A DNA stretch of 64,000 nucleotides, taken from Cenococcum geophilum. Its lineage: Eukaryota. A program made the position numbers and the translations under genes. This document shows positions 1 to 64,000 of the stretch, one piece after another. Positions within the stretch are counted from its first letter, which is position 1; the number at the start of each line of letters is the position of its first letter. The notes below the pieces were generated by a model, which was not told where the DNA came from, ran no database searches, and was given only the letters and a program-made list of their open reading frames with translations. The stretch lies in NCBI GenBank assembly GCA_050273025.1, contig CP158635.1, positions 4,650,001 through 4,714,000 of the forward strand, in the 5' to 3' direction.

Positions 1-1168
1 CTTCTCTAGTGTTCGCTTATACTATTTTGGGGCGTTAGCAATCTTTTTCTTAACCTTCTTGGCCGTCGCTTTATCTAATTTCCAGTCCTTTGATTGAACC
101 AACTCATTAATATAAGGACAATCCTGGAACCAGTGAACAGCTCCGCAGTAGTACGTCGGGGTATCTTTCTTCTGTGCCGTCTTGGAGGTGGTAGGGGCCT
201 TGTCCTTAGGAGCCTTGTCCTTAGGAGCCTTATCGATTGGCTTGCCCTGGAAGCTTACTGCATTAGCACTAAGCTGAGCTCTATTCTTCTGCTGGGTAGT
301 CTCCAATTGTTGATAGTTTCGATATATGTTGACCAGTCGATATATGGATATCACGTGGTCCTTGGCCTAGTCGTGTTTGTTGAATTCGACCCTCCACGTT
401 AAGGCCCAATTTGGTGATACTGGCTCTACCGCCAGCAGAAAGTCTCTAATTGCTTGGTCGCCGTCTACATCTAATAATTTAATCTTTTTATAGTCGTTGT
501 ACGTCTTTTCCTACTGCTGTAACTAGGTCTCGAAGTTCTGATTCTTCGGGCCCTTTTTGACCTTGGCGTATTGAGTGGATAGGTAGAGCTGACGTGTAGT
601 ATTGGTAGGGGCAACCCTCTCCTTAAGAGTTACTAGTACGTCGTATACCGAGTCGATACCCAGTATGTAGGTGTTTAGATGTCTAGCTACTATACCGGTG
701 GTGTAGCTTCGTAGAGAAGTTAAGGCCGCCTTCTGCTTCTTATATTCCTTCTCTACTATCTTATACCTCTTATGGAGAATTCAAAGCTCGTCCTTCTCGT
801 CCTTAGAGAGAGCTGTATATGAGGTCGTTCCTGTCTTTATATCTTGAGGTCTAGGAAAGACTGGTTTAATTAATTGGGGCAACTTGTCCCGTTTGGTTGA
901 GGGGTCGACGTATTTCTATACGTCTCCTGTTTGGGCTTGAAGCCTAATAAAGTTGATCCATTCGTCCTAATCAGCTTAGCTCAATAATATCACCGTTGTG
1001 GTGATAGCTTGGGTAGGTGGTTGAGAAGTTATATTAAAAAGGTGCTTGCAGAAAGGTTGAAGGATTTGGTAATAAGTAGTATTTTGATAAGGGGTATATT
1101 AATTAAATAGATTAATTAAATTAAATAGTTGAATAGGGGCAATACGGTAAGCAACCCGGGCTTATAAC
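1..1168 (-). mobile_element. Ty1/Copia LTR retrotransposon 1, 5' internal part (degenerate gag), runs off the left edge
   Basis: Minus-strand gag-like frames with a zinc-knuckle remnant (YYCGAVHWFQDC) and stops. A Copia-like PBS remnant (GTTATAAGCCC on minus) lies directly next to the LTR at 1169. Confidence 0.75.
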
Positions 1169-1416
1169 TGATAATCGGAAGTCCGTGTACCGATTGTAAG
1201 AAAAGAATGATGACTCTGTCTATTGAATGGTGGCTCTAGAGCCTCTATATATATATAGGAAAGGTGTAGGAAATGAGAACGAGAAGGGGGTAGGGGGGTG
1301 GCAATGGAAACAAGGGGTAGGTGACTGAGTCAATGATCGAGTCAATGATTGAGTCAATGACTGAGTCAATGGGAGGCAGCTGAGTCGGTGATAAGATAAC
1401 CTGATTCAGGTCGACA
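1169..1416 (-). repeat. 5' LTR of Copia 1 (TG...CA, ~248 bp), containing a 12-bp tandem repeat (TGA[C/T]TGAGTCAA)
   Basis: Begins TG at 1169 and ends TCGACA at 1416, where unrelated pol sequence starts. Tandem units at ~1322-1370. Confidence 0.65.
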
Positions 1417-3958
1417 ATAACGTATTAGGAATAAGAAATAGCCCAAATACCTTAACTACGCTTAATCTACCACTTTAGTCTAAGGTACGCGTATAGCGTA
1501 AAAAGGGAGAATAGTTAGGCCTATATTAACTTATTACAATTAATAGTTAAACTTGCACTATTTAGATGCCTTATAGACCCACTTAATTCCATTTAACTAT
1601 TATTAAGCCTTACTATAAAGATAATAGTTCCGAGCCTTTATAGGATACCATAGAAGATGCCCTAGAGAAGAGCTATAATTAATATGCTCTAGAAGGCGAC
1701 CATAATCCTAATATAATTGTAGTAGATATACCGCAACTATAACGCGGTAGAGGTCGCCCAAAGGGATTATAAAATCGCTAATATCTTATTAATTTTAAAG
1801 AGTAATTTGTTGCCACCATTAAGAATAGAGTTAAGCTATTAATAGCCTTTATAACAGCTAAGAAAAAGGCTAACTTTAAACTCGCAAAACAGCTCTAAAA
1901 GGAAGGTCGTATTATAACTTCAGGAGCTCCTTTCTAAGCATCTAATAAGCAGGAAATCAATAGTCTCATTACAAGAGGGGTCTTTAAATTTAAGAAGTAT
2001 AACCCTATTAAGTTTAATAAAGTTCGCATCTTTAAGTTAAGAATAGTTAATAAGATTAAAGGCAAAGCTACTAACGCCCTATTTAAGAAATTAAGGCTTA
2101 TTATCTAAGGCTACAATAATAATAGTAAAAAGGTAATTCTTATATAATCTCCTATAATTCAACAAGCCAGTTAGCAAGTTATTATTACACTAGCTCCCTC
2201 CCTAATAAAGAATAGAATAGCAGTTTATCTGCAAGATATTACTTAGGCCTATACCTAATTAGAGATGCACCTTTAGCGCTTAATATTAGCATACCTTCCA
2301 GAGTAAATTTGCCACTAATACTCCGAAGATACAATTATAGTTATGCTTAAGCCATTATATAGAATCGCAGAGGTAGAAACTTACTAGTAGGCTACCTATA
2401 GCAAGCACTATAAAGAGAAGCTTTTAATAACTACTTCTATATTTAATCTATACTTCCTTATTATAACTACAGGAACTCTATTTGGAATCATCGGTATATA
2501 AACCAATAATATAATTATCTTAGAAGATAACCGATTCTTAGCTCTTAAAGAAAACAAGCTAGTAAAGGCAAATCTTATAGCAAAGCTAAAGGAAAAGCTT
2601 AATTTAATAACACTATTACTCTTTAATAGATATGTCCTCTCCCTAAACGAGAATTCCATTACTTTATGCCAGAAGGGTTAAGGCAAGAAGATCAACGTTA
2701 TTAATATTAATTCTCTAAAATAAGGATATATAGAGCAACGCGCTTATAGAGCTTATATCGCTTCTATCTATTAACCTAAGGCTTTATTTAATCTCTTTAT
2801 TACCGCTTAATACTAAGAACTAACTAAGGATAACGTCCTTGCCCTAAATAAGCGTCTCTCTTAGTAAATAAACTATCTCGACCGGGGACTACTCTATGTA
2901 CCTATTAATCTTCCCACCACTAAGCTCTTTGTATTTATTAATAGATTATTCACAAATAACAAAGATTTTAGCTCCTAGCTAGGATATAAGATTATTATTA
3001 CAAATAAATCTACTAGAGAGAATAACTTCACGATCTATAGTAATCTTATCTATTAAAGCTTAACTAAGAGCAAATGCGTTACTTAAAGCGTTCTAGCGTT
3101 AGAGATATATAGAATAGTTAGCGGAGTTAATATAGCAATTACAATTGGAACTACCCTAAAGATAATTATAGATCAACTCAAACTTCCTATTATCCCTATA
3201 ATCGTATATACTAACTTATACTCCCTCTATAAGTGCTTAGTTAAGCTTAGTACTATAAAAAAGAAGCGCCTTATAATTAATATTATAGCACTTTATTAAT
3301 CTTATAAATGGCAAAAACTCTTTAAAATTTAATGGATTAATAGTTAAGATAACCCAGTAGATATAATAATAAAGGTAAACCTAAATAAGGCTCTAGAAAC
3401 GTTTATTAATATAAATACTTTATACGTATAAGTTAAAGGTTAGGTTAAAAGGGAGTAAAAGTATAATACTCTACAGACCCTGATTTCAACTAGCTAATTA
3501 GGATTTTCCATACCCAGCATAGAAAATCACTATTAGCTTACTTATAGCTAGCGCCTTAGCGGCCCTAACAGCCCTAATATAATATCTACCCATAACTCCT
3601 TAGTAAGAAAGCACCACGTGCTAAGAGGCAAATTTTAGGATAGTAAGACTTATATTACAATGGTAATAGTAAGTAAGGAAAATCCATATTTGTTATAATA
3701 GTTAAGCAGTATTTGTATATAGAGGGCAACCACAAAAGAAGAGTTACTAGTGTCGGGAATAAGGCAATTTGCCGTCACGTATAGCAAACTGCCGTCACGT
3801 AATGGCAAGTTGCCATCACGTGTCGCCGCGGCACTAGCGTGGCGAGGAGCCTTAAGCTCCTCGCCCTTCCTCATTTCAATCAATAAGCTTTATTAACCAA
3901 CATCACTATAACCCTACTCGAGTAGTCGTTATTGGTAAGTCACCCTATATAACCAACA
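1417..3958 (+). mobile_element. RIP-degraded Copia element 2 (RT/RNase H, PPT and 3' LTR ~3751-3958)
   Basis: Plus-strand RT-like remnants (GVFKF..YNP..F..VRIFK.RIVN.IK; LKPLY.IAE; DNPVDI.IK). Purine tract AAAAGAAGAG precedes a TGT...ACA LTR. Confidence 0.75.
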
Positions 3959-5860
3959 ATATTAATAAAGCTCTTAAACCTCTATTTAGGTAGGGCCTTT
4001 ATAAGTCCATTAGCGATTATTTCCTTTATCGCTTTCTATTAAAATATTACTTATCTTATTATATATTTTTAACGTAGCTAGTGTTAATAGATATTAACAT
4101 ATTAGAGCTTTATAATTAGCTTAACTATATCTTCTTTAATTAATTGGAGTATTTAGGTGTTATTACAGTTAATAATTAAGGGCTTGTTTAGCCTTAATGT
4201 TATTACTTTAAATAGCCTACTAACAAAGATTACTTCCTTTACTGTCTGTAATAGGGCTAACAACTTAGCTTCTGTGCGTAACGTCATTACTATATCCTGC
4301 TTATTTGCTCTCTAAGTAATTAGTCCCCTAAATAGCTTTATAATATATTCTTATAAGCTCTTTCTATTAATGGAGTTATTTATAAATAATGTATTACTAG
4401 TATAGATAAATAATTGCGCTTTACTTCTACCGTCTCTTTTATTATCTTGTCCTATTCCTATATCTCTCCCTCTACTATTTATTCCTTCCTTATCTCCTCT
4501 ATAATAGATTGCTCTACTCTTTATACTATATAGGTATTAAATTACTCTATCTACCGCTTAATGGTGCTTTTAGCTAGGGTTCTAATTAAACCTTGCTAGC
4601 TATAATACTGCAAAGGTAATATCTGGACGTGTTATAGTGGCTATATAAAGTATTAAACTTATTTTTCTCTAATATAGTATTATAGAAGCTGCTTCTCTTA
4701 GTAGGGATATAGGACGGACTAGTAGGTCTGTATTAGAGGATAGAAGCGTTAAATGGATTAATTAGTAATTAGTAGGAAGGAGTTTAGATTCTGCTATAGG
4801 AGTATCTGGAAGACGCCCTTTAAGATCTATCTTATACTAGTTAGCTATTTTCTTAATATAGGCTTCCTATAATAGCTATAGAAGCCTCTAGCTATAATTA
4901 TATAGTATATAAATTTTTAAGAACTATTTTAGCTCGCTAAGGGTACTTATCTGGTATTCCTTGCTTAGCTCCTTAATTACTTCTTAAGTGTTTTTCTTGT
5001 CTATCTTTTAGTAGCAGAAGATAATATTATTAACATAGAAGAAGACAATTATTCTACCTTTTAGCATAATATACAACTTCTAGGGTACCTCTTTAAAATC
5101 CAATTCTATTAATAAGCTTATAAGATTCTTCTACTATAATAGCAGTAATTGTTATAGTTTGTAAAGGGCTTTTCTTAAGCGCAGTACTTTATCTTTCTTT
5201 CCATTATTAAATCCTAGCAGTAGCTTTATATAGATAACTTTGTTAAAATCGCAATAAATAAATATATTAACTATATCTATCTGTATTATCTCTAGGTTAA
5301 ATTTTGCGGTAATTGCTATAAGGGTTTAGAAGGTTGTACTGGCTAATATAGTAGCTCTTATAGGTAGGTCTCCTAGGACCTGTTGATTTCCGTATACTAC
5401 TAAGTGTATCTTATATTTCTAGAGGAATCTATACTTGTCCATTTTGTAGATAAATACCTATATTAAGCTGAGGATCTGCTATCCCTTTACATACTTCTTA
5501 TCTATTTCTTAAAATAACCTTATTTAATAATAAGATTGGAGGTATACTTATTAAGCCTCTTAGAACTAATTTTAAAGAGGGTGTATATTAAGGTCCCGGA
5601 TTGACTAGGGTAGAGGAGGTAAGTTCTTCCTATATAATCTAACATTATATATTCTACTTAATTTCAGCTTACTATTGTTAAGTTAATTATTAAGGTTAAA
5701 CTTCCTTTCTGCTAAAAGGCGCTATAGGGCATTTCTGTAGCTCTACTACAGCTCCTATGGGAGGTAGGCAAAGGTATAGAAAGCGTTAATCGCAGAGAGG
5801 GCGTTGGCCGAGAAGGCTCTATTACTATACTAAAGTAGGGAGTCGTGATAGAGGCCTGGT
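3959..5860 (-). mobile_element. RIP-degraded Copia element 3, pol fragment (RT/RNase H)
   Basis: Minus-strand remnants resembling FYVDDI, TRPDITFA and EIIADGLTK, with many RIP stops. Confidence 0.75.
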
Positions 5861-6146
5861 GGCAAAGAGGAGCTCACTTAAATCGCCCGCCGACGTCAAT
5901 CACGCATTGTGCGAAGCCAAATCTGGAGCCTCATATAGAAGCTCACCAAACGATCAGCTCAATTACAGATTCAAATGAGCTACGATAGTAGCCGCCACTT
6001 ATTACAAAACGGGCGACACTAAAATACGCGCAACAAATATGATATGGAGCCGATTTGCAACCGAACGTACCCTTACCTGATCGCGTCCCGCATAGCATGC
6101 ATCAACAGTTCCTCTCCCATCGTTTGGCCGCCATGGCTTCTCCCTA

Positions 6147-8187
6147 TAACAGTCTTTGCGTTAAGACCACGAATAAGATCAGCCCACTTGGTTGCAATAG
6201 TTCGCTCAGTTTCCGTCAGCGACTCCCATCTCTTCAAATCCTCGCCCGAAGCCTCTTCTATCTGTTCCGCGATATCAAGAAAGGGGAGGTTTGGCTTATT
6301 AACCTTCCTATTAGGATTAAGCGGCAGCTTATTAAGGACAATAAAAATAGTTGGCACTGCATAGCTGGGTAAACGACCTTTTAAGTAGTCCCGTACCTCT
6401 GTCTACATCTACCTAAACTTCTTAGAATAGACCTTTGTAGGACCAATGTCAGTTCCTTTATCTTTAACGCCCTCTAGGCCTTAAGCTTTAAGCCATTAGG
6501 CCTATTCCTTTAGCTCTGGTATAATATAGCTAACAAGTATTAGTTCCTTGTTTCTATCTCTCTAGATAAGTGTCTTACAGTCTCTAATTAAGGTGTTCTG
6601 GCGTAAGTTGCTGTTAATATTATTAAGCTTAATTTGGAAACCACGAATCTTAACTTAGTCGTCTACGCGTCCTATACACTCTATATTACTAGACTTTAGG
6701 TATCTACCTAGGTCCCCAGTCTAATAAAGCCTATCTTACGGTCCCTTATAGTATTTTCTCCACAATTTACCTTTACTGTTCTTATTATTAGCTTCTACCT
6801 ATATCTTATTGTCCACAAACTAATTTATAAGGAACTTCTGGTCGTTTAATGCCTAATCTCCCTTATAACCTTTAGTAAGACTAGCAGCATAGATATAAAT
6901 CTCTCCTGCTTCTCTAACCTTATATAGCTTAGTCCAATCTTCCTAATTTACAATAAGAAGCTATATATTCTTTATACCCTTCCTAGCTAGTACAGTATCT
7001 TTTAGCTTGTCTAAGAAGTTAGAATCCTTTGCTAGGCTTGGTATTTTATAGTAGCTTACTACCTACTGCGTCTCGGTGGTACTAAAAAGGTTAAGTATAT
7101 TGGCGTTAACCGCGAGTTCCCGCAGACTCCTATAATCTCTTATTGTAAGAACATTGCTAATAAAGAAAGCCCTATCTAGAGATAGAAATTTTGCTATTGC
7201 TCTACTGACAAGAACTTAGCCTATAGTAGGCGTCAGATATAACTATTGGCTTATGCTTACGCATCTATTCTACAAGCTTCTAATGCTAAATATCCTCCTT
7301 TAAAGGAACTAACAATTATGCTTTAAGAAACAGAGGTATAAAGATATCTCTTTGCATGGGATTATGTGTAATACCTAATAAAAGAGTGAACCGACTCTCT
7401 AAATTAAGCTGGAATGTCTTGGCTATCTAGCTAAAGTACTTAGTGAGACTGAAATAGCGGCTAAGTACTTCTTTAGGCCTTCTTTTGCTACTAGAAGTAA
7501 AAAAGAGCATAGGCGCGCTATTGGGGCCTACCTATGTATTAGGCGGTAAAGAAGCCTTTATTTTAACCTGGGTAAATAAATCCTTATTACCAACTTTATC
7601 TCTAGATAGGACACTACTATCACTAATGTGTAGTAAAGGAACTTTAACCTTTAGCTGGAGCTCCTTATTAATATACCTTTATATAATTAGGGCCAAAGGT
7701 CCTGCCTTATCTGTTACCCTTGCAATATTAACCAATATATAGGGCTAAGCGACCTTAAGATAGATCTTCTGTCTCGTTGGTGGGTAGGCTAGATTAAGGA
7801 TACTTAGCATTACTATAGAAGCCTTATAGAAAGAAGGAAAGAGTGAAGTTAGTATATTAATAGGTTGGGAGATAAAAATTGCAAAAGGAAGGAAAACTAT
7901 ACTAGTGTGCCTATTATACTAACAACCAAGTTAACTAAGTGATATACCCAAATCATAACAATATCTCCATTGGTAACTTCTGTGTTATAGAGGTAGTGTG
8001 CTAGAATATTTAATGCTTTGTAGATCTGCTTATAGGTAAATCTCCTCTTGGGAGCTTCTAACAACTTTGTCTCTACCACATATATTCGGTCCGGATGTTT
8101 CTTTACAACCTTACTAAAATGCCACTAAATTAAACCAACGTAACCGGACCAGTTAAGGTCTATAGTGGGATCTGGTAATTATAGCAT
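6147..8187 (-). pseudogene. lys2: RIP-mutated, 3'-truncated L-aminoadipate-semialdehyde dehydrogenase (alpha-aminoadipate reductase) copy
   Basis: Start resembles M..LPDPTIDLNWSGYVG; adenylation motifs (LFFTSSxxRPK, GTTETQ, DD.VKIRGFQIKL, LPLNPNRKVNKPNLPF); then EDLKRWESLTETERTIATKWADLIRGLNAKTV. Breaks before the phosphopantetheine site. Many RIP stops; an intron-like segment is retained at ~7824-7900. Confidence 0.8.
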
Positions 8188-8497
8188 TCCAATAAAAAGC
8201 AAGGGGTTTAACATGCGGGAACTTAAGTATACAGAAACCGGCAGCTTAATAAATCTTTGGGCCACTAATTAGTTGCGAATTCATATTAACAATTGCAAAG
8301 TATCAGAAGTGAAAGCAATGTAGGGAAATTTTTAGTTGCAAGATTAGCGTGGAACGCCATTACTTACAATCCAAACTAGGCTAGGGATCGGAAGCCAGGG
8401 ATCGGAAGGCGGCCACAGATTGATTTGATTTTGATTTTGTTGTGCACGTACACAGTAGGCATGAACGTGGCATATGGATGGAATCGATCGATATCTA

Positions 8498-8698
8498 CGG
8501 AGGACCGCGCGAAAAGCGATTTTCCCCTTCCTTTTTAGGACTAGTGGCTGCCCCCTATAAGGCCCCAGAGTTACGGGCCTAAGCAACAAGATTTTGGGCG
8601 GTTTCCGCCCAAACGTCAGCGTCCTTATAGGCAACCTTATGGGGGAAAATCGCTGATCCCAAAAAGGAAGGGGAAATCGCTTTTCGCGCAGTCCTCCG
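8498..8698. mobile_element. MITE (Tc1/mariner-like, 201 bp)
   Basis: ~45-bp near-perfect TIRs CGGAGGAC[C/T]GCGCGAAAAGCGAT..CCCCTTCCTTTTT, flanked by TA on both sides. Confidence 0.85.
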
Positions 8699-9093
8699 TA
8701 GATAGATGGTTAAGTAGCCCTGCTGCTCAGCTGGCTACTGAGGTGCCAAGCCGGCACGGAAGAACCGTCTCCGTTGTGGCAGCCACGCGGTTGCCAGGAA
8801 AAGTGGCACCACAAAGAAGTCGTCTTGTTTACAGCTTAAATACACAACAACCCTAAAATTATATAAAATAATAAAAATATTAGTATAATATATTACAACC
8901 AGCTCAATTATATAAGCCACTTAAATTTTTAAAGGAATGAGTTGTTGCAGTTTAATAAAGCTATAAAGTTAGGCAACTTTTAAAGTTCTCGGCGATTTAT
9001 TGGTTTTGCGGTGCCACGACTAAGCAATACAAGCACTTCAATATGGCGGGAACAAAAAAAAAGAAATGAAGCTAAATAAGACACCATCGAGCC

Positions 9094-12000
9094 TCAGGCA
9101 CCAAGAAGAATGAAAGGTGCCCATAGAGAAGGCTTACTGTGTGGCTCAGCACGAACGCACATTACTGCATGCCGCAGCGCCTCTGCTATCACTCTCGGCG
9201 TCAGCTGCCCCGTGCCACTCCTAATCAGCTCTCTGTAGAACTCTTCTGCGATGCGAGCGCAGGCGGCATCGTTAGCCGACCAGAGGGCTCCTATAACATG
9301 TTCGAATCCGGCCATCTGGAAAGCGCTAGCGAGATGGAGACCCTCGTCGGCGAACTGGCTCGCCTTGATCTCCGCCGTCGAGCATGCCGAAAGGAAAGCA
9401 ATCAGCAACCGCCGCTCTGCTGCCTCTTTCGAAATCGCCGACATGGTCAGCTTGTCGACTGCTAGTTTGCCGTTGACTTCCTTTTGCAGCAGTAGGTGGC
9501 TTTTAAAGGGTTCCGTGGGATCCGATGATCCGTGGCACGCAAAGTGAGTGACGCTTGACTCGGTCAGCTTCTTGAGAACGTCTCTGGCGGTTCGGAGCCG
9601 TAATTCATCAATAGAATAAAACCCCTTGCAGGCCTTTTGGATGGCGGCACTCTCGGCGTCGACGCCGGGCAGATCCCTCTGGCCGGGCGTTGTCGGCATG
9701 GTGACGAGGAGAATGGAATCGACCTTGTTATCCATGGCGTCTTCCACGGTATACATAGAAGCACGGGATCGGGAATAGGCGAGGGCCTTGATGGTGGTAG
9801 TGTACGAGGGGACGACTCTGTTGAGCGTGTTCTCTACCGATTTGCTCCCGAAGTCAACGCCAGCGGCGTGAAACGGAAAAGAACTGGCGATGCCAGAACC
9901 GATCCACCAAACACGAGGGGGCTGGGCGAGATCGGAGCTCAGGAAACCCATGGCCTCGAGCTGGTCGAGCACCGGTTTCACGCAACTGGTCCACAGCCAC
10001 GAGTATTCGTTGGAGCTCGAATCAGTCTGAGGGTCGTCTGCGCTCATGATAGGCCGGTTGCCGTCATCGACAGCCCTCCTACGTATCGATGCGTGCGCCC
10101 AGTACTTCTGTCGGATAGAGAGAGGCGCGTTTTCTAGTGGCGGCACGGAAAGGCGAAGTGCCTTGGCACCATTGAGCGTGAGGATGATGGCATCACTACT
10201 GATTTCAGAGATATTCACCACCACAATTGGACCCTCGACGGCCTGCTCTTTCAACTCGTCCATCTCTGGAGCCATCTGGAACCGTTCGTACCCCCGAACA
10301 GTCCGGATCTTATCGACACAGTCCTGAATCTCTTGGAGAGCTTCCCTTCGATCCTTGGCGAGTTCTCTCGCAATTACTTCTCTCCATTCGCTTATCAGTT
10401 GACCCTGAATCCCCTCGCTCCACTCTCCAGCGATATCCCCGGGAAGCGTTGTTGTGCGATAGCCCTCAAGCTCCTCCGCATTCACCCTAAGGCGAAGGAA
10501 TTCGTAGCGTCTCGCTAGGTCCTCGTGGTCTTTTCTGAGTGCCATCAGGTCGCTTCGATCCTCGATCATGTAACCGAGGAGGATCCCACGGCCAAACTCG
10601 AGCTGCTGCAGAGCCTTTTCGACTTGTCTCTCCAAGAGACTCAGTGACGCCGCATCGGCAGCAAGACCGCAAACTTGAATGATAACGTACTGCTGGTCCT
10701 CGTGGCTCATATAGCGACGACACGCTAGGGGCACAAGCTTCAGTGCCTCCTCCGCGAGCGTACCTGCCTCAGTCCAATCTTTTTTATGAACTAGGATTGC
10801 AATGGCACCTCGAGCACACTCAATTCGATTGAGCGGAAGGCCATGGGGATTGCGACTTGCTTCTGTGAACAGAGCGAGCGCCTCATTCCTGTCTTGCTCG
10901 CCGGTGCGAATGCATCGATTCTTTAATCCAGTAGCAAGGTTTTGAATGCGGACCACCGCATCACTGTCATCATTCGGCGTCAGGTGTACAGCTTGACGGA
11001 AGTGTTCGATGGCACTATCTAGATCAGCCTCCACCCCACTCGTTTGGTACAGACAGATCAGCCTGGATCCGAGGTTGCTCACGGCGCTGGCGTAGACTGG
11101 ATCGTCCTTTTGTGCCAATTTGACTGATTGCCTAGCTGCTTTGACAGCCTCGTCGAGGTCTAATCTGTTGCGGCTTTCCTCGTAACGGCACTGAAGTAAC
11201 CAACCCAGGGCCTCATACGCAAGAGCGCGGGAAGGAACCGTTTTCGGTGCGGAAGTTATGATGTCTTGCACCGCTTCTGTAGCTTCCTCGAGGCTTGTAT
11301 TATCTCGTTTTCGTTCGAATTTTTTAGCGAGGGCAACAAACAGCAGGTGTAAAGAGACCAGCCTTTTGTAGGCGCCCCTCGGGGACAAGTCAACTGCCTG
11401 TCTTGCAAGCGAGATGGCTTGATCCACGTCGGCCAATTCCCCTTCACACACATACAGGCTGCAGTACACCCTCACAAGGTCATTCAACCACGCTGCCCTG
11501 GCGAATCCTTTCTGACCTGGCAGATCCACGGCTCTCTGTGCTGCATCTCTGGCATCATTGATATCTCTGCTGTCTCTGGTCCTTTCGTATCGACTCGCGA
11601 GTGAGGCCGAAAGGCTGCTCAAGCATTCTGCGAGGACATCTTCTAATCTCGGGTTGACATCAGCCGCTGCCCGAGCATGTTTCACGGCCTCGGTGAGATC
11701 TGATAATTTGCGGCTCTGATCGTACTTGCTGTGGAACCTGCGGCTGAGATTGCTCAAAACTCTCGCCCAGTTCGGGCTGTCTTTTGGCATCAAGCGAACA
11801 ACCTCCTCTGTAGCTTTAATGGCCTTGTCAATCTCAGACAGGCTTCGGGTTCTCTCATAGAATCTCTCATGTAACTGGGCAAGGATGATCAAGAGCGATG
11901 CCCGACGTTCGGCAAGCCGATCGGTAAGATCGTCAATCGATATGAGGGCCTCCTGGACCAATTGGAACGCCTCGTTGAGATCCTGATCACCATTGTACTC

Positions 12001-12549
12001 CGAATATCGCAGATCGAGCGCAGCGGCGAGCTCGTCCATGGCAGCCAAGCGCATATCCTGCCCCTCCTCATCATCAGACAACCTTTTTGACATGGCCAAT
12101 AGTTCTTTCGCTTCCTCGATAGCCTCGTCTAGGTCCGTCTTGTCTCCAGTATAATCGAACAGGTCCTTGAGCATCGGCACGAGGCGGTATAGAATTGTAA
12201 TGCGATCAAACTCTGTTGGCGAGTTTTTTAGGGCTGCACGATTGCACATGATGGCTGTTTTGAGGAGGTTTTCAGGGCGTATTGAGACGTCTTCGGAGGT
12301 CCGGTATCTGTTGTACAGACGTTTTGAGAACATGAAAAGTGTGGATGGGTTCTCGTAGTCAAACTCTAGACATGTTTCCTCCAATTCCTGTTCGTCCGCG
12401 CCTTGAATATTGTAGAAATCTCTATCGGTCTCTTCATCAGAGCCCTTGTCCGCCTCTTCGCCCATAACTTCAACCACAAGGGCGTCTAGTATTTTGTCCA
12501 GCTTTCGGAGAAATTCTTCGCTCAACAAATCCTCCACCGTTTCGGCCAT
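9094..12549 (-). CDS. TPR-repeat + CHAT (caspase HetF associated with TPRs) protease, 1151 aa, intronless
   Basis: Uninterrupted ORF. Repeated helical units (L...Y..TG...DLDEAI..A..AV..TP) across the N-terminal half. C-terminal CHAT domain with the His/Cys dyad intact (HFACHG, FLSACST), AFQMAGFEHVIGALW, and terminal WAPFILLG. Confidence 0.93.
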   Translation of the reverse strand: MAETVEDLLSEEFLRKLDKILDALVVEVMGEEADKGSDEETDRDFYNIQGADEQELEETCLEFDYENPSTLFMFSKRLYNRYRTSEDVSIRPENLLKTAIMCNRAALKNSPTEFDRITILYRLVPMLKDLFDYTGDKTDLDEAIEEAKELLAMSKRLSDDEEGQDMRLAAMDELAAALDLRYSEYNGDQDLNEAFQLVQEALISIDDLTDRLAERRASLLIILAQLHERFYERTRSLSEIDKAIKATEEVVRLMPKDSPNWARVLSNLSRRFHSKYDQSRKLSDLTEAVKHARAAADVNPRLEDVLAECLSSLSASLASRYERTRDSRDINDARDAAQRAVDLPGQKGFARAAWLNDLVRVYCSLYVCEGELADVDQAISLARQAVDLSPRGAYKRLVSLHLLFVALAKKFERKRDNTSLEEATEAVQDIITSAPKTVPSRALAYEALGWLLQCRYEESRNRLDLDEAVKAARQSVKLAQKDDPVYASAVSNLGSRLICLYQTSGVEADLDSAIEHFRQAVHLTPNDDSDAVVRIQNLATGLKNRCIRTGEQDRNEALALFTEASRNPHGLPLNRIECARGAIAILVHKKDWTEAGTLAEEALKLVPLACRRYMSHEDQQYVIIQVCGLAADAASLSLLERQVEKALQQLEFGRGILLGYMIEDRSDLMALRKDHEDLARRYEFLRLRVNAEELEGYRTTTLPGDIAGEWSEGIQGQLISEWREVIARELAKDRREALQEIQDCVDKIRTVRGYERFQMAPEMDELKEQAVEGPIVVVNISEISSDAIILTLNGAKALRLSVPPLENAPLSIRQKYWAHASIRRRAVDDGNRPIMSADDPQTDSSSNEYSWLWTSCVKPVLDQLEAMGFLSSDLAQPPRVWWIGSGIASSFPFHAAGVDFGSKSVENTLNRVVPSYTTTIKALAYSRSRASMYTVEDAMDNKVDSILLVTMPTTPGQRDLPGVDAESAAIQKACKGFYSIDELRLRTARDVLKKLTESSVTHFACHGSSDPTEPFKSHLLLQKEVNGKLAVDKLTMSAISKEAAERRLLIAFLSACSTAEIKASQFADEGLHLASAFQMAGFEHVIGALWSANDAACARIAEEFYRELIRSGTGQLTPRVIAEALRHAVMCVRAEPHSKPSLWAPFILLGA

Positions 12550-12689
12550 GGTACTAGGAGAGTTCAGGCCAGCTAAAGAGAAAGGTTACGAGCACAAAAG
12601 ACGTTAGCAGAGCAACACATTAGTGTCCCCAAGCTGGAGACTAAGGCACAGATTCTGTGGGGAAGGACATTGACGCAGCAAGGCATCAC

Positions 12690-15600
12690 CGGCCAAGATC
12701 CGGGCAGTAACACTTGGCAGTAACTTTACTGCCCGAATCTTTTGCCAAGTTCGATTCTGCCGATGTAAAATCAGTGGCTTGGAGCTTGTTTTTAGTGTTG
12801 TAGATCTTAATTTTAGAGCTATATATTAATTAATTGGCAGAGCTACGGCGTCGCAATTCAGCCATACTTAAGTCGTGATCTGCACCTACATCGTGAGCCT
12901 TAGCGTAGTGTTATATGTGAAAATATTTAATTATAAGGTTTAGAAGGGGTTATAATTCAATCAAATTGCAGGTATTATAATGCAAAGTCTCCGCGGCGTA
13001 GTGGTATAGTAAGTTCTGTAATTGCTTTAATTTAATTTGGAGCTAGCCCAACGTAATTATACCACTTTTCCCGAAGTTCTTAAGTGGCCCATTGGGCCAC
13101 GATGCAAATATATAGGTTTAATATGACTTAGGGCGTTAAAAATAAGATAAGAACAATATGATCAATTTAAAGCCTTACTAATACGTAATTTAATAGAAAA
13201 TAACCTTTTTTTTTAATATTTTTAACACGCTACTAATGGGAACTAAACCCATAACCTTCTACTACCCAATTAGGCTAAGGGCCTCGGCGGTAATGCAATA
13301 AGGCTCATGAGGCTCTGCGGCGATGCAATGAGACTCGGCGCCGAGTATTAGAAGGAAGTTAAGGCTGCTCGGTCACTGCAGGAGAGCCGCAGTGCTCGGG
13401 GTAGTGTCGAAGTTCAGGAGTGTTAATTATTTGGGGTGTCTCTGTCACTACAGTGGCTACTACAGTGACAGAGACACCCCAAATAATCGAGATCGCGATC
13501 GTCAAAAATAGTGTCGCTAGAAATCTTGCCGTAGGGACGTTATCGACGACCCCCCACTAATATCATTAATATCAGTAGCAGGGTCTAGCCAAGTTATAGA
13601 GAACTTCTTTATATGCATATTAAATACAGCGTAAGGTAGTAACTTGGATAGAGTAACGTAGTAAGCCATAAATCACCACTATTAGTTAGGAACGGTCGTA
13701 TTTATTAAAGCTACAAAATAACGTTAAATGGCTACGTCTCTAGTTAACTCTGAGCTAGTATATAATTTCCAAACTAGGCTTAGCCTGCCGTGCACTTAAT
13801 TACTTAGTCGCGTAGGTAGAATAACTATAGCTTATGTCTCAAATTGCGACGACCTAAAGTCCTAAGTATTTAGCTATATAAGGGAGTCGTTAGAGTTATC
13901 GGAATCTTTAGAGTCCCGGCTAAAGGATACTAGTATAGGAGATAGTGAGCCAAATAGACGGACGAATATATTTAACATCATTAACGGTTATTCTTAAGAG
14001 GATTCGTATAAGGTTAATAACTAGGTTAACTAACGTTTCCGCTTATTAACAGCCGCTTATAGTAAGCACTATAATCTTACAGGTGCAGTTAATGCAGGTA
14101 GTGCATTTAATAATATTTCAAGCTCCTTATAAACCCCTACTACTAATCTCTGCCTCTTCTTCTATTAAGATATCTATTGTTTTGCCTACTCTTTATGCTT
14201 TACAGCCCTCTTAGCTTACTTAAGGCCAGTAAGACCACGCTTATTGGCCTTACCCTTCTTCTTAAACTCTACCTTTAAAGTCTAAACCGGATTAGGTAGT
14301 TCTACTAGTATAATATTATCCTTTCTACGCACCCCTTTAAATTTAAAAAGAAGTTGTTAAGTCTACCGCTAAAATAAGTCTATAAGAACTTCTGCTTACT
14401 TAGTAGGGTATAATTTAGTAATTGCGTTATATACTACAGTTGCCGCACCTAACGCTATATCTGCTCCGTTATTACTAAAGCGGTTGCCGTTAGTAATAGC
14501 TTTATTGTTGGGACTAAGTTAGGTATTATAACTTAGTTACTAATTAAATCTAATAGTAGACGGCCCGTTAAGTAGCTATTAGGGGTAAAGAAGGCTCAGT
14601 GGCAATAACACTAATTTCTATAGAGCTTTTTCCATCTAATAATAATATAGGAGGCTATATCAAACAGGAAGATTACAGTCGCCTTACTCTAAATAGCAGC
14701 CGTATTTACTATAGCCGTCCTTAGTATTAAATCTTCGTATATAGAACTCTAAGAGTCGCTAATACGTGCAAGTAATAACGTAATTGCTTTTAAGCGGCCT
14801 ATACTTCTTACTGTCCTTAGCGAGCTGGCCGAACTGTCTATAGTTAGATTTAACGACTTCCTATTTATCCCATATAAGCCTAATAGCCTTATTAGTTACT
14901 TAACCCTATAGTAACTAAAATATATAAGTATCTTAAAGCCGGAAAGACTCCCTATAATCCTTATATTCTAATCTCTTATACTCCTTAAACTTTTTATTAA
15001 TTACCAACTTAATCTAATTAACGACTTCTAGCAATGTAAGGTCCTTATATAACCTTACTTTTATCACCAAGTGAATTAATTCACCCCTCTATAAGGTATT
15101 GGCACTGAGATTACAATAACGACAAGTATAAGCCCTATTAAAGTAGGCCTCCCTTAGGCCCTAGTGATCTTTAATTTTAAGAGCCTCTGGCTAGTTAAGT
15201 TAACGTATAAGTATATTATAATTGGCTTCAAGTTTGGCGGGACTCTCTAACTTAGTATATGCCCAAATTAAGTCCTCTAATGTCTTCCGTTTCTCCTTTA
15301 AGTACTTACTACTATTAACTAATATAGTCTTAATATTTTTAACAACGTGCCACTCATAGAGTTGCATCTGGATATCCTCCTAGATAAGCTTTTTGGTAGC
15401 TAATATAAAGCTAGCTCCCTAATCGCCAATATAAACTTTTAGTACGGGTATATCGTAGAATATAAACTTATTTATAAAGTTGTGCATCTCTTTAAACACC
15501 TGCTTAGCCTTAGATATAATAATTAAGTGCATAATTAGAACTGTCTTGCCGGTATTTATTGTTGTTATTATAGTTAATAGCGGCATGCGGAGCTGGTTTG

Positions 15601-17259
15601 TAGAGAATGTCGTATTAGTATAAATATAGAAGCTAGAGGTAAATCAACGTATAAAAGCAATTTATTTAGGAGTTGCAAAGGTAAGTTAAACAAGGACTTA
15701 AGAGGTAGGGTTACCTAGGGAGAAGAATAAGTTAGTATTAAGTCAGTGGTAGATAGCAAATAAATATCCCAGGCGCTTTAATACCAAAGTACTCCGAGAC
15801 ATGCTACCGCACGGTTAGATTATTGTATTTAGTGGATCCTACCATACTAATTTGTAACTTAGATATACCGGAAAATGCCACATTATTTATGCTGCCGGGA
15901 TTAGGGCCGAAGGTCGTTTATCCAATAAACCCGAATCTACTGTAGTAACTTATTCCTTTCCTGTTCTTTCTTTAAAGCTATAAGATACGCCTATTTAGAA
16001 GGCCGGCAAGTAATCTAGATAAAGGGGAATGTTCTTCTTAATGGGGTCCTGTTATTGCTTAGATATTATAATCGCCCTAATCTTGCTATTGCCTTAATCT
16101 TACCACCTCTTAGATCTTATTAAATGAGATAGTAAGCTTACCTATTTTAGTATTAACTTCCGTATAGATACGCAAGCAAGTATAGAAGCCGGCTTGTTGG
16201 AGAGCCGAATGGAGCTCCGTAAATCGCTCCTGCTTTATTACACCTCCTATCTATTTACCTTAACGAACTTACCCTCCCATATTCCAGTAGTCGCGACTAC
16301 TTATTAGTGGCAAGTTGTTAGCGGATAGAAGCCGCCGTACCTCTCCTACGGATGCATTGGCAGCTTAGTAATTAAGGGCTTCCGCTATAGTTGCTGCATA
16401 CTATAGCCAACGGCTCCTGTATTTTAGAAGAGAGAGAGGATTTAGTATAGCTACGCAGGTATATATACCATTATTGACTTTTATAACCTAGGTAATAACT
16501 CCTTCGTCTATATACTTGTAAGTAGAGACGTAATAGGGACAATTCTTCTTTAAAATCTTTCTATTTAGCCGCCTAAGTAATTAACCTTCCTTATCCTGCC
16601 GCTAGCGGTCATCCTTAGTAAGCTTTTAATAGTTACAAGTCTCTCCACCATAAGCTTTACATTTCATATAGAGTCGCTATATAATTCAGCCACCACTTAT
16701 ATAGAGCTCGCGGCCTTAAGAGAACGCGTAGTTATTAAAGCGCTGTACTACTAAGTTTTAAGTTTCGTAGTGCTTACCAGCTTCCGGCTCAAGCAAGTGT
16801 TTAGGAGGGATTAATTAAATAGCTACCTGCATTGCCGCAATCGCGTTCTCATTTCTTAGCTTCTCGTAAGCCTTCCATTTAACTGACAGAGTTTCCTAGG
16901 GCGCGGCGGCAGGAGTAACTGAGGTAGGAGCGTCCATTTTGGATGAGAATCTTGGTGTAGAGCGTAGGGAGCCATTGCCACGTATTTATGTAGAGCTTGG
17001 GTGGCGATTAAGCGGTGTTGATTGACGAATCTTGGCGGTAACGAAAGTATGTACGTGCACCTCCGTTTAACCGTGCGGCAGCCTGCGGGGGCTGCCGGGG
17101 TGGGGGGTATTTGGTGAACATTGCATTTGTATGGCTTTTACTAGTAAAATAGGTGCCCGAGTAGTGCCTTGGCTGCCCTGACCGCCTGCTAAACCGCCGC
17201 CGATCGAAAGATTCGGGCAGTAAAGTTACTGCCAAGTGTTACTGCCCGGATCTTGGCCG
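12690..17259 (-). mobile_element. Mutator-like element (MULE), 4570 bp, RIP-inactivated transposase (~14000-16937, minus)
   Basis: Perfect ~53-bp TIRs (CGGCCAAGATCCGGGCAGTAACACTTGGCAG...). 9-bp TSD AGGCATCAC at 12681-12689 and 17260-17268. MULE core remnant resembling DTTFSTNQLRMPL at ~15580-15630. Confidence 0.92.
13426..13487. repeat. 62-bp palindrome inside the MULE
   Basis: 24-bp perfect arms ATTATTTGGGGTGTCTCTGTCACT / AGTGACAGAGACACCCCAAATAAT around a 14-nt centre. Confidence 0.9.
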
Positions 17260-17506
17260 AGGCATCACTACCTATCACATATCGGGGGGGGTCATTTGGC
17301 TCGGTTACGGCCCAGGTTAATACGAGGTTAGGGCCACCCCTGCTGATAATTGGCGCGAACCCCGCACGAGGTCGCGCAGCGACCGCCCCCGAGTACCTTT
17401 GCACGCGATTTTGGGCGAAAAGGTACATAATTTAAGTTAGATCGGTACACTTCTGGACAGTCGCGTAATATTGCTCTAAATTTCAAACACCCAAACGCGT
17501 GCCATT

Positions 17507-17752
17507 CCTATATTAAGGCGTCTCAGTTACTATAATATAGTCCTATATTAAGACGTCTCGGTCGCTAAAATATAGTCCTGCATTAAGGCGTCTTAGTCAC
17601 TATAGTATAGTCTTATATTCAGGCGTCTCAGTCACTACAGTGTAGTCTTATATTAAGGCGTCTTAGTCACTGCAGTAGTCCTATATTAAGACGTCTTAGT
17701 TACTGCAGTGCAGTCCTATATTAAGGCGTCTCAGTTACTATAGTAGTCCTAT
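17507..17752. repeat. ~30-bp tandem repeat (CCTATATTAAGGCGTCTCAGTCACTACAGT.. consensus), about 8 copies
   Basis: Directly visible recurring TTAAGGCGTCT[C/T]AGT unit downstream of the Crypton CDS. Confidence 0.85.
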
Positions 17753-18179
17753 AATAAGATAGTATTATATATATATATATACTATTTAATACAGAGCCTT
17801 TCCCTCTCTCCCCTACCCCAAAAGCTAGCAGTTAGATATTCTTATAAAGCCAATCTAAAGAACGCCGGCCCCATAGCTGCTCCAGCTAGTTAATAGCCTA
17901 TCTCTTATCTCTTACCATACCGTCTTCTACGCGCCGTCTTATATCCTTAATTATCCTACAGCAACGGCTATAGAACATAGCCTCGCCATTAACCCGCTAG
18001 CGCGCCCCCCAGCAGCGATCAAGAGCTTCAATTAACGGCCTACCTACTAGCCCTAAAGTCCACTCAGCCTAGAGCTAGAATACCGAATTACCGCCCCAAA
18101 GCATCTTATATTTTCTTAGCGGCGCCTATAGGTTAAGGATAAATAGGAGAGGTAGTTAAGTATCTACTTATGCCTACGC

Positions 18180-18357
18180 TAGCGGGGGCGGCGCGGATAT
18201 AGTAGATAGCTAAGCGGGGGGTGCGGATATAGTAGACAGCTAAGTGGGGGGTGCGGATATAGCAGATAGCGAAGCGGGGGGTGCGGATATAGTAGACAGC
18301 TAAGCGGGCGGTGCGGATATAGTAGATAGCTAAGCAGGTGGCGCGGATATAGTAGAC
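18180..18357. repeat. 30-bp tandem repeat (GCGGATATAGTAGATAGCTAAGCGGGGGGT), about 6 copies, a Pro/Ser linker in the Crypton ORF
   Basis: Visible repeat units; the minus frame reads (LSTISAPPA.)n. Confidence 0.85.
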
Positions 18358-21300
18358 GTTATAGTAAATATTATAGTAAACGGTAGATATACGGACTCCG
18401 TAGGCCCTATCTAAATACCCGTCTTTCCTTACTAGATCTATATAGGTGCAGGTACGAATAATACTAATAACCTTTCCATCTCGCTAAGGCGTTCTAAGAT
18501 CATATATACGTGTAACTAAACCCCCTTAATCTCTAAGATTGCGGCCTTATATTTTAGCTTAGCTACGGCCTTATAAGCAGGCCAGTATTTCCACATTATT
18601 AGTTTATTTAGCGTAACTACGTTAGCTAGCGAGCTTTCTACCTATATAGCAAACCTCTAGTACTCCTTATAGCTAAAAAGGGAGTCCTTCTATAGGGGGT
18701 AGAGCGGGAACTACTTATATAGGATTACTAAGTCCTATAATAGGATTACCCTAAGCGCACAGAGGAGGCGTAAAAATCCTAAGCCCGTAAGGTCAAGCCG
18801 TACGACCTTATTATCGGCCCTGTCTAGGTAGTAGGTCTCTATATGTTTTAGCCAGACATTAGTCTTAGGCCATATCTTTAAGCAGAGGGCCTCCTCTAGC
18901 ACCTTCCGCGCGCAGGAAAGAAAGTAGCCCTTTCCCTCCTTTAGGAAGCCGGCGATCAACCACATAAACGCACGGAGTAGGTAGCTAAGGTAGGCTCCCA
19001 TTATCGCGTCCGTATTCCAGCATCCAGCCTATCTAATTTAGGTCTCCTTAACGCCGCTAAGCTTAGCGTGCCAGACGCTCTGCTTATAGACGCTATAGGT
19101 TTTCTCTTTTAAGTAAATCCCTACCCCCTAGAATATCTTCTTATTCTATTTAAACTGCGTATAATAGCTTAGCGGCTGTTGCGGTACTTTAATGCTACTA
19201 GGGAAGATATATAGGTTATAGTAGTCCTTTAGCTACTAAAAGGATGGGAAGCTCTTAGCGCCGTCTTTACCCTAGCGGTTAAAAAAGTAGAAGGCTATTA
19301 TAGAGAGAGGGCAGAGGATAGGGTTAGTATTATACATACAGCCCATATACTTAACCTTGCCGTGCTAATTCTGCTTCCCCTATATTATTAATATAATTAT
19401 ATATAGCGCTAGCTCGTCTAGTTTAGGCCCTTTATTCTCTAGTTTAATAAAGGCAAGGTTAGTAAGCTAAATATCCCGTCTACTTTCACCCTAGGTAACG
19501 GTAGTATAGCCTAAGAAAAGGAATAGGTTAAAAAACGGTAGCCGTATAGACTAGTAATATACAAACCTAATAAATACTTAGCTATAGTTTAAAGGTAAGA
19601 CTTAACTAAACCCGGCATTTTAGAGCCCGTCTCCCAGCACCAAATAATCGCCCTTTTAAGCCCTTTAACGTTATAGCCGCCAGTAATTATAAATAGGCCT
19701 CAGTTAATAAAGTTAACGCGTTAAATCCGGTCCTTGTCGCGGCGAACGCTGTCTAGTATCACTAAGAGCTTCGCCCCCCATAGCGGCTGTGAGGCCTTGC
19801 CTTCCAATTACCATATATAAAGCTCAGTAATAGCGGAGACGTAGCTATTTATAACTAAGTATCGGACTATCTTATTAAAAAGGGCGTCTAGGGCCTCCTC
19901 ATCCCATATCTCTCCTTCCTCGTCCTTTATAGCTTCTTCCCCTACAGCTACGGCTGCCCCTACGGCTGCCTTCCCCCTAGCTGCCCTCCCACCTTAGCCA
20001 TCTTCTACCTCTTCTTCGCCCACTTACCATCTTTCCACATCTCTTTCCGTTTTAACTTGCGTTTTTAATAGCCAGCAGCCTATGATTCTTAGTTAATAAC
20101 TTACTACTCTAAAAATAGGTAAAGCTTATCTTCCGTTACCTAGGCGCCGTTTATATTGCCTTCCAGTCTCGCGTACTAGTCTTCCTACTTTTTCTACTTT
20201 AGCTTATACGCCCTTATAGTATTCTTTAAGCGCTAGGCCTTATAAATATCCTATAGCCGCGCTATTTAGGCCTTAAATTCGCTCTAGAGGCTATAGGGGG
20301 GGGAGGCTAAAGGGGCTTCCTTTAGCCGTAAAGTAGACCGTAGGGTAAGAAGATTCTTAAAAGACTCTATATCCGTAAAAGGTAAGGGGGAGACACGTAA
20401 GCGCGGCGCGGGTAAATAAAGCCACTAAACGCGTAAATATTATAGAAGAAGAAGAAAAGAGCTCTATATTATAGAATTAGAATTACAGTAGGCCTTTCTA
20501 TATAAAATCAGAAGCCCTACGCGAGCCATCGCGGGCACAAGAACAGTAGAGGGTTGGAAAATAGATTGTCGAGGCGACAATGAGGTCGAAGGCGCGCTGA
20601 GGCCCTCTATACTAACCCAGTACTAACCTAGGCCTCAAAAACGCGTCCGAAAAGTAGGGGCCACCACCTAGGGGGGGTGCGATATTTGGACGATATATCA
20701 AGGACCTTAGGGGCTCGTACGTAACCCGAGGTTATGCCAAGCCTAACCCTGACCTCCGATACCTACCTACCTAGCTTACATTATCAGGGCACCCACAATA
20801 CTTTCTGTGCAGAGTGCTGCTGGCGATTTGGGGATGGATTGTTAGGGTCAAATCAATGTGTCGGGTGGCACGGAAGAACTGGGTAGGGAGCAACCATCTG
20901 CATTTCGCGAGCGAAGTGCAGAGTGAGGCTCACCGGCCAGTAATAAGGCAGGCATTCCCAAAGGCTGTTTCCGAAGATGGGGCACATGCAGGACACCTAA
21001 ATGCAAGTCGACTTAACGTGCATAACCGCCATTAGCTGCTGGACCCCTCCACTGGTCGCGAGAAGTGATTGATGGCTTTGACCATTGGATAGCAAAATAA
21101 GCCTTTTTGAAGAAAATCAGATTCCAAATGAAAAGACAGTAAAGTAGCTTATGCTCATTATTTCGTAGGCCGCGATGAATCTCGAGCTTTACATGATTAC
21201 TATCGTAAACGGTTCAATGGAATGTTTCCAGCTGACTGATTAACTTTCAGCCAGCTGGATGCCTCTTTGCACGTCATTAATATTCTCCATTCCAGTAGCA

Positions 21301-21385
21301 GCTCTCTGGTAGTCTCGTATAACCGCATTTAGTCCTTGCAGCTGTGGTGCCGCCCGCTTTACGCCTTCGTCATTCTGAAAATTTC

Positions 21386-22481
21386 CTAGCTTTGAACCCC
21401 ACTGGTACCAGAGACAAAAACGATGAGAACCGTAGCGTATCTAACAGGAATCGTATCAGCCTAATATCAGCGGTGACATCTTGCTATCAAAACAGGACAA
21501 GATATGACGATACTCACGTTGCAGCTGCGAGAATCAGCTCTATAGTCCTCGACTTTGTCAATCCAGAGAGTATGAGGAGAAAAAGGATCGTAGACAGCAT
21601 GACAATAACTATCCGAATCGAGGTAGTTTTAATGATATTGCAAATGACGACTGGCATCAGCAGAATAACTGTTACTAAGAACAAGAGTAATACTTTAGCA
21701 ATTCGTTTAATCAGTTGTCCGGAATACATATATACGTTTGCATCGGTTGAAACATCATAAAAACGGCTCCACTAGTATCGTTAGTCTACTATAATGATTC
21801 AGGGTTTTCTCTTACATCTCGAAATCCTCGATAGAAACGAATCAGTTTGTCTTCTACCCAAGCTTCGAGCTGTATTACCGCACTGTCCGCCACTGGAGCC
21901 AAGGAAGCTAGCTCCCTATGATGTGCAAGGTACGCCGTTTCTTCCCTAGCTAGACAGCCGGTACCGTCAAGCCAGTTCTGCAGGCTCTTAACATCTCTTC
22001 TCTGAGCACTGCCGAAACTCAACATCCGGTAGGTTCTTTCGGCGAACTGGTCTGCCTTCCGTTAACTCGTTGTTATGATTAGCTAATCTCCGCATATACC
22101 GTAATCTGCAAGACATGATTCAATATCCGATAGAAGAGATGTCCGGTCCGTGTTCTTATCACACCGACTCTTTCCAAGAAAGAGAAGAGAGGTCTCTTGT
22201 TGATCAATCTGTTCTAGCCTCTGTTCGAGCATAGACAACCTGTCCTGCTTTAACAAAAGGATTCGAGCCCGAAGCTTGTTGAAACGCCGGCATAAGAAGA
22301 AATGGTCATATGCTGAAATAAGCGCAGTGAAACGGGGATATCCGAGTTTATAATCCTCGACTAGACAGTGTTAGTCGAAGTATTTGTGTGAGGGGGAAGA
22401 GATACTTCTCTTGTCGTGCCTTTGGTTTATACTTGTGTTCGAGGGTTTCCAAAGCGGAAGACATGATTTGAGTGGTTTCAT
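21386..22481 (-). CDS. DUF6594-like protein with C-terminal transmembrane helices, ~293 aa, 5 exons (22481-22406, 22360-22100, 22051-21816, 21771-21518, 21440-21386)
   Basis: Four GT-AG introns join into a stop-free frame. EDYKLGYPRFTALISAYDHFFLCRRFNKLRARILLLKQDRLSMLEQRL, DVKSLQNW, then three hydrophobic stretches ending AATYATVLIVFVSG match the DUF6594 pattern as I recall it. Start codon uncertain. Confidence 0.82.
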
Positions 22482-22881
22482 CTCAACATCGATCTTTATC
22501 TTAGAAAAATCGAGCTAGATGGTGCGATTTGTATCATAGAAGGTTTTGCCTAGCATAATAGTATCAGCGATCTTGAATGAGGCTGACGTGCTAGGTAGGT
22601 GTGAGGACACCAATTAAAATCTGTCACGTTGATGATGTACACTGCCAACAAATGCGTGCATACCGTACGCCTCTTTGACCGCTTACGGGTAAGTCAACAA
22701 GGCGTCTTTGAAGGCGCATTCAAGCGCCTTTATTGAGGTCTTTTCTGATAGTGTCAAGTTCGGCAGTAAGGCTATAAAAGCATGTCCCTCACCTATAAGG
22801 TATTGGTGACCCAAGCACTCCCGTCACAATCCTCTCACGGCAGGCCAACTTAACCACTGAAATACCTTCGGTTATTACAAT

Positions 22882-23241
22882 ATGTCTGCTTCCGAAGGGT
22901 TCGTATTGCTAGCTTTTCTGTAGCCGACGTTGTATTAATACTTCGGGATCAGTGACCAAAATCTCAACTTTACGGAAGTTGGCAAGCGCCCTTCTGTCAC
23001 AACTTATACCCAGGTTCGTGGCCTGAATGAGAATCAGACAGCCTTACTGAAAAACATCTTGTAGAGACCAGAATTTCATGTAGGAGACAAGGTGTATTTG
23101 CTTAACGCTGACGGAACTCGCGAGGGGCCTTTTATTATCGCCTCCGTTCCCTCCGCTGGAAGGTATACTGTGAGCCTTGAAAACGGGGAGGCCGTTAAGA
23201 ATGGCGAAGAGGTAAAAACAGATTGCTTGGAAGCTGTGTGA
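22882..23241 (+). CDS. Small 84-aa protein, possible SH3/KOW-like beta-barrel, 3 exons (22882-22898, 22953-23013, 23065-23241)
   Basis: Two introns, both with GTTCGT donors and YAG acceptors (54 and 51 nt), give a 255-nt open frame: MSASEGDQNLNFTEVGKRPSVTTYTQRPEFHVGDKVYLLNADGTREGPFIIASVPSAGRYTVSLENGEAVKNGEEVKTDCLEAV*. Confidence 0.72.
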
Positions 23242-23717
23242 AAATATTGGGTCCATTTGGTCTCTGGTTCGAAGGTGACCATCACAGCGGTAGCTATTAA
23301 ATGTTTATGCAACCTGTACCCTGTCTTATTTGTAGCCTTGCTGTCTCAAATGCACTTCGCCACTCTGACAGTCTCTTTTCTCTGCATCGCAAATTTGCCG
23401 GTCGTGACACTGTACGCCTTGCAGATTGTTGCCTAACTGTGGTGCCCAGCTGCGACTTTGCAAGGAAGCCGCTTGAAGATGAGCGCCTAGTTTCCCACTG
23501 CCTCGGCTGCTTCCCGGCCATTCACCACGATAGCTCGACTGAGTTCACTTCAAATCACCTTGTCGACACCCTGTAGACGATCTTTTGCTCTGTACTTTAT
23601 CTAAGGTTTCTATTCCTCCTCTTAACTTACTTGAACCCTTTCTCCCATTCAATGCTGGCTGCACACTCTCCTTGTGGCTTATAAGCTCTTGGGGCCCTCC
23701 CTGACTTCATTTGGACA

Positions 23718-25667
23718 ATGGATATTCAGAATACTGTCCTCAAACATTACGCGATATTGATCGGGATCAACACTTATCCAGACAAGCCTTTGAAAGGTTG
23801 CGTGCAAGATGTCCAAAACATTAAGAAATATCTGGAAGGAGCAGTGAACCCCGTTCAGATACAGATATTCACGACAGCTGATTCCGGTGGTGCACACTCG
23901 CCCAGTCTACCCGTAGACCCGATGCCCAGGCCAACATACAATAATGTGATTTCGGCCCTCGAGAGGGTCAAAAATCAGGCAAATACCGGAGACTATGTTT
24001 ATATTCATTTTTCTGGACATGGCACCCGAGGAAATCCATACGGTGAATTCTCCAACAAGTCAACAGGAGACCTGGCGCTGGTTTTGCTCGATGGAAGAGA
24101 AGAGAGCAAAGTGAAATGTCTTTGGGGCCCAATACTAGCTTTTTGGCTTAATGCCATGGTTAATAAGGGATTGGTACTCACCCTTGTCCTTGACTGTTGT
24201 TTCTCTGCGAGTGTCTACCGTCGTGATGATAATGTCCGTTTTGTCTCTTACGACGCTGAGAACGATACGAGGTTCCCACAAGATGCTCTGGACTTTGAGA
24301 GACACCTCAAACTTGGAACTGGCACTCCAGCGAGCCGGGACGCTTCCATGCGCCTAAACTGGCTGATCAAGCCAGATGGATACGCAATACTCGCCGCTTG
24401 TGGTCCTGACCAAGAGGCGCGTGAATTCGAAACCGAAGACAAAAAGAAACATGGAGCTTTGTCTTATTTTCTGCATAGAATCTTAAATGAACCAGGTGGT
24501 CTTGGGAGACAACATCGAGATATTTACAAGCACTTGTGTGCTGGATTCGAGAGATCCTCAGTGGAACAAAGCCCTGCACTTTATGGGAACAAGGACCAAG
24601 GCTTCTTTGGACCTGTCAGCTTCCAGAGCGACACAACTCTTATCCCAATCATCAAGAAACAGAACGGGAGCCTTCAACTGCAAGCTGGTCAAGCCCACGG
24701 TATTTGCAATGGCGACCGGTTTGCCCTATTCCCGTTTACTTGCACAGATCCCGACTCAAGCTTGAAAGAAAACACAGCGGTTTCTAAGGTAACCCATACC
24801 AGAGCTCTCACCTCGAATCTAGAGTTAGTAGGCACGACGTTCATCCACATTCAAACAGGATGGCTCGCAAAGCCCCTTACCCGATTCTCTCTTCACAAGT
24901 TCCCGATACGACTCGCTGCTAACCTTCCAAGTCGGGATGAATTGCTGGCGTCTTTAAAAGAACGATCACTTGATGCTCATATCGACACTAAGGGGAATCC
25001 AAGTTGTTTTCATGTTATACTGAATAGCGAGAAGGAATACGAGATCCTGGATCAGTTTGATCAGAGGATCGTCAATCTACCTGCAATGCCGCAAGCTCAA
25101 ACGGACGTCTACCGTATTTCTGACACCATAGAGCACCTGGCTAAGTTCAAATTGGTCAAAGAACTGACCAACGAGGCACAGACACCTTCTTTTCGAGAGT
25201 CGTTCAACGTTCGAATCATCGATGTCTCCGGAAACATTCATAATCCAGGATCTCTGGTAAATGTTCAAGAGTGTGAAGCGTTTCATTTAGAGGTGGAAAA
25301 CAAAGGAGCCAAGGAGCTCTATGTCCATGTTTATTGCTTGGATCCTTTTCAGGAAGTACAGAATATTTACTGCGGGAGTTATGAAGTTATTCCTCCTCGG
25401 CATGATAGCGAGAATTTCCTAGGAATGATGAAGAAGGCGCTGAAAACGGGTGTCCCATATGAGATGAAGAAAAAGCACCGTTGGTGCGAAGACATTCTCA
25501 AAGTCTTTATTACCTCCCAGCCGACTTCATTTGACTTACTGGAGTTACCTAAACTCGGTGACCTAGCCAAGCGGAACGAAACTAGCACAACTAGCCGAGA
25601 TGGTGGTAATCTTGAACCAGAGGATTGGGCTGCACTGAATTTCATGGTCCACACGTATATCACATAA
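23718..25667 (+). CDS. Caspase-family (peptidase C14) protease with C-terminal extension, 649 aa, intronless
   Basis: YAILIGINTY..LKGCVQDV; catalytic His (HFSGHG) and Cys (VLDCCFS); p10-like ILAAC...EARE...HGALSYFL...QSPALYG; then ~350 aa of additional beta-rich sequence. Confidence 0.92.
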   Translation: MDIQNTVLKHYAILIGINTYPDKPLKGCVQDVQNIKKYLEGAVNPVQIQIFTTADSGGAHSPSLPVDPMPRPTYNNVISALERVKNQANTGDYVYIHFSGHGTRGNPYGEFSNKSTGDLALVLLDGREESKVKCLWGPILAFWLNAMVNKGLVLTLVLDCCFSASVYRRDDNVRFVSYDAENDTRFPQDALDFERHLKLGTGTPASRDASMRLNWLIKPDGYAILAACGPDQEAREFETEDKKKHGALSYFLHRILNEPGGLGRQHRDIYKHLCAGFERSSVEQSPALYGNKDQGFFGPVSFQSDTTLIPIIKKQNGSLQLQAGQAHGICNGDRFALFPFTCTDPDSSLKENTAVSKVTHTRALTSNLELVGTTFIHIQTGWLAKPLTRFSLHKFPIRLAANLPSRDELLASLKERSLDAHIDTKGNPSCFHVILNSEKEYEILDQFDQRIVNLPAMPQAQTDVYRISDTIEHLAKFKLVKELTNEAQTPSFRESFNVRIIDVSGNIHNPGSLVNVQECEAFHLEVENKGAKELYVHVYCLDPFQEVQNIYCGSYEVIPPRHDSENFLGMMKKALKTGVPYEMKKKHRWCEDILKVFITSQPTSFDLLELPKLGDLAKRNETSTTSRDGGNLEPEDWAALNFMVHTYIT

Positions 25668-25718
25668 GATATTGATGATACGTTTTACCGGCTGATGCAT
25701 TGCTGAATTGGCTATGAA

Positions 25719-26505
25719 TTATACACCAAAATGAACATACGGAATCCAGTGTAATGATCCTATCTTTTCGTCATCCTCGCCGTCAGATGGAATAAAGAAC
25801 CTCAGCATCATATGATCTCTTCAATTCCTGTCACTTGCATTCCTAGTTCTCGTCTGGTCCTCGACTAAAGGAACGCTTGTCTCCTTGACTGGTGTGCTTC
25901 CACGTCTGGCTTTTGATGACATATTTAGCCAACAATTCCGAAGCTCTCTAGTAGCTTTATGAAGCCCCAACACATAGATTCGTCTGTCATGCCTCCATCT
26001 CTCATCTCTTCATACATGATTCTTGCCATGTCCACACATAACTCATCATTGACCTTCCACAGAGTGCCAATAACGTGCCGAAACCCTGCTAGTTGGAAGG
26101 CACTGATCAGGTGAATGCTCTCCTCCACGGACCTTTCATCTCTGAATTGACTGGTACCACAAGCCGAGAGATAGGCGAGAAACGGTGCGTATTGCCGGAT
26201 ATCCATCTCTAGAAGACTTCTAGCATTAGCGGATCATCCTTCCCACTCTCAAGAAGCAAATGGCTTTTGGATGGGTCAATGTCATCTGTACAGCCATGGC
26301 CAGCAAAATGAAATATCTGGCATCACAGCAAATGTGATATGACATCTTTTATGCGCAGGCTGAGCTTGATAGGGCCGAGACTCATTGATTCACACAGGCT
26401 ATGCAATATCGTCGCCTCTTTGGTTGCGAAGGGAAGCGGAGAATCCCCTGGTGTATGCTCCATAGCGACAAGAAGCGCCTAGCCTGAGGTAGATGGTGGA
26501 ACTGA
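25719..26505 (-). pseudogene. C-terminal CHAT protease domain pseudogene, convergent with the caspase gene
   Basis: ALLVAMEHTPG..LPFA, FHFAGHG, AYLSACGT, AFQLAGFRHVIGTLW and terminal WIPYVHFGV*. Contains stops and two frameshifts; TPR region absent. Confidence 0.88.
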
Positions 26506-27108
<603 letters not shown>

Positions 27109-28224
27109 CAGCGAGGAGACTATGGGCAGCCTTTAGATGGCCCGTTTTTGGACTAATTCAAGAGTGGCCTAGTTTTGGGCCACCACATGTTTGCGGCAGG
27201 CTGACAACCCCCGGTGGTGTCGTTCGCGTAAAGTTGACAGAATCGTCGGCATGGTGACCATCCGGCATATTAGTATCAACAATAAAGGACAAGGAGTTGT
27301 AGGCAACTAAACCAAGTTTAGATGTAAAAGTGAGGTGAAGGTGAGCGTCCTAAGCAAGTGGTGGTACAGGTTAATTAAGGTTGAGCCGAAGTTGAGCCGG
27401 ACGTTATTTTTGTAATATACAGGGGTTACGAAGCTAACCCAGAGAAGAAGTCAAGGGAGGTCAGTTTTCATTATGCACTAGCGATATACTCTATCCCTAA
27501 GACTAACCCTACTAATATCTATTTCCACTTTTAGACCTAAGCTTTTATAGTTTTAAGCTAAGCTTATAGCTGTAATCCTAAGTCGGCCTTAGCAGACCTA
27601 AGCATATCTAAGCATAATAAAGGGTTAAGCATATACTTGTCGTATTGGCCTGAAACTAAGACACCCCTTTTATAGATGGCCCAGTTTTAGGCCACTTTCT
27701 TGCTAAACGGCCCAGTTTTGGGCACTATCTAACACTTTTATTAACAATCGGGCGATGTAATATTTTAGATCTTTACATAACAAATCTAGGGCTATAAAAA
27801 TTATTATAATTAGTCTAGTAAATGTTACTATATTTTAGTTTAAACATCCTTATTAAAGCACCAATTGTGGAGACAAAGCCATTAACCATTATTAATTTTT
27901 ACCGTTTGGCCCCTTTCCTTAATATTTATAGTAGAAAAGCTGCAATCTAGCTAATGTATTGCCTATAGATCTGCTTTACACATTCCTAGCCGTCTAATTG
28001 CTCCTATATCGCCGCTGCCGTTCTATTGTTTATATCTAAATGTTAAACCGGACAATTAAGTATAAGAACTCTATCTATTTTGTATGGCTCTAAGGCCTCT
28101 ATATATACTTAGGATAGATTTAAAATAGGTGGGTAATTAAAATAGGTGATATATAACTGGAATAAGGGGTGGTAAGAAGTAGGCATTAGAAACAGAATAA
28201 CTATGTCCAAACGTGCTTAATACA

Positions 28225-28975
28225 CCCCCCTAGCTTTAAGCTGTCCTATAGGTTAAAGCTACATTACTAGTCTTAGTGTAGTGCTGACTTATTTTATTAT
28301 TTAAATTTAATTCTTTTTTTAATATTAATAAGATTTAATTGTTTAATAAAGGCTTTATGCTTTTAATGTGGTAGAGCCTTTATTAAACCATCTACTATTA
28401 TATTAGCAGTAGGCACCTATTTAATATTAATCCTTCCTTTATAAACTTCCTAGTAGAGCTAGTAGTAATAGATATTAATGTGTTAGAGCTTAGTGTTAAG
28501 CTCTGTATTGCTTTTAGTTAACAGACAAATTATCTATATATTATTATTGTAATTTATTACTTACTTTTCCTCGGTATTAAATCTAACTTCCTTAAAGAAC
28601 TACTGCCACTAAATTGACTTAGTAGCTATATATAATAGCGCTAATAGCTCTGCTTCTATGCTTAATTTTATTACTAATTTTTACTTAATTAATTGCTAGT
28701 TAATTGGCCCTCTATATAAGGTAAATAGATAGCCTTATATACTTTTCCTGCTTACTAAATTATTACTAAATACTGTGTTACTTGCTCTTGCAAAGATATA
28801 GTTCTTTATATTTTTATTTAAGTACTCTATTATAAGAGTCTTAGTTTAATAAAAATAGGCAATTGCCTTAGTAGCAGCTGTGTTATAAATTGGTAATAGA
28901 TTTTAAGAGAATTCTAAGAGCTTACTCGCTATTTTTGCTATATCTAGTTAAGTAATATTAATAGTATAGAGTAGC
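28225..28975 (-). mobile_element. RIP-degraded Copia RNase H/3' fragment
   Basis: Minus-strand remnants resembling SIEAELLAL, HINIYY.W and ADGLIKAL; poly-C (minus-strand PPT) at ~28225. Confidence 0.6.
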
Positions 28976-28989
28976 GTCGTTGTATCTGA

Positions 28990-29940
28990 GCGCACCGTTT
29001 TAACTGCGACGGGCAGCGCAAAGCGAACTACTAGCCTAAGTCGCTATCTTACAGAGCTGCGGACCGCTCGACCCTCAATTTCGCTCTTTCCTATAACTAT
29101 ACCCCCAAGCTACTGTCGGACAACGCACACGCCTAGGGCGGCTAAGGAGGCAATTGGGTAATGCTCTTAGGGGTGGCTACATTCCAGGAGGTCTAAAGGA
29201 CGCGATTAAGCAGGACCCGAACTTTTATCTATCCTTATCTATAAAGCCCATTAATAAAGAGGCCTTTAATTATAAGGACAAGCGCACACTAGCTAACTTT
29301 GCGCTTGTTAACACCCTATAATAGATAAAGAGGATATTCTAGGACGCTACTCTCTATATATAGTTTGGAAGAGATAAGAATATATAGTGCTTTAGCGTCG
29401 CCTAGCCACTTATTAAGCTTACTATTAAACTTTATAGCAAGGATAAGTGGCGGCCTAAGAGCGTGTAAGTCTTACTTTCCTTATATGTCTTTGCCACTAA
29501 ACTTACAGATAACCCTAAAGCATAAACCCTTTATACCTCTCCCGCATACCTAATCCCTAAAGTGCTAAAACCGGGACCTAAAAATTAGTATTAACTGCTA
29601 AGTCTAAAATAGGCTCTAATAATAATAAGACTAAAAATAATCCGCTCTAAATTAAGATTGTGTTTAAGGTAAGATTGGAAGTAGGGTAATTATAATCTAA
29701 TAGCACTTAGAAAAAACATACTATATCACAATCTAGTATTTAGCGTAAGTGGCAAATACTAGAGTATCTGCGTTGCTGCTTGCGCTAATCTAGATATAAG
29801 CTAGTAGTAGGTAATATAGGGGCTACTAGATTTATATGGGCCATCAGGTTTAATAGGGAGGTAATTTTAAATTTTACCGCTTACTATAGGCCGTTAATCC
29901 CTTATATATAAGAGCTGCGTAAAGTGGTATTTCTAGGTAG
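28990..29940 (+). pseudogene. RIP-degraded fungal PD-(D/E)XK nuclease-like gene remnant
   Basis: IKRIF*DATLYI*FGRDKNI*CFSVA*PLIKL reverts under RIP rules to ..ATLCAQFGRDENAWCFSVAWPLIEL, a motif I associate with fungal PD-(D/E)XK-like proteins. Intron-like GTAAGT..CAG at ~29464-29508. Confidence 0.4.
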
Positions 29941-31460
29941 GAACTGGTGGCTAAGAGAGTATTGATAGCTGTATACCTATATAAAGTCTCTCCTTAAGCA
30001 GGCATTAATAAACTTAGGCACCCTAAAGTAGCTAGATATAATATATTAAGTCTGCAATTATTCTTTATTATTATATTATCTAAGGCCGAGCTTACTTAGG
30101 GAACTAATTAGTTTAGTAAAAACGTACTAACCATATCTATAAGAATATGTGTAAAACTATCCAGTCCAAGTGTGTTTATTAGTAAGCCCGCTAGCTTATC
30201 TAATAAGATTGCTACTAATTTAAGAAATAAATATTTCCCTAAGGTAGACTCTAATCTATTAATAGTGTATTAATTTTATTAACTAGTTTCTACATTATAA
30301 TATTATTTCTATACACTAGTAGATGTTTATATTTATAATAGAGCTTTACAAGATATTTTAGCTTTATATTAATGCTTATCTTATTAGTAAGGGCTAATTA
30401 TATATTAGGGACTTATACTTATAAGACTTTAGCAAGACATATATAAAAGGAGGATACTTTTATAAGATTGGTGCTTCTAAAGAGATAGTCTGGCGGTATA
30501 TCCTTTACGTCTTCTTTACTAAGCCCTTACTTTTTTATAATTATAAAGCATAGCCAACCCCATGGCCTTTGCGGTGTGGTGTAATTATTCTATTAACCTG
30601 CTTAGCTACCCTATAGTGCAAAAAATGCAGATTAAAAGTAGCGATATAGGCCCTCCCTAAGACTATTAATTTCAAACTGGTCTAAATTTGCAGTATAATT
30701 GTTTTAGAGATATATACTTAAGTGGAATCTACGAAAGACAAAAGTCTTATGGCCTTATAATCGTATTATATTAGGCATTTATATTCTATACATAAACCTA
30801 TATAAACTCCTAATAATTAGAGATTCTATATTCTTTGTCTGGCACTAAAGAGCTAAGATAATATTTGGCTTCTTAAGTAGTAAAACCTCTTTAAATACTT
30901 TGTAAGCTTTACTTACCCTAAGCTCCTTCCCTAGCCTAGCAAGGCCTTTCCTTATCTTTTTACTAACTAGTAGCTGTATATTAAGGATTGTAACGTTAAA
31001 GTAAGTATAATTGCTATTAGATGCGCGTATAAGTCAATTAATTTTCTTAAAGAGTATTACTCCGATTAAATATCTCTTTATAAGTTATATTGTAACTTCT
31101 ATATAGCTTAATTAGTATAATAGTAAGGCTAAGTCTGCCTTTTACTAGCTTGTATAAGTTATATAACGCTTATAGTATAACTTTAAGTAAACTAGATGTA
31201 TTAAGGGTCGCGGCCTAATAGTTAAAAGGTTTAAGATAGTTGGATATTATGTCTTTGTCTAGTTTAGGTACTTCTTATCCTGTAGTTGCTTAGTTCTTAA
31301 ATAGGTAGAGTAAGCAGTGGAGAAAAATAATTTAAGTGGTTACTGCCTAACCTAAGGAGAGAACTCTGGTCGCTTTAGAACGTAGCTAAATATAAATCTA
31401 AACCTTTGGCTTACTAAGCCTTAGACCTTAACATTACCTTAGTAAGCTTAGAATATAACA

Positions 31461-31798
31461 TATTCTACTACTCCTTAGGCTACCCTAGTCCTTAGGCCAC
31501 CCTTAAAATCTATACCTATAAGATACCATTATATAGTTTATATGCCGTACAAGTTTATTATTATATATAGACAAGCATTTAGCACTATATCGCGGCCTAG
31601 AATCTCTACTTAAATATCTTCTCTTTAAGCTAAGGGTTTATAATTAAAAAAGAATATTAAAACGTTATAAAAACTTATTATTAATTATAAGCAAAAATAA
31701 TAAGTAGTTGTTAAAATTGCTAGGGATTGGAAATGCTAATTTTATATACATTTTGAGGGTAGCCTAAGGACTAGAGTGGCCTAAGGAGTAGTAGAACA
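31461..31798. mobile_element. MITE-like element with ~54-bp TIRs
   Basis: TTCTACTACTCCTTAGGC.ACCCTAGTCCTTAGGC.ACCCT.AAAAT at ~31463 is inverted at ~31745-31796, with RIP-type mismatches. Confidence 0.75.
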
Positions 31799-32599
31799 CA
31801 TTAAAATTAATTAGCGGATATTGCTAACCTTTTTTATTAAAAAGTTAATTCTATAGTCTAAGGGACTTTTCTAACGTTTATTAAGTGGTACAACTTATTT
31901 TATATATAGAGCAGTTATAATATTAAATTGTTTAGCTATAATGTTCCGGACCCCCTATAGAGAGTGATTTCTTAGCTATAAAGTTAGGAGTTAATGTCCG
32001 CCACATATAGCTAGGATTTGACCGCCACTCAACTCGCTTAGCATTTACTTCCATCTGCACTTTATCTCTATCTTGCTATCTTAATATATATATATATATA
32101 TATGTTCTATTATGGCCATACACCGTCTAATTTAGGTATAGGCTATTACTAAGCGCTAACTAGAGTAAACTAACACGAATTATACCGGCTCTAATTCAGT
32201 AGCCAACTATAAGAGCTATTTCTCCTTCTTTTAATACTATAATTAATATAGAAAATAAAGAGAGAGTATATAAACCTAAGAGATAAAAAGCGCATATATA
32301 TGTTGAAATTCCATTCTACAACCTGCCTATATCCGCCTATACTCTTAAAGAGCGCCTTCCCAGCCACTATTGCCAATAACTGCAATAGCTGCTTCCCTTA
32401 GTAGCAGTTTACTAAGTTATATTATTCTTAAACAGCCTAATGCTAATAAGTAGGTTAAGAGGGTGGCGGTAATTGCAAATTAAGGCGAGATCTAAAACAA
32501 AATTTAATAGAGGAGGTTAGGGATAGGGACCTAGTTACCTATAGCGTTAAATTATAAGAATCCTGTCCTTCTCTTTCCTATATACTAGGTACTCTATAA

Positions 32600-33488
32600 A
32601 TACTAGCAGTAAATATAATAGAAACTGTGTAATTAACTAAGCTGCTATAGCTGTTAGAATAGAGATAGTTTACCACAAAATCGCGCCATATAGTCTTAAA
32701 CTGTAAGTACTAAACCTAGTGGTTTCTGGCGAGGTCAAACTAGCCGTTCTAGGGGCGACAATGCTAGTACTAAGGCGTATGTACGTGGTTATAGAGAGGA
32801 TAGTAGCGGCGGCGGGGATAGAGGTGGTAGGTAAGGCAATTGAGGTAATGGTTTATGTTTTGGTAATAGCCGAGGTATACGGCTTGGAAGCGGTTTCTAA
32901 GGTATTTAAGGTATATAAGGTGTAGTAGGCGTAGGTGTAGGCGTAGGCGTAGGCGTAAGGGTCTTGTTTGGTATGCGAGGTGTTACAGTACTTAGGGGTG
33001 CGAGTAGTAGGAGATGGTTATAGAAGTTGGCTCTAAGTTCTGGCTACGGGCAATTATCCCTATACTTTGTTATTAACTCTTTAATAGAGTAGTCTATGTC
33101 GTTCTAGCTATATATCTATATACCACAGAAAGCGCACTCTATTTTATCTTTATAGTTACTAAAGACTAGACAGTAGAACCTAGCAGCAGCAAGTTTTATT
33201 AGGGAGAGATACTAATAAGGCCAGTTGGTATATAAGCTTATATAGGAGGACGTTGTTATAAAGCTAGGGGCTAGGGTTAATGGTAAAGGTAAAGGTAAAT
33301 ATATTAGTGGAGGGGATGCAGCTAGGCATGGCGGGAGCGGTAATAGAGAACGAGGGTGTAGAGAAGGAGGCTATAGTAGCAGAGTGAAAGGATTCGGGTC
33401 GTCCGTAAAAGAGATACATTTCTTTCTCTCTATAGTTATCACCCATGTCTTTAAAGCTATCTCCTCTGCTATAAAAACGTCTCGCCAT
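32600..33488 (-). pseudogene. RIP-inactivated BIR (IAP-repeat) domain gene with Pro-rich tail (BIR ~33045-33255)
   Basis: Frame reads SLYTNWPY*YLSLIKLAAARFYCLVFSNYKDKIECAFCGI*IYS*NDIDYSIKELITKYRDNCP*. Reversing RIP gives ..NWPH..SP.KLAAAGFY....D.VECAFCG....W.....H...CPW, a BIR-like signature. Confidence 0.65.
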
Positions 33489-33854
33489 CTTAATAATGTG
33501 AGAGGTATAATTTTTTAAGCATTAAAAAAGGAAAGAGTTTGGGATAGGCGTTAATACTATTAGTGGCGCGGAGAGCGCCAAGAAATTCCTAATCTCCACC
33601 TATAACTACCTTAGATGTTAGAAAAGGGATTTACTACAGGAACTAAAATAGGGCCTACTTATGGCTATACACAGTCTATTATCCTTATGGCTTTTAATAA
33701 TATAAACTCCTCGCTTTAACGCTAGATTAGTAATCCGCTTCTGCTCTAAGGTTGTATAGAATTTACAGCGCGGATAAATAGTATTAGTATATAATTTAGA
33801 AACCAATTTTAGGACCCTCTATTTTTAGCTAACTGTAGTTAGGGGATCCTAGTT

Positions 33855-34230
33855 ACGTCTAGAGAACGGCTATGTTTAAAGAATTATTAGATGCCTAATT
33901 AGCCCAAAATAACTAATTCTCTTGGTAGCGCTAAATAGGAGAACTATATCTAGAGAACAGCTATATTTAAAGAACAGCTACGTTTAGAGAACAGCTATAT
34001 TTGGAGAATAGCCACTAGAGAACAGCTACTAGAGAATAGCCATATCTAGAGAACAGCTATATGTTTAGAGAACAGCTACTAAAGAACAGCTACCTATATC
34101 TAGAGAATAGTTATATTTAGAGAGTAAGAACGCTATATTTAATAGCTATATTTGGAATAACTATGTCTAGAGCAGTCCTATTTGGAGAACAACTAGTCTA
34201 ATAAATGGTTATATCTGGAGAATAATAGTC
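33855..34230. repeat. Degenerate tandem repeat of TAGAGAACAGCTA[C/T] units
   Basis: More than 10 visible copies at ~13-19 bp spacing. Confidence 0.8.
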
Positions 34231-35117
34231 TGCAGAAAGTTATAATTAGTCTAAATCTTACCTATTTTGCCTTCTTTTTACCGCACCTAATATATCTTAT
34301 TACTATAGATTTAAACACAGTATCTTAAGAAGAAGTTTGTAAAGCGTCTCTAAAGGCAAGTATAATATAAAATCTATAATCTAATATAATTAAGATAGTA
34401 GAGGTTTTATATAGAATATAATTAGTAATTTAAAACGCCTATAGATAAAACCTTTATGGCATCTAGAGCTGCTTTAGCACTCTCTTTTATAGTTAAGCTC
34501 TATTAAGAAGTAAGTGTAAGGATACTTTGCATATAAAATGTAAGGGCGTTACTTATAAGACATAATCTATAGTTTAGCGCCAGACTTCTAGAGGGAAGGA
34601 CTTCTACGGCTGCTGGGACTTAGTGTCTTCTATTTTAAATAGAAATCGGCTAGAAAATCTAGCTCTGGGTAACTATTATATGGATCTAACAGCTTATCTT
34701 AGCAAGCTTAGACCGTAGAATTAATTAGCGGATATTGCTAACCTTTTTGGTTAAGAAGTTAATTCTATAGTATAGGAACTATAAAGCTTATTAACCTGAG
34801 TTTACGAATAGTCTATTACTTTTAGGTCCCAAATTTTTAAACTCTAATTATAATTAACTACTCTATTATATTTTAAGTAGAGGGCTCTATATTAAAGCTC
34901 TACAGTCTAAGTATATACTATTTATAACTAATATAATTTTAATTACAAACTATAAAAGCTATATTAAAAGTCTTTAACCTAAAAGCCTCTATATTAAAAG
35001 TCTTTAAGTAAGGGCCTATTAAGTATAAACTTAGGTTAAAAATTTCGTTAGCGGACCCCCAACAATCTACATATTGCTTATGGTTTACCCTATATATAAG
35101 GGCAGATTTAAGCAAGT

Positions 35118-35252
35118 TAAGGGGAAATAAAGCCCTAGGGAACAAAGCCCTAGGGGAATAGAGCCTTAGGGGAGTAAAGCCTTAGGGGAATAATCCCCTA
35201 GGGGAATAAAGCCCTAGGGGAATGGAACCGTAAGGGAGTAGTACCGCAAGGG
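35118..35252. repeat. ~16-17-bp tandem repeat (AAAGCCCTAGGGGAAT)
   Basis: About 7-8 visible copies. Confidence 0.8.
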
Positions 35253-38200
35253 CTTCTATAAATGGGCGAATCGCTAGGATTTATTTTTGTCCTTAGCTTC
35301 TTAGCTTTTAATTAGTTAGTATACTTTACTAAGCCTTACTAGCTTACACTTTAATAAGTTGCCCTATACTATTTTATATAAGTTATATCTAAGGCTACTA
35401 TCTAGACTTAGAGAGAAAGAAAGAGGGGGATTAAGTGGGCTCTAAAAATTAAGTATTTAGTTTTAGGTGTAAATAAAGGGCTATTTTTAGCTTCTAAGAG
35501 GGTCCTAATTTTAGATATTTCAAAAGCCTAAAATTAGGTTCTTTATTTTTAGGGTTTACTTAATCCCCTAAACCTCCTCACTTCTGTCTTTAACCTTTAC
35601 TTTTCCTTTTAAGCAAATAGCGTAAAAAATCCCAATTAAGTAATAAAATTTCTATATAGCTTTCCTATCCCACTAGTAAAGTCATTAAAAAACGCCAAGC
35701 ATCTATAGTAGGGCATAGCGCTAAGTAGACTATTCCACTATAGGTTTAGTTATAATATTTATAATATTATTATTAAAAGTAATAGTAGTAATAGAAAAGA
35801 GAACTTAAACTATAAAGAATATAGCCTTAATACCTCTAAAAGGAGAACCGCTAGTTAAATAGATAGCTATAGCTAATAGCTCTAGAAATTTAGTTTTATT
35901 ATCTAAAAAGGATTTTATAGATTGAAATTAAATTTAAAACTACTACTATTATTAAATCTAGTGGTAGTAGTGGTATTTATAGACTTTAAATACTTTATAC
36001 TAGTAGAAAGTATAGTAGTCTATTTTTAGCTCGAAAAGGCTAAGAATGCGGTTATAATTTTTTATTTACTACTTATAAAAGTGCAATCCTTTAGAACTTT
36101 ATTAGCATCCCCTAATAAATTACAGAAGAGACTATACTGTATTTTGTTAGTAGGAAGTATATAGTAGCCTAAAGAAGATAAAAAGCTTATAGAGCTTGCT
36201 AAGTAATGTTAATATCCCGGCCTAAAAAATAATAGGAGTTGCACTCTCTTCTAAAAGAGATAGTATAGCCGCTATTATAGAAATGGTCTATCCTTAGCTT
36301 GGGTCTTAATTAAAGCATTAAACTAAAGCTAATATTAGTAGGATGGAATAGCGTCTAAGCTGCTTAGTACTGATAACCATTAAACTGTATATAAACTTAA
36401 TAAGACGGAATAGCCTTTATAGACGTGTCTTGGATAGATTAGCTAATTACATATTAAGCTTAATCCATTTCTGCGCACTATTAATTTTATTATATATGCT
36501 TATAAAATTTATTAATCTATAATCTTAGGAGAATATATTTAGGAGTGGCTTTAATAGTCCTAGGGTCTTATCTTACGGAATTATAGACCTATAGTAGTCG
36601 TCGCAGTTCCGTACGTAACGGTTAATATCTATAACTATTCCGGGCTAGTAGTAACGGTCACTAACAATCTTATAGGTCTTATTTTTTCTAGGGTAGGCCG
36701 TAGAGACCTAGGTATATACTTTGGCAATAAGCCGGGTTTATAAGTTCTATTCCTTTACTATTCCTAATACTTAAATAGCCCATTTTCTAGGGACTATCAG
36801 CTAGTAATATCCTTTACCGTTTTAGAGTACTCCTATAGAGAAGGGGCCGTATAGTTTACTTATAGTAGTTTATTAATAAGGTTAAATTCTATAGGGTTAA
36901 TAGGATATATCTCGGCGTTTAAAGATTTAGTACCTAGTTCTTCCTATATCTAAGGGTTAAGGTACTTTAGTTATAGTAGTATCTAGGTCCGTAGTAAGAT
37001 CTTTACGGCTATCTAGTTATTTAGGTCCTATTTACGTCTTATAAGAGCGTCTATATAGTTAGTAGCGCCTAGCCTATATATAATTAGGAAGTTAAACTAG
37101 GATAGGACCTTTATTATTATAAAATACTCTAAGGCCTTATAATCTAAAACTACCTAAATAGGCTTAGGGGCTCCTTCTAGCTAGATTTGCTAGTACTAAG
37201 AGCTAGAGATAATAGCTAGCATCTCTTTATTATGGATTAGGTAGTTTAGCTTAATATCTACTATAGTCTTTAAATAGTAGGCAATAGGGTGCTATTCTCC
37301 GTCCAGCTACTTCTAGGAGTAAATACTAGCTATTACACTATCTAAGGTATTAGTTTCTAGTATTAAGGGCCGCTCTAGGTAAAAATAGGTAAGTAGGGGA
37401 GTAGAGACTAGCCGCTTTTTAAGTTTATTAAAGGCCTACTTATATACGGTATTAAAATAGAAGGGCCGGTCCTTTCTAGTAAGGTAGGTAAGAGGTTAGG
37501 TAATCCTACTATAGTTCTTTATAAAGTATTAGTAGAAGTTATAGAAATCTAAGAATAACTATACCCCCTTTACGGTCCGTAGGGGCTCCTATTAGTTAAT
37601 TATAGCCATCTTTTCTAGGTCTGTCTTAATTCCATCTATACTAATAATAAACTCTAAGTACTTTATATGCCTAATACTAAATTCTAACCTTTTAATATTA
37701 GCCTAGAGGCTAGCTTTATAGAGCTATTATAGGACCTTATAGACGTATTCCTTATATTTTAACATATTTTTAGAGTAAATTATAATATTATCTAGGTAGG
37801 CTATATAGAAATCGTTAAGGTAGTTAAAGAGTATATTATTTATATATCGCTAATACGTAGCCGGTCCATTAGTTAGTCTAAAGGTAGTACTTTATATTTA
37901 TATATTCCGTAATAGGTCTAGAATATAGTAAGGTCTTCTAATTTAAGATCTCTCCTAATTTAGTAAAAAGCTTAATAGATATTAAGCTTTATAAAGATCT
38001 TAGCTCTACTTATTTAGGCCAAAGTCTTATTAAGTAAAGGTAGTAGGTAGCGGTCTTTAAAGGTTATATTATTAAGTGTTTATATTAATTTAATGATACA
38101 ATTGAGTCATATCCAGGGGCACGAAATACGTATAGTATCGTATGCTCTTTTGGATGGTAGTGACTGTCGATTCTATTAAGGTAGACTACGTGGCCTATAT

Positions 38201-38843
38201 ACTGACGCGCCTCCCCCTAATTAGTTAGTACCTAAGTGGTTAGTGCACCAAACGCGTAACTACGCGTTTGGTATACCACGTGCTATAATTATACACTGGC
38301 GGCACTTAAAAATGACTCGCTTGTATCTAACCTCCGTAATCGCTTTAATAGAGCCGTAAAACACAAAAGAAATACATAGGAAATCCCTCCCGAGGTGCTT
38401 TCTGGACTACCTTCTAAATAGTGTTCTAAGCTAGCCGTAAGTCCTACTTACGGTCCGTAAAATAAACCGTACGGCCTTCTAACGGGCCGTAAATGAACTA
38501 TAAGTACTCCATTAGTCTCGTTCCACCTATTCTATAACCCTTAGGTTAAGCTTATTTATGTTAATTAGGGTTTTAAGAGCTTAGTACGGCTTTGCCTTAG
38601 TTATAGCGTCTGCTAGGTTATCTTTGCTGCTGATCTATTTGATCTCTATAATCTCACGTCATTTATAGGCCTAACGTAAGCACATTAGGTCGACTATAAG
38701 CCTCTTCTCTTATATCGTACCTAGTTTAACTATACAGTTATAAAGGGACTTTAAATCGGTGTATAGAACTAGGGGTAATTTCTCTAGTTATAGGATCTTC
38801 TAGATTATTAACTTAATTACGGCTCCTATATTAAAGCCATAGG

Positions 38844-41800
38844 TGTAACGGCGCTATCGCACATTACCTGCCAAATTCTGCCATATTCTGCCAACCTATA
38901 ATTGGCTCGCCTAAAGCTAGCGCCTTGGCGGCTTACCCTATATATTTGTTTACATCAGTCCTAGCAACCTCTTTTCCTTCTCCTTAGCTTAGTATCTTTG
39001 TAATATAGCATTCGTTCAAGCTTCGGTTTAGAGGCATTTATTTAAGCCGTAATATTATACTAAGCTCGCCCTACCTTGCCTGGGAAGGCCTCAATAATAT
39101 CCCACCCCAAAGAAACTTTGTCTGCAACAACGCATCGACACGCTATACTTAGACATTAAAACAACTCTATATTACCTGGGAAGGCCTAGATAATATCCCA
39201 CCTTATAAGCTAGATAGAACTAGACCTGTACCCCTAGAATTGAAACTAAAGCGTATAATACCGACGAACCTTAGGAAGCTAACGATGGCACCTAAAGCAA
39301 GCTTATCTAAAAGAGCTGCCTCTACCTAAGAGGAACCTAAGATCCAATTAGGATCAGAAATTAAAGATAATAATAACATTATAGACGTACGCGAGTAGAT
39401 TTGTGCCCTTGCAGCTAGCTAGGAAGCTAATTGTCTTAAAGCGAGAAATATATAAGAAACCCTATAAGAGATCCTAGAAAGCCTTACAGCCTTATAAAAT
39501 AGCCCGGCTTCCCCTTCTTAAAGCCCTAGTTAACCTATTCACTCCACTAAATATAATACACTAGGGAGTACGGATATAATAATGAAGTAATTAAAGTCCG
39601 TTAAGCTCCTTAACCCCCTACCACTATCTAACGGGATAGACCCTACCTTTAAGAATTGGAGGATTTAAGTATAAGGAAAGCTCCGCGTTAACTATAACTA
39701 CTTCCTTTCTAAAGAAGCCAAAATACTCTACGTCTTTAGTTGAACCACTAGGGACGCCTAACGGCACCTTTAAGCCAAGTTTAAGGACAACTCCCCTATC
39801 TAATTTATATCTATTAATAAGATAATACGGCACCTAGCGGCTATTTACGTTAACCTAAACAAAGTACGGGATGCCCGTTATAACTATAATCGCCTAATAA
39901 TAAAACTAAACTAACCCTTTGCCGAATTCTAGATTTAATTCCTATACCTTATAGGAGAAGGCTAGGTTCCCCTTAAGAACTACTAATTAGACCTATACAA
40001 TAAGCTAATAATCCTTATATAAGAAAAGATCGCTATAACCTTAAATAACCTACTAACCTATAAAAGACTCGTAGCTTATTACCTATTATTAGACTTAGAA
40101 CTAAAGCAGATTAACGCCCGTACCCTATTGATCTTAAAGAGATTAATCTTAGTTAGTTAATGGGTGGAAAGCATTTTACGGTTCCATATATAGTATCTTA
40201 AAATGGATATAGAGTTAATATAACCGCCCTTATTAATAATAGAGCAAATAGCTTCGCCTTTATAAATACTGCCTATATAAATAATGTTACCAAGTTTCTA
40301 AATACAGAAGCTATCTGACTAGAGAAGCCTATCTAGGTAAAAGGCTATAATGGCCAAGCTGGTCAGCCTATTACCTATATCTTAAAGTTGCATATTGCTC
40401 TTAACGGACAACGCTAATATAGTATCCCCTTTTATATCCTAGACCTAGGGTCTTATAATATAATCCTTAGACGAAAATAGATGTCCTATTTTAATATTTA
40501 GTTAAACGTATAATAAAGACGGTTTGTTTAGCTAAAGGATAGACTAAGGTTGCCCTCCTTTATTAGGGAGATCTAAACCAACTATAAGACACTAGCTGCA
40601 AGGGCTAACCCTACCTACTAGTAGGATATCTAGGCCCGTGACCTAGCCTTTACCTAAGAAGACGCCCGCCGCGAAGCTAAAAAGAACTCTATACCGATAA
40701 AGATACTCTCCTAAAGCGCTACGTTTGAAAAGGACTCTATATATAGAAGTAGAACAGATAGTAACATAGACAACATCTAAATCGTACGGATCCAACCGGT
40801 ATAGAAAAGAACGTATTAATAGGATATAAGGGATGACCTCTAAAAGATATAACAGGAGCTAAAAGGAGTAATAATAACGCCAGTACCCTAGAAGTCCCTA
40901 AAGTTACGTACGCCCCTATTATTAGGCAACCCCCCTACCGTAAACATCGCTATAATTAGCGCTATAGCGTTTTACTTTAATATATACCGGAAGGACAATA
41001 AGGTCTTTATAATAAGCCTATATAAGATTAACTAAATTATTAATAATAGAGAGGAAAGGCCAGCTAAGGAAACCGATGAGGAACTAGTTAAACGCCTCCT
41101 TCCTACTATTTATATAAACTATAAGGATGTATTTTTAAAGGCGGCCTTAGATAAGTTACCCCTCTACTAGATATATAATTATAAGATTTAATTAGAAGCC
41201 AATAACTCGCTAAGCTATAGCCCCCTCTACTATCAATTAATAGATAAGCTAAAAGCAACAAAGTAGTACTTAATTAACAACCTAGATAAAGGGTTTATTA
41301 AGCCAAGTTAAGCCCCTTTTACTTCCCCTATCCTATTTGTAAAAAAGCCTAATAGAGGCCTTTATTTTTATATCAACTATTAGAAGCTAAACGCTATTAC
41401 TTAAAAGAACCGGTATCCTATTTCTTTAATTAACGAGACCCTTATACGTTTAAGCCAGGCAAAGATCTTTACTAAACTTAATATCCGCTAAGCTTTTTAC
41501 CAAATTAGGATAGATCCTATATCTAAAAATTTAACAACGTTCCGTACCTGTTATGGTTCCTATAAATATAAAGTTCTTCCTTTTAGACTAATAAACGGAC
41601 CGGCTACGTACTAAAGGTATATAAATGACGTTCTTTTTAATTACCTTAACGAATTCTATACGGTATACCTAGACGACATTCTTATATACTTAGACGATAA
41701 ACTTAAGCATTAAGTTTATATTAAAAAGGTTTTAGAGAGACTACGGAACACGGGCTTATAAGTTAATATTAAGAAATGCGAGTTTAGGGTAAAATGTATA

Positions 41801-44684
41801 AAATACCTCGGGTTTATCGTAACTATAGAAGGAATTAAGGTTAACCCTAAGAAGGTAGAGGCAATCTATAACTAGAAGCCCCCCTATATAGTAAAGGGAA
41901 TCCAGTCCTTCCTTAGTTTTTATAACTTCTACTGCCAGTTTATCTATAACTATAAAATTGCGGTAAAACCTCTTATACGACTAACTAGGAAGGATACGCC
42001 TTTTATTTTTAATAATAGCTATATAGAAGCCTTTAAAGAAATAAAGGATCGGCTTATCTCTTCCCTAATTCTTTATCACTATAACCCGGACCTTAAATTA
42101 ATGCTAGAAACGGACGCCTTTAATAGGGTTATAGCGGGAATCCTATTATAGTTACATCCAGACGGCGAATGGTACCCTATGGCTTTCTTTTTAAAGATAA
42201 TAGACCCGGCTAAGTGTAAGTATAAAGTATATAATAAAGAAATATTAGCTATTATTTAATTACTCTCCTAATAGCGCGCAGAGCTTAAAGGTACGAACTC
42301 TTAGATTAAGATATATATAGATTATAAAGCCCTAGAGTACTTTATAACTATAAAGCAGCTTATTAAATAATAAGCCTAGTGGGCTAAAATACTCTTCTAA
42401 TTCTTTTTTACGATTATATATCGTTCTAGTAAGTAAAACTCTAAGGCTGATGCCCTAACCCAAAAAGAATAAGACATAGGGCCTTAGGATAAGTTAAAGA
42501 CCCAATATCGGACGCGCGCCCTCCTCTATTTAGAATAGCTCGACCTATAGATCCTTAAGGAGCTAGACTTACAGTAAAACAAGCTAGTATTAATGGAGGA
42601 GTCCTTAGATAAGCTAATAGGGCTAATTAACCACCTCCTAACTGTAAACCGCACGGCTGATGCCTTAAGGGCTCTCCGCGAATAAGCCGCGAAAGAAGAC
42701 CCCAATTTTAAGACAAAGGAAGGATTGCTCCTATATTAGGAGCGGCTTATAGTTCCTAACATTAATAATCTACAGATTAAACTAATCCGCGAAGCTTATT
42801 GCTAAGTCTCTACGGTATACCCTAGCAAGAATAAGACCCGTAAAATTATTAACTACCGCTACTACTAGCTAAGAATGGTTGCGGATATTAATTAATATAT
42901 ATGGAACTGCGAAGACTACTAGAAAGCTATAATCCCACGGGATAAGACCCTAGGACTACTTAAGCCACTCCTAATACTAGAGCGCCCTTAGCAGTATATT
43001 TTTATAGACTTTTATAAACTACCTAGGGACCGTAACAGGTACGATATAGTTATAGTTATAGTTAACCGCTTTGGTAAACGCCCGTTCTTAATTCCCTATT
43101 ATAAGAATATTAATACCAAAGAGGCAGCCCGGCTATATATCCATTACGTCTACTAAATCTACGGACTACTAGATACTATTATATCTAATTATAGGCTATA
43201 GTTTATATTGGCCTTCTAGAATAAGTTTACCTGGATCCTAGGTATTAAGCTAAAGCTTTTTATAGCTTATTACCCCTAGACAGACGGTTAGATAGAGATT
43301 ATAAATTAGTACCTAGACTAAAGGCTTAGGCCCTTTATTAACTATTTTTAGAATAACTAGTTTGAACTACTACCCTTAATAGACTACGCGCAAGCAACCT
43401 TACCCCATAACTCTATAGGGTTTACCCTAATTTAGCTAGAAATGGGATACTTACCCTATATAAGCTTTAACTAAAAAAGGCTAGAAGAACCCTAGACTAT
43501 ATAAGAGAAGCTATTCTATGCTAAGGCCCAACAGTACGCCAAACAATTAGAGGAGGTTTAGATGGTAGCCTATAAGAACCTAAAAAAAGCCTAAAGGTTA
43601 ATAGAATAGTAGGCGAATAAACACCGTTAAGAGCCCGATTTTGCCCCTAGTAATATAGTTTGGGTTACTATAAGGAATTGGAAGACTAAATAACCTAGCT
43701 ATAAGCTGGACTACTAGATAGCAGGACCGTATAAGGTTCTTAAGAAGATAGGTAATTTATATAAGATAAAGCTCCTAAATTTAATTAGGGTTCACCCTAT
43801 TTTCTCGCTAGATAAGTTATAGAAAGCTATAAACGACCTATTGCCTAGATAAAAGAATAAGCCTCCCCTACTAGTTTAAGTAAACGGTAATAACAAATAG
43901 GAGGTTAATAAAATACTGGCCTGTAAGATAGTACGGGGAACGCTAAAATACTATATCTAATAGAAGGGCTACAATCCTAACCTAACCTAGTACCCTATAT
44001 AGAACTTTATAGGCTACCCCCAGAAGCTTAAAGAATTCTATAACTAATACCCTAATACGCCTGGACCCCTAAAGTACCTAGACGAATGGATGGAATACTA
44101 GTATAATAAAGACGATAAGTTACCGGAAGAATATAGGGACAAAAACGCCCTAAAGCCCTAATACAGCTACCTACTAAATTCTGCCATATTCTGCCGTTTT
44201 CTATTAGTACCGTAAAATTTCAGATATCTAGGAACTTTGACCGCCGGTTAAAGTTATCTAATTAGTTAGATCCGTGCTAAGACTTTTAGCGGCTATTCTT
44301 TCTGGCCTAGTGCTTCCACTTAGCCTATAATCGCCCTTTATACTTAGTCTAGACGTACTCGTATCCCCTTTATCTCCGCATCTTATATTTTTATAATCCT
44401 ATATTTATAAGCCTAGTACTACCCTATTTCTAACTAAGCCTAAGCGCAGGCTTTCTTTTAAAGAGGGGGGTGATATAACGGCGCTATCGCACGTTACCTA
44501 CCAAATTCTGCTATATTCTGCTAACCTATAATTGGCTCGCCTAAAGCTAGCGCCTTAGCGGCTTACCCTATATATTTGTTTATATCGGTCCTAGCGACCC
44601 CTTTTCCTTCTCCTTAGCTTAGTATCTTTGTAATACAGTATTCGTTCAAGCTTCGGTTTAGAGGCATTTATTCAAGCCGTAACA
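38844..44684 (+). mobile_element. Full-length chromodomain Gypsy element C (LTRs 38844-39054 and 44474-44684), RIP-inactivated
   Basis: 211-bp LTR pair, TSD ATAGG/ATATG (1 mismatch). gag-PR-RT (YLDDIL)-RH-IN-chromo order; PPT AAGAGGGGGG before the 3' LTR. Confidence 0.9.
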
Positions 44685-47560
44685 ATATGCTAGTACATAT
44701 AGTTTAGAAGCTAGTATACTGTAGGTTACTTATTTACATTTAATTAAAGACTAGTATAGTATATTTACGCCTTAATTATAGTCTATAAGTATAATTATAA
44801 AGCTAATTTATAATAATAGGTCCCTATTATTGGCAAAGGAGGCGTCCGTAAATACTAGTACGCTAAGGGAATTTAGGTCTAGTGGTATAAAAGTAAGTCC
44901 TCTTATTATATTATTAATTTGCCACTAAATACGCTTATTTAACTACTTAATATTTTCTTTTTACGGATCTATTACCTAGGCCGTAAAGGATAAATTATAG
45001 GTAGATTTAGGTTAATAGACTATAGCAATATAGGCGCCTCTTGCACGCTATGCAGCGTATTAGTCCTTTATATTTACGGTCTTATAGGTCTCTCTACAGA
45101 AACTAGTGAGGTCCGTAGGCTTTGCTATAATAAGCCTTAGGTTTTAAGCTTGGCGTTTCTAAGTTAGCTAGATTAGGTTGCCCTTTTATATAATTAAGCC
45201 TCTATTAAACTTAATTGGAGTCTACTTAGTTAACTACTCTTACGGCTTTACCAGGAACTTTACCTTTTATAGTTTAGTCTCTTTAGCGTCTATAAAAGTC
45301 CGGTTCGCTAAGAAGAGGGTATTATCTATTTAGAGTCCGATAATACTAAGGCCGTTTAATAGGGTATATAGGAGGTAGGGGTCGTAGGTTAATTGTTCTA
45401 TTTTAAGTTTACTAACGTAATACTAGTGATATATTTTGAACCAGTAGTTTCTAGCTTCCGGTACTCTATAAAGGGGTTTTATAACCTATAAAATTATTCC
45501 TAGTTATAAATTAAGCTTAAGGGGTAGTCGTATAAAGATATCTCTACTTAGGTAGGTATTAGACTGTATATAGGCTTGCGAGATGTCCCGTAAGTAAAGG
45601 GCTACGGGCTTAGTTTGCTGTAGTCTAGGCGTAAGTGTAAGTATAATCCGTTAACTAACTTGTTAAATTGTGGGCGATTGCGTAAGGACTAAGCCCTTTC
45701 CCTAGTCGTTATAGGCTTATATAACGAGCCTTAATTTCTTAAAGGCTTTATTAGTACTAGGGTACTTAATCTTATTAATAAAGCGTAAGTTAAATATACG
45801 GACGCCTTATAGAACGTCTTTCTCCATTATAATCGCAAAGACGCCCTTTTTAAGTAGTCTGTTAATCTCTTTATATCTTAAGTCCGTAAAAGGGTTTTCC
45901 TATACTAGAACTAATATATCCGTAGGCAGAGGTTACCTTATAGATGTGCTTACGGAGGTTAGGTAATTCTCTATTACGGGGTTCTTAGTTATAGGTTGCT
46001 TTTAGGGGCGTCCTTAACCACGCTTTACGGCAGGTTTAATAGGTTTAATGGGTTTCTAGGGTACTTCTAGAGTAGGTAGAGGTGCTTCTAGTTTATCTAG
46101 TTTAGTAGGTACTTCTAGTTTATCTAGTTCGACGGCATAGGTATTTTTGGACCGAAAGTAGGGTTTTACGGACATGCTTCTAAAGTTAGTTGGTCCGCTA
46201 GGAAGTTATACGCAGTATGTTTCGTCTTCTACAGCTAGTAGACGATAGGGTCCAGTCTAGTTGCCACTCTTACGCTATATAAGGACTTTAGAATTAAGCG
46301 GGAGGTTATAAACTAAGGTTATATTAGGTCTGTTACGGTAATATAGGGCGCTATTAATAGTTTATTTGGCCTATAATTTAACTATTTTAGCTATTGTCTT
46401 CTATATTATAGCTGCTTGTTCTATAATAGACGGGGTAGGAGGGCCTAGGTTACTTATCCTTAGATAGGCTCTATAAACTAAGAGGGTAAGTACTAGTCTA
46501 TTAGGGCTAGTGGTATTATTAATGGCTTTTACGGCTATCTATAAAGCCAGTTCCTTTTAGATATCCTTATACTTGTCCGTAATAATCTAGTAAGCTTTCT
46601 ATAAAGCTAGGTAAGCTCGCTTAATAAGCCTAACGGACTAGTACGCCTTAACTAGAACGGCTTTTGTTAAAATAGCTATAGCCGTAGTATATTATTGGAA
46701 TTCCTTACTAATAAAGTTCCTACTGGCGTTATAGGTGATATACTTAGGAGGTCTAAGGTATATGTTAATCCAGTAGGTCCGTAAAATATCCTAAATATGT
46801 TTTATAGATATATTTTATAACTAACGGGTGGCTTAATAGTGGGTTACCTTATTAATTATATAAAATACTAGGCTGGCGTTAATATATATAATGTCTATAT
46901 ATACTAAGTAGTTAAAGTTAAGATCCTTATAAAGGGTAAACTTAAATTAGCCTAGAAAACGTCCGTATTTCTAGTAGAAGGAGTAGCATTTAGTTAGGTG
47001 GTCAATTATCTTCCTATTAACGTTGTTATATCTAGAGCGTTTAAGGACTCTATATAGCTTTTCGGCTAATAGGTAGCTAAAACGGCGGTATAGGCGGTGG
47101 ATTTTAGTACTAGTAAGGTAGTATAGGTTATAGTTAAAAGATTCCTAAATATAGGTCTGTAAAGTCTCTCCCTATATAAGGAACGGGTGTCCGAATTATT
47201 GTATAATTAGTAGGGTAATCTTCTTACTTCTTAGGGCAGTTATAGGGCCAATTAGGGTATCCGTAATATTGTTATAGTAAACCTGTAGCCTATCTATATC
47301 TATAAGGCAGAGTAGGAAAGGGGTATCCGCTTTTACTATATGGAAGTTAACTAGGCTAATTAGAGTCTTAACTTTAACTAATCTAATTAATGCGGTTAAG
47401 CTAATGCTAAATTGGACATTTACGGCCCTAGTTTACATAGTATTAATATCTATACTATTGTTTGTGGTAGTCATATATATAAGGTATTATCCATAACCTA
47501 TAGTAGACTTCTTAGAGGTACCTATATTAATTATAACGCTATAGAATTCTTTAGGGGTAT

Positions 47561-50500
47561 TGTGAGGGGATCTTGTAGACAGGGGGCTATAAGGACACGA
47601 TTGTAGAATAGGATAGATTGGTGAGAGAGACAAATCCTTAAGGAGGTAAGGCCTCTAGGATTATAGAGACTATATACTACGGGCACGTGCCTCCGGCACA
47701 TAACTAGCGACCATTTGAGGGGCGTCCGGGGGTTGTTTTAAGGGCAACCCGAGGTGTCCGCAATAATATCCCTTACATTACCCCCCCCCTTCTTGCGGTC
47801 GGCCCCCGATCGCCATTACCTTGCAATAGGAAGATTATAAAGGCTCGTCCTAGAAGAGGTTTGGAGGGATATTGGAGAGGTGTTGGTATACCGCTGTATA
47901 TTATCTATCTATCTAACCCCTGCTTTAAACTCCTAAAAAACCTTAATAAGGAAAAAATATAACTAGAGAAAAGATGTAAGGATTGCTAAAAAACCTATTA
48001 AAAGCCTGCCGGAAGTATGCCGGTGACTACCTGGGCTGATATAAGGATTTTTATATAACTCTGCTTTTAAGCCTTTATGCCGGTCTGCAATCAATTATAA
48101 GTATTATAGGTAATTTGGTGTTCTAGTATAGTTCCGTAGAACCTATTAGTATAGGATTTAACGTATAGAGCCTTAGCTTGCCGTCGTCTTTAACTACTAA
48201 GATATGGTTTATAATTCTTTCTTATAATCCTTTTCTTATAATCCTTTGCGTCACTAACGTATTGCTCCCGCATTTACCCTTAGGCTATTAGATACAGTTA
48301 AGGTATTAATTAGTTAGTTAAAGAGACTTGTCTTTTAAGATTTAGTGTATATATTTTTAAATCTGGTGGTCCTGTGCTATATATTTGGCGTAGCTCTACT
48401 GCCTAGCAAACAGGGACATTTCGCGATAGCAATTATAGCTATTATACGATTATTAAGAACGTCTATGACGTTATTCTTTAATACTATAGTATTATTTTAG
48501 GTCTAATTTAACCCATATACGTCTTTAATTTAACATCTTAATTACCTTCCCCCGGCCACGTAGTTAGTTTTTGTAAGGAAGTAATGGTTAAATAACTTAT
48601 ACGCGTATTTCCTTCCTTCTAAATAGCGCTATTATAACGGAGTTATATCGGCAAGGTTGCGGCTATTTACTAGAAGGGTATTAGAAGGTAAAGTATAAAG
48701 ATACCTTGCTTATTAAGCTGCTCCTTTTCTTAAATACCTTACTTCTCGCCATTAACCGTCGTCTAATTTTAGACGTATCTTCAATATATCATTAAGATTT
48801 TCTTCTTTTCTATTATCAATTTAATATGCCTCTTCGTTCTCCTACTAACTACTCTTCTAAGTAGATTCTATAGCGTATCCTGGCCCTGCCTTTGCATATA
48901 GAACCCCAACCTCCGCTAACTCGCAACTAGTGCTAGTCCTACCTAAATAATTTTGCCTATATATCTTTAAAAGACCAAAAATCTAATAATAGGATTCTAG
49001 AGGCTTGTAATAAGACGCACTGCGTTAAATCTAATACCTTTAGTCCTTATAATTAATGCATGCATACTAAGAGCGGCAGTTGCGTTAAGGTAAGTTTTTC
49101 TATTTATAATAGATTTCCATTACTAACTTTAAGCTTTAATAGCCTGGGCCTAAGTGGCGACGATCCTTTAATGTCCTTAACTACTACATTGCCCGGGCTT
49201 TATCTTATTTTAGCGCTAATGCTAAACGTTTTGGTCGCATTTAAGACTATACCACAGCTATCTACACCGCCTATAATTCTTAGTAAGCTAGCTAGCAACG
49301 CCTAATACGAGAGCAAGGTTAGTATACTAAGGATAGAGTGCGGGATGGGGGTAATAAGAAGAAGGTCGCTATCTACTATAGGAAGGAGTTCGCGTATGCG
49401 CGTCAAGTTTTAAAAAAGCATAATATAATGCGGTATTAGGTAGGTTACCCTTCGGGTACCTAGCGGATAGGTAACTAACAGTTACCGTAGCAAGGTCTTG
49501 GTAGTTCTAGACTATACCAGCCAGCTAACGTCTCTGTTTATTCTGGGCTTAAGCGTGTCTTTATTAACTATAAGCTTACTCCCTAAGAGCTTCATTAGTA
49601 TTAGTTTAGACCTAATATTAGTATTAAGCGTTTAAGAGTCTCTGCTCTAGCTACACCTTATCATCCTACCCCTGTTTTTATGCCTACTTATATACCTACT
49701 AAGGCATCTAAATCCCATTCTTGTTAGCTATCACTTAATGGCCCAATAGACACTGATCCTATTCCTAATAATAATAAGGCGTAGTAGCTTTTCAGATTGG
49801 GCATTTGTGGTTTAGACTTTTAGGATTTGTTCTTATATATAGTAGCAATTGAGGACCTTAATTAGGTGCTTGGGAAGGCCTTATAAGGCTTTTAGAAAGG
49901 GCTTAGAAGCCCTAGAAACAATATTCCTGGTATAGATTAATAAATAAGAATGCAATTCTAGCAAAATGCCCTATTAACTCTATGCTATATACGTGGAAAG
50001 GCTAAGGACCTGTCCTGCCTTAGGCCGCAGCCCTATCCCTATAGTTTCCGGAGCCTATTTATTCTATATCCGATTTAACCTATTTACTCTTTTTATAAGC
50101 TTTTTTCCTAGGTTATAATAACACCGTAGTATTAGAGCGCTTTTTACAACTTATAGATTATGGACCTTAGTCCTAATATTCTTTTAAAATATCTTTATAA
50201 TAATTAAGGTAATCCTCTAGTTCCTATATAGAGTCCTTAGCGGGCCAGCCTAGCCATTTAACTTTAAATTAAAGCTTATTCTTAATAGACTTATAGCGTA
50301 ATATAGCTTTAACCTTATACCGCTCGCCTACCACCTTAAGGTATTTAATTAGGCCTAGACGGAAGTTCTTTTCCAGTAGTAGTCTATACTATAGCTCTAG
50401 TAGGTTTATATAAAACACTAAATATATATAGGCCATAAATAGGGGTAGCTAAAGACAATAGGCTAGCTTATTAATTTATTCCTTAACTTAAAAGGGACCT

Positions 50501-53500
50501 AGGTATCTTATATTAAGCTTCTTTAATAGTTAACGGGTCTTAATATTTATTAAATATAATAGAACCTCATTACCTACTCCAAAATACTTATCCTAGTGCT
50601 TACAGTTATACTAAAGTCTCTGCTGCTCTTAGGCATCTTATAGGCTCTACTTTATATACTTTTATTACTCCTCCTATTCCTAGAGGTATCCTTATACTCT
50701 TTAGTGGATATCCTTAGACTTCCTAGTAGGATCCTATAACTAATTATACGGCCTTAGCTAGTAATTGTTGGGTATACTATTAAACCCAAATAATTAAACG
50801 CCATAGGCAATCTGGATTGGTGCATACTTATATAATACGTATTACTTTAAATTATAAGTGTACTCCGCGTACGGAAGTAGCTCGCACTAGTTATCTTACT
50901 AGTAGTTTAAATATATCTATAGGTAAGACTCCAGTTCCTAGTTCTAGCGTTCCGTTTGCCTATCCGTCTATAGGTAAAAAGCCGTACTATAACAATAGTC
51001 TATCTTTAAATAGAAGTATAGATCCGACTAGTACTAACTTATAAAGACGCTGCCCCTATTAGTAATAATAGAGTACAGCTAATCTACTTTAAGAAAGCAT
51101 TTCTCCTTAATTAGGTTGGTGAGCTCTTATATATTAATTATCTTATTAACGGGAAGGTATTAGATATACTTTAAAAACCTATTAATAAGTACAAGGACTG
51201 AATCGTATATTTATCCTTAGCTATCTTTAAATAGCGGGAGATCCGTAATAAAGTCTATAGCATAATATCACTATAGCTTACTAGCGGGGGGAACTGATTT
51301 AAGTAGACCCTATAGCTTATACCTATAAATCTTATATACTTAACACTTCTTACAATAGCTAATATACTCCTTTACTTCCTAATTAAGCCTTAGCCAATAG
51401 TATTTACGCTAAAGTAATTCCACTATCTTTACTTAACCATAGTGGCCGCCTAAAAAATCATCGTGATTCTTTATAAAAATCTTTTATTATAGATTTGCTT
51501 CTTATAGCACCTAAACCTTACTACCTCTATATAGTAGGCCCATTGGGTCTAGTTCCTAATAGTAGCACCTAGCAGCTTCCTTTCCGTTACGTTTCCAGTT
51601 TACTTCCGCATTAAGGATAGTATAGGAAGCGTCCCTCCGTTACACCTTATAGATAAAATCTATTAACCTTTCGGATAGTTCCTAGGTAAAAGCTATTTTA
51701 TCCCATACTACTCTAAGTATAAGACTAGATGGTACTATAGATCTTATAACTCTTTAATGCGCGTATATTAGAAAGGCCGCTATAAGGTTAAAGTCCTTTA
51801 GTTATTATAGGGCTCTAAGTTCCAATTACTCTATAGCTTCGCTATTTATTTAAGGGGATAGCTTAGCAATTAGAGATGGTATATCACTAGGTTCTAAGAA
51901 TATATTAGGGACGTCCTGTCTAGGTATATTTAGACCCTTATTGGTAATAGACCGGGTACTAGCCGGAACATTAGTAGAAACTAATAGGGTTTATACCACC
52001 TAAGACTTAGTGCATAGAGCTGTAGGTACTTAAGCATCCTATACCCGGAGCTTATTCTATAATATAGGAAATAAAATATCTATTATCTATTTTCCTTTTC
52101 CCGTTTTAAAGCCTTTAGCATAGTCTAGCTGTCATAACGGTCTATCGGCAGGGTTATTTTCCCCTAGCTTATATTTAATCTCAAAATTAAATCGCGTAAG
52201 CTCCTCTGCCTATCTAGCTTATTAAGGTATAAGCTCCTTTATAGTTATAAAGTAGCGTAGATTATAGTAATCTAAGAGTATATAAGTAGTATAGCTTGCG
52301 TACTTAAGGTAGTATCGCCACTATTTAAAGCAGTTAACTATAGCTAGCAGTTCCTTATTATGGGTATAATACCTAACTTTAGGTCCCTAGAATTTTCTAC
52401 TATAAAATACTACTGGTCTCTAATAGAGCTAGGTAGCGTCTAGATGCCTGTTGGGTTATAATAGGATACCAGCAAAGGTAAAATTCGATATATTAGTAAT
52501 CATCATTAATGGCTAATCTAGGTTAAAATGCCGCAGCAATAGAGCTTCTGTAAACTTTACGCGAAGTTTCTAAAAGGCCTCCTAAACCTTTCTAGGCTAT
52601 AACTATAGCTTATACCATTTAGTTAGTCCCTTTTTAATTTTCTTCCTTACCGCCTTTAAGCTTTTTGCTCCCTAGGTTAGGTCTTAGGAAGCTTCTATAA
52701 TATAATTAGATAGGTATTAGGCGACGTCTAAGTAGTTATAAATAAAGCGCCTATAGAAATTGGCAAAGCCTAGGAACACTTAAACATCCCAGTAACTCTC
52801 TAGCTCCGGCCACTCCTAGATTATCTACACCCATACTAGGTCTATAACTACACCTATAGGCGTTATAATATAACCTAGAAACTTAACCTATTTGGTGTTA
52901 AAGATATACTTTAATGCCTTAGCGTAGAGGCCTTAATTATCTAAACGTTCTAGCACTTCGCGGACGTGTTACTCGTATTAATCCTTATCTTCTAAGTAGA
53001 TTAAGATATTATCTAAATAGACGACGTATATACGGTCGACTAGTCCCCCTAAGGCTCTATAAATATATAATTAGAATATTGTAGGCATATTAGCTAGCCC
53101 AAAAGGCATTACCAGATACTTAAAGCGGCCGTATTGGGTCTTAAAAGCGGTCTTCCACTTATCCCCTTCTTTAATACGGAGCCTATAATAGGCGTCTTAT
53201 AAATCTAGCTTTATAAAGATCTTCGCCCTAGATAGTTAATCTAGCATTTTACTAACTAGTGGTAGTAGGTAACGGTTCTTAATTATAATCTTGTTAAGAC
53301 CGCGATAGTCTACATATAGCCTTATAGTTATATCTAGTTTTAGGATAAAGAGGATCGGTATACCTAACGGCAACTTACTAGGCCAGATCTACCCCTTTTC
53401 TAGTAACCTATCAAGGTACTCCTATAGGATCTTAAGCTCTTTACGTAAGAGGTTATAGATAGGAAGGTTCGGCGGTTATTTACCTTCTTCTAAATTAATT

Positions 53501-56485
53501 GCATAATCATACTCTAAGTTCTGCGGTAGGACTTTTGCTCTCCTACCCGAAAATACCCTCAGTAAGTCCCTTAGGCCTACTGGAATATTTAACAAATCAG
53601 GGTCACGTTTGTCCTTTGCGTCATCGTCAGGTAGGTCCTAAAGCTCCCTTAGGATGCTTATAGGCAGCGTCGTGCACTATAGTGGTTGCTCGTATATGGT
53701 TGCCACCGTATGTCAAACCGTTTTATATAGTAGCCAGTAAAGGGTAGGGAACTCCTTAACGCAGCGTTTAAGGTGCCGTAGTATACTCTCTGTATATTGC
53801 TTAAGCTAGAGTAACCCGTGGCGGTTAAAGTATCTTATAAGATCCTTAAGATTGCCGCCTCCCTACAATATCTCCGCGACCTATCCGGTAGTTCCCTATA
53901 GGGTCTCTATTATAGAGGGGTTATCACCTATACTAGGCTCTATACCTATCTTGCTATTAAACAGGGATTAGATCTGATACTCCTTTAGGTATAGAGTATA
54001 CACTATTTCGCCTAGGGCTATATTCTCTAGGATATCCTTTAGGCTTATTAGTAATATACGCCCTTCTAAATCTTTATTGTTCCACTATTTAAAGGCTCCA
54101 GTTTTAAAGCGTATTTTAAAATCTACTTCCGCAAGCTAAGGGTATCTAAGGATAAGGTTGTAACCTATAAAGTTAGCCGCCTAGAAGGGTTACGGGCTAA
54201 CTACCTTAGTGCGGTTATATATATCGGCTACTAACACTATAAGCTTATAGGCACTATATAGTTTAATCTAATGCTTATCTAAAAAGCCTATAATAGGTTT
54301 CCGCCACCTTTACAATGGGATAAGTTTATGCTCTTTTACCAAATTATATTATATAAAATTAATTTCGGCGCCGCTATTATATAGCGCTTAGAACTATTAT
54401 ACCTTACCTATAGGGAGTATTATTTTCAGCTTAACAGCAATACAGAGAGTCTCTCCTTCTATATCTTGCCCTAGTTATAGCTAGGAGAGGTCCATAACTA
54501 GGGCTTTTCTTTTTTTAGATCGTTAGTACGGTTATCGCCCTACTTATTTTTCTAATAGGATCTACCTCTAGAGTTTTCTCTTAACTTCTTGGAGTATTCC
54601 TGTAAAGGTGCTAGATAGGTATTAGGTTAACCCTAGGAGTCTTTCCTATTATTTAAGGTTCCTAACTTTAACCCTTTTAAAGTTCTCTTTAAGAACGGCT
54701 TCTTTAAAGGTTAGGTCTGCCCTATATTACTACTAAAGTGCCCGCACTTCTAGTAACCCCCTAGCTTCCTACTAGAAGAGGTCTGGTTCCTTACTATATC
54801 TTTAGCGTTTAGAACTGCTTGTTTAAAATCCGTATATATAGTAATCCGCAATAGGGCTCCCACGCGCTTTATTTCGTTATAAATTACTAGCTTAATTCTA
54901 GCCCAGATAAACCCAATCTTCTCCTTCTTATAGATACTACCGTCCTTATTTTTAAAGGGCTCTAAATCTATCTACTAAGTATAAGTTTCCATAAAGTTTA
55001 TAAACTAGCGGAAGTTGTGGCGGTCTAGCTATATCCCATTCTAGAATAGCTCTATATTATTATATTGTATAATATACGGATCTTAAGTCTATTTCTTTAG
55101 AAAGGTTTACAGCTATAGCTATATAATAATTTGCTTTTTATTAAGCTAATTAAGTATAATCTAGTTTAGCGATTAGTCTTTAATCTTACTAATAATCTAG
55201 CGTATACGCTCTTTGGTATTATCTCGTATTATTAGCATCTTAAAGAAGTTATCTACCTCGCGAACCCAATCGTCCAACTGCTAGGCGTTGGGTCTATAGC
55301 GGAGTTCTAGACTACTAGAGGCCTTAGCCAGTTAATCTATATCCTTTTTCCGTTTATTACGTAGATAACTCTCTAAGTCTTCCACACCTCCTTAAATAGG
55401 TACTGGGTAGCTCCTAGGAAGCCCTTAGCCTTAACTAGGTTATAAAAGAATTTGCCTAGCTTAGATTAGACCCTACTAGATCTAGATTTACCCTTAAAGG
55501 GTTCTAATATATTTATTAGTAGCTTCCTCCCGCATAGCTTCCGAGAGCCTTATAATAGCTTCCCAATATCTATTTTAAAGGAGATTGGTATAGGGCTCTT
55601 AACCTTCTAAACTTGGGCCTAGGGAGGCTCCTGCTATAGAGGTAGTATTAGTACCAGTAGCTAGTATAGGCTTCCCAACGGGGCTTGGGTTTTAAGTTAG
55701 TAATTAGCTTAGATTACCTAAAGGGGTAAGCCTACTTGGCTTGTAAGCAGTCTATATACTACTACTATACTAATTATGGGCCGGTGGTCTTCCGGGAGGG
55801 TTTTGGTTAGTTCCCTAGTTGGACATATTAGTATATTCCTCTAGTATTTTTAGCTTAGGGGAAGATCTTAGAGTTGCCTTTAGCGCTTAATCTTCTAATT
55901 GGCCTAGGTGGGGCCGGAGGGGTTCCGGCTGCTTTCTAGTAGTGTTGCGACCGTTATAAAGGGTATCTGTATTTTTTTTAGCGTTACCAATAACTATAGG
56001 TATATAAGAGTCTTTAAGCTCCTAAAGCATCTGGGTATTAGGGCTTATTCGGCCGTCTTACCTAGAGGGTTATATTATCGCAATCTCTTACTATTAGAGG
56101 GACCTTCCTGCCTTTGCGCGACGGCTTTCTATAAGGTATCTATAGAGTTTCCGTTTAAGTTGTTGCGAGATTTTAAGGGAGGATAGTAGTTATAAACAAA
56201 AGATATAAACAAACAATCTAGTCCTTAAAGCCGACTGCCCTTCTAAAAAAGAGTAGGAAGGATTTGAATATAAGGGGATCTTATAGACAGGGGGCTATAA
56301 GGACACGATTGTGAAATAGGATAGATTGGTAAGAGAGACGAATCCTTAAGGAGGTAAGGCCTCTAGGATTGTAGAGACTATATACTACAGGTACGTGCCT
56401 CTGGCACATGACCGGCGACTATCTAAGGGGCGTCCGGGGGTTGTCCTAAGGGCAACCTAAGGTGTCCGCAATAATATCCCTTACA
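47561..56485 (-). mobile_element. Full-length chromodomain Gypsy element D (LTRs 47561-47777 and 56269-56485, TSD GGTAT), with ~2.3-kb extra 3' region
   Basis: 217-bp LTR pair and a perfect 5-bp TSD. Minus-strand RT ([17 protein letters not shown]), integrase, and chromodomain (KVKWLGWPA.DS..E.ED.L at ~50200-50330). Confidence 0.9.
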
Positions 56486-59400
56486 GGTATAGCGTTCTAT
56501 AGTGATATATGTAAATAGGTCCTATTTACGGTCTGTAACGTCCGTAATAGATCTAACAGGTATACTTACGGGCTAGTTTTTGGGTATAATTAAGTGTATA
56601 AAGGAGCGGTTAGCTAATACGGTCGTAATATTAAAGGCTTAGCCGTCTATAAAAGGTTTAAAAGTAGTTAGAAACGTCTCTAAGGTCTCCTATTCCTAAG
56701 TATCTAAGTTAAAGTTAATTATAAGGGCTTCCATTAACTTGTTAAAAGACTTCTCCACTTCCTCTCCTTTATAGTCTAAGATAAACTAGTTAATCCGACT
56801 ATTAAATCTCTTCTTAGACTTATTACATTCTTCCTAGGTATGCCTTATAGACCAATATCCTTCCTTACTGTATATAAAGTACTTCTAGCTAGTTCGTCTA
56901 TAGGGGTATACTTTTATACGGGAGTTGCTGCGGGGGTTATAGGTAGGACTTAGTCGGTATAGGTACTGCTAGCGGTAGCGGCGGTCTGTAAAGTAGGTAT
57001 CTAAGTTAGTTTATAGGTTTTATAGGTCTGTAATAAAGGCTTAAGTACTACCTAGCGGGTTTAAAACTTTATATATTATAATAGAGGACCGTAAATTATT
57101 AATAAGGCTAGTTAAGGTGTCTATAGGCTTATAATAGGCGTACTTATAGGGCTCTATTTCCTAGTAAGCTGTAATAAGTTTATTATATAGGAAGTTATCT
57201 GTTTAAAGCTTAATATTAAGGCCGTGCTATAGGTATTGAAGGTCTTTAATAAGAATTTACAGGCACTCTATAGTTGACTTTTCGGTATTCTTATCAATTA
57301 CGGTCCGTAACTTAATTGTATTCTATTAGGTAAGGATATTACATTTATATTCCGGACCTTTAAAGTAGTTACGTATAGCTTTATATAGCTTATTAAAGGA
57401 GATACCAAGGGGGTTACTCTTAAGGTTGGTGTAGTAGTAGTTAAGGGCTAGGCCGCGCAGTATGGTAGAGTAGGCTTAGCTAAATTCTTATTTAGGAATA
57501 TCCGCCTTCTAATAGAGGTCCGTAAAGATAGTTAGTTTAAAGTTAAAGTTATTGTTTTTACCGCTATACTTGGATTTGTCGGTATAGAGCTTAGCTAAGT
57601 TGGCTAGCTCCTTACCGTAGGTCTTTACTTAGGTAGTTTGCGGATCTATAACTTGAGCGACGGAAGGGTTTTGGTCCATATTTTGGTTTGCGGGAGTATT
57701 ACGGTCTATAACTTAAGTACTAGGTGTGCTTTAGCCTATAAGATTAATTCTAAGACTTCTTTAGTCTATAGGGCGAATATAGTTAAATAGGTCGTTAATA
57801 AGACTAGAGATCCTATTAAGTTTAAAAGAGGTAAAGAGTCCGCTGGTTTTAATATAATCTAGGATCTGCTCCTTAGTCCATTCCGTTTAGTCCTCCTTAC
57901 GTAGTATATCGTACAGAGACCGTGCAATAGTGACTCGCCTATCCTTTTTAACCTATATACCTTAGTGACGTAAAAGGGTTCGTAGGTTATAGATAGGTAT
58001 AATGCTGCAAGCCTTAAAAGCATCTTCCGTAAAGTCTACAAAGTCTTCTTTATATTGCTCCTATATATTATCGTTTAAAAGCTTATAGTATCCGTATTTA
58101 AGGATTTTAAATTTAATATAGTTATTGACGTCGGTTATAGACGTAAGGTCGACTCCCTGACTCCACTTCTCTTAACCTTCGTCGATTTTCTTGCTAATGT
58201 CTGCCATACTATATAGTGTAGTGTAATGCGTAGCGGGTAGAAGAGGTCTTATAGTGGTCCGTAAAGGCAATTAATAGGTCCGTAGTGGGTTGTAGAAGGG
58301 TAAGGGGTTTCCGTAAAGGTCTATATTCGCGTCTATAAACTTCCGGTAAACCGTATTAAGACTTAAATAAGTATACAGAGTTGGTGATGGTCCGTAATCC
58401 TCCACCTTCCGACCTTCTAGCAGGTCGTACTAGGATTAAACGGGTGGTCGCTATCGTGTATCGCTCGGGGGAGGTATTAAGTGATTACTGATCTGTGCGC
58501 GCTTACTAATTAGTATTTATATCAATTTAATAATACAATTGAGTTATATCTAGGGGCACGAAATACGTATAGTATCGTATGCTCTTTTGGATAGTAGTGA
58601 CTGTCAATTCTATTAAGGTAGACTACGTGGTCTATATACTAACGCGCCTCCCCCTAATTAGTTAGTACCTAAGTAGTTGGTGTACCAAACGCGTAACTAC
58701 GCGTTTGGTATACTACATGCTGTAATTATATATTAAGCTTCTAATAATTAATATAGAAACAAAGTTCTCTATTTAGCTTTTTAGTAAAAAATATAGGTAA
58801 GTTAAAAGGGGCTTAACTAGGCTTAATAAAGCCCTATCTAGGTTATTAATAAGATACTACTTAGTGGCATATAGTTTAGTAGTAGATTGCTATTAAAGGG
58901 GGCTATAGCCTAGGGTATCTTCCTTATCTAGCTTAATCTTAATCTTATAGTTATATGGTTAGTAAGGTGGAAGTATATTAGACGTTGCTTTAGAGAAGGT
59001 ATCTTTAAATTTCTAGTATTAATAGGGCAGTTTCTATTCTACTAGCTCCTTATCTATAAGCTTACCTTTCTCTTAGGCTAGGGTTTCTTTCTCTTTAATT
59101 ATTTAATTAATTTTATATAAGCTAGTTATAAAGGTAATAGTATTAGGCTAAACTAAGTTCTAGTAGAATCCTATAGCGCTAATATAGTAGATATTAACTA
59201 GTGGGAGGCCCGTAGGCTTCTTTACGGATATTTATTAGGCCGTATTTTATAGTATAGGGTTTATAGTCTTCCTTAACTTATATTCTATTTTCTATAAGTT
59301 ATCCTTCTAGTCTATTAGTTTAGTATATTATTTAATATTCCTAGCCCTCCTTTATAGCTATATAGGGCCTAAGTTCTCTATAGGGGGCTTAGGTAGGCTA

Positions 59401-61151
59401 CTACTAACTTCCTAAGTCTCTAGTATGGGTGGCGTAATATAGGCGGTCTAGGGGCGTTATAGTATATAGATCTATTACGGATTAAGCTGTATATCCTTCT
59501 TAAAAGCCTAGTCCCTATATATTACATCGGCCTAGTAAATAGTATTTATCTACGGCTGTATAAGACTTTCTATTATAAGACTAATTTCTTTTATAAAGGA
59601 AAGTGTTAGGGGTATAGTTTTAGGCTATATAAGCCGTCTATTCTATATATTAAGCTATAAGCCTAAATAGGCTAGCTATTTCCTCCCTAAGATTATATTA
59701 TAGCTTCTAAGGTCTATAATAAGGATGGGGATATTATACTACCTTTGTCTATTAATATAGAGGTATATTCGTAAAATACTTATAATAGGTTGCCCTACCT
59801 ATCCGTTATACCCGCTAATAGGAATTGGTTTAGGCAGATCTTCTATAGGTATATTAAGAAAGTTAGCTAGCTTTATAGTATACTAGGTATCTATTAGGGT
59901 AAATATATTCGCTCTAGAGTTAGCTAAAGTAGAGGTTAAAACTTAATATCTATTATAAAATAAAGTATAATAAATAGTATAGCTTTTTCCACTAATTAGC
60001 CGTCCTAGATTAACATATAATATATTAATCCCTTTTAACCCTAGAGAGGAGTTTTTCTCTAGGGTTCCTCTTTTTCTAACTTTATACTATTCTCCTAGAT
60101 TAATAAAACCTCGTTCGCTTTTACTTTTATTAAGCAGTCTCTTATAATATAGTTTTTCTAGCTATATAAGAAGTAAGCTCCTTAGTTACTTAGGGCCTAT
60201 ATATAAGGGTCGCTATAGGTAGGCTAAGTAAACGCTTGGCCCGCGGTAGGGCTAGCTATATAACTAGTTACTAGGTTGGCGGCCAGCTATATAGCCTACG
60301 CGGTAGGTATTATAGGTTATACTAGGTATTATAGGCCGTTCTTATATTACTTATAGCTTACTTTAAGGGATTCCTAGCCTTTATCCGGTTAGCTTATACC
60401 TTAATTTAATAGAGGCCTTAGTTAATAGCTAGGCAGTAGTCTATAAGTTCTTTTAACGTTTATTTAGTAGTAAAAGCTAGTAGTATAGCCTACTATAGTT
60501 CTAGGGTAAGCTTATTAAAGAGGTCTAGTAGTAGGTCTTCCTAGGGAATCTAGGCTTATCTAGCTAAGTATAAAAAGCGGGTCTAGAAGGCCGAAAAGGT
60601 CTCTATTGTTTTTATATTTAGACTTTTATAATTAAGGTAGATATTCTATACCTTAAAAGAGTTCCTTATAAATAGAAGATAAGTCGTTAATTATTTCTTC
60701 TTCTAAGACGAAGGGATCTACTAAGTCTGCAGTATATCGCGGACGTAGGTACGTCTAGGTGTCTCTACTAGTGCGGCCAAAGATATAGGCTATCTTAGCT
60801 CGGTCGTTAGGGAAATAATCTTTATTAACTTTAAGCTTATCCTATAGTTAAAGCTTCTAATTATTAAATATAGGATCGGTCCCGTCTATAAGTAGTAGGG
60901 GGTCTATAACCTTCGCGGATCTTAATAATACGAAGCGCTAGGCTAGGGCCTTAAGAACTATAGCAAGTCTATCTAATAGGTTATTATTAGATATAGGGGT
61001 GTCTCTAGTTTTAAGCAGTTCTTATAGCCATTTAATTTTAGTATTAGCTACTATAAGCTCTGCCTAGGGGGTTAAAATATTAATTATCTCTTTGTCTGAG
61101 GTATTTGCGGGTCCTATAGCTGCTTTACCTACTGCTATATTTCGTGACCTA

Positions 61152-61762
61152 CGAAGACGCCGGCAAAAAGTAATCGGACACCGATACTTTAGCCGAAAAA
61201 TACGACCCCACCGAGAAATTATCAATTCTAGCATCAAATTAACTCTAATTCTATACTAATTACAGTATAAAGGTTTCGTGCTCAAAGTCAGGTCTCAATC
61301 GTTCTTCTACAAGCTTCAAAGCATTCCTCTACAGCGACGTAGTGTCGCCATTTCTTACAATTCTTCTCGTCGAGTGCGCAAGCCTAAAAGATCTCCATAA
61401 CATCGTCAACTAAGAAAAGGTCTTCCGCTCTTCTCCTTCACAGATACTAGATCTTCGATTTTAGGAGGTAGGAGACTAGCAGTAAGGCGCTCTTCTTTAA
61501 CTGCAAGAGATCGTTTCCATATATTAGCAGCTGTTAATTTTATAAGGTTGTAGAGCTTTACTGCCTCTCTTCTAGTCTTTCTACACTTATAATGCGTTAG
61601 ATATTAAGCTTTTCTAACAGTAGAAGTATCAGGACCTATTCTACTAAGTATTAACTAAGTAGAGTAGAAGTAGAGTTGTAGGCGCGAAAAAAGTCAAATT
61701 TTGGTGGGGTTGGGTTTTCTCGCTAAGTAGTGGTGTCCGATTACTTTTTGCCGGCGCCTTCG
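61152..61762. mobile_element. Non-autonomous Tc1/mariner-like element (611 bp) inserted in the Gypsy A leader
   Basis: 31-bp TIRs CGAAG[A/G]CGCCGGCAAAAAGTAATCGGACACC with TA TSD at both ends. Confidence 0.88.
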
Positions 61763-62347
61763 TAATAGTTGTCGTAACTTAGTATTTTACTAGGGAACGG
61801 TAAACCTCTAGTTTAGAGGTTTATAAACTACTAGGACATAGCTACTAGTATATGTTAAGCTGCCTAGAAAGGATTTATATACATAGAACTATAGCACCAT
61901 AGCCTAGAGGCTACATGTGTAGTATTGTACGTAGTACAATACAATGGATATAAAATAAAATAATTTTTTTCCAGTCATAACCAGGGGAGCGGTTAAAACC
62001 CCGTTAACTACATTACTAGAAAAGTAAAGATAGATATAGTAGAAGTATATAATTATTTACTTTAAAAAGTTCCAAAAATGCTAAGACTATCTAGCGCCAA
62101 TCTATCTGCGGAAGGAATACGTAAATCAAGGCGTCAAACCTAACGAATAAGCTTCCGCTTTACGACGGTAAGTCTATTATGCCGTAGAAGTCCAATCACT
62201 GATTGTCGACCCTTCTGTGACTGGACACGTCGACCCTGCGAAACTAGGCGTAGCACATCGCCCGATTACATGGCTTCATTTCATTTGCCTAATTCCGCTG
62301 CCTGAAAAGCGTCCTAGCTCTTCTTGAATCTCAACATAATCCTCGAG

Positions 62348-64000
62348 ATGGATCCCTTTTCAGCGTTAGCAAGCATTGTCGGCGTTGCGGACGTAGCTGC
62401 GCGGGCCTCTACTACAATTTGGAAAGTGATAAATGAATGGCGAGATGCACCAGCTCAGCTAGGAGAATTACAGGAAGAGATCCGTGAGTCGCGTCGACTT
62501 CTTGACCATCTCCAAATGGTATGCGAAGCGGCTAGCAATCAATCACCAGATGCATCGACGGATATCTTCAAAGAGCTCATCGCTACACAGCTTCTCAAAG
62601 CGAAGTCGGCCTGGACCGATTTAGAAGGAATCTTGAACTCGGTCTTGCCGCTCCCTGCGGCTGGTAGGACTCGCATTCGCAAGGATAAGTGGATGACCCA
62701 AAAAGGAAAAGCACTGCGCTTGCAAGGCGTCCTGAAGGAGGTCCGCTCGCAGATACTGGTTGCTCTAAGTCTTCAGGGAATGTATGGATGTGAAGTTTCT
62801 GTGTTTGTCGCTCTTGGGTTTTTCTGACACCCTTAGTTCACATGACCTTCAGGCAAATTCAACGTCGCTCCACCGACATGATGAAACAATCGCGCGATTG
62901 GGGTCTACATCGGTCCATTTGACCACTCTCTCAACCCAAATAGAGACACTTCAGTGAGTTCACCTGTCGAAAGGCCTTCAAGGTACGGGCTGGTGATATC
63001 GAAAAAATCCCCCAAAATCCTCGGTGTTCTGTCTGCTTTCTCTCATTGGCACCCCGGGCGCTTGCATTGGCAGTAAGAAGCCGAGTATTTGCGGTGATTT
63101 GGCTGTTCATACACGTTACTAGCGGACTTCGTAAAATCCAACTTGGACGCCCGCTATGTCCGCGTCCGACCACCTAGAATCGCATTATACACTGACTCTT
63201 GCACAGGCTTCAGAGCGCTGACACAAGGGCCATCGTTCGAAATCATCATAATGCCACGATAGCTGGCTTCGAAACAATGTCGACTCGTTTTGCTGAAATA
63301 TCGGCAATCTTGCAAATAGTCTTGCAGAATCAAAATCGCATTGCTTTATCATCGAGTCCTCCAGCAGCCCGGTCAAGTCTTGCCCAATCTGTGGTCCGAA
63401 CCGAGAACAATTTGGAACCAGCATCTTGGAATCAGCGGTGTCGCGAAAACTCGAGCTCCTTCAGATTTGATCGGAGAGCACTTTGCAATTGCGACTGCAA
63501 GTGCCACTGTCACGCACACAGAAATATTTCTCGAATTCAGATTTCAGCCTTGAAACGTTTCGCTGGCACCCTGTCCGTGACCGTTTCGGGAATATCATTT
63601 GGTGGACTCATCGCGTGCAATGACCCCACTTGTCGCAGAGCTAGCATTAAGTCCTTCGAGCTCTTGTACTCTTTCCCGGCGTGGCTGATGAACTTATCCA
63701 TCTTCATGTTCTTCACCTCGTCCTACGCTGGTCCCACAGTGGGTCTAGGACTACGGCGGAGAGTAAGGTGGGTCACTGAAACAGGGGTGCGCAGCATGCA
63801 CTGGTATGTAGATCGGGGAGACATGTCGGCAGTCAAAACAATGCTTGAACAGCACAGAGAATCCGTGCAAGATGTCGAAATCGGCTTAGGACGATCGGTG
63901 CTGCACCATGCGCTGAGCCACGGCCACACAGAAGTAACCAAACTTCTCCTCGCGGCCGGTGCAGACCCATTCATGGAGGATGACTACGGGCGGCCAGCGA
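62348..64000 (+). CDS. Fungal N-terminal (HeLo-like) domain + Cys-rich motif + ankyrin-repeat protein, runs off the right edge (exons ~62348-62781, 62837-62953, 63207->64000)
   Basis: MDPFSALASIVGVADVAA...WRDAPAQLGELQEEI N-terminus; GT-AG introns restore the frame. Last exon is open to the window end with CNCDCKCHCH, CNDPTC, YSFPAW and ankyrin-like GRSVLHHALSHGHTEVTKLLLAAGADPFMEDDYG. Confidence 0.8.

Follow-up and report, generated by a model that had tools for sequence, protein, structure and literature searches.

In Podospora, a TPR-CHAT protease cleaves the gasdermin encoded alongside it (Clave et al. 2022, PMC8851545), and each gasdermin clade retains a single protease type (PMC8851545). 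We describe here a locus of the root symbiont Cenococcum geophilum, located in a window of 64,000 nucleotides (the whole stretch of DNA analysed), in which a gene module that recurs among fungi is preserved in partly eroded form. At the heart of this module, a DUF6594 membrane protein is paired with a clan CD cysteine protease, which in the DUF6594 clade of the window is the product of a TPR-CHAT gene in tandem downstream. A sequence-only reading of this DNA had known of no description of such an arrangement, in agreement with our full-text literature searches, which found none of a DUF6594-protease pairing, including under the names DUF6594 and PF20237. The pairing is apparently an undescribed addition to the known fungal clusters of a protease and a membrane effector, and may represent a novel membrane or cell-death switch under protease control.

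The genes lie in a GC-normal island (9.1-27.2 kb; Table 1) within RIP-degraded repeats, its surroundings comprising ~60 kb of RIP-like repeats. Relics flank the island (CHAT2, Dim1 and an AMP-binding fragment), an immune-type gene with PF17111 and ankyrin lies at 62-64 kb of the window, and the parts of the window that were scanned yielded no gasdermin domain. The genes, elements and spacings proposed by the sequence-only reading stood, but CHAT2 as a gene did not: in place of five genes, three of them for clan CD proteases, the island holds four intact genes, two encoding clan CD proteases, and one relic, CHAT2, which is joined to a Dim1 pseudogene. The ATGs of the DUF6594 gene and the small gene diverge across 400 bp, the C14 stop is 54 bp from the CHAT2 relic (~50 bp had been given) and, by arithmetic from the coordinates, deleting both elements leaves ~0.78 kb between the DUF6594 stop and the TPR-CHAT ATG. 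None of the four ORFs is disrupted or shows RIP signs, and contigs from two DNA runs whose label names another organism (X5 and X7, organism B) contain them with 0-5 differences each; depths in the sequence runs, which were chosen for matching this stretch, are biased.

Table 1. Features of the C. geophilum locus, in window coordinates.
Feature	Position	Strand	Description
TPR-CHAT1	9094..12549	-	single intact exon, 1151 aa (ORF and domain search)
MULE DNA transposon with target-site duplication	12681..17268	.	element proper 12690-17259
Crypton-like element, degraded	~17269..20764	-	NDC10_II and GCR1_C domains
DUF6594 gene	21386..22481	-	5 exons (22481-22406, 22360-22100, 22051-21816, 21771-21518, 21440-21386); 293 aa; PF20237 matches
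Upstream exon of spliced RNA running into DUF6594 gene	22793..23281	-	X8 contig 21
Small gene	22882..23241	+	3 exons (22882-22898, 22953-23013, 23065-23241); 84 aa
Peptidase C14 (caspase-like) gene	23718..25667	+	one exon, 649 aa
CHAT2 relic	25722..26493	-	final ~250 codons of second-type TPR-CHAT gene; 5'-truncated
Dim1 (rRNA adenine dimethylase) pseudogene fragment	26583..27107	-	RrnaAD E 7.6e-40; abuts CHAT2 relic

TPR-CHAT1 is a real gene, as had been read: its intact ORF matches CHAT at residues 850-1150 (E 2.3e-31), contains the motifs HFACHG and LSACST, and has a helical/TPR N-terminal region with weak TPR_2, TPR_1 and Sel1 matches. Full-length relatives are 68% identical in Cudoniella, ~50% in several fungi and ~30% in Streptomyces and Nocardia, the actinobacterial proteins keeping this ~30% across >90% of the length. 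PF20237 occurred in 0/120 of the TPR-CHAT1 homologues listed, which points to other partners for most TPR-CHAT genes. Depth over TPR-CHAT1 was 0-2.8 in the single sample of RNA run X8, and its expression in C. geophilum may be poor. Two transposons, one Crypton-like and the other a MULE, now hold the gene 8 kb away from DUF6594, and both identifications were upheld. The MULE has 53-nt terminal inverted repeats (100% complementary) flanked by the 9-bp target duplication AGGCATCAC, is inserted ~140 bp upstream of the TPR-CHAT1 ATG, and has an interior that is RIP-like by RIP indices, with multi-copy depth in X5 and X7; its MULE domain (15335-15616, minus strand; E 1.3e-4) scores 22.8 bits, below the Pfam cut-off of 27.6. 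In the Crypton-like element, stops interrupt the NDC10_II (18660-19511, E 4.1e-29) and GCR1_C (17877-18110, E 9.1e-6) domains; it holds 35-bp and 30-bp tandem arrays (repeat families D1 and D2), its summed depth in X5/X7 is very high, and its right edge appears as loose ends at 20763-20765.

CHAT2 carries two frameshifts as well as in-frame stops: in tblastn a TPR-CHAT1 query gave two HSPs (frames -2 and -1), and P0021, a Trizodia protein, gave three in three frames (55%, 59% and 38% identity; P0021 residues 851-1103). It was ruled out as a working protease gene, only the C-terminal ~250 residues being left, in three frames and with stops. The Dim1 fragment, which is context and outside the module, spans profile positions 41-222 of 263 with two in-frame stops, and shows TAG codons at expected Trp positions followed by a frameshift.

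The DUF6594 gene was confirmed by three exon ORFs matching PF20237 at 65.4, 37.8 and 44.8 bits (cut-off 30), and all 276 residues of an annotated C. geophilum protein, P0006, coincide with the start of our model. Its predicted architecture is a helical, cytosolic N-terminal part with three C-terminal transmembrane helices (210-237, 241-262 and 265-275). Apart from generic helical hairpins, an AlphaFold2 model (pLDDT 70) resembled none of the solved folds searched; no likeness to the HeLo or MLKL four-helix bundle was detected, and a pattern scan of prokaryote genomes, a weak negative, found no DUF6594 relative. Spliced DUF6594 RNA is present in a root metatranscriptome (depth ~480), and one X8 RNA contig has introns 3 and 4 removed. 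Contig 21 of X8 (depth 561) is bounded at 23281 and 21139 by adapter letters; in it, 22792 is connected to 22548 over an intron that is GT..AG on the minus strand, and its upstream exon lies antisense over the small gene. A 48-nt intron containing an in-frame stop is retained in the dominant X8 RNA, whose 5' splice leaves start codons out of frame; this main DUF6594 RNA in X8 is not productive.

The small gene, too, is present, with three exons. Against three related loci, gap columns number 0/255 in its exons and 6-12 in its introns, and mismatches 25-29/85 at codon position 3 and 9-16 at positions 1 and 2; judged from these alignments, the gene shows a coding signature. The protein matches no Pfam family, and its AlphaFold2 model (pLDDT 93) is a five-stranded Tudor/SH3-like barrel, consistent with the small beta-barrel protein predicted earlier; the closest PDB folds are the Tudor domains of PHF20/PHF1 (TM 0.67-0.72, E 3e-3, 19-25% identity). 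The caspase-like gene is likewise real (Peptidase_C14 E 7.9e-18), with a protease domain at residues 10-290 and, C-terminal to it, ~350 aa that match no Pfam family. P0201, whose C14 part is homologous to it (residues 1-597, 33% identity, E 7e-86), has SGHG and DCC at the corresponding alignment positions; the Atlas groups it with ascomycete and basidiomycete caspase clusters of 636-700 aa, to which bacterial ones are related, and an X8 contig (depth 14) covers it from 23418 onward.

Comparison with other genomes, through joined gene models and metagenome loci, bore out linkage beyond chance. Eight gene models, each from a different fungal species and together spanning several orders, join or merge DUF6594 of this subfamily with CHAT or C14. 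Among the best 150 representatives for P0006, seven exceed 500 aa, and six of these carry a clan CD protease, CHAT in two (P0182, P0188) and Peptidase_C14 in four (P0189, P0201, P0207, P0279), the seventh having a methyltransferase. In a separate search, 2/54 "longer" matches had TPR-CHAT joined to DUF6594: P0021 from Trizodia and P0058 from Dactylonectria, the CHAT part of the latter being 33% identical to TPR-CHAT1. The order DUF6594 then TPR-CHAT in P0021, P0058 and P0188 is that of the window minus its two transposons, and in the four C14 joins a complete C14 protein stands directly ahead of DUF6594. Breaks fall on DUF6594 exon boundaries in 8/8 models, so that these may be merged neighbours instead of real fusions and prove adjacency at most.

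The small gene and DUF6594 face each other head-to-head in three (L003, L005, L006) of the five metagenome loci with enough upstream DNA, a pair kept down to 32-45% DUF6594 identity, and the DUF6594s of L005 and L006 belong to distant clades; L001 and L002 have the small gene without DUF6594. Neither CHAT nor C14 was found in L005 or in L006, the latter covered across its whole 20-kb locus. A HET-NB-ARC-TPR gene, an NLR, lies near the L006 pair. The functional group first proposed is supported by the protease joins in eight species and by the head-to-head small gene; its third protease falls with CHAT2.

We consider the module genes likely to be functionally linked. The best explanation of the whole, drawn by analogy and held with slightly less than even confidence, is a gasdermin-like module in which the protease cleaves DUF6594 and C14 is an alternative activator; protease-triggered membrane damage as its mechanism is a tentative proposal, on the doubtful side. 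The module would then operate as fungal and bacterial gasdermin-protease clusters do: the repeat-bearing protease would sense a cue and cut DUF6594, a candidate site being the invariant-rich loop (residues 81-95) between two long helices, and the cut would free the membrane part, which would disturb membranes. The 84-aa protein could serve as adaptor or inhibitor, and the 649-aa C14 as an alternative activator with no relay step, other DUF6594 clades pairing with C14 elsewhere; one CHAT gene has decayed in the C. geophilum genome.

The same joins could be read, though we think it unlikely, as a DUF6594 that is neither substrate nor executioner and tethers or regulates CHAT/C14 at the membrane, the protease cutting other targets (in signalling, quality control or processing) and the barrel protein being adaptor or substrate. 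A complete C14 directly before DUF6594, as in four models, would yield a membrane-tethered protease, the DUF6594 model has no predicted pore-former-like fold, and the data give association of DUF6594 with proteases without its direction. However, the joins are possibly merged gene models, and such proteases, in the fungal and bacterial clusters already described, have as their partner an effector that is cleaved (PMC8851545).

Much less probable is the serial route of the sequence-only reading, in which C14, once activated by a TPR-CHAT sensor, cuts the membrane protein, the small protein or both. A single island does hold the four genes, DUF6594 recurs with both CHAT and C14, and the small gene is followed by C14 in the window and in L002; yet the 8 joined models carry a single protease type apiece, never both together, and the type tracks the DUF6594 clade. 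In a quick tree of 118 DUF6594 domains (support under 95, just 8 labelled tips), a 51-row clade (SH-aLRT 94) unites the four CHAT-linked rows with the window copy, and all four C14-linked rows fall outside it. The protease labels need one change, with 16-17/500 shuffles equally good; with three locus rows added, CHAT and C14 need 2 changes each, with 42/500 shuffles as low. This separation argues for alternative proteases, not a serial cascade. C14 lies downstream of the small gene in one of three informative loci (L002, but not L003 or L006), and L002, where it occurs without DUF6594, is a close relative of the window (70-79% DNA identity), so that its C14 is explicable by shared descent. With CHAT2 dead besides, the cascade was not sustained.

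We also think it improbable that the genes lack any functional link, with expanded, fast-evolving CHAT, C14 and DUF6594 families co-gathering in compartments that are repeat-rich and lineage-specific and the joins being annotation accidents. The ~60 kb of RIP-like repeats, the relics at the island borders, the PF17111-ankyrin gene and the NLR near L006 would fit such a compartment; but clan CD genes make up well under 1% of fungal genes (an estimate, not a count) and are found in 6/7 long DUF6594 models, the joins span eight species of several orders, the tree clusters partner type, the small-gene/DUF6594 pair survives wide divergence, and chance merging with random neighbours would be expected to give varied partners. 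That the C. geophilum module is a dying remnant without present function, whatever its role elsewhere, would suit the decay of CHAT2, the two transposons parting DUF6594 from TPR-CHAT1 (one 140 bp from its ATG), the near-silence of TPR-CHAT1 and the unproductive main DUF6594 RNA in X8, but is improbable given four intact ORFs free of RIP signs, their near-identity in the organism B runs, and a silence not demonstrable from one RNA sample with depths biased by run choice.

Set against known systems, the proposed gasdermin-like module has several partial counterparts. Tudor-SN, a conserved caspase/metacaspase substrate, connects a Tudor-fold protein with clan CD proteases in the context of cell death; the 84-aa protein shares only the fold (TM ~0.7, 19-25% identity), having no nuclease part and no family match. 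Fungal NLR/HeLo-type clusters (NWD2/HET-S) also have sensor and membrane executioner as neighbours, in a similar genomic setting (PF17111 with ankyrin in the window, HET-NB-ARC-TPR at L006), but are described as signalling by amyloid templating, not proteolysis (PMC10197012, PMC12881547). Craspase (type III-E Cas7-11, TPR-CHAT Csx29 and its substrate Csx30) shares the TPR plus CHAT architecture and a protease that reportedly cuts the product of a neighbouring gene (PMC9729208, PMC10028731), a resemblance of logic only: the window has no Cas7-11, CRISPR array or RNA guide, and Csx30 is not DUF6594. Bacterial gasdermin operons with caspase-like or CHAT proteases likewise encode a clan CD protease beside a membrane effector (Johnson et al.; bioRxiv 10.1101/2021.06.07.447441), whereas the window locus is eukaryotic, with introns. 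Close counterparts, too, are the fungal gasdermin/HET-Q2-like clusters (Podospora het-Q1/het-Q2; Q1-6 with TPR-CHAT Q2L-6; PMC8851545). There the second protease is an S8 subtilase, here a 650-aa C14; the partner here is no gasdermin but an all-helical DUF6594 with three predicted transmembrane helices, a small Tudor-like gene is attached, and cleavage is only putative. In both, a TPR-CHAT gene adjoins that of a membrane-acting protein, set among NLR-like genes, and the arrangement recurs across Pezizomycotina with one protease type per partner clade (PMC8851545).

Genes for DUF6594 (PF20237) proteins recurrently adjoin genes for CHAT or caspase-like C14 proteases and a gene for a small barrel protein, associations that we encountered in the Cenococcum geophilum window and then elsewhere. 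The sequence-only reading had proposed a compact block of five genes, and its spacings are borne out, with 400 bp between the divergent ATGs of the DUF6594 and small genes, 54 bp separating CHAT2 from the stop of C14, and about 0.78 kb between DUF6594 and the TPR-CHAT protease gene (TPR-CHAT1) once a MULE transposon and a Crypton-like element are removed. The gene count falls to four intact genes, CHAT2 being a relic with in-frame stops that covers just the last ~250 residues of a TPR-CHAT protein: profile positions 179-259 lie within one ORF, the remainder is spread over three frames (55, 59 and 38% identical to the Trizodia protein P0021), and the 5' part is missing. The Dim1 fragment beside it carries TAG at two Trp positions (in-frame stops) and a frameshift.

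Features of the window, with positions in nucleotides unless marked kb
Feature	Position	Strand	Description
GC-normal islands	~9.1-27.2 kb; second from 62 kb		from the GC profile
Copia-type reverse transcriptase, RIP-degraded	left flank, 1-9000		RVT_2 E 1.8e-17, read through stops
AMP-binding enzyme fragment	left flank, 1-9000		E 2.1e-10, read through stops
TPR-CHAT1	9094-12549	-	1151 aa, intact; CHAT E 2.3e-31
MULE	12690-17259		53-nt TIRs, 9-bp target duplication
Tandem arrays in Crypton-like element	17503-17745; 18156-18386		five copies at 35-bp spacing; six at 30-bp spacing
DUF6594 gene	21386-22481	-	five exons, 293 aa, intact
Small gene	22882-23241	+	three exons, 84 aa, intact
C14 gene	23718-25667	+	649 aa, intact; Peptidase_C14 E 7.9e-18
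CHAT2	25722-26493	-	relic
Dim1 (rRNA adenine dimethylase) fragment	26583-27107	-	pseudogene; adjoins CHAT2 relic directly
Immune-type ORF	62318-63999	+	PF17111 (PigL_N), then ankyrin repeats; start of second island

Most of the window is AT-rich (GC 0.29-0.40), and the dinucleotide ratios of its AT-rich parts (TpA/ApT 1.3-1.9; (CpA+TpG)/(ApC+GpT) 0.26-0.8) are RIP-typical when judged against the usual thresholds. The C. geophilum genome is reported to be repeat-rich with RIP (PMC12910237; PMC5023957). A Pfam scan of the left flank found no gasdermin. The immune-type ORF that opens the second island, 35 kb away, begins with a domain that we take to be the one formerly called the HeLo-like N-terminal domain of fungal STAND proteins.

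The MULE recognised in the earlier reading stands, with perfect inverted repeats (100% complementary), the target duplication AGGCATCAC, of the length typical for MULE transposons, and a MULE domain, whose Pfam score of 22.8 bits against a cut-off of 27.6 is weak after RIP-like decay; the inverted repeats and target duplication are kept despite a RIP-like interior and a sub-threshold transposase. The Crypton-like element encodes, on one strand and interrupted by stops, NDC10_II (E 4e-29) and GCR1_C (E 9e-6) matches in Pfam, the former a domain presumably linked to Crypton recombinases. The 30-bp array within this element translates as a repetitive ORF, and the direct repeats found at 12.4-21.2 kb are tandem arrays of 30-35 bp internal to the transposons. 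In two DNA runs (X5, X7) the unique parts of the window were present with 0-5 differences per contig, and no contig in them bridged an empty transposon site.

TPR-CHAT1 shares about 29-32% identity with many TPR-CHAT proteins of Streptomyces, Nocardia and Nonomuraea, the alignments covering more than 90% of it. Its CHAT domain scores 109.7 bits (PF12770 cut-off 24) and contains HFACHG and LSACST, which align with the Dactylonectria protein P0058 and which we take to be the catalytic His and Cys motifs of the family; the TPR-CHAT1 family is common to fungi and actinobacteria. The C14 domain (65.4 bits, PF00656 cut-off 21.4) conserves SGHG and DCC relative to the Achaetomium protein P0201, the last 350 residues of the C14 protein matched no Pfam family, and the whole falls in clusters of 636-700-aa caspases from Ascomycota and Basidiomycota, to which bacterial proteins are structurally related. 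Two types of TPR-CHAT protein can be told apart, both found beside DUF6594: TPR-CHAT1 is of the P0058 type and the CHAT2 relic of the type of P0021, P0182 and P0188. In L002, one of the metagenome loci retrieved with the small protein, a 173-aa TPR_10 fragment (6886-7404, minus strand) is convergent to C14, resembles the repeats of P0021 and occupies the position of the CHAT2 relic. A TPR-CHAT gene of the second type may once have stood at this position in both the window and L002.

The product derived from the window contains, without a difference, the 276 residues of the annotated C. geophilum protein P0006 ("hypothetical protein V2W45_1228407 [Cenococcum geophilum]"), so the window comes from this species or from one that cannot be told apart from it. 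P0006 scores 166.6 bits against PF20237, covering positions 1-232 of the 238 in the profile; individual exon ORFs of the window score 65.4, 37.8 and 44.8 bits against a curated cut-off of 30. A start of exon 1 at ATG 22464 was dropped, as the annotated protein and a Leptodontidium relative back the ATG at 22481. An AlphaFold2 model (32 sequences, pLDDT 70) begins with a disordered stretch, followed by a long hairpin of two helices (residues 53-80 and 96-124), further helices, and C-terminal helices at 210-237, 241-262 and 265-275 that are hydrophobic by sequence and putatively transmembrane. Many residues of the hairpin loop (81-95) are invariant (E81, L85, L87, R91, D93), and just past it, at the start of the second hairpin helix, R98 is invariant too. 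Among solved folds, Foldseek against the PDB and a wide VIA-align search matched generic helical hairpins only (best Foldseek E 1.4; VIA Z at most 9.5, within the stated noise of that tool for helical models), and a pattern scan of prokaryote genomes gave 111 pattern matches, none confirmed.

The small gene has relatives in the large protein collection (five, one annotated in Xylaria curta) and in seven metagenome loci. Aligned with three related loci, its exons have no gap columns in 255 and its introns 6-12 gaps, its ATG and stop coincide, and mismatches fall at 25-29 of 85 third codon positions versus 9-16 of 85 at positions 1 and 2, so that its pattern of conservation is that of a real coding gene. 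The protein is modelled as a five-stranded barrel (AlphaFold2, 11 sequences, pLDDT 93) closest to the Tudor domains of PHF20 and PHF1 (TM 0.67-0.72, rmsd 2.5-3.0 over 57-59 columns; Foldseek E 3e-3 or weaker), and the model would make it Tudor- or SH3-like in fold, not by family membership. Pfam returned no family for it at E up to 10, an Atlas look-up of it (P0005) gave scores of at most 0.89 and no usable lead, and its HMM, run over 324 collected proteins, matched its own five relatives and no fusion. A complex prediction with DUF6594 residues 25-205 scored 0.02 and gave no answer.

Linkage in other genomes was read from two proxies, the seven metagenome loci that the small protein retrieved and gene models that join neighbours. 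In three (L003, L005, L006) of the five loci informative upstream, DUF6594 and the small gene stand head-to-head, at about 0.7 kb in L005 and L006 and at 4 kb across a RIP-like insert in L003; DUF6594 is absent upstream of the small gene in the other two, L001 and L002, the upstream part of L002 being a RIP-like repeat. Downstream, where L002, L003 and L006 are informative, C14 follows the small gene in one of the three, full-length and 58% identical in L002, a close relative (70-79% DNA identity) in which its presence may reflect shared descent. Neither CHAT nor C14 was found within the 20-kb locus of L006. At L006 6706-16465, in a metagenome contig of 65.7 kb, a protein kinase lies downstream of DUF6594 on the same strand and a DUF7580 protein of 637 aa is encoded convergently to the small gene, with an NLR-like HET-NB-ARC-TPR gene nearby.

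The joined gene models tie DUF6594 to the proteases. Two of the 54 "longer" matches to its N-terminal exon, P0021 and P0058, join it to TPR-CHAT. A search with P0006 gave 1813 representative matches at E up to 0.001 (of 1.84 billion representatives), the best 150 of which include seven longer than 500 aa; six of these seven carry a clan CD protease, CHAT in P0182 (Elasticomyces) and P0188 (Annulohypoxylon) and Peptidase_C14 in P0189 (Rostrohypoxylon), P0201, P0207 (Hypomontagnella) and P0279 (Lasiodiplodia), and the seventh, from Curvularia, a methyltransferase. In its C14 part, P0201 shares homology with the C14 protein of the window over residues 1-597 (E 7e-86), and three joined models have DUF6594 followed by TPR-CHAT, the order of the window without its two transposons. 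Every join coincides with a DUF6594 exon boundary, lying before "..EDYxxGYPRF" or after "..AGAT", so they are possibly merged neighbours and not true fusions; fused or merged, they show same-strand adjacency of DUF6594 and protease across eight species from several orders. Seen from the protease, the link is not general, PF20237 being found in none of 120 TPR-CHAT1 homologues among the matches listed, and the species of the DUF6594 and TPR-CHAT1 matches had no usable overlap from which adjacency could be read by locus tags.

If the module resembles the Podospora TPR-CHAT/gasdermin pair and bacterial gasdermin operons, the protease would be sensor and activator and DUF6594 the membrane effector that it cuts, with the small protein as a putative adaptor or guard; CHAT and C14 would be alternatives, and not steps of one cascade as in the serial TPR-CHAT-to-caspase scheme first proposed. 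An equally simple alternative would have DUF6594 anchor the protease at a membrane. That the genes lie together by chance is unlikely, given that six of the seven long DUF6594 models carry a clan CD protease.

Which protease accompanies DUF6594 may vary with its clade. In a quick maximum-likelihood tree of 118 near-full-length domains (at least 216 profile positions, from 199 profile-matching proteins), one 51-row clade (SH-aLRT 94) holds all four CHAT-linked rows and the DUF6594 of the window, and the four C14-linked rows lie outside it; one label change suffices on this tree, equalled in 16-17 of 500 shuffles. With the three small-gene-linked loci added, CHAT and C14 take two changes each, and 42 of 500 shuffles are as low. 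The L003 domain falls beside that of the window, and those of L005 and L006 in distant clades. With eight labelled tips, it is suggestive and not firm that protease type tends to follow DUF6594 clade, and likewise that the tie of the small gene to DUF6594 is old or repeated. For fungal gasdermins, protease type is reported to follow the gasdermin clade (PMC8851545).

The stretch at 21.3-25.7 kb was present in 20 of 24 listed runs, six of them recorded as RNA. In a root metatranscriptome (X8), DUF6594 RNA has introns 3 and 4 spliced as modelled, retains the 48-nt intron 2 (22052-22099, minus strand) with its in-frame TAG, and replaces the annotated 45-nt intron by a 59-nt GC..AG 5' intron (22361-22419, minus strand), which leaves both upstream ATGs out of frame; the longest ORF of this RNA, 172 aa from Met122, encodes the membrane half alone. 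This minus-strand RNA starts at about 23281, and its upstream exon (23281-22793), joined by a canonical intron (22549-22792) into the DUF6594 gene, spans the whole small gene in antisense. No plus-strand spliced RNA of the small gene was among the joints shown in X8, and the upstream exon could serve in antisense control of that gene or be a long 5' leader. Depth was about 480 on the DUF6594 contig, 14 on a contig continuous over C14 and the CHAT2 and Dim1 relics, and 0-2.8 over TPR-CHAT1, values that are no fair ranking since X8 consists of assembled contigs from a run chosen for the stretch, from which rare spliced forms have possibly been dropped. A raw RNA run (X21) was uninformative for these genes, its 242 reads, mostly 90-95% alike, lying on the transposons and the last exon of a paralogue. 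The dead CHAT gene, the two transposons between DUF6594 and TPR-CHAT1 and the unproductive sole RNA form seen mark the module as eroded in this genome.

The reading of DUF6594 as effector can be carried further, to a proposal that, taken whole, we regard as rather unlikely: that DUF6594 is a third class of executioner of regulated cell death in fungi, beside HeLo/HELL and the gasdermins. A helical, three-transmembrane DUF6594 protein would be kept inactive by its N-terminal hairpin until a neighbouring sensor protease cut the invariant loop that links the two long helices and released it. One clade would use TPR-CHAT for this and others a caspase-like C14 of 650 aa; the Tudor-like 84-aa subunit would guard or deliver DUF6594, and certain lineages would have protease and executioner as a single fused, membrane-anchored polypeptide.

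For DUF6594, a large family, the repeated tie to caspase-like proteases is a first functional lead, and it takes the rule of a protease gene beside a membrane effector past the gasdermins in fungi. It also offers a test system of two or three genes, in which the natural joined forms hint at the contacts to expect between the proteins. Should DUF6594 prove to be a protease-gated membrane effector, immune-type cell death in fungi would have executioner families beyond the two studied now, and many TPR-CHAT and C14 genes with no gasdermin neighbour would gain a candidate target; if it is a membrane anchor, it would reveal where these proteases act.

Literature searches on CHAT, caspase-like, fungal, membrane and cluster terms led to gasdermin work and reviews only, and neither DUF6594 nor PF20237 was mentioned in the literature searched, subscription journals lying outside its scope; passages of the gasdermin study (PMC8851545) and of the reviews name no DUF6594-type partner. 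In fungal gasdermin/HET-Q2-like clusters, cutting of the partner by the adjacent protease sets off cell death. These clusters have a protease with S8 or CHAT and repeats, as the window has in TPR-CHAT1, but also a gasdermin (HET-Q1-like) within 10 kb of it, which the window lacks: Pfam scans, which may overlook divergent fungal gasdermins, found none in six frames of 1-9101 and 12690-21002, in the gene ORFs, in 26480-27402 (minus strand) or in ORFs of at least 70 aa at 27-64 kb, and no other known executioner in the island. Craspase (type III-E CRISPR) places Cas7-11/gRAMP and a CRISPR array beside TPR-CHAT; Pfam scans of the window gave no Cas7-11/gRAMP domain, and the direct repeats found are the transposon-internal arrays. 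The principle of a protease encoded beside a membrane effector is known; new here are the putative effector family, its C14 partner and the gene for the small barrel.
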